DNA of 64,000 nt from Prorocentrum cordatum. Taxonomy: Eukaryota. The notes beneath the pieces were generated by a model that searched no databases, was not told where the DNA came from, and saw nothing but the letters and a program-made list of their open reading frames with translations. Below, piece by piece: positions 1 to 64,000 of the stretch (within the stretch, counting starts at the first letter, position 1; every line of letters begins with the position of its first letter). Position numbers and translations under genes: made by a program. The DNA lies in NCBI GenBank assembly GCA_963575745.1, contig CAUYUJ010000148.1:434001-498000 (forward strand), written 5' to 3'.

Positions 1-860
1 CCTCCTCCTCCTTCTCCCCCTTCCTCTTCCTCCTTCATCTCCCTCCCTCATCCTTCAACCTCCTCCATCTCCTCCTCGTCTTCCTCATCTTCTTCGTCCT
101 CCCTCGTCCTCCCCGCATCCCCCCCAGCCCTTCTTTCTCCCCAGTCCAAAACCCTCCCCACCCAGCACGCTCACTCGCAGTCAAGCAATGTGATCATCAT
201 CTCCCGCCGTCCCGCTCACGCAGCTGCCGTTCCAGGTGAGGGGGAAAGAGCGGGCCTAAGGTCATCCGCGCTCCCACTGCAAGAGAAGGGCGAGGAGGAG
301 CATCAGCTGGGAGGAACGCCAGCATCAGCTTCGGGGGTGGGATCGGAGTTGGACCCTCGACCCTGCCCCCCCATCCTCCTGCTCCTCCTCCTCCTCCTCC
401 TCCTCCTCCTCCTCCTCCTCCTCCCCCTTTTCCTCCTCCTCCTCCTCCTCCTCCTTATCCTCCTCCTCCTCCTCTTCCTCTCCTCTACCTACTCCGCCGC
501 CTCCGCCGCCTCCTCCCCCTCCTCCTCCTCCTCCTCCTCCTCCTCCTCCTCCTCCTCTTCCTCCTCCTCCTTCTCGTCTTCGTCCTCGTCCTCGTCCTCC
601 TCCTCCTCCTCCTCCTCCTCCAACTCCTCCTCTTCCTCCTCCTCCTCCTCCTCCTCCTCCTCCTCCTCCTCCTCCTCCTCCTCCTCTCCTCCTCCTCCTC
701 CTCTTCTTCCTCCTCCTCCTCCTCCTCCTCCTCTCCTCCTTCCTCCTCCTCCTCCTCATCCTCCTCCTCTTCCTCATCCGTCCTCCTCCATCCTTTTCCT
801 CCTCCTCCTCCTCCTCCTCCTGCTGTTCCTCCCTCTCCTCCTCCTCCCCCTCCTCCTCGG
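1..860. repeat. Degenerate (CCT)n microsatellite tract (a further tract lies at ~1367-1490)
   Basis: Long runs of cctcctcct; source of the poly-L/S/P/E/R/G ORFs. Confidence 0.95.
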
Positions 861-3788
861 TCCGCGGTCCGGAACTGCAGCGGATTGTCCCAGAATCGGG
901 GCCGCCGAAACCAGCGCGCCGCGCGCGCCGCCGCGGCGTGGCCGCAGGGCATTCACAGCGCGAGGCGGGCCCTTCTGAGCGGGCGGCATGGGGATAGCTA
1001 GCCAACTCCCCCGCCCTGTTCTGCCAGCAGGCCGGAAGCCAGCCGGAACCCAAACACGGGCGGCCCAAACACGGGCCAATCCTGACAGAACGGGCAGGGG
1101 CCAGACCAGCGCCAAACCCACGCAACCCCCCCACAAGGGCCCCCCACAACACGACAGACGACGGGGAGGACGGGCAGCCTGGCACGACCCCAAGGTCAGG
1201 GAACCCAGGGGGAGACCCCTGGCCTGGACGGAGGGCTGCGCTCCAGGCAACCCCCTGGGGAAGGGGACCGCGCGTTGGCGGCCATCCCCAGGCGCGGGAG
1301 CTTTTCGCCCCGAAGGCCCGACGGCCCCCGCCTCCGTCAGGCGAGCGCTTCTGACCCCGATACCCCGCCTCCTCCTCCTCCTCCTCCTCCTCCTCCTCCT
1401 CCTCCTCCTCCTCCTCCTCCCCTCCTCCTCCTCCTCCTCCTCCTCCTCCTCCCCCTTTTCCATCCTCCTCCTCCTCCTCCTCTTCCACCTCTTCCCCCAT
1501 TATTCTGAAGAGCTCCCCCTTGTCCCTCCACCAAGCGTTTCGGCAGGGCGGTCCAGGTACTTCGCCGGAGATTCGCGACCACTGCTGACCCTGAAACTCT
1601 AACATCGCACAAGTCTCACCGATGGAGTGAGTCTGTCTTGCAGCGTTGCAGCAGCTTCATGGAAGGAGGGGGGTCGTTTCCAGAAAGGAGAACACGCCTC
1701 CTTGCGCCGCGCACAATCGCAATGACACTTCACAGCAGCTTCACGCATGGAGGGCGTTCCCTTTGTCTAAACCGGGCTCTCGCCTCAGCGCCGCCCAAGA
1801 ACGAACGAACGAACGACCGTCATCGCCCGAAGGCGGCCGAGTGCTGGGCGACGGGCGCGCTGCGAAGCGCACTGGCCCTCTGAAAAGGACCCGGAAATGG
1901 CAATCACAACCTCGAAATTCAGTGCGCGAGCAGGAGGGGGGGAAGGGCAGGAGAGGCAAGAAAGGAACAGACAAGGCAGTTATGTGGAATTCAATTGAAA
2001 ATCACTGGAATAAAATTGAACCAAGAGTCTCCACCAATGTCAAGGATGGAGGACGGATCCTGTTCGATCTTGGCTCACGCGCGAGCGCCACCAAGACCGA
2101 TGGCAGCACTTGCGAAGATTGTAGGCGGACCCTCTTCTCAACATTTGGTTTTCGTTTGGGACCTGTGAGATTACAGGCCAAGCACTTGAACAGATGCAAC
2201 TGCTGTACGGATGAAGGATGGACCCTTTTCAAACTTGGAACTTCTAGTGTACTTCGCAGAAAACAACAAACTTGAACAAGCTCAGGAACTGCGTGCTTGG
2301 AGGGCGGCGCATTCACAAAATGGGTTTGCGATTGAAACGTCCTCGACACTCACGGCGTTGAGCGACACACCGTGCAATGATTAATAGATGGGACATTCAT
2401 TTTTTCGAGCGGAAAGCTAGCTGGAAAACTGTATGGCCATATCCTTGCGCGTGCCGTATGACTCGCTGGAAGGGTGCAAGGCAGTTAGTTCTTTGTCGCA
2501 ACGGGGCTCTTGCCTGCATCGCAGGCCCATGCGGCGCTGGTCGTTCAACGGAGAGTGTCCTGAAAGAGGAATGGAAGGCTTGTGGGCCATTATGATGAAG
2601 GGACTTTGGACGGGAGGGTGTACTGCAGCTCTTTGATGCATGTTGGCTTTTCTCTGGTGATCCTCCTCCTCCTTCCTCCTCCTTCCTTCTCCGCCCCCTC
2701 TATATTAGCGCCGAGGCCGAACGTCTACCGCTTGTCTGTCGATGGCCTCTTGAACCTCACGTATGTCTTGCAGTTTTCCGCTTGTATTGTTGGTGGCCTC
2801 TGGTGCCTCGTGCGTGTCTGGTGTTCCTCTGCATGTTTCCTTGTCATCGCGGTCTGCCTGGAGCTGGCTCGTCGTCTGCTCTGCTCGGGCAGGGTGGCAG
2901 GCCGCCTCGGTCGACCACTCCGCCCCTCCCGATGTACAGGGTGCACTGCACCTGCGGGACGTGCACCGCACCCGCTCCACACCTTCAACAGCAGGGCGTG
3001 GCGGCACTGTGCCTCACGGAGGTGTCCGCGCCTGCTGCTGGCCCGCCGGCCAGGTCTCATTGCGCAGCCTGTGGGTGGCACTGTGCCCTCGGGAGGTGCC
3101 CGCGCGTCTCTAGATCAGGGGCCCTCGGCCCCCTGTGTCACCCTTCCGAAGAGGAGGAGGAGGAGGCCTTCTGAGGACGAGGGGGAGGAGGAGGAGGAGG
3201 AGGAGGAGGAGGAGGAGGAGGAGGAGGAGGAGACGGAGGAGACGGAGACGCGGCGAGGCTACGTGTATATCCACAGCCCAGGGCGCCCGGCAGGCGGGCT
3301 CATCTCGACCCCCCAACTTGCACCAGGGGGTGAGGAAGCCAGAACTGCTCCTCCTCCTCCTCCTTCTCCTCCTATTCCTCCCCCTCCTCCTCCTCCTCCT
3401 GTTTCCTCCTGCTGCTTCCTCCTTCTCCTCCTCATCCCCCCCGGGCTGTCAGGGTCGTGCACCCTGCTGCCGTGGATGGCCGATCCGATACGATCCTCCT
3501 CCGCCGCCGCCCCTTCCTCCCTCTCGGCTCCCCCCCTGCTGTTTCCACGATCCTCCCCTTCCTGCTCCTCCTCCTCCTCCTCGGACCTGCAGCTGCTGCT
3601 GCCCATCATGCCGCTCCCACTCGTCTCCATGTTCGTCCCTACCTCCGAAGAAGCATGGAGCAAACCGTAGACGCTCCAGCGCAGAGTCGATGCACAAGAG
3701 AAACCGTTGGGACCTCAACGAACCGCACTCATCCTTGTACGCCTGGGCGCCCTTCTCTAAGCTCCACGCTGCGAGACTCACGACGCCC

Positions 3789-3985
3789 GATGTCACCCTC
3801 GAGATCGCGGTCCAACCCGTGGAGAGGGGTACATCTGCGGCTCAGGGAGCGTAGCGCGGCGCACCGCTATCTCCGCGCCCGACGCGCGATGTCACCCTCG
3901 AGATCGCGGTCAAACCCGTAGCGAGGGGCAACTCTGCGGCCCAAGGACCGGAGTGCGGCGCACCGCTATCTCCGCGCCCGCTGCG
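3789..3985. repeat. Two-copy ~99-bp tandem duplication
   Basis: gatgtcaccctcgagatcgcggtc...gcggcgcaccgctatctccgcgcccg occurs at ~3789 and ~3888. Confidence 0.85.
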
Positions 3986-5087
3986 GGTGACCAGGGCCGC
4001 GACATCCTACCCGTCCATCTGTGTCAGGCAAGCATCCGCAGAGAGGCTGCGGCGTTCCAGCGACCCCCAAAGGCAGGAGACCGACTTGGGCACATTAGGA
4101 AGTAGGCACGCGCAGAAAATATGGGTAATGAGTGCAGGAGAAGCAGAAACCCTCGTCCTCCTCCTCCTCCATCTCCTCCTCTTCCTATTCCTCCTCCTCC
4201 TCCTCCTCACCCGAGAGGGCCCCCCCTCCTACTCCTCCTCCTCACCCTAGCCTCGCAGCACGTGGCCTCCGGATCCTCGCAACCTCGCCTGCTCGAGAGC
4301 CGCATGCTCTGAACGAGCAGAGCTGGAGGGCCCACCTCTTCGTTAGCTGCAGCTATATTCCTGCCTCGCTCCCGCATCCCCTACTCCAGGGGGGTTGCAG
4401 AGGGTGCTCCTGGGCCAAGAACGAGGCCCCCCAACTTTCCCCGCCAGTTTGACGCTCCCGAGGCCCTCTCGGCCTCGCGAGGGGTGCTCCGGAGGCCGTC
4501 GGGGCCTTCTCGGACATCCTGCACACTGGGCCAGGGACACCTTCAGCTGCACCCGGCACACCTCCCTCCTCATCCTCCCTCGTGCCCCTTCTGTGGAAGC
4601 ATCAGGCTGTCTGTGCCCACTGGTACCCGCTGCCCTGCGACCATGTGTGCAACTTCGAGGCCGGATGAGCTGGTCGCCTCGGCGCGAATCTGGCGCCCTC
4701 GCATCGGGGGGGCGAGTCCTGGGGAAACCAGAAAGTACCGATACCACTGGGACCTCTCCCAGTGCGTTCTGACCAGAATTTCGAGACGAATCCAGCGGTG
4801 GCGACGAGAACCTCCCAGGAGGCCTCCTCCTCCTCCTCCTGCTTCTCCTCCTCCGCCTCCTCCCCCTCCTCCTCAAGCAAAGGTAACTCGCGGTATGGGT
4901 ACCTTCTCCTCCGCGCGACACTGGCGGCCTCGCCTCGGGTGGCCAGGCCCGCGGTCCTGTTAGTGACCACCCTGCTCAACAGGTCTCCTGGCGGGGCGGG
5001 CACGCCAGGAGAGAGAGAGAGAGAGAGAGAGAGCAGGGACTTTCTAGTGCGCCGCTGCAGCGCATGTCTCAGATGCAGAAAATGAGA

Positions 5088-5502
5088 AAGTCGGGGAATC
5101 GAGGGGTCGGGGAACCGTAGAGTCGGGGAGACGGCCAGTCGTGGAGTCGGGGAATCGGGGAGTCGTGGAGTCGAGGAGACGGCCAGTCGGGGAGTCGGGG
5201 AGTCCGGAGTCGGAGAGTCGGGGAGTCGGGGAATCGGGAGTCGGTCAGTTGGGGAGTTGGGGGGTCGGGGAGTCGGGAAGTCGGGAAGTCGGCCAGTCGG
5301 GGAGTCGGGAAGTCGGGAAGTCGGAGAGTCGGGGAGTCGGCCAGTCGGGGAGTCGGGGAGTCGGGAAGTCGGAGAGTCGGGGAATCCGGGGGTCGGGAGT
5401 CGGTCAGTTGGGGAGTCGGGGGGGTCGGGGAGACGGGGAGTCGGGGAGTCGGCCGGTCGGGGAGTCGGTGAGACGGGGAGTCGGAGAGTCGGGGAGTCGG
5501 GA
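5088..5502. repeat. 8-bp minisatellite (GGGAGTCG)n with variants
   Basis: Tandem gagtcggg/aagtcggg units. Confidence 0.95.
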
Positions 5503-6439
5503 AATTGGACTGGGCCGGGAGGCGAAGGACCGAGGGACTTCTGCGTCCACTCACGGGGGCCCCCCATACCATCTTGCTGGCTCTTGCGAGTCATAGCTAA
5601 TGGGCGTTACTCGGCGCTAGATCGGCGCTGGCCCATCGATTACCAGACGCTGATCGACGCGAATGCACGCACGAGGAGGACTTGCGAGGGCACACAAGGC
5701 CCCCCATGAGTTGCGACGGGAAAGGTGCTGAGATTGGACTGGAAAGAGAGGCGACGGACGGCAGGTCGGCGTGGGGCCCCCAACTCGGACTGCCAAGCCA
5801 GGCGGGGCGGGCCAAGACGAGCAAGTCCCGACCACGGGGGCGGATGCCCAGGAGGCCCACGTGGTCCAGAGAGTCTGGAGCCCGCTCCAGCAACCGTCCC
5901 TCGCGAGCGGCGAAAAAACGCCACGTAGCCGCGGGTTCGCGGCCCAGGGGCCCGGTCCGCGAGAGCTCAGATACGGATGTGTCCTTCGTCCACGAGTCTC
6001 GGGCGGGGGCTAGACTAGTACAAAGCCACACCAACAATGCTCGAACGTCTTTTCCCCCCCCCGCGGCAGCCACACGACGAGGAATGCATTCCACGCGAGC
6101 CGTGCCCATCTCCGCCGCGAGGCTGCCCCGAGGCAAGCCCCCATGCAAACAGTAATAGCCAACCGACGCGGCTCAAACCCTTGCCTCAGCCAGAAAGCTT
6201 GTTTGCCAAAACAACAACGGCAAAACATACATAGAGGACGGGGCTATTTTCCGCCACAACAAAAACTCGAGCTGGGATCCAGTTGTATTTGGACTGGGGT
6301 CCGAGGGCCAGAGCCGCACAGGACTCCAGAAGGCTTTCTGGGCGAGCAGTCTCCCAGCAACCACGCTCTGCCCAGAAACACGCCGAGACATGTCGCCGCT
6401 CAGCGGCGCAGTCGTGGGCAACGCGCTAGCAATGCCACC

Positions 6440-7290
6440 CTGCGCTGGCCAATCGCGGCATGCAGCAGCGCGACCATGATCGCCATAACAGACTTCAACG
6501 ATGCCATCATGAGCAGCGCGAGGAACTCCAGCAACGCGACAGGGAGCACTATGCTTGACGGACTCAAACGGCCCCGAGAGCAGCGCAACGAGCCCCGGCG
6601 GCATGCCCGCGGGCAGCGCAACGGATGGCTCCAGCGACCCCGTCGCGAGCAGCCAGACGAATTCCAGCAGCGCGACCGCGAACAGCTTGATGGGCCCGGA
6701 CGGCACGACGGGCGGCAGCAGCAGGACAGCGAGCATCACGTCGCGCCTCAGCAGCAGCACCGCGGGCAGAAAAACGGCCTCCAGCAGCGCGGCCATGAAC
6801 GGCGCGACGAATTCCAGTCGCACGAGCGCGACGAACACGACCGTGGACAGCATTCCAGACTCCAGACACGCCATTGCGAGCACCGCGACGGAGTGTAGCG
6901 GCACGACCGTGAGCCGCACGACAGACTCCAGCGGCACCGTCGCGAACATCACTGAGGCCTCCAGCAGCACGGTGGAGGGCAGCATGACGGACTCCGACGC
7001 GAGCAGCGCGACGGCCCCCAGCAGAACGACTGCGAATAGCAGTACGGACCTCAACAGCACCGTCGTGATCAAGACGACGGTTCTCAGCAGCACGCAGCAC
7101 GACAAGCGGCAGCACTCAGGACCCCAACAGCATGGAAGCGAACGGCAGGACGAACTCTGGCAGCGACATCGAGAGTAGCTCGACGGACTGCGGCAGCACG
7201 GATGTGGCCAGGATGACGGACTAGAGCAGCATCACCATGATCAGCGCAGCGGGCGCCAGCATGACGGAATCCAGCATCCACATGTCGTCG
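6440..7290 (+). repeat. Highly degenerate ~33-bp tandem repeat reading as a Ser/Thr-rich 11-aa repeat
   Basis: Recurrent actccagcagc...cagcatgacgg; ORF 6555-7178 reads SSSTxxxxTD-like units. Confidence 0.6.
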
Positions 7291-7399
7291 GGCTCCTGGA
7301 GAGCGGCGAACCCTTCGGGCGGGTCGGCGGTTGTCACGGGGGGCGACTGAGAAGGCTGTCGCGCGTGAGCGAGGGCCAGAGCAGAAGAAAAACAGCACC

Positions 7400-7912
7400 G
7401 TCGCTGCTCAGCGAAATGTGGATGGTGAAGCTTGAACCCGTCATCGACATCATCTGCCGCGGCACCCCAGTCAGCCTGCGCGAGAAGGACGGGCGCGAAC
7501 AGCAGCCAGCCCAGGCGCTGCTTTGCGAGATGTTGGAAATGAAGGTCACGCCCACCAGCGCTTTCTACATCGCCCCGATTATCACGCACGAGAAAGACGG
7601 GGAGCGACAGTGACAGCTGGCCCTGGCGCTGCGAAGCGAGATGTTGGCAGCGAAGCTGGACCCCACCATCAGGGAGACACCGTCGGCCACGCGGCCAAGA
7701 CCTGAAAACTACAATATCCCGAGGCGCGCATGCGGAAAAGACGGACAGCGACGGGGGCCGCCGGCCCTGGCGTTGCTGAGCAAGATGTTGGGAGAGAAGC
7801 TGGAGCCCACCATCAATGAAGTCCTACAAAGCCCCGATCAGCGCGTGCGAAATGGGCGGGACGCGACAGTGGCAGCTGGCCCTGGCGCTGCTGAGCGAGA
7901 TGTTGGGCCTGA
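7400..7912 (+). pseudogene. Decayed pentatricopeptide-repeat (PPR) array, about 5 units
   Basis: LLSEMWMVKLEP, ALLCEMLEMKVTP, QLALALRSEMLAAKLDP, ALALLSKMLGEKLEP, SYKAPISACEMGGTRQWQLALALLSEM match the dinoflagellate-type PPR consensus; broken by a stop and frameshifts. Confidence 0.85.
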
Positions 7913-8049
7913 CACGCCGCTGCAAGAGGGAATGGGAATTGGGATTCTTTGGGGCGGGCGGGAAACAAACATATCGGGCCCCCCGGGCGCTGGGAAATTG
8001 GCCCCTGCGGCAGGCATGTCTTGACAGCCACCGGGCGCTAAACAATACT

Positions 8050-8530
8050 TTGAATGCCTAAGGCCAACCAATACCGACCGGGCGGGCCATGTTCCTACGG
8101 AGGCAAGCAGCGTGCCTATATAGCCGCTCTAGACCTTAGTGAAAGGCTTCGACCAACCAGTACCGTCTGTGCCAGTCAGTCTACATATCAGTACACCGCT
8201 TGCTTTGCATTGCCACGCAAGGCCAACCAGTCTGACATGGCCAGCTTTGACACGGGGATGGCGGGATGCGTGCAAACATGGAGGAAGGCGAGGACGTGCG
8301 CGTCGACTGCCGCGAGCGTCTTGACCGCCAGAGCTAAGCTTCAAGCAAGTAGCCAATGGGCATACCAGCCCAATAATTGCTGCACTCAGCGTTCGTTCAG
8401 TTATGTTCCGACGCATTCAGCAAACAAAGATAAGTGTGCCAGGTACTCTACACAACAGAAACTGGCTTGCTTCACATTGCCAAACTAGGCCAGCAAGACC
8501 GACTTGGCCAGCCTTGATACTGGGGGGCGC
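8050..8530. repeat. Dispersed repeat family; second copy at ~21015-21305
   Basis: Shared motifs ggccaaccagtctgacatggccagctttgacacggggatg / ggccagccagactgaagtgaccagccttgacttggggatg and cagtaccgtctgtgccag / cagtaacgtctgtgccag. Confidence 0.6.
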
Positions 8531-9120
8531 GGGTTGCGACTTAGTGGATGTGAATTTAGAAGGAAGGTAGATGACCCGCGACTCGAGCTGCCAAACTAGT
8601 TATAGCAATTTGACGCCTCTTGCTCTAAACCCTCACAAGTCTCTGTGCATGAACCGCCCCTTGTCCTTGCGACCTCATGCCACCCGTGAGCGTGCACGCT
8701 GAAGGCACACTCTGGGGCTAGCAATCTGGCGTTACCGATATCAGCCAATGTGCACTGCGCAGATACAAACACTATAACTACACGCTCAGGCGCGCATGTC
8801 AGTATTACGCCGCGTTGATTACTCACGCCCCATGACGCACTCATACGGCAACCTTACTGCTGACCGTTTTCGGCCCTTCAGCAACACAAGAAATGTTGGC
8901 AATACGTTTTGTATTATCATTGCTAGCCGGTACCAGCTGGGCCAACCTCTGCCAGCAACAGCGTGCTGCATAAGTATAGACGTGCCAGACCGCCAGACCG
9001 ACTGTCAACGTAACGTGTGGGAGGGTGGTGTTCGAGATTCTGGGCGATGCGTGGATCAACTCGCAGCTATCTAAACTGAAGGGCGTGTCAGCTGATATTT
9101 TGGACTATAGTCCTCTGTGG

Positions 9121-9485
9121 GTCCGGTGTCCGGGATGTCCGGGGTGTCCGGGGGATGTGTCCGGGGTGTCCAGGGTGTCCGGGGTGTCCGGGGTATCCGG
9201 CGTGTCCGGGGTGTCCGGGGTGTCCGGTGTGTCCGGGGTGTCCGGGGTGTCCGGGGTGTCCGGGGGACGTGTCCGGAATGTCCGGGGTGTCCGGGAAGTC
9301 CGGGGTGTCCGGGTTGTCCGGGGTGTCCGGGGTGTCCGGGGTGTCCGGGGTGTCCGGGGTGTCCGGGGTGTCCGGGGTGTCCGGGGTGTCCGGGGTGTCT
9401 GGCGTGTCCGGCGTGTCCTGGGTGTCCGGGGTGTCCTGGGTGTCCAATTTGTCCGGGGTGTCCGGGGTGTCCGGGGTGTCCGGGA
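9121..9485. repeat. 9-bp minisatellite (GTCCGGGGT)n, followed by (CCT)n to ~9745
   Basis: About 40 tandem units visible. Confidence 0.95.
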
Positions 9486-9859
9486 TCTCCTCCTCCAATT
9501 CCTCTTCCTCCTTCTCCTCCTCCTCCTCCTCCTCCTCCTCTCCTCCTCCTCCTCCTCCTCCTCCTCCTCCTCTCCTCCTCCTCCTCCTCCTCCTCTTCCT
9601 CCTCTTACTCCTACTCCGAATCCTCTTCCTCCTCCTCCTCCTCCTCCTCCCTCCTCCTCCTCCTCCTCCTCCTCCTCCTCCTCCTCCTCCTCCTCCTCCT
9701 CCTCCTCCTCCTCCTCCCCCTCCTCCTCCTCCTCCTCCGCCTCCTACTCCTCCCTGCTGCCTCCGGGGTTTGGGTCGTCAAGCCGTTTCTTGACGGTCCC
9801 AGGGCCTGGGTCGTCGTCGTCGTCGTTCAGGGTCGGCGGCACCGGCCGTAAGGCCGTAA

Positions 9860-10940
9860 ACCTTCATTCAGGGATGGGGCGTTCAGTGGGGCTGGCGGGA
9901 CATTGAATGTAAGCTTCAATATGTGATGGGCCACGGTACGGGGAAACTATGTTACAACCGCCGAATTCGCGGATCGGGCGGACGGTACATGAAATACAAC
10001 CGTCACTCAGCAATGGGGAGTTCAGTCGGGCGGGCGGGCGGGACATCCAATGTAGCCTTCCCTGTGTCATGGGACAAAACTTTAGGAACATATTTCGCAA
10101 CCGCCGAAGACGCCGGTCGGGCGGGCGGGATATTAAACGAAACCTTCATTCGGGGATGGGGCGTCTGGTCGGGCGGGCGGGGCATTAAATGTAGCCTTCA
10201 TGATGGGCCAAGGTAGGAGGAAACGATACTTCAACCGCCGACAACGCGGGTCGGGCGTGCGGGATATGGAATGCAACCGCCACTGAGAAATGGCATTTTA
10301 GGGAGATCAGTCGGGCGGGCGGGCGGGACATTGAACGTAACTTTCACCATGTGATTGGACACGGCTTGATGAACATATATCGCAACCGCCGAAGACGCCG
10401 GTCGAGCGGGCGGGACATCACATGAAACCTTCACCCAGGGATTGGGCATTCAGTCGGGCGGGCGGGGCATAACATCTAACATCGGCTCTGTAACAGATAA
10501 GGCTGGGGCGGGATATATCGCCACCGCCGAGGACGCCGGTCGGGCGGGCGGGACATTAAACCAAACCTTCACTGAGGGATGGGGCGGCCGGTCGGGCGGG
10601 CGGGGCATTATATGTAACCTTCACTGTGTGATGCGCCAAAGCAAAATGAAATAATGTTACAACCGCCGAAAACGCGGGTCGGGCGGGCGGGACATTACAT
10701 GAAACCTCCACTCAGGGATGGGCCGTTCGGTCGGGCGGGCGGGACATTAAGTGCAACCTTCACTCAGGGATGGGGCGTTCGGTCGGGCGGGGGGACATTA
10801 AATGTAACCTTCACTCCGACATGGGACAAGGTTGGGAGAAATTATCGTGGAGCCGACGGGCGGGCGGGACGTGAAATGCAACATTCACCCAGGAATGGGG
10901 AATTCAGTCGGGTGGGCGGGCGGGACCTTACATGAAGCCT
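9860..10940. repeat. Composite satellite: ~33-bp conserved core, ~16 copies, mostly alternating ~52/~88-bp spacing (~140-bp higher-order unit)
   Basis: Core ggtcgggcgggcgggacattaaatgtaaccttca at ~9888, 9975, 10027, 10116, 10167, 10249, 10310, 10399, 10452, 10538, 10590, 10677, 10728, 10780, 10856, 10907. Confidence 0.85.
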
Positions 10941-10942
10941 TG

Positions 10943-11400
<458 letters not shown>

Positions 11401-12049
11401 CCCCCCCTTCGGTTGTCTGCCAACAGCAGCGCAACAATCTCTTTCCATGGTTTATTTTTGCAGGGCCGCGGAGGCTCCAGGGGTTCCCGAACAGTAGGTC
11501 GATGCGGACAACTGGTGGAATTGGCGGGCGGGGTCGGCCAGGCAGGGCATTAAAGTGTGGGGCCTCATGGAATACGAGGAGAACTTGGGTGGGCGGGTGG
11601 GATCTGGCTGGCGGGGCACCAACGAGCGGGCCGGGCGGGGCGGGCCAACGCGCGGGTGGGGGCCAGCGGGCGGGACATTAGAATGAAACGCGCAATCGAA
11701 CATGTCTTCATTACCGCAACAACATGACAGCGCATCATCGCAGCAATGCTGCGCCGCGCCGCGCGGCAGCGGAACGAATGGCGAGCGCCGCGCCGCCCGA
11801 GCCAGCGCGCGGCCTTCACCGACAAACTGTTGGACGCGGAGGCTGGGAGGGCAAATCGAAGCGGGCCGCGCAACGCTTTGTGGGCAGGCCCCGAGGCGCG
11901 CCACATCTACATATATTCCTACTACTCATTCCCCCAAAACGCAAGAAAAGCAGGAGGGCGAATGCCCGCGGGCACAGAGGCCTTTACTTGCATCGGCCCG
12001 GGGCGTCGCCCCGGGGCATTTGGCATCGGCCCGGGGCGTCGTGCGAAGG

Positions 12050-12600
12050 GTTAACCACAATTTGGTCCCAATTCCCGCCGCACCGCTGGAAAAACGCAGC
12101 CTCGGTGAAGGTGGTGAGAGTGTTCGAGTTGACGCGAACGGGAGGGATGTCAGAGATCGCCGCGTCAAGGGCAGTCGCAACCATCCGTTTTGCCTCCTCC
12201 AACGCCGCCTCATCCATGGCGCTGGCGCCCGTGTTGCCCGTGCTGAAGCCGGAGCTCTTGCGCGTCTGGGGGTAGCTCATGTGAAAGATCGGCAGCGCGA
12301 GAGGGCTCAATGAGCCAGGGAAGATATGCGTGCGAGCGCCGTTGGAGCACGCCATCAGCTGGGCCATGAGCGACACGCCGAATGGGAACTCGTGATGGGA
12401 TGCGCGCGCTGCATGTCGCATGATGACATCGGCGGAAGCGTTGCCGAATATGTCTCGGATCTGGGAATGGTCGTCGACTGCGTTCCAAGACGCGCGCATC
12501 TCAGACCGAAACTGAGGCGCATCACCGGCGCAATGCACAGGCGCGCGCTGCCCGTCACCCCTGATGTGGAAGGTCGCCAAGCCAGGGGCAGCCGCCGCCG
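12050..12600 (-). pseudogene. Fragment of a DUF3987/YfjI-like P-loop NTPase (phage/plasmid replication-associated family)
   Basis: Natural-looking ORF core FPFGVSLMAQLMACSNGARTHIFPGSLSPLALPIFHMSYPQTRKSS...TLTTFTEAAFFQRC resembles the DUF3987 pattern (helix, beta-hairpin, P-x-x-x-KS loop, T-x-E-A motif); C-terminal half not found. Confidence 0.4.
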
Positions 12601-13989
12601 CTGCGCGCATCCGAAGGCATGACAGGCGGAACATCGCAGAATCGCAGCAGCGAGTGGGGAAGTGAAATCTCCGTGGCAAGTCTTGCTCCGGGGCGCGAGG
12701 CCAGCGAAAGCAAGGGCTGCAAAAAAATTGCTGCGGGAAGACAAGGCACAGTGTCTGGTGAAATCTCCGCTGCGCGCCCCATCATGGTCGGCGCTGCGGT
12801 CTCCAATGAGGCCGCTGCCCACGAGACCCACCATTGTGCCAATGCAGCTGGCGCTCGTGAACAACGGCCTGGCGATTCTGAGTACCTCCGGCCCCGCGCC
12901 TCGCATGAGAACTCAACATAATAACTACTCATAAGCACGCCAGATAGCCTCATTATGCGTAAACGATTAGACTGCCACTAGAACCACGCGCGCTTCGCGC
13001 GCTTAGGTTCTAACATGCCCTAGTTGTAGTCTACGAAGTGTTCGGCGCCGGAGGACGTAGATTGCCCCGCGGATCGTGCCACTCAGGAAGCCTCTCTTGC
13101 GGCCCTGAAGACGGACTTGGCGTTGCGCCCCCACGCCCATGCCGGCGCACTTCCCACAGGGACTGCGCCCAACAGGGAGCTCCACCTTCGTTCCCAGAGG
13201 CAAGGTTCGCATAGAGGCACGCCATTCACGCGGGCCGTGCCCCGCAAGTAACCGCATTTGCGGCGCCACAGGGAAGCTCCACAGCGCCGCCCCGCTCACT
13301 TCGGCGCCCCTCTCAGACAGATCGCGGCCCGCAAGGAGTTCCACGAACGGCCCCAGAGACAGGCTTCGCATCCCGCCCTCCCGCCTACGTCGGCACGCCT
13401 CTCACGCGGATCATGGCCCACAGGGATCTCCACCTGCGGCCGCAGAGGCAGGGTTCGCGCCGCGCCCCCCGCCCCGCCGTTGCGGCGCGCCCCATCGCGC
13501 GGATCGCGCGCGCAAGGAGAACAGCCTAAAAGCCCAGAGACAAAATTCGCACAGCGCCGCCCCGCTCATGTCGGCACACCTGTGACGCGAATCATGCCCC
13601 AGGAGGAGGCCCTCCCCATGGCGCCAATGGGCAGCTTCGCGCGGCACCACCCCGCCCACTTCGGAACACGCCTCGGGGGTATCCGAATTATTCGGCATAT
13701 CCTTCACGCGGATCGTGGCCAACAAGGAGTTCAACGCACCCCTGCGCGCGGGCTCCGCAGCAACCATATTTCCGCATTGCCCCGCGGCGCTCAATGTATG
13801 AAGAGAGACCCGCGATCTGCGCTCCACATGTCTGCACAGGGATAGGTCCGTCATCAAACCTAGCGCTTGCTTATCTATGGCCTTCGGCCATGCCGCTACC
13901 GTCCCTGTATTTGGGACAGCTGCTTCTCGGATGCATGTAACTTGGGGCCTCTTGGCATGCTTCTCTGGCGCCTCGTGGAGCAAGTTTTG

Positions 13990-14595
13990 AAACTTCTCGT
14001 GGCCTTGTCTTGTGCCCTGCGGGAGCTTCTCGGGGCCTCTTTGGGGGCCCTGGGGGGCCTCTTGGGCGCCTGCTGCGGCCCCGGGGGCGCGTTCGGCGGG
14101 GGGCTCGAATGTCAATTGGCATTCCCCCTCTTAGACTCCACTTGGGGCCCTCTTGGGCGCTTCTTGGACCGTCTTGGGTGTCATTTGGGCCGTCCTGCGG
14201 CCCTCTTGGAGGCCTCTGGGGCCGTCCTGCGTCGACCTGTGGGGCCTCTTGGGCCGTTTAGGACGCCGTGGAGATCCACAGTGCGGATATGCTAAAAGTG
14301 CACGGTTTCGACGAGGAGTGGAGCGATTTTGGCATCCTGGGGCCATCTCGGGATGCATGTTGGAGCCTTCTTGGGGCGTCTTCTGGGCCTCTTGAGCTGT
14401 CCTCGCAACACGTGGGCGCCTTCGGCCCTGTCAGGTCCCCGATCGCTTTTGGTGGCCTCCTGAGCTGTTTTGGGAAGCGGGGGGCGCCCTGGAGGCCCCG
14501 GAATGGGTCAAACATCTTGTGGGCCAAAGCGGGGGGGGAAGGCGAAATCCGGGAGAGTGCCCCGGCCTGCGCCTGTGTCCCCGGCCCCCCGGGCC

Positions 14596-14597
<2 letters not shown>
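13990..14597 (-). repeat. Interspersed low-complexity repeat family rich in cttgggggcc/ggcctctt; related copies in opposite orientation at ~32815-33545, ~42640-43305, ~45430-45750
   Basis: Same ccaagaggcccc/ccaagacggccc sub-repeats; an A/T-rich internal segment is seen in the other three copies. Confidence 0.75.
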
Positions 14598-14653
<56 letters not shown>

Positions 14654-14765
14654 AAATGCATGTGTAAATATACAGGCATCTATATGTGCATATACACACA
14701 TATATAGAATATCATACAGCTTCAGCACATCAGTATGTATGTAAATGTGTATATATAGATATACA
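14598..14765. repeat. (TA)n(TG)n microsatellite and AT-rich decay
   Basis: Direct inspection. Confidence 0.95.
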
Positions 14766-14986
14766 CGGGGCGCGCGCACATCGGTGCCCCTGCTTTTTTT
14801 TGTCAGCGTCATCATCTGAACGACTCACTTAGAATGTAGCGCCCCCTCGCATAGTGCATCTTCTGTGTAGGCGTGCTCGTATTAATCTAAAAGAATATGC
14901 GCGTGTCTACACGCGCGCTCAGTCGGGGCAAGCGCGAGCGACTCGGGCGCCCCCCCGCCAGACTGACCTGCCGACGCCTAGTCAAA

Positions 14987-16400
14987 TCACTTGCGCGCGG
15001 CCCAAGCCCCCGCCTGCCACTCGAAGCGCTTCTCCTGCACGTTCACCTTCGCGGGGTCTGCTTCGAAAATGGGGAAGTAGTCCACAATCCTCGACCGCCG
15101 GGTCATGAAATCGAGCTTGAATGTGTCGGGGACCATCACGTGCGGGGCATTGTTGCACCCCCAAGTGAACGCGGTGTTCTGCAGGTTGACCATTGGAGCC
15201 ACCTTGCCGCAGTTCGGCCCCGCGGGGAACTCTCCGCCCGAGAACGCGTTCTTCAATAAATCGCCGCGCGCCGCCGTCGTCGCGGGCGCCCCCTGTGTAG
15301 CGGCGGCCCGACAGAACGCAACATTGATAGCCTGCTTGCGACGCTCCCCCTCGTTCTCGAAGCACGTGGACGGGATGTACTTGTGGGTGTCCGAGAAGAC
15401 GTTGCGGCCGAGGGCAGAAAGCAAGGGCTTGGAATTGCCGCCGCCCCAGACATGGCACAAGCAGACGTGCGTGTCCTGCTTCCCCAGGAGGCCGAGGACG
15501 TCGTTCGCGCGCGCCATGCGACGGCCTTCGGGGTCCCCCGCGAACGCAGTCATCAGCGCAATAGAAAACTTATTTCGGTCGGCGTCGGGCGGCTTGTAGG
15601 CCAGGTGGTTGCGCAGGGGGCATTCCATGTGGATGTAGCAGTCGTTCTTCGCTGCTTTCTGGATGCGCGCACTGCTCCCGCCACATTGCGTTCCACCCGT
15701 GGCAGAGGATATGTTAGCGCGCGCATTGTCAAAGCATAATATGGTGTGCTCCGTGGCATGGCGGCCCCGCTGAAAGAACTCGGCGCGCGCCTTCAGGGCG
15801 CCGGCCCCTTGGGTTGCATTCGCGAAACGCCATGGCATGTTGGAGAGCGAATACGCCGCCGCGGTTGCCCAATGCTTCGCGTCGCGCAGCTCGAAATCTT
15901 CCGCGGGGGCGACGTTCGCCCACTCCTGGAAGTTCTTCAAGTAGGGAGTGGCGCTCGCCCAGGTGCGGTCCACTCCCGCCATCGCCGCCTCCATCAGCGC
16001 GAATTTGGCCGCCGTCATCGCTTGCCCCATGCGGATGACGAGGCGCTGAGACATCGCGCCGACGGCCAGCCAGGCCCCGCCCTCGAGCTCGCACGCGGCA
16101 TCGGAGTGAGCGCGAAGCTCGCCCCCGCAGAGCAAGCCAACAACGCGGGCGAGGAGGAAGTCGCTCTTTGGGTCCCAGGTCATGCCCAAGTCGACGCACC
16201 GAGCGGCAATGGACAGCACATGCTTTTTGACGAGATCCATGCTCGCCCAAGCCTCGCCGAAGCCAAGTGCCAACTTGTTCGCCAGCCGCTTGGTCTCCTC
16301 CGAGAGGGTGGCATTCGACCCTGTCGCCTCTGCCAGAACCTGGAATGTCAAGTAGCTGGCATTCAGCTCGTCAGGCCCATCGTCTCCCACATCTCTACGT
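14987..16400 (-). pseudogene. D5/P4-alpha-like superfamily-3 helicase domain protein with degenerate motifs
   Basis: Uninterrupted ORF of >450 aa: Walker A VWGGGNSK(P) at ~15430-15450, decayed Walker B ATQG, KNAFSGGEFPAGPNCG, motif C WGCNNAP, Arg finger TRRSRIVDYFPIF; D5_N-like ILCFDN segment upstream. Confidence 0.7.
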
Positions 16401-16843
16401 CGGCGCTGCCAGCCGCCGCAGCCAGGCGCGGGCGCGCGCGGCGCTCGACGGGAACACCTGCTGGCGCCGCCATTCAACCGACTGGCGCGGACAGCGAGAG
16501 ACGCGATGTGGCGAAGTGGGCGGAGTCGCGGCCGTCTGGGCGCAAACCTTCTTTAAGCCAAAACGCCAGCAATGAGGAGAGGACTCCTTGTTATGATTGG
16601 TTAACGTGTTTCCTACGTTTCCCAACCTGCTAGGTTTTCTTTCGGGTTCCTTAATGGGGGTCCTCCACAACCCTCTCGTAGGTCGCTCGCGTGTCCCCCC
16701 CTGTGCCTTTCCTCGGGGATCCTCCTGGACTGCTTTCTAAGGCTCCCTACTGCACCCCCAACCGTGTCATGCTGGAGCGCAAGCTTGCTATCGGCAGCTC
16801 GTGGATGCTTTGTCGTTGACTCCTACTGCTTCCTCGTGGTTCC

Positions 16844-17345
16844 TCATCTCCGTTGGTTGTGGCTCACGACGATGTTTTTCTTTGGGAAGACACTGTAAGC
16901 TGGCTCCCTCTTGCTCGCCCAGCCGGGGTCCGAGGAGGCATCGCTGCCCACGGCGTCTGACGACGGCGTGGACGAAGAAGACGCTGAAGACGAGCTCGAG
17001 GAACCCTGCTTTTTGGCAGGGCGCTTCCTCACAACCGCCTCTTCGTTGAGCTTTTCCAAGCGCCTCTTCTCACGGCTGCGCCGCGCCGCCTCCTTGCTAG
17101 CCGTCTTCTTCTCGTCTGCCGTCATCTTCTCGCGAGGGCAAATGGAAGCCATCGGGGCCGCCTGCTTGTGACGGAGGCGCCTTTTCCCGGAAGGGGCGGG
17201 GACCTTCCAACCGTTGTTGGTTGCGAGCTGGGCTGGGGCCTTGGTGCTATTCTTGATATTTTCCCATCCCTCGGCATCGCCAGGGAACGCGGTGCGAACC
17301 TTGCAACACAACAGTGCTTGAGCCTCAAACCAGCTACGGAAGACT
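16844..17345 (-). CDS. Basic, putative DNA-binding protein fragment of unknown family
   Basis: Non-repetitive reading frame with KRRLRHKQ, KEAARRSREKRR and VVRKRPAKK; no start identified (runs into GAT repeat). Confidence 0.4.
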
Positions 17346-17349
17346 GAAC

Positions 17350-18370
17350 TGATGCTGGTGACGATGCTGATGACATGCGTCAGCCTGAGGAAACTGCCGA
17401 TGACAATGCGGATGAGGAGTATTACTTTCAAGATGCTGTTGATGACGATGCTGGTGACATGCCGTGCTCTGAGGATGCTGTTGGTGACGATGGTGATGAC
17501 GAGCATGACTATCAAAATCTTGCTGATGACGATGGTGATGACGAGTAGGGTTTTGAACATGCTGCGGATGACGATGCCGATGACATGCGTCGACCTGCTG
17601 ATGATATCGGTGATCATGCTGATGACGATGGTGATTCTCAAGCTGCTGTCGATGACGATGGTGATGACGTCTCCTCCTCCTCCTCCTCCTCCTCCTGCTC
17701 CTCCTCCTCTTCCTCCTCCTCCTCCTCCTGGGTGGTCCGAAGGTGGAGGAGGAGGAGGAGGAGGAGGGGGGAGACCATGAGGTGCTCCACCTGGATGGTC
17801 CTCCTCCTGGGTGTTCCGAAGGCGGAGGTGGAGGTGGTGATGATGACGAGCATGACTATCCAGACCTTGTCGATGACCATGCTGATGACAATTATTACTT
17901 CCAACGACGCCGTTCTGCTGATGACCATGCTGCTGATGACCATGCTGATGACAAACCGTGCTCTGAGGATCCTGTTGGTGACAATGGTGATGACGAGTAT
18001 GACTATCAAAACCTTGCTGATGACGATGGTGATGACGAGTATGGTTGTGAACATGCTGCTGATATCGATGACCATGCTGATGACGATGGTGATTCTCAAG
18101 CTGCTGTCGATGACGATGGTGATGACGTCTCCCCCTCCTCCTCCTCCTCCTCCTCCTCCTCCTCCTCCTGCTCCTCCTCCTCCTGGGTGGTCCGAAGGTG
18201 GAGGAGGAGGAGGAGGAGGAGGAGGAGGAGGAGGAGGAGGGGGGAGACCAAGAGGTGCTCCACCTGGGTGGTTCTCCTCCTGGGTGGTCCGAAGGTGGAG
18301 GTGGAGGTGGTGGTGATGATGACGAGTATGACTATGAAAACCTTGTTGATGTCCATGGTGATGACGAGCT
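17350..18370. repeat. GAT/GAC-derived degenerate repeat with an internal ~250-bp duplication (~17615-17860 vs ~18074-18340)
   Basis: catgctgatgacgatggtgattctcaagctgctgtcgatgacgatggtgatgacgtctcc present twice. Confidence 0.85.
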
Positions 18371-19124
18371 GCGCCTCGCCGAAAACGTTCCGGTCCGACC
18401 TAAGAACCGAAATTGGTTCGAGGGTGGAGGAGAAGACGGAGGAGAAGGGAGGGGAGAATATGAGGACCAAGGGAAAATAGAAATCCGAGGGGGGGGATTC
18501 CGATAACGAGAAGGAGGTGCAGGAATGGGAAGAGGAGGACGAGGAGGGCGAGGATCAGGGGGGGGAGGAGGAGGACGACGAGGTGCCGCCGACGCCCACG
18601 GGCTACCTCCTCGCTCAGGGGTTCGGCCCTGGCCCGTGGGGGGAAGGATCCAGCAAAAAAAAAGGCCCCTGGATCCACTGGCCCCGCTTTTTTAGTGTTT
18701 TTTCCTCTGGGGCCAGTGGACCCAGAGGGCCGTTGTTTAAATGTTTTTTCCTCTGGGACCTTCCCCCCAGGGCCAGACCCCCCCAGTCCCCTTCGCACAA
18801 ATGGAATATATTTGTAAACTGCCACAAAGGGAATCCGTGTGTAATTCCGCCACAAACGGAATCTATTTGTAGGCCCCCAGCAAGGGAATCGATGTGCGAC
18901 CCCCACAAGCGAGGTAAACAGGTAAACAGAGAGGAAAAGAAAACGGGCGCCCCCGCCAACAGTCTTCGGGGCAAAAAAAGCAGGGGCACCGATATGCGCG
19001 TGCACCCGCGTGATTTTCGCTCCCCGCGCCTGTGTTGCCCCCTGGAAGTTCCAAAAACAATTGGCGTCAGTTTCCCTTCATTCATATGGAAAACCATGTG
19101 TTGAAAGTGGTCAAGACGATACAT

Positions 19125-19860
19125 GTTACCTCCTTTGGCTGGAACGATAGCCTGTCGCAGGTTACCACTCCAGCCTAGTGCGCGCTAGAACGATAACCTT
19201 TCTCAGGTTACCTCTCCAGCCTAGGGCACGCGGACGCGATAACCTTGCTCAGGTTACCTCGCCCGCGGCTCGAACGGTAACCTTCCTCAGGTTACCACTC
19301 CAGCCTAGTGCGCGCTAGAAGGATAACCTTTCTCAGGTTACCTCTCCAGCCTACTGCGCGCCGGCGCGATAACCTTGTACAGAGTACCTCGCCCGCGGCT
19401 GGAACGGTAACCTTTCTCAGGTTACCGCTCAAGCCTAGTGCGCGCTAGAACGATAACCTTTCTCAGGTTACCTCTCCAGCCTACTGCGCGCCGGCGCGAT
19501 AACCTTGTTCAGGTTACCTCGCCCGCGGCTGGAGCAGTAACCTTTTCTCAGGTTACCGCTCCAGCCATGCGCTTGAAGGTTCGTTTCACCCTCCAAATGG
19601 GGACCATATTCTTGCTCAGGTTACGGCACCCATTGCGAGAGCGATGCAAGGTTTCTCAGGTTACCTCTCCAACGGAACGCTGGCGGAAACGATCGCCTTG
19701 CTCAGGCGACCTCTCCCGCGGCTAGAACTATAACCTTTCTCAGGTTACCTCTCCAGCCTACTGCGCGCGAGCGAGATAACCTTGTTCAGGTTACCTCGCC
19801 CGCGGCTGGAGCGATAACCTTTCTCAGGTTACCACTCCAGCCACGCGCGCGAAGTTACGT
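19125..19860. repeat. Satellite of ~40-46-bp subunits (GATAACCTT..CAGGTTACC) with ~130-bp higher-order period
   Basis: ctagaacgataacctttctcaggttacctctccagcct at ~19185, 19316, 19445, 19722. Confidence 0.9.
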
Positions 19861-19889
19861 TTCACCCGAACACGGGGACCAAATGGAAA

Positions 19890-19931
19890 CGACGATGATG
19901 ATGCTGATGCTGGTGATGGTGATGGTGATGG

Positions 19932-19987
<56 letters not shown>

Positions 19988-20106
19988 CTGATACTGATGC
20001 TGATGCTGATGATGATGATGATGACAATGACAATGGTCATGATGATGATGAGGATGATGATGATGCTGATGACGATGACGATGCTGAGGATCATTATCAT
20101 GACGAC

Positions 20107-20165
<59 letters not shown>

Positions 20166-20300
20166 GGAGGAGGAGGAGGGGAGGAGGAAGAGGAGGAGGA
20201 GGAGGAGGAGGAGGAGAAGGAGAAGGAGGAGGAGGACGACGACGAGGAGGAGGAGGAGGAAGGAGAAGGAGGAGGAGGAGGAGGAGGGAGGAGGAGGAGC
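19890..20300. repeat. (GAT)n then (GAG)n microsatellites
   Basis: Direct inspection. Confidence 0.95.
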
Positions 20301-20589
20301 AGGCAGGATGGGGGGCATGGGCAAGAGGCAAGACGAGCAGATTGAGGCAGTAGGGAAAGGCATGATGAGTAGGCAGGAGGAAGAAGCACGGTGATGAGTC
20401 GTCAGGAAGAGCATGATGAGGAAACCAGAGGATGCGGGCGAGGAGGATGCGGGGGAGGACGACGATGAGAAGGCGATAGTAGGATGGTGTTAGTGAGGCA
20501 TGATGGTGACGCATGTAGATGATGATGATCAGGAGGAAGAGAGGGAGGAAGAGGAGAAGGAGGAGGAGGAGGAGGACGACGACGACGAA

Positions 20590-20902
20590 GGTGTCTGAGG
20601 TGTCCGGGATGTCCGGGGTGTCCGGGGGACGTGTCCGGAATGTCCGGGGTGTCCGGGGGACGTGTCCGGGATGTCCGGGGTGTCCGGGGGACGCGTCCGG
20701 GGGACGTGTCCGAGGTGTCCGGGGTGTCCAGGGGACGTGTCCGGGGGATGTGTCCGGGGGACGTGTCCGGGGGACGTGTCCGGGGGACGTGTCCGGGAGA
20801 CGTGTCTGGGGTGTCCGGGGTGTCCGGGGTGTCTGGGGTGTCCGGGGTGTCCGGGGGACGTGTCCGGGGTGCCCGGGGTGTCCGGCGGACGTGTCCGGGG
20901 AC
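20590..20902. repeat. GTCCGGGGT/GTCCGGGGGACGT minisatellite (same family as 9121-9485)
   Basis: Direct inspection. Confidence 0.95.
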
Positions 20903-23900
20903 CTGTGGGGGACAATGATATTTTGGCACCTCGGTAGGGGGCGCCATTCCCACTGTGGCAACACCGCCTGTGCCAATCACTTTTCACAACGCAATCCTCC
21001 CGCTCTCAGTGCCGCACTAGGCCGGCCAGCCAGACTGAAGTGACCAGCCTTGACTTGGGGATGTGCTGGTGCATGGGGGTTGGGCACACGGCCCGCTACG
21101 ACACCGCCAGGGCAGGTCAGATGGCCCGCTACACCGCCGCCGCGAAGCGGATTCTAGTCAGGATGCCCCTCGCGTTTTCAGAATACCGCCAAATCTATAT
21201 CCAAACCAGCCTTGCAATTAGTTAGTGTACGCTTACATGCCAGCCTACAACGTCCTGCCATGGAAAACTTGCCTAGGCTAGTCAGTAACGTCTGTGCCAG
21301 ACCTAACCAGATCCGCTTCAGTTTCACCGTCGTTTGATTATTTTTGGCACCTGCAATATACTACAATGGGGAACGTGGTTTAAAGGATCCTGGGGTGGAT
21401 GGGGATACTCTAGCGACCCAGCCTAAGTGTATTATCCGGCGAGCTTTAGGCAGGCCTGCACTCTTGCTCGTGTGTACTGTTACCTCCTTTCGAATCTTTC
21501 CTCGTTATCAGTTGTACTCGTTACTTTTGATTATGTATGTTTGCACCCTCCCTCGAACCTTGCATTGCCGCGGACTAGGTTACTTCTGCCCTGTCGGGCC
21601 ACTCCTATGTTCGCTCCTTGTTGCTTTACTTTAAATGCACCCGTCCGCGGCATCATTTCCTTGCCAACTCCGCCTAAGTCGAAGCCTCTTTTGTCGCCAT
21701 GATGAACGCATCAAGCTTGGCCCTCATCTTTGCCCAAAATCAAAATGGAGGACGAGGCGTTGGAAGACGAAAAGTTGGAGGGCTGGAGGAGAAGGAGAAA
21801 ATGGAGAAGTTGGAGGAGAAGGAGTAATTGAAGGAGGGGTTAGAGCAGGAGAAAAAGGAGGAGTCGGATGAAGAGCTGGAGGATGAGTTGGAGGAGGAGC
21901 ACGGCAACGCGTGCGGAGCACGAGCACCCCGTCCTCGCCCTCCTCGAGTTCTCCGGCGCCTCCTCCTGCTGCTCCGCCTCCCTCCTTCGCCTCATATCCC
22001 TCCTCCACCTGTTCATCCCACTCCCCCGGACGGCGAACGCAATGACAAGCAGAAGGGCAAGCCCGCCCCTTGCCGCCAGCATCGGTCACGCCGATGCACT
22101 TGAGCTTCTCGATGACCCTCGCGCGATGCGGCGTGCTCTTCGCACCAGCCAGCAGTGGAAGAAGATGGGCCACAATCTTGCCACTGCCACCCGTACCGGA
22201 TACTCCCTCGGGCATCTCAGCGGGAATCCAGGCATCACCCTGACAACTCCATCTGGACAGCCCTCCCAGGACTCGCTCTTCCATACCACATAGCACTGGT
22301 ACTTCTGGTGTCCTTGATTCCGCTTCGGGACACCCCCAAAGGGGGAGAGAGAGCTGATCAACTGGGGCGGAGAGAGCGAGAGCACGGAGGAGGCAAAGGG
22401 AGTGATGGGAGGGAGGGAAAGAAGGCCGAAGGGGGAGGATGATACACAGCAGGGAGGAAGGGAGGGAGGGACGGGAGGGAGGCAGCACGCACGCTGGAAT
22501 GTGTTGGAACCACGTGCAAACTGTCTGGCAGGGCCAGCAATTCTCCCAGGGCGCCCCCCCTACTACTGCGACGATATCAGAAGGATGATCATTAAGGTCC
22601 CCGGGGAGACACAAATGCATGCACACGAATTCCTGGTTTCCAATATCAATATGTAGTTCATAGATGGCCCTCTTCCCCGCAGCTTCCCAATTTCCAATAC
22701 GCATTCTCAAGGAAATCGACGAGAGTTTGGGGCGGTGTACGTTTGTCCCTCCGGTCAGTCCGGATGCGCGGCCCCTGGACGCCCAGATCGGAGCAGATGT
22801 TGGGGAAAAAGCGTGGCCGCGGTCGAGGACTGGGGACCAGGATGGGCCGAGAGGCAAGGACGGAAGGATACCTTTGGGAAGTTACTGCTCCTCTTCATCC
22901 TCATTATCCTCCTCATTCTCCTCCTCCTCCTCACGAGCCGGCGGGCGGGGCGCCTGTTGATGTCGTTGCCGCCACCGCGTCTCGAGATCGACCAGACAGG
23001 ATTGGAAATCTGCGCGTGGCGGGGAGGGGGGGGGGCATCCCCGGCATGCACACTGCGTGCACGATGAAGGAAGAGAGCTGTCCGATCCTGGTCAGGCCCA
23101 TCCTGTGCCCAGGACGGGCCTGGGCAGAATCGGTGCATGCGCATAGCTCTTTTCGTCCGATATGACATGAGGCAAGATCAGAAGGTTTGGATTGCAAGAC
23201 GCTTCCCGCTGGTGCGCGCTCGAGTCCTCATAGACTGTGCCAGAGGGGCACTGGCCACATGCAAAAGAACTGCGTTCACTCTTTTCACCACACCAGCCTG
23301 CCCTTTTAATCTGACGAGTGGCTGAGGCAGCCCAGAGGGATAATAACACCTGCTAATCAATACACATTTGTAGCGTTTCAATGCCGTCATCCTGGCGTCT
23401 ATTCAGCCTGGCCCATGCTTGAACGCGCAGCTCCATGTTTAATTGTTTAACTGTCGATGCATCCACCCACCCCTCACACACACACCATCGCTCTGCCTTA
23501 CTCTCTGTTTATGTATATGTTGTTGTTGTTGTTCTCTCTCTCTCTCTCTCTCCCCCCCTCTCTCTCTCTTTCTGCCTGTCTGTCTCTCTCTCTCTCTCTC
23601 CCTCTGTCCAATTCCACATTCTGGCTCAGGCGACGGCACGGCCTCGAGCGTCCCCTCCCCGGCGAGGCGCAGCTGCAGGCATGCCGGGGCCCCCTCGGCC
23701 CTCGGCTCCTCCCTCGTGAGGGCCGCCGTGCGGGCCGCGGCGTTGGCTGGGGCGCCTCGGCGCACGATGGGCTGCCACCGCTCGCTCGGCCACCTCCGCC
23801 ACGCTCTGCGCTGCGCGGAGAAACCGAAGCCAACGGCAGCGACCGCGCCAGCTGCTGCCCCTGAAGATCCTCAAAGGGTTCGCGCGACCTGCTGCCCCTA

Positions 23901-24138
23901 GGGAGAGGGGGGATGTCATGATCAGATTGGGTCAAGGGTGCGCTCCAAGATTTCCAGAGCATCTAACGGCCCTCGTTTTTATAGCTGGGGTAGAGCATTC
24001 GGGAGTGCCAGACATTCTGAAAGCCTTGGAATTTGTGGGAACGTGTCAGTATCACTGCCTAGTGCCCCTCTGAGCACTGCCCGCCGCCTCTGCCGCGAAC
24101 GAAGAGCGGCGGCGCCGCCGACGCCGTTGCCTGGCGGC

Positions 24139-24260
24139 CCGGCGAGCCGCGGTGGCGCCCCCCCCCCTGCCGGTGCACTGGGCGCTGGCGCTGGTGCGCC
24201 GGCGAGCCGCGGTGGCGCCCCCCCCCCACTGCCGGTGCGCTGGGCGCTGGCGCTGGTGCG
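24139..24260. repeat. Two-copy ~60-bp tandem duplication
   Basis: ccggcgagccgcggtggcgcc(c)n tgccggtgc.ctgggcgctggcgctggtgcg twice. Confidence 0.85.
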
Positions 24261-25339
24261 GCCCACGACGGCATAGCGGAACACGGGCTGCCCGACGACT
24301 CGCGTGCAGGAGGAGGAGGAGGAGGAGGAGGAGGAGGAGGAGGAGGAGGAGGAGCAAAAGCAGGAGTAGGAGGAGCAGGATGAGCAGGAGGCGGAAGGAG
24401 GAGGGAGGAGGAGAAGGAGGAGGAGGAGTTGGAGGAGGAGGAGGAGGAGGAGGAGGAGGGGAAGGACGACTCGCAGGCTGACGCTGGGCGGCTTGCCACC
24501 CCGCCGGCCGCTGTCGTTCCTCCGCCTCGTCTTGGGTGCCTGGGAAACTCCTGCGGAACACGCACGCGGGCTGGTGCTGCGGCGGCCGCGGTTGGAGGAG
24601 CGGACACCGAGGCACGCTCGGCGCTCACCTTAGGTCGGGCATGTCCTCCTGCAGGCGGACTCTGGAGGAAAATAGAATCATAAAATATTCGAAAATCTTC
24701 CCCAGGCTATTTCTTGACTACTTCCTGTAGAAGGACAGGCCCGACTGAACGCTGGTCGCGACGCACCTCCCGCGGTCTGGCGCCCTAGGGGCCGACTCTG
24801 TGTTTTTTCGAAAGCCCGCCGTCCGAATCGTTCCGCTAGCACTCGGGCTCGGCGGCGGAGACCGGCGCTGGCGCGGGGGGTGGGCAACGTAACGGCCGGC
24901 GACGCTGCGCAAACCCATCCAGGGGGGGGTGGCGCCTACCCCTCCACGCCCTCCTTGCCAAAGATCTCGCTGTCAGCGCACTCCACCACAAGTTTCCCGG
25001 GACTCGCACTCTGCTGGTGGCTGGTGTTCCCGAGCCCTTCTCGTGAAACTGGACCCCAAGGCCGGTGTCGCCCAATTGGGGCGCATCGGTCTGTGTCTCT
25101 CTCTCTCTCTCTCTTTCTCTTTCTCTCTCCAAATCGACTGCGTCGGTGTCATTTCTCCCTCTGTCCGCGTCCGCCAATTACTTGCTCAGACCCTCCTCAA
25201 CTCCATCGCGCAAACTGACAAACGATACGCGGCTCTCCTTTTCCCCTGGTTCGGGATGTAGGAGGACGACGTGGACGACGACGAGAAAAAAGCGACGACA
25301 ACGAAAAGGGCAAGGTTGAAGTGTAAACGGGCAAGAGGA

Positions 25340-26330
25340 GGAGCCGGAGTAGAACTTTTCCCCGATCAAGCTCCTGGGCATGTCGGCGCACGGCCAATAA
25401 CGCAAATCAAGGCACCCCACATGGGGTCCGAAGCAGTGACTCAGAAGGTCAGCAAGTCGCGCCTCATCGCGAATACATCGGTGGAGCGGATAGTCAAGGA
25501 TAGAGAGGGCGCGAGGGCCACTCCCTACTTCTGGTGCTGCGCTTCTGACCCTGGAGGCAGGCCCAACATATTTTGCGCAACTTCTTCAACTCATGCTGCT
25601 GCCCCACACCTCCGGTCGCACGCGTGGGCAAAACTAGCGGCGCGCGGAACGGCGCTTTCGCCAGAGCCGCGGCTGGCAAAGGCAGCGGGAATGAAGGAGG
25701 GGGGCGCGGCTGCGGCAAAACATCGTTTACTGCTCGCGCGTCGGTTCGAAAGCCCACCTCGCGCTGCGACTTGTTACATTGGGACCAGTCCTTCTTCGAA
25801 GGGGCCAGACGCGGCTGAAGGAGCAAAAACCTGGCCATCTAGTACACGTTCAATACGGTACGGTTTTCAGCATAAACCCGTCTTTCCGCCTCGGACGGCC
25901 GCGGCAGCAGCGCGGTGCTTGACAGAGCATATCGACCCGCAGAAGCATTGGCCACCACGAGGTCTCATTCGCGAAGCTGCTGGGCGAGGGTCGATGCGCC
26001 CAGGCTGTGTAGATGTCGACCTTCGGGCCCCACGTCGGCGAGGCACGCATCTGGGAGCGGACGCCCGGCTCCACGGGGCTGCCGCCAGTCGAACTGGGCC
26101 CCGAAGTCCGAACGCATGGCCAGCACCTGGGCTCCATAACGGCCAAAACATCCACGTGTGCGGCGACCAGGGAGGTCTGCGGGTAGTGGGAGCCCGCGTG
26201 GCCCAAGAGGCTAAAAAACGAATGGCCGCCCGCGGTCAGCTCCATGGATGCCCGGCACGCGGCGGGGAATTCGCCGGGGTAGTCCTTCAAGCACGAGCCG
26301 TCGGCAAAAGTTTCCTCCGCGAAAACCTGC
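25340..26330 (-). mobile_element. Decayed retrotransposon 3' region with RNase H-like domain
   Basis: FADGSC...(R)RAG...YPQTSLVAA matches the RNase H DGS...RAG...PQT..AE pattern; followed by Cys-containing tail; frameshifted. Confidence 0.45.
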
Positions 26331-26619
26331 CGCACCGCTAGGCAGAAGTCGGCCTGAGAAACGGAAAGGGGCGGTGCCAGACCCTCGCGCTTAGTGCACA
26401 AAGGGACAAAGGCAGGACAGGGCACTGAGCACGTGCCGCGTGCGCACGGCAGCGTGCCGTAAAGGCCTCAGCGGAAGGTGATCGGCCCATCTCGACACCG
26501 GGCGCCTGTGCGCCCGGCAGGATTCCAATTCCTGACTTTTCGTGCACAGCGTTCGCCACTCATCTGCTCCAGTTTGTGACTCCACCGCTGCAGTCTGGAG
26601 AGACGCCCTTTGTCCAGCC

Positions 26620-27600
26620 AGGCACATTGTGAGCTTCTCCATCAGATGCCGTGCCTCCACCGTGATGCGCTGAACCCATCTTGCCCACGTCTCGAACTCA
26701 CTTTCCCGCGCGATAGCACGTCGTCGGCCGAAAAACGCCCTGATCATCTGATTTGCGCAGCCTTTCACCCTTGAACCCCGCGCAACTGTCACCACCCAGC
26801 TGCCGCAGCCGTAGACTGCAGCTGGCGTTGCGAAAGCGGGATGGACTTGTCGGTCACTTCCTGCTCGAATGCGCCGGATTTGGTCCATGCTTTCCTGGAG
26901 CGGTCGTCGAGCTTAACGTCGTGGGCAAGTGTGAGCGACAAATCTCTGCCCAAGTACATAGTGGTTGCAGACGGCGCCGCAACTTAAATTTCCATTCCAT
27001 TTCCTCCACAAACGTTGTTGTAACATGGCTGCCGTACCCAAGACTGTTGTGCTGTATCTTCTCTTGGCCGGATGCAGCTCCAAGCCCATGTTCGCACTCC
27101 CCCTGCAGACGTCCGCGCTCATGCGTTTGATTTGCGGCAAAAAAAACGCCCGACCCAAAATATGCCGTCTGCGACCCGCAAATTCGTCGGCGTGAAGAAC
27201 TCGTTGTAGCCGAATTGCCTGCCGTACTCTCTCGATTCCCATGTGATTTCGAGTGAGCATTACGTCTTCAAGAACGCACTTGAAGATAAGTGAGCTGATG
27301 GGGTCGCCCGGCTTCGTCCCCGTCCTGGTCTCCAACGCTCTGCTTGCCACGTCGCACTGGATGCGCGCCCGTTTTCTGCTGTAAAGCTGGGAACAACCGC
27401 TCACACAAACAGACGGCACCCCGTGAGCAACCAGCGTATTCCAGATGTTCGCATGTGATAGTGAACCCAAAACCTTCAATCCATACTGGTAAGTTGGAGT
27501 CGCTGCACTTTTCTGCTAGCAGCGTAATGGCAAATAAATCATCATCACAACTGAAGCCCCGCCAGAATGTGCAGTGTACAGAAAAGCCATGAAATTCCAT
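26620..27600 (-). mobile_element. Decayed RTE-like non-LTR retrotransposon reverse transcriptase fragment
   Basis: GFSCDDDLFAITLLAEK, HANIWNTLVAHGVP, GTKPGDPISSLIFKCVLE (QGD motif), GLELHPAK, YGCGSW, ETWARWVQRIT across shifting frames. Confidence 0.85.
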
Positions 27601-29325
27601 AAATCCGCAAACAGGTGGAAGTTTCTGCGACGGTCGGGAGTGAGTTCACCATCCGATGGTTTCAGCCGTCCCGCCTGCAGCGGAGCTGAGAGGGCAACGG
27701 TGAAGGCAGGGAGAAAGGCAATCAGCCGGGGCAACGCATGCACATACCACGAATGCCGCGTAACCACGGTGCCGCAACCTACGCCGAGTCCAAACGGCTT
27801 GATACTAAAAAGCCTCAAAGAGGCCCCAGCGACACAGGACCTGATATGTGACCGACAAACCTACGACGCCCCCCGCATCAATACCTATTTTCTGGTCAAT
27901 GGCGCGCAAATGAACGCCTTGCCATCATGATGCCATCGTCTACTTTTCCAAAGCTGGGGGACCTAGTGAGGGGCCACAACTCGGCCGTTGGATCCTTGTA
28001 AACAAATTCAGAATTCTTCTCCCAGCTGAACCGCCGGAGGGAGAGGCTCGCAGATGCGAAAGGCCTGCACACGCTTGCACATATTTTGTTGGGGGGTCGC
28101 CGAACTGGTGGGAGCCGCGAGACACCGGAGGCGAGGCATGGGGAAGCGCTAGCGAGCGGCACGGTGTACGCCATGCCATCTTGGCCCACAGAAAAGCCAG
28201 AACCAACCATTGGCGCCAACACGGATGATAGAAAACGGAGGAGGAGGAGGACGAGCACCGGGGAGGAAACGGGTGCGAGGCAGGCGCTTTGCGCCTTGAG
28301 GAACTGCCGGAGGTCGCTCTCGCCATCCACGGTCAGGATCCGGGACGACCTCCACCGGTGACGCGCGGCACTCACCCCGTCCCCACACGCACGCATCCAG
28401 TATCCCCCCCCTCCTCACAATTGCGCAACTATCGCCCTCCATTTCCGCTACTTTCCCCGCCCCGCCTTCCTGCCCCTCATCCTCCTCCTCCTCCTCCTTC
28501 TCCTCCTCCTCCCCTCCTCCTCCTCCCTCCTCCTCCTCCTCCTCCCCCCCCTCCTCCTCCTCCTCCTCCTCCTCCTCCTCCTCCCCCTCCTCCTCCTCCT
28601 CCTCCTCCTCTTCCTCCATCCTTTTTCATTGTCAATAACTCTTCCCTGTCGCAACCCGTAGCCTGTCGGTAGGGCCGTGCCGGAGGCCAACCGCGGGCCG
28701 TGCTCGAGGCCAAACACGGCGACAACGCCCGCCGGCCCCGCGTGCGGCGGCGTTGGACGGCCCAAAGGCGCAGGCGACGCGCGCCCCGCGAGGGCGACGG
28801 CGCGGCAGTGGCGGCCGCCGTGGCCGCCCGAGCGCGGGTTCCACAGCCTGCCCGGCGACCCGCGGCGGCAGCGGAGGCAGCCGCCGCCAAAGCCCTCTTC
28901 GCCAGCAATGCGTGCCGGGCCCACGTGGCGTCCCGAGGGCCCCCCGAGGCGGCCCGCCTGCGCTGCGGCTGCTGGGCGCCGGCCCGGCAACGACTGGCGA
29001 GCAGCCCTTGCGGCGGCTGGGCTCCGGTCCTGCCGCCTCGCGCCGCCGCCCTGCTGCTAGCGCTGCCGGCCTGGGCGGGCGGCGCGGGAGCCGCGTGGCG
29101 CAAGCCGCTGCAGCTGCGGCTCGCGGACCGCCCAAACTCGCCGGATGACTTCGCTGTTGCAAAATACCCCAGAAACCTCCTCCCGCCTCCCCCTTTTCTC
29201 CCCCCCTTTTCTGCCACAAGGTGTTCCGTGGATGGGGGAAACAAATGTCGGTAAGGCGGGCCGGGCGTTTCGCTTCAAACATCCTCGCCATAAACAGTTT
29301 CACGACTGGAGACGGACAAATGGAA

Positions 29326-29358
<33 letters not shown>

Positions 29359-29789
29359 AAACCTGCAAGTGCACATAATCGGGGGCGCTGCAGGCGGGAG
29401 CCGTGGCGCAAGATTGTGAACAGTACGTCGCACAGTGGCACTGGACAAAACAAGTATACTGGAAAACATTCGGGCCACAACGCGATAGTTGTATGTAGGC
29501 GCCAGCAGGAGCGGACAAGCCTTGCCCCCTCTGGGCTAACAGACGCAAGCACAAGGAGCCACCTGTGCCACTCATTGTCCAAGAGAGCGGCCAAAGATGA
29601 GGAACGAAAACCACGAACCGGTGAGCATAGCCATGATCCGAAAAAATGGCAATGGCTCTGGGCTCGGGAGGGGCACAGCAAGCCAAAAGTACGATTTACC
29701 CTGTAAACGTATCAGCCCAGCGGTTGCACAGAGGTTGTGTTATATCCCAACAGGGTGGTCTAAACAACCGCGCTTATGAAGTCAATCGA

Positions 29790-32480
29790 ATCATGCTCAA
29801 GTCGCGGAACCACTCTCCAACGACTCCCATATTCAAATGCCAGCAACGCCCACCCACTTTCGACCGCCGCAATTTTTGTTCAGTCAATGACAAGTCCCGT
29901 AAATCATCAGACCAGCGTTTCTTTGAAAGGCCAAGGCGTCTGCGGGCATCACAATGAAAACTGCTGCCCGGACGGATTTCACAATCCACAATACTGCGTG
30001 CACCATCCAAGCGTCGTCCTCTGATGCGATCACTGGCGGAGCCCAAGTCAACTTCTTGTCGTCGAATCGATACCCAGCCATGCATTCTCAACTGCGCAAG
30101 TGTGGATTATACTTTTTGGGTTGCTCGCCGAATCCAGTCTGCCCAAGGCTCGAGCACGTTATCGTCGTCGTGCGGAAACTGATCCTGCGGAGATGGATCA
30201 TGGACTGCATTGTCGTCGTCCGCAATATCGCTGGAACTTTCAACACACTCAAGTTGGATCCCCCGGGTGATCGACTACTGTGGAGTAGCGCCAGGGCGTC
30301 TGCAGAATCATGCGTAGCATTTGGCGCTGCACTCTCCGCAATATGTGTTCCGTCATTGCCGTCATTGTCCAAACCACGCATTCGTATAAACCGCCATGGT
30401 AACTGTCCCATGAAATAATCTTGTCCAGTTGGTGAGAGAGAGAGAAATGTTTTCCAATAGATTCCTTCTGCTGCACGTGGAACTTCCTCAAACCAACATT
30501 TGTTATTTGTTCCAACCCTGCCGGGTGGGAGTCGCGAGCTTGAAGTTCGCGACCCAAAAACTTGGTGGGCTTGTAGTCCGGCTGTACCCCGATGGAAATA
30601 CAAATGGCCATCGCATGATTTGAAAGTCGGCCCCGTCGTGATATCCGAAGGAAGTTGTGCAGATCTTGGCTGTGTCTGGATGTAGGTGGAGGCCAGCCTT
30701 CGCGGCTTCCTCGCTGAGGTCGAGGATCACGCGCGTGACATATGTTACACGACCCTACAAACAAAATTATACCGTCGACAAAGCGGAGGTTGGTAAACCA
30801 TGCGCGGCCCGGGCGGAAATCAACCCCACGTTGCTGATGCCGAGTCTTTTTGGCCATTCGCATGATGCGATCTTTCACGCAAAGGAGCGAAAGCGACCTC
30901 AACTGATCACCCTTTTACACGCCGCCCGCTCCCCGTTGAACGTTCGGCTCGTCTTATTTGGGCGGACAGACGCCGCTTGTTCATCGTATAGCATTGCCAA
31001 CAAGTGCGCACATACATACATATATATGTATATATGTATATATATATATATATATATATTTGCAGGCGGCACGCCCTGTCCGGGCACGGCGCGCCATTTG
31101 CTATAATGGTGCACGCTGCCAAAAACTGTCGTACAGTCCCTGGCTAAGATCCAAACTGGTAGCGTCAATTCACCAGTCGTTTTTGTTTTTCTGAATCTGC
31201 GCAACTGTGAAAAGATGGTCAGGCGTGATGCACTTGGGGTCAAAGCCCGCTTAGTATATGCTCTGGTGGCGGTCCGAAATCGTAAGAAGTCTGTAGTATA
31301 ACAGGCGAGAAAACAGCTTGTACAGCACGGGGGTACTTGCAATTGGCCTGTTAGTGTGCGGGATGTGAGGTTCGCCACTTTTCTACAACAGTTTGATCGT
31401 AGTAGATTTCCAGCTACATGGCGTTTGGCGTCGCCAGGCAAATTAGAGGAACGCGAGATATGCACATACACCGATTCTGGCCAGGCCCATCCTGAACCCA
31501 GGATCGGTGCATACGCCGTTTTCTCTTGGCCACGAAAGCATATGCACCGATCCTGGGTCAAGGATGGACGTTGTCAGGGTCGGTGCATGTGCATAGCCCT
31601 TTTCGCCCGACTACTGCTGTTGTTGAACAGTTCCAGAAGCACTGGCCGCAAAAAAATCCCACCTGGTTTCGTCGTGTCCGCAACAATGTCCTCGCAGTGG
31701 GCCCTGTCAGAACCGGCTCCGTTTCAGAACCAGAGACAGCCAGGACGGTCACCACATCAGTGGCCGCTATCGATTGACATGTCCTGTCGGTGTCTTGATA
31801 GACCTGTTCATGAAAAGTGGCGGACGCATCAACGATGGGTTGTCTGTCAAACTGTCGTTATCAGCCTGATTCCACAATGTTAGACATGAACTATGTTGCT
31901 TGTACGTCGTTGCCCTGCAAATTCTCTTCAGCTCCTTGTGCTGTGTCAAGATATGGTCAAAGCGAGCTCTTTGTATAGCCTGCATGATGGTCTGAACCTC
32001 CTGCTTGATGGTTTTGTTCAGCTGTGTTCGGTTGGTGGTGTCCGTCGCGGCGGCCGCGCGTCTGTCGCGAAGCAAGTCGGACAGGCTGTCTGTGGTTTGC
32101 TGTTGCCTCCAGGTGGTAGTCGCTGTGTTTGCAGGTTGCAGACCCCCAGTGATACTTTGAGTCGTACCCTCCGTTCCTCGCGTTTGAACTGGAATCGGAA
32201 TTCCACTAACAAAACCATCAAATTTGTCAGTCAGGCATTCTTTATATCTCGGACCACCATTCGGTCCACACTTGCCCATGGGCTGTCGGATATTTTGTTG
32301 TGTTGCGTTGGCGACGCTATTCGTGGTAGCCTTACGGTCATCTGGACGGCCCTGTGGTCCGATCCCATATCGATGTCCCCGCTGGCCTCACAATCGCAGG
32401 TTGCACTCCAAACGCGTTGATTGGCCAAGAAAAACCGAACCTATTGTTCAACACCCTGCGGAGATAGGTATGTGTATACA
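29790..32480 (-). mobile_element. Decayed RTE-like LINE (APE endonuclease end, linker, RT C-terminal half) interrupted by insertions
   Basis: DIDMGSDHRAV (APE motif, ~32350), TNLRFVDGIILF (YADD region, ~30780), AAKAGLHLHPDT, KFLGR, LRRVQRQMLRMIL, KRWSDDL (~29905). Confidence 0.8.
31458..31596. mobile_element. Foldback/MITE-like element with ~56-bp inverted arms; related partial copy at ~23090-23160
   Basis: tatgcacatacaccgattctggccaggcccatcctgaacccaggatcggtgcata vs atatgcaccgatcctgggtcaaggatggacgttgtcagggtcggtgcatgtgcata. Confidence 0.7.
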
Positions 32481-35400
32481 TGCTCCGGCCGCATGCGGAA
32501 AAACGTGTTCAAGATAAAAAGGCGCAGGCGAATCGCCCATTGGCTGAGCCACTGGCCTCGTGCACTCATCTCTGGCATGCAGTGTGGGCCGACTGACTTG
32601 CGACTATCGTCCAAAGTGGCCCGTCACGCCCGGGCATTGCAAACAGGCAAACAGCGCGAAGGATGACCATCAGTTTGTCCAGCGATGCCTCTTTCTGCAA
32701 GTTCCCAAGTACGTCGTACATAGTATATTGAACGTGCTGGTCGGCATACCCTCTGTAATCCCACCTGCCCTCTAGGCGTAGGTGGTCTAGGGAGGTTCCT
32801 CTTTCATCCATGTTCTTTCCCTTGGGGGAGGGGTTTACCCCTCCCCCCCACACCCTCCCCTGGACCTGGACCTTTCCCCCTCCCCCTCACCCCTTCCCCC
32901 TCCCGTTGGGGAGGGCGCGAGGCGTTGGAGCGTCCAAAATGGCCCAAGACGGCTCCAAGAGTGCCTGGGAAAGCCCAAGATTGACCTCCAAAATGGCTCA
33001 AGATAGAGCAAGATGACTCAAGATGTCTTTCAAGATGCTCCACGATACCCCAAGAACGCTCCAAGATGGCTCCCAGAGGCCTCCGACACCTCCAAGGAGT
33101 TCCCCAAGAGGCCAAGGTCATTCAAAAACAACAAAAACAATGGTGTGTGCTTTTTCGCCTTTTCGCTTCCGATGGCCATCCGAGGCCTCAAGATGGCTCC
33201 AAGATGGCCCAAGAAGGCCCCAGGAGAGGCACAGGAGAGGCCCAAGACGGCCCCAGGAGCGCCCAATAGCGCTCCAACAGCGCACGAAAAGGCGACTTTT
33301 GGGGCTCCCAAAAGGGGGGGCCAAATTGAAGTTCCCCTCTTGATTGATCGATTTCCTCCAAGATGGCCCAAAGAGCGCCCTTCAAGCTCCCAAGAGCGCC
33401 TCAAGAAGGCCCCAAGAGGCGCCCAGGCGGCCACAAGAAGCGCCCAAGAGGCATCCATAAAGCTCCTAAGAGGCTCCAAAAACCTCAAGAGGAACAGCGA
33501 GGCACCAAAAACGCTCAAACACGGCCCTGGGCTCGCCAAAATGCCCCTTATCCTCCTCCTCCTCCTCCTCCTCCTCCTCCTCCTCCTCCTCCTCTTCCGC
33601 CTCCTCCTCCTCCTCCTCCTCCTCCTCCTCCTCCTCCTCCTCCTCCTCCTCCTCCTCCTGCTCTTCATCATCCTCCTCTTCCTCCTTGTCCACTGTCTCT
33701 TCCTCCTTCCTCCTTCCTCGTCTTCGCTCTCCTTTTCCGTCTCCCCATCTTGGAGTATCGGGCAGCTTCCCCCGCCCTCTGGTTTTTTCTGCATGCCCTC
33801 CACACTTCCCTGCTCACCTCAACTCCCTTGGACATCGTTTCTGGATAGGCCCTGATGGGGATACTTGCTCGTACGATGTCGCGCGACGCGGGTCGGACGC
33901 CGGGCCGTTTCCAAAATGTTACTCTTTCATTGGCGCCACGCACGCTCGTCTTCGAACTTTTAACATGAAGAACGCGTCACGGATGAAGGACGCGCCGTTC
34001 CTAAATGCTGGTATTGCTTCACCACCGCGCACATGCACCCAAAAAGTGTGCAAGCATTTCGCGAACAACGGCGATTTTTTGTTTCCAAACTGCGGCGTTA
34101 ACCTTCTCGCCGCCCACGTTCGTCATCAGAGTGTAGAACACCTCCAAATTAATATTATGGCGGACGACCCACACATGGTGTTGGCATGAGGTAGGAGGCT
34201 CAGGTTGACTCGCGAATGTGGATGTCCCACGAACGGGTTTCTTGCACGCTTCATGATCGCCGACGCGCGACAGTAACGCTGATTCGCGGCGTTGAAATCC
34301 CAGGAATTATGTTCTGACGCAGATTGAAGATTTTCAAACGTTTGTCTTCCAACGGGGGCACCTCGCTCAGTGGAATGCTGATACCTTGTAGGAACCTGTG
34401 AAGAGGGAGCGTGGCGACAAGGTATCTTGCAACATCGTTGATGAGTCTTGGGCTTACACTGGTCCCTCCTCCTCCTCCTCCTCCTCCTCCTCCTCCACCT
34501 CAGCCGGCATCCTCATGCTCTGCCAATTGATCATCCGCCCTCCTCGTTCATTTTCGCAGTTCGTATCCTCCCCCCCTCCCGCTTCGCATTGGGGCGTGCA
34601 TTGCCCCTCCTTGTCCAACCATCCAACTGTTGTCGCCCGATGAGGCGATATGGCATGCATTTGGGACGCTGCGCCGTTGACCCTGACCAACAAACACGGT
34701 GCGTGCTACGCGCGCGCGCAGGAGCGAGAGCGCACATACGACCCGTGAGCACGACGGGATGGACACCCAAACACATGTACAGTGATAGATCGCTACCCTA
34801 CTACCTCCATGGAGACGAAGCAACCTCGAGCCTCACTACGGGAAGAAACACAGACCAAGGAATCCGAAAAAGGCAGCTGGGAAACAAGAGCGAAAAACCC
34901 GAGCAAAGCCGAACGAGGCAACAAGACCAAACCAGGGAGCCCGAGGCAACGGAGGGCACAACGCGAACCAACAGTTAGAGCTGCGCATGCCACGGCAATG
35001 GACACTCAAACAGTCCGATCATTGAATTTAGGATGCGCACTTAAAATGTTTGAAACTGTGGTACACATGTTTGAAATAAAAAGGCTGTGATGCATGTATT
35101 GAACATGTTTGGAACATGTTTATGCGTTTGGCAAGTGTTTGACAACATGCCTCCTCTCCATTGATCGTACCCACAAAATTCGAGTTTCCACGGGCTTGCG
35201 GGCGAAATCCCCTGACCCAAACATCAGGAGGGTCGCGCGGCGCCCAAAAAAACTTCGCGCCCCCGGGCGGGGAGGGAGTAGGGTGACAGAAGGAGGAAGA
35301 GGTAGAGAGGAGGAGGAGGAGGAGGAGGAGCAGGAGCAGGAGGAGGAGGAGGAGGAGGAGGAGCAGGAGCAGGAGGAGGAGGAGGAGGAGGAGGAGGAGG

Positions 35401-35959
35401 TAGAAGGGGACGAAGAAGAGAGGGAGGATGGGGAGGAGGAGGAGGAGGAGGAGGAGGAGAAGGAAGAGAGGAGGGGGAAGAGGAGGAGGAGGAGGAGGAG
35501 GAGGAGGAGGAGGAGGATATGCAGGATAACAGGGAGGAGGAGAGAGAAGGAGGAGGAGGAGGAGGAGGAGGAGGAAGCGCGGCGGACGCGGGTCTTTCCC
35601 GCGCGCCCGACGCACATTAGTCGGGGGCCGGCAGACACCCCCGCCGCCCTGCCAACAGGGGCGGAACCTTGGGGGGGGCTATAGCTGTTTCAGGCAGCAG
35701 GAACTCCCAGGAAGGGGGAGGGGATCTGCCAGCCGTGGCCTCTGGACAGCATGCCCGGGAGCTCCGTGGCGACCGCGACGACCTGCGCCACCCTGCGGCT
35801 CGGGCCCCGCGTCGCCGCCATCGCCGTCCTACCCGTGCCCGCGGCCAGCCCAGGCAAGGATGCCGGCGCCCGCGCCGCGGCGTCCCGTCGTGCAGCCGGC
35901 TGCACCGCCAGGCGGCAGCCCGGTCCTCGCCGCCCGTCGTGCCAGCTGGCAGCCCCTCC

Positions 35960-36530
35960 AGGGCCGCTTCACGGGTCTCCAGCTTCAGCGCGGGCGGGCC
36001 GCGTCCTGCGGGCGTCGCTGCGGCAGGGCGCAGGCCCGTGCCAGCTCCCGCGGCTGCTGGTCTTCAGGCAGGCGTCGCACCTGCCCGAGCAGCCAGAGGC
36101 GGGCCTCGGCGCCGAGCCGCCCCCCCGCCTCGAGGACGAAGGGCGTGAGTTGGGCGCCCGGGTAGCGCGCGTGCTTTTCAAGCTCGCCGCGGCTGCTGGC
36201 CTCGCCGTCCTGGCGTGCAGCCACGCGCAGCTCGGCCTGCGTGCCGTCTGCGGGGTGGCGATCAGAGACATCCAGCCACCGGGCCCCGTCGTCTTCCTGG
36301 CATTCCAGATCCAGGATGGCGCGCTCGAGCTGGCCGTCTGGGCGCTGGCGGTCCCAAGTCGGCACCCTCTGCTCGAGAGGGGGCAGCTCGCCGCGCCAGC
36401 GGTGGAGGAGCCCAGCGACCCTCCTGTTGAGTCCGCCGTGGCGCGCCAGCACCCCCCCGCCCCGCTGGCAGGTCAAGGCGTGGTAGCCGCGCTCGACCAG
36501 AGTCCCAGCGCAGCCAGCCCCGTCAGCACC
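35960..36530 (-). mobile_element. 3' fragment of a CRE/SLACS-type non-LTR retrotransposon: Zn-knuckle plus restriction-like endonuclease
   Basis: GCAGTLVERGYHALTCQRGGGVLARH...AILD...WLDVS...GELEKHARY...LTPFVLEAGGRLG. Confidence 0.85.
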
Positions 36531-39169
36531 GCGCAGGGAGGAGGAGGAGGAGGAGGAGGAGGAGGAGGAGGAGGAGGAGGAGGAGGAGGAGGAGGAGGAG
36601 GAGGAGGAGGAGGAGGAGGAGGAGGAGGAGGAGGAGGAGGAGGAGGAGGAGGAGGAGGAGGAGGAGGGGAGGAGGAGGGGGGGGCGCGAAACGCGCAGGG
36701 GGGAAGCAGCGGCAACAGCAGCCCCACGGCCAACTATCCTCGCGCACGCGGCGAGCTAGTCGAACAATAGTCTTGTTGTGAATTGCTAGCTTACCGGTGG
36801 CAGCCTGAAGAGTCTCCAGAAGGCCCGACGCGGCCTGCACTCGTGACAAGCACACCCGGGCAAACCTGGGTGCCGCCTCCGGAAGTTTGGCCCCGCGCCC
36901 ACAGGCTTCTACCACTAAGGCAAGGCCGAGTGGGGAAACCGAGTTCTTAGCAAGTACACAGGGTACACAAATACAAGAGTACTCATCCCGTGCCCTGCAC
37001 ATAGAAATAACACACGTTCGCTCCCCTACTGAATGTCAAGTCGCGCGCCCTCAAGCCCTGTGCGGAAATCCATTGCTTCTCCGGCATGAACTGGTGTGCT
37101 GATCTGTGAAGGGGGACTATCATGCTAGCCGTCGGGAGTGAGGGTACATGTCTGCTAACACTCCGACATGCACGGGCACTGTCTAGATGGTCGCTCAAGA
37201 CTTCAGCCCAACGAAGAAGTCCACACTCCTGGCAACCCAACACGCGAAAGAAAACACACGTAGCAAAATGACCACAAAGAAAACATAAACGAATCGAGCT
37301 GGTTGTATTCAAGCCAAGAGGGGAGGACGCGGATAGCACCTGTGCATCCGCCTCCAACTCCTCCAACTGCTCCTACTCCTCATCCTACCCCATCTCCGCC
37401 TCCGCCTCCGCCTCCGCCTCCTCCTCCTCCTCCTTCTCCTCCACACCATCGTCCTCCTCCTCCTCCTCCACCTCCACCTCCCCCTCTCCATCCTCGTCCT
37501 CCTCCTCCTCCTCCTCCTCCTGAAACATGGAGGCGTCAGCGATGACGTTGCCAAACGGGGGGGGGGGGGGGGGGCAAAACTATTCAGAGCGGCTGTGTCC
37601 GCAATCACGGGGGTGACACGGCGGGTCAGGCGGACAGCTGCCTCCGACCTCCCCACATGTCTTTCCCCCCTCTCCAGAAGTCCACAGTCCTGTTTGAGGG
37701 GGGCAAGCCTGCGAGACCCCAAATGATGCGTCAGGCTGCCATAGTGACAGTCGGTTTACGATCTGCCAAGGACGTCCAGATCCTCCAAGAACTCCAGGGA
37801 ATGTCAAGATAGCCCCTGAGAAAACCCCCGCATTGAAAACGAGGGCACCAGGAGAGCGCTCTGGGGCCCAGAAAGGGCCGATGAGTAGCCCAACGGCAAG
37901 CCCTACCACAATGCAGTCAGGCAGCCAACGCATCCCCAATGTGGGAGAGGTGGAGGAGGTGGAGAAGGAGGAGGAGGAGGTTGAGGAGGAGGAGGGGGAA
38001 TAGGGGAGGGAGAAGGAAGATAGGATAGGACGGAAGAGGAAACAAGGAGGGGAGGAGTGAGGATGAGGAAAGACGAGGGAGGAGGAGAAGGGGAGGAAGA
38101 GGAGTGATGGAGGAGGGGGAGATGGACCAGGGAGTCGGAAGGGGGAGGAGGAGCGATCCCCAACCGACCCCCTGTGACTGCAGCGGAGCCCAATTCCAGC
38201 GGAGGACCCAGGAGACTCCGAGATTGCCCCCACATGCTCGGGCACACATGCGTCGAGGCCGTCCAGCCGAGGCGAACACCTCGCGTGACCAAGACTTTGG
38301 CGCGCTCGCCCTTCTTGACTCGCTGGCACCACCAACACAAACAGCATAAATAGCATGGCCATTCGAGGTTCACGCCCCGCTACCCCATGACCTCATCCAG
38401 TACTCCTGGTACCTGCACCTCTTCTCTCCGTCCTCTTCCTTCTTCTGGACTTCATGTCGCGCTCCCTCCTCCTCCCATCATAATGAGTCCGAGTAGATGG
38501 GGTCGGAGGATCGCGCAACATCGTCGATGCACCTGCATGCATCGTCGGCATCAGCGATGCATCGACGACGTGGGCGTGGAGAACATCGGGCTCCACATCG
38601 AGCCGCATCTGCGATGCGGCGCGATCATCCGACCCCATGTTGCGCCGAACCCATCTAGGAAACCTAGACTTCCGTCGCTCACACCAGGAAAGCCGGGCAG
38701 CCCAGGACATCGTTTCGAGCTCCTTGCCTCCTGGGTTTGCGGAGGTGCGGCGCAAGCTTCCATCGAGGAAGACACAACGGCATACAAGTGTAAACCTTTT
38801 TTCTCTGCGTTTCGACATCAAGAGAGGGGGAGGGTGGGGGGTCTGGCTCTGTACCTCTGCTGTGTGCGACTGTTTGGACTAGGGCGTCCATTATGGGGGA
38901 GGCTCCACCTGCCTGAAACAGGCGCCAAAAACAGCCAAGACCTACTCCACGGGGGGAGAGGGCGGGGTGCGAGGGCCCGCGTCGATCGGCAAAACCATCA
39001 ACAACAAAAACGCTCACCAGAACAGATTTCTGGGCCTTGCGGTGGGCACCCCCTCCTTGGCGCGCGGATCGCGCCAAGGGGCGGCGCCGGAGGGCTGACC
39101 AGGGTGGCCCTGCGCTGGTCCAAGAAATCTGCGCTCAACCCCGAACATGTAAGTTAATGCGCCTCTTTG

Positions 39170-41160
39170 CTCCTCGAGCCCAATTGCGCTGAGGAGGCGC
39201 ACGATCTTGCAACAAGAGAGATGCGCGGGGAAGGCAGCACGCCTGCGAGGTCGCATTCTCAGCGTGGACGCCCTCCCCTTATGGTACGTCCACCGCTTGA
39301 GTGCTGCTCCCCCGTGCCCGCTCTGTGATTATCGTGACGGGAAAACGCGAAGCGGCCATTGGGAAATCGTGTAATTACCAACGCGCCCACATGCTCGGTG
39401 CACAATTCACATCACAGCGAACGACACACGGACGCACGTGTATCAGCACCTGAGCCGAGCTCATGCGCCGCACCACCCTGTCATTCGCGTGCCCGTATAC
39501 ACGTGGCGGGTTCCAGAAACTCTGAACTGAAACACTCGCCTTATCGTGGGAGGACGATTCCGGTCTCCGCGCCAGATTCTTGCGGCTTTCCGCCAGCGGA
39601 GCCACCCTCGTTTTGTTGCCGTCAGATTCCGACGGTACTCCGTCTGCTTCCGCCGAGGAAGGGATATCAACTCCTTCGACCTTCAAAGGCGAAGAACGTG
39701 CTGGAACGCCTCACGTGCACGCGCGAACGATGGTGCACGCGTGTCGCATACGCGCGCGTGACGCCCGCTCATGGACGCATGAGTGCCTGAGTATGTTGGA
39801 TGGGGGCAACATTCTCTCTTGCTATAGCGAACTTGGCAACAGGAGGGCGAGTGCGAGTGGGACCGGGATTGGGAGCGGGTGCGGGTGGAGGAAGCGCGCG
39901 AATGGGGGTGGGGGGGGGGTTAGAATGGACCAAGGGTCCACATGGTTTAGGGGCCAAGAGCATGAGCCGAGAGGGAGAAGGGCTGCGAGCCCGATCGTGA
40001 GCACGACCAGGAAAAGAGAGAGAAAAGCGAACAACAAAAGCGAAATCGCAAGGTGGGAGCGTGGCTGCAAAAACGGAAAAGGCGAAGCCAACGAAGAGGA
40101 GGAGGACAACGCCGACGAGGATGAGGAAGAGGAAGGGATGTATGAGTGTTGGCGAAACGGGGGGGGGAGAAAAGCACGATGAGGGAAACAGGAGGGCCAA
40201 GCACGGAAGGAGGGGACGCCGCAATACAAGATACGCGGGAAATGATCCTGGCCCTCCCTGTCTTTGTTTCCTCCATTCACCTCCATCATTCGCCACGGCC
40301 ACATCGGCAGGTGATTTTGATTCAAAGGAAGAAAGGGCACCTGTGACAATTTTCGGATTTGGATTACTTGCGCCACCTACACTTCACTGCACACTGTGCC
40401 TTGAGAATTCTGGGCGCGCCCAAAGGACGACCCGGGCATTCGTCGCGCCTGTCGTGCGCGCGCAGCTGCCAGCGGTGGCGCGAGCAGGACGTTCCTTCGC
40501 CTCGCCCGCGGGGTGGCGCGCGAAATTGTCCTAAGCCCGCGGGGATGGCAACTGCGCGACACTTGATGGCACAATGTGGTGTCGGTGGAGAAACGAACAG
40601 AAAAAAGCTGCCAGGCGATGGCCGGGGGTTGTTTCTGCGTCGAAAGTGAGTGACGGCACGCCGTGGGAAGTCGTCAGATCACAGCGCGGGCGCCGTAAGA
40701 AAGGCGGGTTGTTGTTGAGCGCGCGGTGGAAAAATCAACGCGGTTGCCTTCGCAGCGCGGCAAATGTCGTCATCGCCCGAAGAACACATGTTTTCCGGCA
40801 CTGCCTCTAGAAGGGCCGCTATCAATCATGAGGCGACCCGCGGCCGCCGGCAGGCAGGGGGAGGGGAGGGAACGAAAAATGGAGAGAGGGAAGGCGGAGA
40901 CTGAAGACTGGAGACTCCGCCTATGTCGTCCCAGGGGGACGGCCCCACGCGGGGCCAAGCGGTGGCGCCGGGGCGCTGGCGGCACTCGAACGCCGCATAT
41001 CAGATCCTGATCCATTCACTCCATCTTTTGTGGTCGTGTCACTGTTGGTCGTCTTGCGCGGGACACGCACGAATCTTCCACATTTGTCCGTAGTTCTAAA
41101 ATCTGAAACAGCTGATGCATCACCCTCTGCGCACATCGCACGAAGAAGCGCTGCTACGTC
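39170..41160 (-). pseudogene. Possible highly decayed C5 cytosine methyltransferase (DNMT5-like)
   Basis: Colinear motif ghosts in shifting frames: GNRVDFS..LNN (~40715-40750, cf. motif IV G.SC.DFS.LN), TPRARRRNVLL (~40480-40515, cf. PQ.R.R), DLAG/AF (~39230-39253, cf. DLAGNAF). Confidence 0.25.
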
Positions 41161-43559
41161 GCCCCACCGTTTGCACGGTCGGTGTGGCATGTGCTTCGGT
41201 AATCCATCGATCCCACGCGGAAGTCTTGTCGGTTCCTTCTTCTGGGCCGCCGTGCGCCGCTGCAGCCGTGGACCTCGACGCTCGCCGTTTCTGTCGCGCG
41301 CGCGCCAGTCGTCGCACCCGAGCTCGGCGCACTATTTGAATATCTGAATCCACGCGCGACGCGATTCCAATGCATCTTGAGGCCCAGGCCTCGATGACAA
41401 CGTGGTGCCGTTTTTCGGGCCGGGCGAAAGGGGGGGATAGCAAAGGAGGGGTTTGAGAATCAGCTCGCGTAGCTGATTCTCCCAGCGCCTCCCGACGCCG
41501 GGAGGCGCCCAGGTATCGAGGAATGGGCCCGGCGGCAGGGCCGAAACCAGCTGCATGCAGCAGATTTCGTAACCCCCCCTTTCCCTATCCCCCCCTTTCG
41601 TTCGGCCCGAGTTTTCAGCAGAGTGGGCGTCGTCGTTGATGCCGTTGCTGCCACTGGTCGCGCCGCTGCGGTCTCAACCAAAAATCGGCCCCGGAGCCGC
41701 GCTGGCGCAATCAGCCTTGCGCTCTACAACATGATCTCCGCAATCGCACGGGGCCCCACGTCGTGGAAATCCAGAGGTCAGCCTGGGCACGCGGCGCCGA
41801 ATGGATCGCGCGCGCGACTCCGACGGAACGGCCTGCTTCCAAGAGCCGGCGCCGTCAAGTAGCGCTAAAGAAATGGTGCCGCGCAATAGCCGCGCGCGAT
41901 TTTTCCGCGACTGCAAAAAGCAGCAAACTCGTGTTTAAAGAGGCCAAACCATGTTCAGGCAGCTTCGATTCGGGGCCCAACCTCCGTCGAAGCAGGATTG
42001 TAAAAAGTAGCGTTGCGCACCAGATACGCGCGCACGCAGGCGAATGGTAGGCGCTCGATGCCCCCCGGCGAAAACTGCGCGCTCAGGGCGGCCGCGCCGC
42101 CGATGATCACATTGCGCAGGATTTTGACATACCCAGACGGGTTTCCAAGCGAGTTAGCTGCGCGGCATCCATCGCATCATGGGCCGTGGCCTTTACTTGC
42201 CCTGGGTGGCAAATTCTGAGGGCCTCGCCTCGGGCATTGCAGTCTGCGCCCAAGTGCCCAGCGGTCAGCGCCACCGCGGCCGCGTCGGTCGCGCCAGACT
42301 AGCTGGCCGCTGCGCGTGCGTGTCTTGGGTGGCTCGTCCGAAGAGGCGCACCAGCCAACGCCAACCATGCATCGCAATCGCCACCTTGTGGGTTTTGCAA
42401 ACCAAGTTGCGTGTGGGTGGGTCTGATGATTACAAGAGCATGGGATGTGTAAGTTCGTTTGTGAAAATTCGCCGGCCCAACGGGCCAGGGCGTGCTAAGA
42501 TCTCCGGTAACTGGTTAACAGTATTAACAGTATTTCTAGTTCGCGCGCGCGGGGCGGCCCCTGGGGGTCCCCTGGCGAAAAGTACCCCGACCAACGCCCG
42601 ACCGCCGCCCGACCGCCGCCCGACCAAGTCTACTCAGAGATGGTTTTCCTTCTGGGTGCGGCCTCTCAGGCTCCCCAGAGCGCGCTCAGAGTGCCCCAAG
42701 AGGCCCCCAAGACTGCCCAAGAGGCCCCCGAGACGCCCAAAGAGCGCTCGAAGACGCCGAAGATGACCCCAAGACGGCCCAAAAGGCCCCCAAGACAGCC
42801 CAAGAGGCCTCCAAGACGCCCCAAGAGCCTTCCAAGAGGCCTCCGAAGAGAGCCCCAAGAGGCCAAAATCGTTGATTTTCATTGTTTTTTCGATGTTTTT
42901 TGTGTTCTGGCTTTTTCGGCTTCCGGACGCTCCAAGACGGCCCAAGAGGCCCCCAAGACCGCTCCAAGACGGCCCACGAAGCTCCCAAGACGGCGCCGAA
43001 ACGACCCAAGAGAGCCCTCAAGACGGCCCAAGTGCCGCCCAAGACGGACCAAGAGGCCCCAAGACGGGCCCAAGAGGGACTCAGGAGGGATACCGAGAAC
43101 TCAAAAATGGAGCCCTCCGTCCCAGAAGGCGCCCAGGAGGTCCCAAAGAGGCCCCAAGAGGCCTCCAAGAGGCCCCAAGATGTCGCCAAGAGGCCCCAGG
43201 AGACTCCCAGGAGGCCCAAAAGAAGCCCCAGAAGGCTTCAAACATGTCTCCCAGGCGCCCCCGAACGGCCTCTCAACAGACCCCAAGAGGCCCCCCAAAG
43301 AAGCATCTTGACGACGACTCTATTTCGCCCCATCGAGAGACGACCCCCAGGGAACTGCTTCACCATCAAAACTCCCCACGCAACGCGTCCGAACGACACC
43401 CGCCCCCAAGAGCGCAACATGGGCAACGAACACACAGACAAAAACCAGCGATGCCATATCACGGGCCGGCGGAATGAGCGAAGCGATTCAATAATACTGC
43501 ACCACCTTCGTGGCTCCACGTAGATTGCACCACACCGATTGCCAGAATCGCTCGGTTGA

Positions 43560-44916
43560 GAGCCCACTGTGGCGAGCATATGGTTGTTCGAGACTCCCGC
43601 TCGAGACCTCCTCGAAATTCGGGCACCACGGGCCCAAACGTGACGACAGTTGGACAATTTGGATGACCCGCTCGGATTCGGACATGAAAGTGGGGTCCCC
43701 ATGGGGAGATGGTTTCCGCTCGAGACCTCCTTGCGATTCAGTCAACAACGAAGTCACCGCTCGAGACTCCCTCAATGTTCAAGCATCAGGAACCCCACAA
43801 CAACGAAGGTTGTTCGAGTTTTAGATGACCCGCCCAGATCCTCACATGAAGGCGGGCACTCCATGGGTGCCAAAAGGAGGGGGCACCCGCTCGACTTCCT
43901 CGCGGCTTCATCACTGACGGGGCTCCCGGCCGAAGCTTCCCCCAGATTCAGGCCTGAGGAGCCCAGACGCGAGGACAATTGCAGGGTTTGGATGACCCGT
44001 TCGGATTCGCACATGGAGGTGGGTACCCCAAAGGTCGAACAAGGGGCTCCCGCTCGAGATTTCCTCGCGATTCACTCACAGACGAAGCTACCGCCCGATA
44101 CGTTTGAGGATAGCCAGTCTGCACAATGAGGATGAACATGATAACGATGCTGATGATGAGGAAGATGGTCATGGCGATGATGGGGCGGAACAAAGGAGGA
44201 GGAGGAGGAGGAGGAGGAGGAGGAGGAGGAGGAGGAGGGGGATGAGGGGTGGGTGCCTCCGCGGAGCATCCCGACAACACAAGAATCCAACTCATGATTT
44301 GGGGAAAACCTAAACTTTCGGAGGTCGGCGCGGGTTTCTTTGAATATGCGCGCCAAAAGCCATACGCCGATCCAAAAAATCCGCGCAGATCTCCGAACAT
44401 CGCTTGTCATGCCAACTATTTTTCCCAAAAATCCAAAGTAGGGTTCTTGTTGTCTCTGCACACGCCGCGCAGGATCTCACCCCCCCCTTTCCTCTCTCCC
44501 TCTCTCTCTCTCCCTCTCTCTCCTTCTCGCACACTCACCATCATCACCATTAGCATCACCATCAATCACCATCATCGTCATCACACGCACACACTCATCA
44601 TCATCATTACCATCATCATCACCATCAACCATCATCACCGCCATCACTACTCATCATCACAATCCTTCACCACTACTCATCATCATATTCCTCATCATCA
44701 GCATCGTCAGCATCATCACCACTCGATCACCCACTCACTCACTCAATTACTCACTCATCCTCAGAAGGCTTCGGAAGCAGTGGTCCTCCGACGGTAGGAC
44801 CGCCGCCACTCTCAACATCATCGTCACCATCTCCATCATAATCTCTCTACCACCCACTCATTGGCCATCATGATCATCATCAGCATCATCATCACTCATT
44901 CATCACACACACACAC

Positions 44917-44953
<37 letters not shown>

Positions 44954-46330
44954 CGTCATCGTCATCATCATCATCATCATCATCATCATCAGCATCAGCA
45001 TCAGCATCAGCATCAGCATCATCATCATCATCATTCACTCACTCATCACTTCGTCATCACTCACTCCCTGGCTTGAATATGGAGGTAGTATCAGGCGGGA
45101 GCCTCGTCTGTGAGTGAATTGTGAGGAAGTCTCAGGCGGGAGCCCCTCCCTATGGGGCCCGCACCTCACGTGTTTAATCCCAGGCGGGTCATCCGAAACG
45201 TGCAACTGTCGTCATTTATGGGCCCCTGTGGCGTGAATCTGATGGAAATCCGCCGATCCAGCGTGTGAGTTCCAAGGAGTCTCAGCTACAGTCTCGAGGC
45301 TGAGCCTCAGCCTCTGGGGGGGTTGCCGGGGTGGCTCTGCCGGGGAAGGGGGGATGGGGGGGGGGGGGGGTGCGAGTTTCCGGCGGATGCGGGGTGTTTG
45401 GCGATTTTACAAAGGGGCCCTCTGTAGATGCGCTCAAGTCGTTGATTTCAACTGGTTTTTCCAATGTTTTTGGGGTTGTCGTTTTTGTTCTGCTTCCCGA
45501 CGCTCCAAGACGGCCCCCAAGACCGTTCGAAGACGGCCCAGGAGGCCCCCAGACAGTCCCAAGACGGCCCAAGAGGGCCCCAAGGCGGCCCAAGAGCCGC
45601 CCAAGACGGCCCAAGAGGCCCCCAAGACGGCCCCAAGAGGACCCAAAAGAGGGACGAAAAGCGGAACAAATCTAGCCTTCCAGCCCACGAGGCCCCCAGG
45701 AGGCCCCAAGAGCCCCCAAGAGGGCCCCCTAAAGACCCCAAGAAGCCTCCACGACGCCCTGACAGGCTCCTGTGCGAGTGTCTGAATGTGGTGCGTGTCT
45801 GCGAATGTCTGTGCGTGCTAGTGTCTCGCGTGCGCCTAGTGTGTCTCTGTATGCGTGTTTGCCGTATGTGCATTTGGTGGCGTGCATGTGTATCCGAGCG
45901 ACCCGGATCGGCGGCACTGGCCGAAATCCACTACAATATGAAGCGGGAGCCTCGTCTGTGAATCAATTGCGACGAAGTCTCAGGCGGGAAGCCTCTCCCT
46001 ATGGGGCCCGCACCTCACGTGTTTAATCCCAGGCGGGTCATCCGAAACGTGCAACTGTCGTCATTTATGGGCCCCTGTGGCGTGAACGTGATGGAAATAT
46101 GAAGCGGGAGCCTCGTCTGTGAGTGAATTGCGACGAAGTCTCAGGCGGTTAGCCTCTCCCTATGGGGCCCGCTCCTCATGTTTTTAATCCGAGGCGGGTC
46201 ATCCGAAACGTGTAACCGTCGTCACTGTTGGCCTCCGGAGGGCTTGAATAACGAGGATGTATCAGGCGGGAGCCTCGTCTGTGAGTGACTCGCGAGGAAG
46301 TCACAGGCGGGAACCCGCCGGTCTGTCCCC
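43560..46330. repeat. ~165-bp satellite family: diverged copies at 43560-44110 are inverted relative to conserved copies at 45080-45250 and 45935-46330
   Basis: gcgggagcctcgtctgtgagtgaattgcga.gaagtctcaggcggg...ggcgggtcatccgaaacgtg; reverse complement ggatgacccg...cccgctcgaga at 43660, 43823, 43990. Confidence 0.8.
44535..45065. repeat. (CAT)n-derived microsatellite
   Basis: Direct inspection. Confidence 0.95.
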
Positions 46331-46451
46331 GCGGGAGTCCCCGCGCCCAGCAAGCTCGAAGCATGCGAGCTGGAGCTGAAACGCAGGAGGAGGAAGAGGA
46401 GGAGGAGGAGGAGGAGGACGAGGAACAGGAATTGAGGAGGACGACGGCGGC

Positions 46452-46730
46452 CGGGCGCAGGGGGAAACACTTGCGTCCGGGCCGGGGGTGGTAACCCATC
46501 CTCGGCCGAAGCGGCGGCCCGGCGCAGGGGGGAACCCTTGCGTCCGGACCGGGGGTGGTAAGCCATCCTCGGCCAAATCGGGGGCAGGGGTAACCCCTTG
46601 TCTCCAGGACGCCGGTGGTAACCCATCGGCAGCCGAATCGGGCGCAGGGGTAGCCCCTTGCGTCCGGGCCGGGGGTGGTGACCCATCCTCGGCCGAATCG
46701 GGGGCAGGGGTAACCCCTTGTCTCCGGGCT
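46452..46730. repeat. 60-bp tandem repeat, ~4.5 copies
   Basis: ggcgcaggggtaaccccttgcgtccgggccgggggtggtaacccatcctcggccgaatcg. Confidence 0.9.
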
Positions 46731-46734
46731 GGCT

Positions 46735-47170
46735 GGCTGGACGACGGGTCGTACAACTACGCGGAGCCGCCGACGGAGGAGATCCAGCACGCCATCAGGG
46801 TCTTCTCTCAGATCCCCTGCGTCGTCGAGCTGAAGGGCACAAAGCGCCTCGAACCGGGGGACCCTTTGATCGCGTTCTCGGGCTGCACGCGCGAAGGCAA
46901 GCGCTTCCCACCAGAGGTCTGGTCTGGCTGGGAGAAGACGTTGGCCTCTGACAACCGCGGCGTCCTGGACCCGCGGCACCAGCACGAGAATTTCCGGCTC
47001 GGCTACGGCATGGGCATCTACTGGGAGACGCTGGCGAGGTGGATCAACACGCGCGCTCGTCGCGACGCGCGGCGCCTCGGCGTCCCCCTCGTTTTCCTGC
47101 AGGCCGTAGACGAGTGCGGCACGATTCAAGGCGACCCAGACGCAGGCTGGCGCCTCCTGAACGTCCCGAC
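46735..47170 (+). pseudogene. PIF1-family (Helitron-type) helicase internal fragment
   Basis: VVELKGTKRLEPGDPLIAFSGCTREG resembles the PIF1 L....R..D..F...L..R.G segment; RARRDARRLGVPLVFLQAVD...LLNVP; bounded by satellites; no Walker A in window. Confidence 0.55.
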
Positions 47171-47555
47171 TGGCTTGATTCAGGGCGGGGCTTTCGGACT
47201 CAACCGACTCACCCTGTTTTTGCATCATCGTCATCATCATCGTCATCATCGTCGTCATGACATTCATCATCGTCCGCGTCATCACCATCATCATCACCAT
47301 CTCCTCATCATCGTCATCATCATGATATCCATCCTCATCTCCTCGTCATCGTCATCATCGTGTAGTGATGATGATGATTAAATCAAGACCCGCATGACGA
47401 TGATGGCGGCGTGAACATGTTGATGCTGACGACGATGATGATGACGATGATGATGAAGCCGATGATTGCGATGATGATGGCGATGAAAATGATGATGCTG
47501 ATGACGATGAGGACGACGATAACCTTCTTTCGGACTGCGCGGGCCGTGCTGAGTA

Positions 47556-50500
47556 CTAATCGGAAAGCCCCACAGCCTCCGTGGAAGCGGGCCACCGCAT
47601 TTCGTCAAGCACCTCCGTGAGGTCGGGCAGCGCCACGGGGGCCCGTGCCAGGTGATCGGCGACGACGTGGTTCACGACGTTGAAGAACTCCTTCGGGCCA
47701 GGCGCGGCGTCGATCCTGCGCGCCCTGAACTCCCGAAAGACGTCGGAGCGGATCATGACGGCGATCTGCAGCCTGCTGTCGCCCACGCGCCGTTGCAGCT
47801 CGCGGTGGGTCGCGAAACAGCCCCGGCAGTCCGCGGAGGCGTGGCGGTGCACGTTGTGCTCGAGGGAAGACAGGGTGCCCATGTAGATGGACCCGAGCTT
47901 TTGCTCGAGGGCGACGACCCTTCCGCAGGAGGCTGTGCTCGAGGGTGGCGCCCCATCATGTGCTCCCAGGACCCCTGGGATCCTCGCGTGCACGGAGCGC
48001 GCCCCGAAAATCGTCACGGCCGCGCGCAACAGGGAGCATCCGCCATCTGTGTGCCAACCATCGTCCCGCGCGCCTGGTTGCACGAGCTGGATCGATGCGT
48101 GCGCGAACGCGTTGTCGGCGAAGTGCTCTGTCATGATGGGCTTTCCGTTCTGCTCGACGATGGCAGGCGGCGCGCCGTCGGCTTTGACAGCCTCGCGCAT
48201 TTTGTCTCCCAGCTGTTGCAGCCACGGGCGCATCTTCTTCCGCAGCGCTCGCGCGAAGGCGGCCGTGTGGGGCGAGGGGGTGATCTGCAAATTCTCGCCC
48301 TTGTTGAGGCTGCGGCACTCCGGGGGGCTTTCGTCGTCCACGATGCCTGCGACCTCTGTTTTCAAGCCCTTTGCCGCCTCGTCGCCTCGGGCGCATTTGG
48401 CGACGGTTGCCCCCGTGTCCAGGCGCTCCTCGGCCAAGTTCTGCCAGCACGGGTCTCTCTGCAAGAAGCGGGGCAAGTCTGGGTCCAGCTCCGCCTCCGC
48501 TATCGTGCCCGTGCCGTTTTTTCCCTGCGCCATGGAGATGCGCACGACGAGCTGGGCGCCAGCCGGCTGCAGGAAGCGACGAGCCCTTAGACGACTGATT
48601 GTCGCTCTGGCGCCAGGGTGCCAAAGCAGGCAGCTCTCGGCGGCCTTCAACAAGTCTGGGGGGGCAGTCTGCAAGTTCGTCAACGGGCCAGCGTCCTCGG
48701 CCGTCGAGTGCCTTCGCTGTTTCAGCCTTTAGCCAATCCTCGCCCGACCGCTTGAACCACTTCTCAAAGAAAGGCAGGTTGTCCAGCCACGGGGCGGGTT
48801 CCTGGTCCTCGTAATTGTAGAAGTCTCCCGACCCTGGCTCCTTGCCTGGGATCCCCAAGACCTCCCTGCAGAAAACCACGAAGTCTTTCGGGTGCCCCCC
48901 TGGATGCCCGAGCGCGCCGCAAGGCTCTGGTTGGAACAACACCTTGCGCGTGTACAACTCCGCCATCAGGCACCCGATGGACCACGTGTCCAGGTCCTCT
49001 GAGTAGCGCTGGTTCCCCAAGAAAACGTCTACCGCTCTGTAAGCGGGCGTGCGTACTCCGAGGTCATCGCAGGTCGGGCTGTAGCGCAGTTTCTTCTTCA
49101 ACCTGCCGTGGGGATCCGCCATCTCCACACAGCCGAGGTCGGCGAGCACCACCTGCGGAGAGGGGCGGATGGAGGAGAGGGGAGCGACGGCGACTGAGCT
49201 CCCCCTGGAGGGAAGGGCGGGATAGAGGGCACGACGACGGCATCTCGGGGGAAGGGTGGAACCTCCCTTGTTAGAACTCGGTGTGAGACCTAACATGAAG
49301 GCTAGTGAGATAAGCTGAGCTCTGACCTCGTCTATGAGGGCGTCGTCGGAGCTCTAACATGCTATGTTAGAGCTTCCATGGGAGCTCTAACACGCTTTGT
49401 TAGAGCTCCATCGGAGCTCTCACATGCTATGTTAGAGCTCCCTGGGGAGATCTGACATGCTAGGTTAGAGCTCCCAGGGAGCTCTAACATGGCATGCTAG
49501 AGCTGCCTGGGAGCTCTAACATAGCATGTTAGAGCTCCCTGGGAGCTCTAACATGGTATCACGTGCCATGTTAGAGCTCCCAGGGAGCTCTAACATACTA
49601 TGTTAGAGCTCCATGTGAGCCCTGACAACTCGGGATCTTAGTCGAAGGAACGACGATGATGACGAGGATGACGACGACGACGACGAGGATGACGAGGATG
49701 ACGATGATGACGAGGACGACGAGGACGAGGACGAGGAAGACGACGACGAGGACGACGAGGATGACGAGGATGACGAGGACGACGAGGACGACGGCGACGA
49801 GGACGAGGAGGACGACGACGAGGACGACGAGGACGACGAGGACGGCGAGGACGACGAGGACGACGAGGACGAGGAGGACGACAAGGAGGAGGACGACGAC
49901 GACGACGGCGACAACGACGGCGACGACGACGTCGACGACGAGCGCCTCGAAGGAACTCGGGATCTGCCAGTCGAACTGCAGCTTGCTCTTCGGGCACGGC
50001 GCGACGGGATCCCATTCGCCAAGCTCACAGCAGCCGCGCGTCTGCGGCGATCCTCGCATCAGGATGTTTGCGGGCTTGGTGTCGCAGTGAATGAGGCCCC
50101 TGTCGCGCATGGACTGGAGCCCTTCGAGAACGCTGTTCAGGACGTGGCGCGCCCCTGTGTGCGTGCAGGAGGACTTCTTGGGGAATTGGCGGGCATCGAT
50201 CTCGAACAACTCGTGCACGAGGCCGATGTGCTCCGTCCATTTCCAATCTATCCTTGGTACTGACTGTTGCAGTTCTCGGTGCGCTTTCTTCGGGACTGTT
50301 GCAGCTCCTGGGCGCAACCTCCTGAAAAGGCCCACGTCGAGTAAGCGAACGAGACGCGGGCGCGTGCCCACAGCGCCGTGGCGCGTGACCTCATCCAGAG
50401 CCCCTCCGACGGCATCCGCATTGAACCCCTTCTGCGCATCGCTGGGGTCGCCTCGCAGCATCCCGATCGCAAGGCCAGTCTTGTCGCCCCGTCGCGTGCC

Positions 50501-51163
50501 CAAGTAGACCTTGCCGAAAGAGCCCTGACCGAGCTCCCCTCCTCCCCGCTGCACGTCGTACTCGAGCGGCAGGTCCTCGCACTTGTCATTCTGTTTGTTC
50601 TGGTGCGCGTGCCCGACCGCGTCGAGCTTCAGTGCAAGTAGATTCACGCGACCCTCGTCGTGGGACACCGCTCTCGGACCAGCAGACCCGCGACGAGCAG
50701 CTGCCGGCGGCGTAGGCTCCGATGCCCCGTCCGCGGCGGGAGCGAGCACCTTCCCCAGCGCGTCCTCTAGGGTTTCTCCTGCGACACCGTGGCCCTCGGC
50801 GACAGCTGGCTCATCTTCTGCAGCGTCAGCTGTTCCAGCCCATTTCGCGCACCCTGGCACCCCCGCAGGCTTGCTCACATAGTCTTTCCAGTTGGCGCCC
50901 AGCGCAATCTTGAGGAGCCGCGCGCCGGTGTCATGCGGAACTGGCTTTGGCCACGTCAACACACATTTGTTCTTCGTTAACTTCTCCAGCGTCACGTTTT
51001 CGGTCGGGGCCCCCTTTGCCACCCTGGCCATGCTATTGCTGCAGGTATCCCTCAGCTTCTTGTTGATCTTGTCGCTGTTCGACCCGTCACCCTGCAAGTA
51101 ACAGCCCCACTTATAGAAGAGAACCTTGTTCCTGTTGCGACCGCTGCCGCCCGAGGCAGCCAT
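47556..51163 (-). pseudogene. Ser/Thr protein kinase (CMGC-like) fused to C-terminal AlkB-like 2OG-Fe(II) dioxygenase; two exons (51163-49946, 49152-47556); one +1 frameshift in a C7 run at ~48658-48664
   Basis: Kinase: ELGQGSFGKVY, AI(G)ML with catalytic Lys lost, HCDTKPANIL, LADLG, TPAYRAVDVFLG, DTWSIGCLMAEL, CLLWHPGAR. Dioxygenase: GWHTDG (HxD), AVTIFGARSV, GSIYMG..LEHNV, QIAVMIR. Confidence 0.8.
49153..49945 (-). other. GC-AG spliceosomal intron (793 bp, phase 0) containing (GAC)n and the palindromic satellite
   Basis: TTCGAG|GCGCTC...ccctctccgcag|GTGGTG; removal joins IPSSFE to VVLADLG in frame and restores kinase subdomain spacing. Confidence 0.85.
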
Positions 51164-51731
51164 CGCCGCGGAGGCCCGCTAACGGCAGTGTCGTCCTTGC
51201 GGGCCCGCTAAGTTGCAAGGAACCGAGACGCCTGCGGGCCCCTGCTCCGTCCTCCTCCCCCCCCTGCGGCCGCTCTTCGGAGCGTTGCTTCCCGTGTCTC
51301 CCCTACCCTGCTGCACCCCCATCCTGGCCCGCCCCTACAGAGCGCCGCAAGGATGCAAGGGCCTTGGCGGCACGGCATCTGTTGTTTATCCAGCCCCCCA
51401 GCGTCGGAACGGAAAACGTAGGATGCAAGGGTACCCTTTGGAAAAGTAAACATCCTGACTCTGCGCCTTGCCTGCGCCGTGGGCCGAGTGCGACGGATGG
51501 CGACGAAGGGATGACGGAGGACTGTGTTCCTATCTGTACGCAAGGTGCCGTGCACTGCACAGGCCAGAATGTGGCGCGAGCCCCATTACGAGAACGGAGA
51601 TGACGCCGCCAGCGCGCGACTGTTGCAGTCCAAAAACAAACAAGTGGCAGCTCCACGGGAACAAAAGCGCGCGGGCTGGCTCCTGCGTCGGAGCTGTCGA
51701 ATTATGTTGCAGCCTGTGCTCAAGCCTGCGC

Positions 51732-54700
51732 TCAGCCTGTCTTCGGCTTCTTCTTCTTCGAGGCCGAGGAGTCGTCTGAGGACGAGGGGTCTGAGATCGA
51801 GGACGCGTCGGCGTCGCGCTTCTTACCCTTATTGCCCTTCTTCTTTTCATCATCCTTGTCCTTCTGCTTATTATCATTATTGTCCTTATTATTGTCCTCC
51901 TTCTTGCCCTCCTTCTTGCTGTCGCCCTTCTTCCCATCCTTCGGGTCCTCCTTCAGGCCCTCCTTTGTCAGGCGCAACTGCACAGAGCGTGCAAGCAGGT
52001 CCTCGTTCACGAACACAACGGCGCTGCTCCCGAGCATGACCTCGACGGCGCGCTCCACGAGAAACGCCTTGAGCACCTTCGCGTGGTGGTCGTCGAAAGT
52101 CAAGGCCAACACACTGCGCCCGCTCTTGATGCAGCCGTGCATGCCTGCGCCGCCCGCAGGCGTGCCGAAGTACACCCACCTGGGCTTCCCCGCCTCGTGG
52201 CAGAGCTCCTTGAGGAGCTCGGTGTCGCTGTCGCGCGGGAACCACGGCACCTCCGTTCCCGTGAGCTGGCGGTAGAGCTTCCGCTTCTTCACGGCCGCAG
52301 TCACGAGGGCCTTCTCGGGGCGGACGGCTGTTGCAGCTTCGTCGCGCGCCTCGGCGCCACAATCAGCGCCCTCGCCCTCCTGGAGAGGGTGGCAGTACCC
52401 CAGCTTCTCTCGCTCCTCGGCCCCCACCTCGGTGGCGCACTGGCCGACCATGCTGGCCAAGCTGGCCCCCCCGAACCTGCTTGGGCACGAGGGCGTGGCT
52501 CTTCTGCGGCAGGACAGGCACGTTCCTCGCCACTTCGTTGAAGAAGGGGCTGCCCGCGTCCACGAACTGCCTGATATTTGCTATTTGCGTCGGCTTCCTC
52601 CCCTTGTAGCAGAGCATCATGACCTCGTGCGAGCGCGAGTTCGCCAGGCCTCGCTGCCTCTGGAAGTGGCCGTACTGCTGCATCTGCTTCGTGTTGTAGG
52701 CGAGGTGGCACGTGACCGTGCGGAACTTGTTTGCGGCGAGGATCTTCTGCATATTCGGGAGGTTCGACTGCGCGCGGCCCGTCAGCACCCACAGCACGTC
52801 CCGTCCACCGACCATCAGCGGTTCCAGGGACTTCAGGTAGTGTGTGAAATCCAACTCGTCCAGCGCGGGCTCACGGTGCGTGAGGCCTTGCCCCTCGAAG
52901 ACGCAGCACAACTTCGCATTCTTGACATCGTAGAAGCCCATCGCTGATGCATTATCTGTGAGGTTCTGGTATAGGCGTGTCTTAGTAACCGAAACGTTGA
53001 TATCCATGGCGCTGCCCTCCGCCGTGATCATGACGACCCGCGTATCCAGCTGGCTAGAGCACTGCTGCTCGCACAGCGCCTTGAAAATATTCACGCCGCT
53101 CGGGGAGACGTCGATCTTCTTCTTGTCCTCGGAGGCCGCCCCCGCTGTTCCAGCGCCGCCCGCTGTTGCAGCACCGACCGTGTCGCTGTCCGCAGGCTTT
53201 TGCTCTGACGGTGCCTGGGGGTTTCCCACGAGGGAGTCGTGCGCGATTTGGAACTTCTCGAAGAACCTCTTGTTCACTCGCACGCTCCTGTGGAACTTGT
53301 CCATGTTGTAGCGCTCGGCGCGCGGCTGAGTGAGGGCGCCAGAGATATCCTGCTTGTAGAAGTCCTGGCCTATGTCGAGGAAGCGTTTCATCGCCAGGCG
53401 CAGCGCCTCGGTCGGCAGTGACGGCACCCAGGTCGGGTCCTTGTCAGGCCCCTCAGCCTTCTCGAAGAACTTGAGCGGCGAGTCGAGGTATTGCCTCGCC
53501 ATGACAATGACTTTTCTCTCGGCGGCGTTCTCCGGTGCGTCTGTTGTTTCAGTGCTGTTGCAGCCAGTGCTCCCTTTGAACAAGTCTGGGCACTGTTTCA
53601 GAAAGTTCGCCGCGTACTTCTTCGCCCACAAGATCTCGCCCACTGCCTGGCCGATGGTGGAGGCGCTGGACGGGTCCTCCACGCTCTTCCGCCACATCCG
53701 CGTGTACAGGCTTTCCAAGACGTACCCCAGCGAGGTAGCGCCCGTCTTCGCGATGATCGTCCCAAGCTGCGTGGGCCTGTCCAGCTCGCCCCCAACGGTT
53801 CGCGGCGGCACCCAAAAGCAGCAATGCCCCCGGGCACTTTTCGAGAGCGAGCCAGTTGACCATGTGCGCCTGGCCGGCCCCCAGGCTGGGGCAGTGCAAA
53901 AGTCCCCACTATATGTTTCTCTCCAACCACGCCTGCACCTTCTCTGCCGAGGGGTTCCCGCCACCTGGCCCGCCACTCTTCAAGATGTCCGCCGCACGTG
54001 CCACCATGCGCATGAGGTTCTGGTTCTCGGCCCCGAGGAAATCGCGCAGGCGCTCGTTGCGGGATCTCTGGTTGACAGACCACGGGAACTTGTTCTCCTC
54101 GACCTCCTCAGCCGCGCGCCCCGGGATCAGCGCGAAATCGAAGGGCCAATCCAGAATCAAGTCCTCCACCGCGTCTACGGCCTGCCTGTTGCCTTCCTCT
54201 GTCGCCCAGTAGTAGGCTTGCCAGACAGCGTTGACCACGACGTCACTGCCCAAACGCTTGAACTTGCCGATGTCGGGCACAGCGGTCTGGTTCACGTTGG
54301 TGATCATGATGGGGATCTCGAACCCTTTCTCAACCTGCTTCGGGATGTTCCAACGCCTGCCACCCTTGACCTGGCTTAGCGTCTCCACGATGCGCCGCTG
54401 TGGGTTACCCTGGGCTGTGCACTCGACGTCGCCAGCGCCCTCAAGAGAGTCGTTCGCTGTTTCAGCCGCGTCGTCCGTCGGCACGTTCCGCATGAACATG
54501 TCCGCAGCCACGTTCTCCACCTTGCCCACCGTGATATTCTCCTCCAGGAAACTGTTGTCGATGGGCGCCGTATACGCCAGGTTCAGATAGACATTCCTGC
54601 GCTCGCCCTTCTCGTTACACTCTTCGATGATCCTTGGCGAGCTTCTCCTGCAATGGAGTTCTCTCCTTGCTGTCCTTCTTCGAGATCTTCTTCGACTGGT

Positions 54701-54860
54701 CCTCCTGCGACTTGTCTGGCTTCTCCCTCTTCGCCTGCGCGGCCCTCTCGGCGACGCGCTTCGGAATGGTCTTGAGAAGCCGTTTGAAGTCAGTCTCGAT
54801 GAGGGGGAAAACCTTGTCGGCCCAGAAGTCCTTGAACGGCTGCGCCGCGAAGCCGCTCAT
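51732..54860 (-). pseudogene. ~1000-aa protein: ParB-like N-terminal region and HTH, fused to a beta-class N6A/N4C DNA methyltransferase-like domain; frameshifts at ~54632, ~53785, ~52470 and in-frame TAG at 53909-53911
   Basis: Abutting ORF segments join into one frame. C-terminal WFPRD..ELLKEL..RWVYFGTPAGGAGMHGCIKSGRSVLALTFD parallels beta-class motifs X-I-II; SHEVMMLCYKG parallels hE.il.f.K; FYDVKN at the motif IV position. N-terminal FEIPIMIT..GKFKRLG..WSVNQR parallels the ParB/Srx layout. Confidence 0.6.
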
Positions 54861-55214
54861 CGCGCTCAGGCGGGCTGGTTCAGCTGCGGGCTGGCCGTTC
54901 CACCTCGCGCGCCTGTTGCAGGTCGGGCTGGAGCCGTGGTGGGAATGGAATTGGGCAATGATGGAAGAAGAGGGGCCGTTGTAGCCGATGGAACGTCCAG
55001 AGGGCGGATAGGAAGCATAGCGAAAATAGCCGCAACCAATTCTAGACGAACTCACGGATGTCGGAAGTCGCCCATTCCCTCGAAGCAATGCGAAGATTAA
55101 TGCATTTTCAGCGAGCGAGGGCGCCAAGAGCCTGTCGAGTTCTCCCCAGATGGCCTACCAGCTCTTGATGGGTGGGCCCAGAGATTTTGCAAGACCCCAA
55201 CGGCACCAAGAAAT

Positions 55215-55394
55215 TCTAACTACCCTAAGGGCCTCAAGAGGAGATCCCAGAAATTCTATCTCCCCACAGGGCCTCAAGAGAGATTGCCAGAAATTCCTCG
55301 CCCCTCAGGGCGTCAAGAGGAGATCCCAATCTTCAACGCACTCATTTTTTGAGTCCTAGTAGATCCAGAACCCATGAATCTGTTATTCTTTCGA
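55215..55394. repeat. 180-bp direct repeat, copy 1 (three internal ~38-bp subunits)
   Basis: Aligns end to end with 62595-62773 with scattered mismatches. Confidence 0.95.
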
Positions 55395-55924
55395 GATTCG
55401 CTGCCAGGCCGAAGGTTTCGACTGACTGCGCTAGCCGCTAGAACAGAGAACAGCTACAGCGCGCCCCCCCTCCCCCCCCGCCCTCGCGGCGGACAGCGTC
55501 GGATAATTCATGTACTCGGGGGGGGGGCCCTGGAGCCATGGGGCGTTGATCCGATCGGCATAAGCCCGACACTTGCGCAAACGTCCAGTGGTGCCAGTGG
55601 GGGGGTGGGGGGGGGGCGCGCGCGCGCTGCGGGGCGGGGGATGAGACGGCGCGCATGCTGCAGCTCGCACGGCCTCGCATGGAGCGCGCGCGTGGCATCG
55701 GGCCGACGGACCGAAAGAAGCAGCCGCGGGGGCGGCGTCCTGCAGGGCACAGAATGCAGATGAGGCCTAAGGATTAAGGGCGAGTCGGGTCGGGTCGTCG
55801 TCGCGTCGTCGTCGTCGTCGGTCGGTCGTCAAAATCTCTGATCATATCGCCTCGCCCCCATCTCCCCCCCCTCCCCCTTCCCCCATCTACTCCAACGCGC
55901 GGCGCGTGGCGGGCCCTCACCACG

Positions 55925-56767
55925 CTAGCAGCCCGCAAAATCGCGGTTAGTTTTGGGGTGGTGGCCGACGCGCATGTGAAGAAGGTTGCGCCTGCCATAG
56001 TGATCACTGCGGATCCCTGAACAGGGCGCGCAGAGCTTCCTGGAACATACACGCTCAGAGAAGCCGCCGCATACGGCGCAGATGTCAACGCTGCGATAGC
56101 GGGCCATCACGCGGCTGCTGTGGTACCCGAGCGCGCCAGCCGCGAGGGGCAAGATCCGGCGGAAGTGCGGTGCGATCCACGGCGCAGTGGCTGGCCAGCC
56201 GAAGTCGTTGGCATCAGACCCCACGGGCACCTCCATGGCTTGCCCCGCTGGTGCCGCTGGAGGCAGCCCAGGCTGCCCAGGCTGCACAGCGACAGGAGGA
56301 GGCTGCCCAGCGGCAGACACAGGAAGTGCGGCCCCTGCGCCACCCGGAGCTGCAGCGGCGCCCGCAGGGCCTGCGGTCGCAGCGCCACCACCACCAGCAG
56401 CTGGCACATGAACCGCATGCTGGAACACGGCGGCGGCCCCCGGGGCGCGCTGGTCGTCGCCGCCGCCGCCCACCACGACTCCATCTCCATTGATGGTCAC
56501 ACCGCCCACCACGACTCCATCTCCATTGATGGTCACACGAAGCTGGAGCTGGACGTGAATCGTCGTCGACGGCCCAGATGCTGCCATCGCGGCCATCGCG
56601 GCGAGCGTCGACGCCGCGTCGACGCCTGAGTCCGAGGCGGGGGGGGGGGTCGCCTGCTCAGGCTGAGGAGGAGTACAGCCGAAACACTGGACCTTCGCAC
56701 TGCAGACGGCTGAGGCTGAGGCAGCGACGCCGACGGACGGTGACGACGACGACGGGTCACGGGCCAT
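55925..56767 (-). CDS. Low-complexity protein with a C-terminal H-CxxC-C Zn-binding-like domain
   Basis: YHSSRVMARYRSVDICAVCGGFSERVCSRKLCAPCSG...RNLLHMRVGHHP. Confidence 0.45.
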   Translation of the reverse strand: MARDPSSSSPSVGVAASASAVCSAKVQCFGCTPPQPEQATPPPASDSGVDAASTLAAMAAMAASGPSTTIHVQLQLRVTINGDGVVVGGVTINGDGVVVGGGGDDQRAPGAAAVFQHAVHVPAAGGGGAATAGPAGAAAAPGGAGAALPVSAAGQPPPVAVQPGQPGLPPAAPAGQAMEVPVGSDANDFGWPATAPWIAPHFRRILPLAAGALGYHSSRVMARYRSVDICAVCGGFSERVCSRKLCAPCSGIRSDHYGRRNLLHMRVGHHPKTNRDFAGC

Positions 56768-56909
56768 GGGCCACCGGCCACGGGGGAAACCGTCGGACCG
56801 TCGGGGGGCGCCGCACGATGAATCATCTGCGAGGGCCCTCCGTCGGGAGGCCCCTCGACCACTCGGCCCTCCCGACGGGAGTCGACAGCCAGGGCCCGAG
56901 AATCCGATC

Positions 56910-58098
56910 GTATGTTAGAGCTCCAATGGAGCTCTAACATCGCATGTTAGATTATGTTAGAGCCCCCTGGGAGCTCTAACATCGCATGTTAGAGCTCCGT
57001 GGGAGCTCTGAGGCGGGGGCGGCGGCGGGTAGGTTAGAGCTTCCATGTTAGAGTTCCCTGGAAGCTCTAAAATACCGTGCCCCAACGGAGCTTTAACATA
57101 GCATGTTAGAGCTCAGTGGGAGCTCCCTGGGAGCTCTAACATGGTATGTTCGAGCTCCGTGGGAGCTCTAACATGGCTTGTTAGAGCTCCAACGGAGCTC
57201 TAACATAGAATGTTCGAGTATGTTAGAGCTCCCTGGGAGCTTTAACGTGGTATGTGAGAGTTCCGTGGGAGCTCTAACATGGCATGTTAGAGCTCCCAGG
57301 GAGTTCTAACATGGTATGTTAGCATTGAGCTCTAACATGGGATGTTAGAGATCCCTTGGAGCTCTTTCATGACATGTTGGATTATGTTAGAGCTCCGTGG
57401 GAGCTCTGAGGCGGCGGCGGCGGCGGCGGGTAGGTTAGAGCTCCCAGGGAGCTCTAACATGCGATGTTAGAACTCCCATGTTAGAGCTCCCTGGGAGCTC
57501 TAACATACCGAGCTCCAGCGGAGCTTTAACATCTCATGTTAGAGCTCCGTGAGAGCTCCATGGGAGCTCTAACATGTTATGTTAGAGCTCCGTGGGAGCT
57601 CTAACATGCTCTAACATGCTATGTTAGAGCTCCCAGGGAGCTCTGACATAGCATGTTAGAGCTCCAACAGAGCTCTAACATAGCATGTTCGAGTATGTTA
57701 GAGCTCCCTGGGAGCTCTAACATCGCATGTTAGATTATGTTAGAGCTCCCTGGGAGCTCTAACGGGTATGTTAGAGCTCCGTGGGAGCTCTGAGGCGGCG
57801 GCGGCGGCGGCGGGTAGGTTAGAGCTACCAGGGAGCTCTAACATAGCATGTTAGAGCTCCCAGGGAGCTTTAACATACCGAGCTCCAACGGAGCTTTAAC
57901 ATAGCATGTTAGAGCTCAGTGGGAGCTCCCTGGGAGCTCTAACATGGTATGTTAGAGCTCCGTGGGAGCTCTAACATGGCTTGTTAGAGCTCAACTGAGC
58001 TCTAACATAGCATGTTCGAGTATGTTAGAGCTCCCTGGGAGCTCTAACATGGTATGTTAGAGCTCCGTGGGAGCTCTAACATGGCATGTTAGAGCTCC
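56910..58098. repeat. Palindromic 32-bp satellite ATGTTAGAGCTC-N5-GAGCTCTAACAT-N3; further blocks at ~49330-49620, 60045-61040, 62335-62592, 63838-64000
   Basis: Alternating atgttagagctc and its reverse complement gagctctaacat; higher-order marker gaggcggcggcgggtaggttagag at ~57010, 57408, 57792, 60171, 60412. Confidence 0.95.
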
Positions 58099-58218
58099 CG
58101 GGGTGTTTTTTTTTTTCCCCCCCAACCCTCCTTGGTTGGGTATTCGTTTTGAATAGAGCAGTGTGGTCGCGTCCCTCCTCCCTCCCTTCCTCCCTCCCTG
58201 CCTCTTCCTGTCTTGCCT

Positions 58219-59835
58219 GCGGGGGGCTGCGATCTGTGAAACTGTCGCCATTTTCGAGGCCTGCTGGGGGGCCCAGCACAGCGAGGGCCACGGGCAGATT
58301 CAAATTAGACTCGCAATCCCTGACTCGCCTGTGGGGTCGCCATTTTCGAGGCCGCTGGCTTCAAATTAGACCTCGCCATCCCTGGGGGGCTGCGATCTGT
58401 GAAACTGTCGCCACTTTCGAGGCCTGCTGGGGGGCCCAGCACAGTGAGGGCCACGCGCAGATTCAAATTAGACCTCGCCATCCCTGGGGGGGCTGCGATC
58501 TGTGAAACTGTCGCCATTTTCGAGGCCTGCTGGGGGGCCCAGCACAGTGAGGGCCACGCGCGGATTCAAATTAGACCTCGCCATCCCTGGGGGGCTGCGA
58601 TCTGTGAAACTGTCGCCATTTTCGAGGCCTGCTGGGGGGCCCAGCACAGTGAGGGCCACGGGCAGATTCAAATTAGACCTCGCCATCCCTGGGGGGCTGC
58701 GATCTGTGAAACTGTCGCCATTTTCGAGGCCTGCTGGGGGGCCCAGCACAGTGAGGGCCACGGGCGGATTCAAATTAGACCTCGCCATCCCTGGGGGGCT
58801 GCGATCTGTGAAACTGTCGCCATTTTCGAGGCCTGCTGGGGGGCCCAGCACAGTGAGGGCCACGGCGGATTCAAATTAGACCTCGCCATCCCTGGGGGGC
58901 TGCGATCTGTGAAACTGTCGCCATTTTCGAGGCCTGCTGGGGGGCCCAGCACAGTGAGGGCCACGGCGGATTCAAATTAGACCTCGCCATCCCTGGGGGG
59001 CTGCGATCTGTGAATGTACAGTGAGGGCGACGCGCGGATTCAAATTAAACCTCGCCATCCCTGGGGGGCTGCGATCTGTGAAACTGTCGCAATTTCCGAG
59101 GCCTGCTGGGGGGCCCAGCACAGTGAGGGCCACGGGCAGATTCCTCTGAGACCTCGCCATCCCCGGGGGGGCTGCGATCTGAAACTGTCGCCATTTTCGA
59201 GGCCTGCCGGGGGGCCCAGCACAGTGAGGGCCACGGGCAGATTCAAATGAGACCTCGCCAACCCTGTGGGGGTGCGATCTGTGAAACTGTCGCCGCTTTC
59301 GAGGCCTGCTGGGGGGCCCAGCACAGTGACGCCACGGGCAGATTCGTCTGAAACCTCGCCATCCCTGGGGGGCTGCGATCTGTGAAACTGTCGCCATTTT
59401 CGAGGCCTGTTGGGGGGCCCAGCACAGTGAGGGCCACGCGCGGATTCAAACTAGGCCTCGCCATCTCTGGGGGGGCTGCGATCTGTGAAACTGTCGCCAC
59501 TTTCGAGGCCTGCTGGGGGGCCCTGCGCAGTTACGCCGCGGGCATATTCAAACGAGACCTCGCCATCCCTTGGGGGCTGCGATCTGCGAAACTGTCGCCA
59601 CTTTCGAGGCCTGCTGAGGGGCCCGGCGCAGTGACGCCACGGGCACACTCAAATGAGACCTCGCCATCCCCTGGAGGCTGCGACCTGTGAAACTGTCGCC
59701 ATTTTCGAGGCCTGCTGGGGGGCCCGGCACAGTGGCGCCACGCGCGGACCCAAATTAGACCTTGCCATCCCTGCGGGGCTGCGATCTGCGAAACTGTCGC
59801 CACTTTCGAAGCCTGGTGTGATCACCATTTTCGAA
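58219..59835. repeat. 102-bp tandem array, ~15 copies
   Basis: ggggctgcgatctgtgaaactgtcgccattttcgaggcctgctggggggcccagcacagtgagggccacg...ttcaaattagacctcgccatccct; near-identical on the left, diverged on the right. Confidence 0.97.
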
Positions 59836-61090
59836 GTGGCTAGGAGTGCCCAGGAATTGTAACTCATCAGCTTTATCAAGCCCTTTTCCTGTAGCCAGTG
59901 TCCTGCGAGTCTCCCGAATTCCGTCTGCAGACATATGCAACCCTCGCTCCGCCATCGCCCCCTTTATCAAGTATCCTAAACTATTTGCGCCCCGCTTTTG
60001 CGCAGGGGTTGGGTACGTCGCCAGGGTAATTTTCTTTCCACATGGCATGTTAGCCTTGAGCTCTAACATAGGATGTTAGAGATCCCGTGGAGCTCTATCA
60101 TGGCATGTTGGATCATGTTAGAGCCCCCTGGGAGCTCTAACATCGCATGTCAGAGCTCCGTGGGAGCTCTGAGGCGGCGGCGGCGGCGGGTAGGTTAGAG
60201 CTCCCTGGGAGCTCTAACGTGGTATGTTAGAGCTCCGTGGGAGCTCTAACATGGCTCTTTAGAGCTCCCAGGGAGTTCTAACATGGTATGTTAGCATTGA
60301 GCTCTAACGTAGGATGTTAGAGATCCCTTGGAGCTCTTTCATGGCATGTTGGATTATGTTAGAACTCCCTGGGAGCTCTAACATCGTATGTTAGAGCTCC
60401 GTGGGAGCTCTGAGGCGGCGGCGGCGGCGGCGGGTAGGTTAGAGCTACCAGGGAGCTCTAACATAGCATGTTAGAGCTCCCAGGGAGCTCTAACATGCTA
60501 TGTTAGAGCTCCCATGTTAGGAGCTCCCTGGGAGCTCTAACATACCGAGCTCCAACGGAGAGTTAACATATCATGTTAGAGTTCCGTGGGAGCTCCCTGG
60601 GGGCTCTAACATGGTAGGTTAGAGCTCCGTGGGAGCTCTAACATGCTCTAACATGCTATGTTAGAGCTCTCAGGGAGCTCGAACGTAGCATGTTAGAGCT
60701 CCAACAGAGCTCTAACATAGCATCTTCGAGTATGTTAGAGCTCCTTGGGAGCTCTAACATGGTACGTTAGGGCTCCGTGGGAGCTCTAACATGGCATGTT
60801 AGAGCTCCCAGGGAGTTCTAACATGGTATGTTAGCCTTGAGCTCTAACATAGGATGTTGTTAGAGATCCCTTGGAGCTCTATCATGGCATGCTAGAGCCC
60901 CCATGGGACTCTAACGTGCTATGTAAGAGCTCCTCGGGAGCTCCAACGTGTTATGCTAGATTTCGATGTGAGGGTTGTGAACTCTAACATGCTATGTTAG
61001 AGTTCGATGGAAGCTCTAGCATAGCATGTTAGAGCTCCCATCGAGCCGTCCCCCCCGCCGTCGTCGCCGTCGTCGTCGCCGTCGTCGGCA

Positions 61091-61122
<32 letters not shown>

Positions 61123-62164
61123 CCATCGGCCCCCCACCCCCCTCCTTTTAAGCGCGCATAAGTAAGGAAACATGTCCGAACACGGCCGCACTCTCGCACG
61201 CACCGCTGCCCTGTCCTCGACCTCGAGAACGACGGCTTCCCCCTTGAAAGGCGGGGGCATAGGGGTGGGGCCCTGTCTTCGACCACGGTGAAACATGGGG
61301 GTGGGGCCCTGTCTTCGACCACGGTGAGACATGAATAGGGCGCGGCCCTCCTTGCCCTCGCGGGGCGGCCTTGCCCCCTGGGAGGCGGTCGGGGATCAGG
61401 GGCGGAGGGGGCTCAGGGACTTCTGAATTAGAACTAGAAGGTGGGGGGGAGGAGGGGAAGGAGGAGGAGAAGGAGGAAGAGGAAGAGGAAGGCTTCACCG
61501 CCCTCCACGCACCGCCGACTTTCATCATGTATCCGCCCCGTGCTGGCGAGCTCTTCACTGAGAAAGTAACCCACTTTTGGCAATGTGAAGACACGCTTCT
61601 GGTAGAACTCCGTAATCAGTGCTATGGCCAGCGATTGAAGCACGGCCGCCGTGGCAACCAAATTGGCGCCGCTCCCAGCCGATATCCTCTTCGTCAACGC
61701 CTGAGGGGAGATCGATGTATGGCCGTGAGCGCGGTATACCGCGATTTCGCTCTTGCCGCGGAGGTTCAAGACCTTCGGGGCCATCGGAAAGAAAGGCGGC
61801 AGGACCTGGATAGAGCAAACTCGCCAACAACTTCTCGAGCCAAGCGAGACTACGTACAATCAGATGGCGCGGGCCAGGAAACTGGAAGACTCCAGAGCGG
61901 TTGTGGATACTTCAGGCCAGGGTCAGGATGAGCATTGGAAGAGCCTACTGGGGGGGGGGGGGGCCAAAGGATGAGCCAGCACAGGAAGGCCCCAACATAA
62001 TTGCGCGAGGCTGCTGCGAGAAGCCTGACGGGGACTGTGACAAGGGAATGTGGCGGCACGCCGCTGTGAGAAGACTTATACGACAACGCTACCCGCGTGA
62101 GAAGCTACTGCCGCAGGCAGCGGCCCGCGTGAGGTCACTCGGTCATCCTTCTTCGCATGGTGGC

Positions 62165-62300
62165 TTTGTTTATTATGGTAGTTTGGTTTCTTATGGTAGC
62201 TGGGTGTCTTCGGGTAGCTTGGCTTCTCATAGTAGTTTGGTATATTATGGTAGCTGGGTTTCTTATGGTAGAGTAGCCTATCCTGGTAGCTTGGTTTCTT
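62165..62300. repeat. Degenerate 18-bp minisatellite (tatggtagctgggtttct)
   Basis: About 7 units, reading YGSWVS/YGSLVS on +. Confidence 0.8.
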
Positions 62301-62594
62301 TATCTGGCATCTGTCCTGACATCTTCGAGCCCCCACGGAGCTCTAACATGCGATGGCCGAGCTCCCAGGGAGCTCTAACATGGCATGTTAGAGCTCCCAC
62401 GGAACTCTAACATACGATGTTAGAGCTCCCAGGGAGCTCTAACATAATCTAACATGCTATGTTAGAGCTCCCTTGGAGTTCTAACATGCGATGTTAGAGC
62501 CCCCAGGGAACTCCCACATCATCTAACATGCTATGACAGAGCTCCGTTGGAGCTCTAACATGTCATGTTACAGCTCCCTGGAGCTCTAACATCA

Positions 62595-62773
62595 TCTAAC
62601 CACCCGAAGGGCCTCAAGAGGAGATCCCAGCAATTCTATCTCCCCACAGGGCCTCAAGAGAGATTGCCGGAAATACCTCGCCCCTCAGGGCGTCAAGAGG
62701 AGATCCCAATCTTCAACACACTCATGTTCAGTCCTACGAGATGCAGAACCCCATAAATCGGTTATTCTTTCGA
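62595..62773. repeat. 180-bp direct repeat, copy 2
   Basis: Matches 55215-55394. Confidence 0.95.
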
Positions 62774-62875
62774 ACCGCGTGAGCGCGGCGAAGGAGCCAG
62801 CGCGCGAGCCAGGCTGCACGCCTCCGACATCGGCTACCAGACGCCCATGCGAGGTCACTTGTCCTGCTGCTAAGC

Positions 62876-63664
62876 TCACTGGTCCTGCTGCTTGTCCTGC
62901 TGCTTGAGCTCCTCCACTTTCTGATCGAGCTCCTCGACTTTCTTCTGCAGGTCCTGGAGCGCCTGTCCCTGCGCCCGCAGGGTGTCCAGCATCTGATCCA
63001 TCTTCTCGGCCATGTTATGTGCAATAAGGTTTGGAGCAGTCGTGGTCAAGAGATTGAGCATCGAGGTGATAACGGTGGTTGGCCCGTCCTGCTGCTGCTG
63101 CTGCGTAAGCTTCTGCTGCCACTGCTGTGCTCCTGCTGTTGCAGCTCCTGCTGTTGCAGCTCCTGGTGACGCAGCTCTTGAGCTGTTCCAGCTTTTCCAG
63201 GTTCTCTCTCCTGCAGCTGTTCCAGCTTCTTGCTGATGGCCTTCACTTTGCCATTGCTCTCTGCTCTCTCTGCCCTTGAGCTTGGGCTTATTCGACGACC
63301 TCCAATCATCCGCTTCATCGTTTTTCCGCTCCAGGGCGTAGCTCGAGTGGAGCACCGCAGTGTTCATGATCTTAGAGCACCATGCGGCCTTCTCCTCATC
63401 AGAACCCTGTGGACAAGCATTATGCCACCAGAGATGCTTATTCTTTATATTCTTGGTGTGGTCCGCCGAAATCTGGTGCGTCGGGGCTGCCCATTTCTCG
63501 CGCGGCAAACAAAACCACCAGGGCTCCTTAGGTTCTCCACTCTTCTTCGAAACGTACTCGCGAACTTCTAGCCATGGCGCGTCAATGGGTCCAGTGTCAG
63601 GGTCCATGATGACGGTTTCTGGACATGGGCCATGCCTCCCTGCGCTGGCCCCCATTTCTGACAT
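62876..63664 (-). CDS. Protein with a U1/matrin-like C2H2 Zn-finger (one Cys replaced) and C-terminal coiled coil
   Basis: WWFCLPREKWAAPTHQISADHTKN (C-x2-[C>R]...H-x5-H); heptad tail LQDLQKKVEELDQKVEELKQQ; uninterrupted ORF. Confidence 0.55.
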   Translation of the reverse strand: MSEMGASAGRHGPCPETVIMDPDTGPIDAPWLEVREYVSKKSGEPKEPWWFCLPREKWAAPTHQISADHTKNIKNKHLWWHNACPQGSDEEKAAWCSKIMNTAVLHSSYALERKNDEADDWRSSNKPKLKGRESREQWQSEGHQQEAGTAAGERTWKSWNSSRAASPGAATAGAATAGAQQWQQKLTQQQQQDGPTTVITSMLNLLTTTAPNLIAHNMAEKMDQMLDTLRAQGQALQDLQKKVEELDQKVEELKQQDKQQDQ

Positions 63665-64000
63665 GGCAGCCTGCAGGCGCTGCAAGAAATGCCTTGGGCC
63701 GAGGTGCCTGCGCTACAGGAAAGCTGGGTGATCTGATAAATGGAGCCAAGAGGGGTCCAGGAGGCTATTTTGTGGGTTCCCGAGGGGCAGGGCGATTTGA
63801 AGGATCCCCCTTCTTTGATCGATTTCCCTCACATGGCAGAGCTCCCAGGGAGCTCTAACATGGCATGTTAGAGTTCCCAGGGAGCTCTAACATGGCATGT
63901 TAAAGCTTCAGGGAGGTCGAACAAGCTATGTTAGATCCCCCTGGGAGCTCTAACATAGGACGATCGAGCTCCCGTGGGGCTCTAACATGCTATGTTAGAG

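Follow-up and report, generated by a model that had tools for sequence, protein, structure and literature searches.

The minus strand of a 64,000-nucleotide stretch of Prorocentrum cordatum DNA, here called the window, carries at positions 47556 to 49152 a reading frame in which the initial annotation recognised the C-lobe of a protein kinase fused directly to a 2OG-Fe(II) dioxygenase with a variant distal motif. The locus raises the question whether a protein of this architecture exists and, if it does, on what its two enzymes would act.

Structure and decay of the kinase-oxygenase gene

The features of the locus are collected in Table 1. The motifs behind the initial annotation all lie on the minus strand where it had placed them, ELADCPP being followed by the C7 run and then by DLLKAAESCLLWHPGAR, with HxD, the distal His and QIAVMIR further on. 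The one-base frameshift that it had proposed at the C7 run is borne out by two comparisons. The closest metagenome relative, L012, reads DCPEGLVQLVQKCLVWYP where the window has DCP(P)DLLKAAESCLLWHP and the two are of equal length after frame correction, and a contig from another sequencing run aligns with 48595-48953 over 358 letters with no mismatches and one gap, which falls somewhere in that span. The extra C may be a homopolymer assembly error or a true slip. The junction between kinase and oxygenase stays in frame in other close loci too, and unbroken fusion ORFs are present in P0001, P0020, P0021, L012, L014, L015, L021, L022, and L023, of which P0001 is a single-ORF fusion of 898 aa with 40% identity over 95% of the domain. 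The broken frame of the window at the join might suggest that the join is an artefact, namely two separate genes or an assembly accident, but this is refuted by the single-ORF fusions in dozens of independent relatives and we give it hardly any credence.

The fusion thus stands as annotated, whereas its description as a C-lobe only does not, because exon 1 adds the rest of a complete kinase and a small N-terminal domain. The intron between the exons is taken up by a triplet repeat of the TCG type together with a satellite of 32 nt, GAGCTCTAAC, and its site (F[EQ]|VVxxD[LI]G) recurs with GT-AG ends in L002, L008, and L011. Alignment and modelling together give a predicted intact family product of about 940 aa that runs from a small N-domain through a linker and a complete CDK-like, non-RD Ser/Thr kinase to the Fe(II) oxygenase. 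The N-terminal domain has, by eye, a beta-alpha-beta look, and a PDB search with it gave no credible match (titin, E 0.01, over short stretches). A plus-strand fragment at 46725-47201 had no matches and was left out of the gene unit.

The copy in the window has lost the beta-3 Lys to Gly and has a 24-nt deletion and further substitutions; across the upstream gene B and the kinase-oxygenase gene, gene C, 52 of 421 family-conserved columns deviate. It is counted as a pseudogene because this Lys is gone here though the family keeps it. Judged by its sequence, the locus is a dead, decayed copy of a conserved, spliced, unannotated gene family of dinoflagellate-like marine protists, and of both the fusion architecture and the pseudogene status of this copy we are nearly certain.

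Table 1. Features of the kinase-oxygenase locus and of gene B, with positions in the window.
Feature	Position	Strand	Remarks
Gene B, ~1040 codons, broken at ~54634, 53784, 52466	51732..54860	-	frameshifted; upstream of kinase-oxygenase gene
Exon 1, kinase-oxygenase gene	49946..51163	-	406 codons; collinear with P0001 and L041
N-terminal alpha/beta domain, then acidic linker	domain ~51145-50873	-	part of exon 1
Kinase N-lobe and catalytic loop HCDTKPAN	within exon 1, 49946..51163	-	Pkinase E 6e-10
GQGSFG	50513-50530	-	kinase N-lobe, exon 1
LAIGML	50456-50473	-	kinase N-lobe, exon 1
Beta-3 position, Gly (GGG); ATP-binding Lys in family	50462..50464	-	sequence
LDEV	50387-50398	-	kinase N-lobe, exon 1
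Catalytic loop HCDTKPAN	50066-50089	-	exon 1
24-nt in-frame deletion	50028..50029	-	relative to contigs of all four sequencing runs compared
Intron, 793 nt, GC donor and AG acceptor	49153..49945	-	separates exon 1 from exon 2
Exon 2, kinase C-lobe: DLG, TPAYRAVD, DTWSIGC, subdomain X	48658..49152	-	Pkinase E 5e-7
C7 run (G7 on plus strand), holds one extra base	48658..48664	-	shifts frame
Rest of exon 2: subdomain XI of the kinase, followed by Fe(II)-oxygenase double-stranded beta-helix	47556..48657	-	pLDDT 89.5
HxD iron ligands	48045..48053	-	His 48051-48053, Asp 48045-48047
Arg of T-x-x-G-x-R turn, strand after HxD	47997..47999	-	conserved in family
Distal His iron ligand	47856..47858	-	conserved in family
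Last strand QIAVMIR	47748..47768	-	Gln 47766-47768, Arg 47748-47750
Stop of kinase-oxygenase gene	47556	-	end of exon 2

Kinase and oxygenase across the family

The family comprises at least 331 clusters at 50% identity, and its oxygenase domain spans relatives down to 27% identity. Pkinase was matched by all 21 long members scanned, and the kinase profile by 44 of the 51 representatives with at least 40 residues upstream of the oxygenase domain; P0115 and L029 are forms without a kinase. Conserved in the family kinases are the beta-3 Lys (15/16; the segment is FAIKML in L041), the alpha-C Glu (18/19), the catalytic Asp (21/22) and Asn (22/22), the DxG Asp (29/30), the CMGC Arg (34/37), and the P+1 Thr (31/37). 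CDKs or CDK-like kinases account for all of the best 60 sequence matches in the PDB, CDK2 having an E value of 9e-68. By sequence, then, the family kinase is a eukaryotic protein kinase of the CMGC/CDK group with its catalytic residues intact. The Arg of the RD motif is found in none of 22 family kinases, which makes them non-RD, and alignment A2 holds no PSTAIRE-like helix motif; going by these two features, which mark cyclin-dependent kinases proper, the family would not be counted among them.

The model of the oxygenase domain is of good quality (pLDDT 89.5, pTM 0.90), and the 50 fold matches listed are nearly all 2OG-type oxygenases. The best is ALKBH3 (Z 12.2, rmsd 3.9, 188 aligned) and 3h8o, an AlkB-family DNA-lesion complex, follows (Z 12.0, rmsd 3.5, 189 aligned). 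Two PHD matches (Z 11.1, rmsd 3.8, 186 aligned; Z 11.0, rmsd 3.1, 170 aligned) are within 1 of the second-best Z score, so that AlkB and PHD are tied. NgTET1 (Z 9.8, rmsd 3.4, 177 aligned) ranks under the AlkB and PHD rows, and JmjC-type chains rank low in both fold lists. Foldseek lists of the PDB and of viral models are headed by AlkB-family chains, an atlas cluster in which 43% of the members carry PF13532 scored 0.92, and the structural alignment covers the N-terminal extension in AlkB and PHD chains equally. We can confidently assign the modelled C-terminal domain to the Fe/2OG-type double-stranded beta-helix of the AlkB/PHD type. The modelled fold fits AlkB and the prolyl hydroxylases about equally, so that the substrate may be a base or a protein. 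Sequence searches of Pfam, PHROGs, and the PDB with the domain gave no matches, with E values up to 1 allowed, no 2OG Pfam family was matched by any of 45 aligned members, and hhalign of the profile with one E. coli AlkB sequence, a weak, one-sequence comparison, gave a probability of 0.2.

The HxD motif and the distal His on which the initial annotation had relied are conserved (HxD His 98/106, Asp 99/105; distal His 96/98), as is the last Arg of the last strand (101/101), so that the iron ligands and this Arg are kept at 92-100% across the family. The annotation of an AlkB-like domain with a variant distal motif agrees with fold and motifs, except that having Gln where AlkB has its first Arg is no oddity of this copy. 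The position varies through the family and is most often Gln, with Q in 46, K in 13, H in 12, L in 10, E in 8, and R in only 5 of 98 members. Thus, of the two residues whose state in relatives had been in question, the beta-3 Lys is intact in the family and the first Arg is not. The R-x5-R of AlkB is therefore absent from the last strand, the register being set by motif anchors against RYNLTFR of E. coli AlkB. The N-x-Y that precedes HxD in AlkB is also absent, the family having Q-x-M/L instead (Gln 96/101, Met 71/105, Leu 18/105). The AlkB residues replaced here we take to be the ligands of the C5 carboxylate of 2OG. Since the first Arg is missing family-wide, either 2OG is anchored differently or another co-substrate is used. 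A candidate for the replacement anchor of the co-substrate carboxylate is the Arg of the T-x-x-G-x-R turn (Arg 98/103, Thr 97/105, Gly 104/105). This G-x-R turn and the pattern PG..Y.G...H.V.H presumably recall JmjC enzymes with their G-x-K anchor on strand IV. The last Arg is followed by a basic tail, R-x-x-R-A-R (Arg 77/100, 77/97, and 83/97). An active Fe oxygenase in the family is predicted with high confidence.

Gene B, candidate substrates, and possible spread of the gene pair

Gene B has an N-part that is helical and includes an HTH-like unit, and its C-terminal domain resembles the beta-class amino-methyltransferases, with the motifs FYDVKN, WFPHDN, and GTPAGGAG in this order, the SAM-loop-like GTPAGGAG near the C-terminus. 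The best 11 fold matches of its weak model (pLDDT 60.8) are all beta-class DNA/RNA amino-methyltransferases (Z 6.7-7.6), and MT-A70 leads the Foldseek list obtained with the same weak model (best E 0.007). The fold of these enzymes is permuted, the catalytic strand preceding the SAM-binding loop. Their catalytic motif is (D/N/S)PP(Y/F/W), whereas the matching strand of gene B has the degenerate FYDVKN, with no PPY/W. The top Foldseek rows are chain B of the METTL3-METTL14 and MTA1-MTA9 complexes, which we take to be the inactive subunit. The N-part resembles ParB by pattern alone, PDB and Pfam searches giving no match. None of the 41 relative loci includes gene B; they extend no more than 837 bases beyond the start of the kinase-oxygenase gene on its upstream side, which is too short for gene B, and the pair of genes B and C is known from this window.

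The explanation that we favour, and to which as a whole we give an even chance, is a gene pair for DNA modification in which the fused protein is the base-oxidising enzyme. Its oxygenase would hold Fe(II) by HxD...H, activate O2 with a 2-oxo-acid co-substrate, and oxidise, in DNA (or RNA), a base with a methyl group or another modification that the methyltransferase-like product of gene B has written or marked. The co-substrate would most likely be held by the conserved Thr and Arg of the next strand pair in a JmjC-like arrangement, which is proposed because the C5-carboxylate residues of AlkB are absent family-wide; a co-substrate other than 2OG is the less likely alternative. The kinase would phosphorylate proteins at Ser/Thr-Pro sites, free of activation-loop control, and would time or recruit the oxygenase, being dispensable in some members. 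The pair would be a multi-copy cassette, and as it spreads, numerous copies like this one would be left to decay neutrally.

To a nucleic-acid substrate we give about an even chance. The fold matches of gene B, the basic R-x-x-R-A-R tail, and L036, in which part of the oxygenase domain is fused to a helix-hairpin-helix DNA-binding motif (HHH_3, E 9e-8), are points for a nucleic acid, and it is the neighbour, gene B, that tilts the question this way. This fusion occurs at a single locus, one of several chimeric fragments, and a rearrangement may have produced it. Alternatively, the oxygenase could be a PHD- or JmjC-like protein hydroxylase or demethylase that acts on the same substrate as the fused kinase, for example on Ser/Thr-Pro motifs, so that the protein would be a two-mark enzyme and gene B incidental or protein-acting. 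The tie of the PHD structures (Z 11.1 and 11.0) with AlkB, the CMGC P+1 signature, which makes the fused enzyme a protein kinase, and the JmjC-like G-x-R turn and PG..Y.G...H.V.H, a likeness presumed as above, are in keeping with this. On the other hand, PHD enzymes bind 2OG by an Arg on the last strand and this Arg too is missing by the anchor register, gene B resembles a nucleic-acid methyltransferase, and members without the kinase exist, so that a protein substrate of this kind seems rather unlikely. Still less probable, in our judgement, is that the domain is catalytically dead or a non-2OG derivative that serves only to bind (read) a modified base or a metal, its partner being an inactive methyltransferase like METTL14. 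The replacement of both AlkB C5-carboxylate ligands (the Tyr position by Met in 71 and Leu in 18 of 105, the first Arg retained in 5 of 98) and the missing PPY/W and chain B matches of gene B are points for such a reader, but conservation of the three iron ligands and of the last Arg stays at 92-100% down to 27% identity, and CMD1 catalyses despite the loss of its C5 anchor (PMC7854593).

How the genes spread bears on the cassette, and a reading in terms of host genes fits either substrate. Two close clusters have omega values of 0.90 and 0.69; the value is 0.40 for relatives of middle depth and 0.22 across the deep lineages, and the medians of pairwise omega fall from 1.26 to 0.39. Near-neutral change among close relatives with purifying selection among distant ones is suggestive of multi-copy elements or pseudogene-rich families. 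The reading without a mobile cassette is that these are ordinary dinoflagellate host genes amplified by retroposition and segmental duplication, genes B and C being adjacent by local gene order. It agrees with the spliceosomal intron conserved in relatives at 35-55% identity and with a relic spliced leader in L002 (4 mismatches in 21) that starts 79 nt before the ATG. Such relics matched at 3 of the 41 loci, compared with 0.1 for each round of shuffling, the window itself having one match, which is at chance level. Spliced-leader relics mark retrogenes according to PMC5585692. In addition, the ORF lists contained no mobility or replication gene, transposase included. Of 1277 inverted pairs in 44000-62000, the 25 longest lie in satellites and triplet runs, and none of these is a terminal repeat. 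No relatives were found in viral contigs, GTDB genomes, or annotated phages with exact short peptide patterns or single-protein searches, which are weak, and none among 7999 candidates of 848-2420 aa in a longer-protein search with alignment A1, also weak evidence. Against ordinary host genes, close copies with open frames diverge near-neutrally, and the variable downstream neighbours, the chimeric fragments (L028, L036, L039, L040, and L041), and the intronless members L031 and L038 beside intron-bearing relatives suit a turnover-prone element. We consider amplified host genes a real possibility that falls short of an even chance.

The most far-reaching form of the cassette explanation is that a spreading dinoflagellate two-gene cassette writes a new DNA mark. 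A ParB/HTH-linked amino-methyltransferase variant would mark a base, the AlkB-fold oxygenase with its rebuilt pocket and a non-2OG co-substrate, like the vitamin C of CMD1, would turn it into an undescribed hypermodified base, and the cyclin-independent CDK-like kinase would tie the reaction to the cell cycle or disarm host silencing. We regard this as a long shot.

Comparison with known systems

Dinoflagellate DNA has an unusual wealth of modified bases, one of which, 5hmU, is produced by homologues of TET/JBP and both marks and silences repeats (PMC11572971). This sequence-cryptic family, whose oxygenase has a rebuilt pocket and is joined to a CDK-like kinase, is a direct candidate for additional chemistry on bases or proteins in dinoflagellates, and its methyltransferase-like neighbour hints at some unrecognised route of chemical DNA marking. 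This particular copy, as a pseudogene, is of little value itself, whereas intact members are known and amenable to assay. No description of a kinase-oxygenase fusion was found in open-access text, and supplementary architecture tables, such as those of PMC4738411, could include one.

With AlkB proteins (ALKBH3, ALKBH2, ALKBH5, E. coli AlkB, PF13532) the family shares the double-stranded beta-helix with its N-terminal extension, the best fold scores, HxD...H, the last Arg of R-x5-R, and a similar spacing for the strand that precedes HxD (12 residues against 11). It differs in having no detectable sequence match, no first Arg, and no Tyr of N-x-Y, and in having a short D-G-G-A-S loop after HxD, a basic C-terminal helix, and the CDK-like kinase. 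PHD/EGLN and other prolyl 4-hydroxylases are as close in fold score and also have HxD...H, but the family lacks the Arg with which their last strand begins, has an invariant terminal Arg as in AlkB, and is fused to a kinase. Like CDK2, CDK3, and CDK5, the kinase keeps the G-loop, Lys, Glu, HxDxKPxN, DxG, and T-x-x-Y-R-x-P-E/D; unlike them it is without a PSTAIRE-like helix (A2), is non-RD in 22/22, has a long variable insert after the catalytic loop, and carries the oxygenase.

A precedent for HxD...H without a basic residue that binds C5 is CMD1 of Chlamydomonas. According to PMC7854593, CMD1 is a TET homologue in which no basic residue meets the C5 carboxyl of 2OG; its co-substrate is instead vitamin C, with which it forms 5-glyceryl-methylcytosine. 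CMD1 has a Trp that blocks the pocket whereas the family keeps small residues there, and the family scores lower on TET (NgTET1, Z 9.8). Finally, according to PMC13229309 and PMC4738411, phages have clusters of ParB, amino-methyltransferase, and T-dioxygenase genes, and eukaryotic elements carry TET/JBP enzymes or methyltransferases. The locus resembles these DNA-modification neighbourhoods in that an Fe/2OG oxygenase adjoins an amino-methyltransferase-like, HTH-bearing gene, but theirs have TET/JBP-type oxygenases and P-loop kinases, whereas here the variant pocket is AlkB/PHD-like, the kinase is eukaryotic and CDK-like, and the gene is spliced.

Reading frames, exons and kinase domain

According to the initial annotation, a slip in a C7 run separates kinase subdomain X from a frame in which subdomain XI is followed by HxD, a distal His and QIAVMIR; the last three motifs were all found in that frame. 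Among longer relatives the best match, P0001 (898 aa, E 5e-63), is a single chain that aligns to both sides of the junction, and in the closest metagenome loci the junction is in frame with an equal residue count. A contig from another sequencing run covers 48595-48953 with no mismatches and one gap lying somewhere within that stretch. Since P0001 and these loci read through and the contig carries a gap, the frameshift is a lesion or an assembly slip particular to the window copy, and the kinase-oxygenase fusion is real.

Coordinates of features in the window and, where a locus is named, in metagenome loci
Feature	Position	Strand	Remark
Kinase C-lobe, VVLADLG to ELADCPP	starts 49152	-	sequence
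C7 run where both frames meet	48658-48664	-	sequence
Second frame: DLLKAAESCLLWHPGAR, then HxD, distal His, QIAVMIR	ends at stop 47556	-	sequence
HxD	48045-48053	-	sequence
Distal His	47856-47858	-	sequence
QIAVMIR	47748-47768	-	sequence
Gene B	54860-51732	-	same strand as kinase-oxygenase gene, 568 nt upstream
32-nt satellite blocks	49346-49614, 56911-58103, 60189-60960, 62320-62600, 63838-64000
102-nt tandem array	58360-59815
S24/S26-peptidase-like ORF	L013 1780-2760; L015 2140-2230; L040 1-987		beside oxygenase gene or its fragment

The fusion was first described for the C-lobe, but the gene extends further: behind a small N-terminal domain and an acidic linker, the ORF from the ATG at 51163 carries the N-lobe (G-loop, beta-3, alpha-C) and the catalytic loop HCDTKPAN. 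This ORF stops at PSSFE (49946), followed by GC, and an AG precedes VVLADLG 793 nt on; the spliced PSSFE-VVLADLG aligns with PASFQ-VVLADIG of P0001, and the predicted product would be about 940 aa. In the three loci with both exons and the intron (L002, L008, L011) the intron lies at the identical codon and has GT-AG ends. An AG stands immediately before the DxG strand in 15 of 17 loci, most without the upstream exon and some with an AG that is possibly coding; the other two, L031 and L038, have no intron there. Facing the kinase gene at 46725-47201 (+) is an exon-like fragment with GVPLVFLQAVDEC and no database match, probably a separate element, whose pattern we take to resemble PIF1/Helitron-type helicases in their C-terminal half.

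The best 60 PDB matches of the family kinase profile were all CDKs or CDK-like. Among family members covering each site, the beta-3 (VAIK) Lys is intact in 15/16, although it is Gly in the window copy, and the alpha-C Glu (18/19), catalytic Asp (21/22) and Asn (22/22), DxG Asp (29/30) and CMGC Arg (34/37) are likewise kept. The RD Arg is missing in 22/22, and no PSTAIRE-like helix was seen in the family kinase alignment. From these residues we predict an active, non-RD protein kinase that is probably cyclin-independent.

Family, probable hosts and oxygenase pocket

There were 331 matches, mostly fragments, at E up to 0.001 among 1.84 billion cluster representatives, and the best 150 of them were listed. 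The kinase profile was matched by 44 of the 51 representatives in which 40 or more residues precede the oxygenase domain, and C-terminal kinase remnants were seen by eye in four of the seven without a match; all 21 long proteins chosen for scanning had a Pkinase match. In the protein P0115 and the locus L029 the N-domain is joined to the oxygenase without a kinase. The 11 family clusters checked originated from ENA, JGI or Logan assemblies; scanning metagenome contigs gave 41 loci, and none turned up in viral contigs or GTDB genomes by pattern scan. The loci are flanked by simple repeats like those of the window, and three of the 41 have a dinoflagellate spliced-leader match (0.1 per shuffled round), one beginning 79 nt before the gene's ATG; the motif and its meaning follow PMC5585692. 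Together with the GC donor, these features point to dinoflagellate-like hosts.

Five loci, L036 (204-1763), L028, L039, L040 and L041, have oxygenase-domain pieces fused to unrelated sequence, which in L036 is a helix-hairpin-helix ORF; farther along L036, at 2447, stands an exact copy of the spliced leader. Three loci share an ORF with an S24/S26-peptidase-like pattern by eye (KSSGTSMWPLVHPHD…IGVGDIVFCQV).

The oxygenase model (334 residues, pLDDT 89.5) matched ALKBH3 (Z 12.2, rmsd 3.9, 188 aligned), 3h8o (Z 12.0, rmsd 3.5, 189 aligned), two PHDs (Z 11.1 and 11.0), FTO and ALKBH5 (Z 10.8) and NgTET1 (Z 9.8). Both Foldseek lists were headed by AlkB-family chains, and none of 45 aligned members matched a 2OG Pfam family. 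On this model AlkB and PHD are effectively tied as nearest fold. The variant motif first proposed, with Gln at the first R-x5-R position, was borne out. Among the 150 representatives, this position is Gln in 46, Lys in 13, His in 12, Leu in 10, Glu in 8 and Arg in 5 (n=98); thus relatives do not generally retain the Arg. They do retain the iron ligands (His 98/106, Asp 99/105, distal His 96/98) and the last Arg of R-x5-R (101/101). When shared motifs are used to anchor the family to E. coli AlkB, the N-x-Y Tyr position is Met or Leu. In AlkB this Tyr and the first R-x5-R Arg bind the C5 carboxylate of 2OG. The family has a T-x-x-G-x-R motif (Thr 97/105, Arg 98/103) whose Arg presumably sits where JmjC enzymes have their 2OG-binding Lys. 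An Arg at this position is known in some AlkB-family proteins, where its role is structural, and therefore we offer the Thr and Arg as a replacement C5 anchor only as a hypothesis.

Gene B and decay of the window copy

One search with gene B gave 51 relatives, none informatively named. For one of them, P0176, the model is of low overall quality (pLDDT 60.8); the top 11 fold matches of this model were beta-class amino-methyltransferases (Z 7.6 down to 6.7), headed by M.MboIIA (Z 7.6, rmsd 4.4, 131 aligned), and residues 43-109 of this weak model matched HTH units. MT-A70 proteins were indicated by Foldseek, at a best E of 0.007, and by the atlas. The gene B family keeps a SAM-loop-like GTPAGGAG, and a PPY/W motif is not conserved in it. 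Contigs from all four runs cover each of the two genes and none bridges both. Upstream of gene B is a small Ala/Pro-rich ORF (55925-56596, -) with a terminal Cys cluster (CAVC…CSRKLCAPC), over part of which contigs from these runs also lie.

In the window copies of the two genes 52 of 421 family-conserved columns deviate, 24 letters present in all four runs are missing at 50028, and against contigs of other runs gene B has indels of one or eight bases at 54634, 53784 and 52466. Codon models of the oxygenase domain, restricted to loci with a long open frame, gave omega 0.90 (five close loci), 0.69 (four close loci), 0.40 (four sequences, one of them the window copy) and 0.22 (11 deep lineages), and pairwise medians dropped with distance from 1.26 to 0.39 (225 non-independent pairs). 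Such a pattern, neutral at the tips and constrained on the deep branches, is typical of elements shedding dead copies and also of host families rich in pseudogenes. The window ORF listings showed no mobility gene, and no terminal repeat was found among the inverted pairs examined.

Across 46000-56500, C or G in the window against T or A in other-run contigs exceeded the reverse (transitions 135 vs 76, 147 vs 99, 142 vs 81 and 150 vs 113 in the four runs), and lost conserved residues involved 19 AT-to-GC and 12 GC-to-AT changes. With polarity assumed, T-to-C drift in repeats rich in 5hmU may underlie this bias. Elsewhere in the window, a 32-nt self-complementary satellite (GAGCTCTAAC unit) forms many blocks, one within the kinase intron; an ORF at 62876-63712 (-) has a U1-type zinc-finger-like motif (WFCLPREKWA…HQISADHTKN) with Arg at one Cys position, then a coiled-coil end; and an ORF at about 10800 and upstream (-) contains FPFGVSLMAQLMACSNGARTHIFPGSLSPLALPIFHMSYPQTRKSSGFSTG and resembles, we presume, DUF3987/primase-helicase-like proteins.

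Proposed role and known systems

Sequence and models show the architecture, the conserved catalytic residues, the fold, the neighbour and the decay, and the parts are known folds. Searches of open-access main text found no description of the fusion, the variant pocket or the neighbour pairing. The window holds a dead copy of an undescribed, real family that is open to assay.

For the oxygenase we favour, with evenly balanced confidence, Fe/O2-dependent oxidation of a modified base. Action on a protein is unlikely by comparison, and a domain that only binds is less likely still. The co-substrate would most likely be 2OG gripped by the relocated Arg, another molecule being possible, and the fused kinase would act as a regulator of the oxygenase.

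The family oxygenase resembles the AlkB type, yet departs from it in two motifs that mark AlkB members. For losing the C5 anchor there is a precedent in CMD1, which, according to PMC7854593, switched its co-substrate to vitamin C. PMC11572971 describes 5hmU silencing that targets dinoflagellate repeats, and PMC13229309 and PMC4738411 describe oxygenase-methyltransferase-ParB neighbourhoods in phages, which the window resembles in having an oxygenase gene beside a methyltransferase-like gene; together these make a DNA-modification role for the gene pair plausible.
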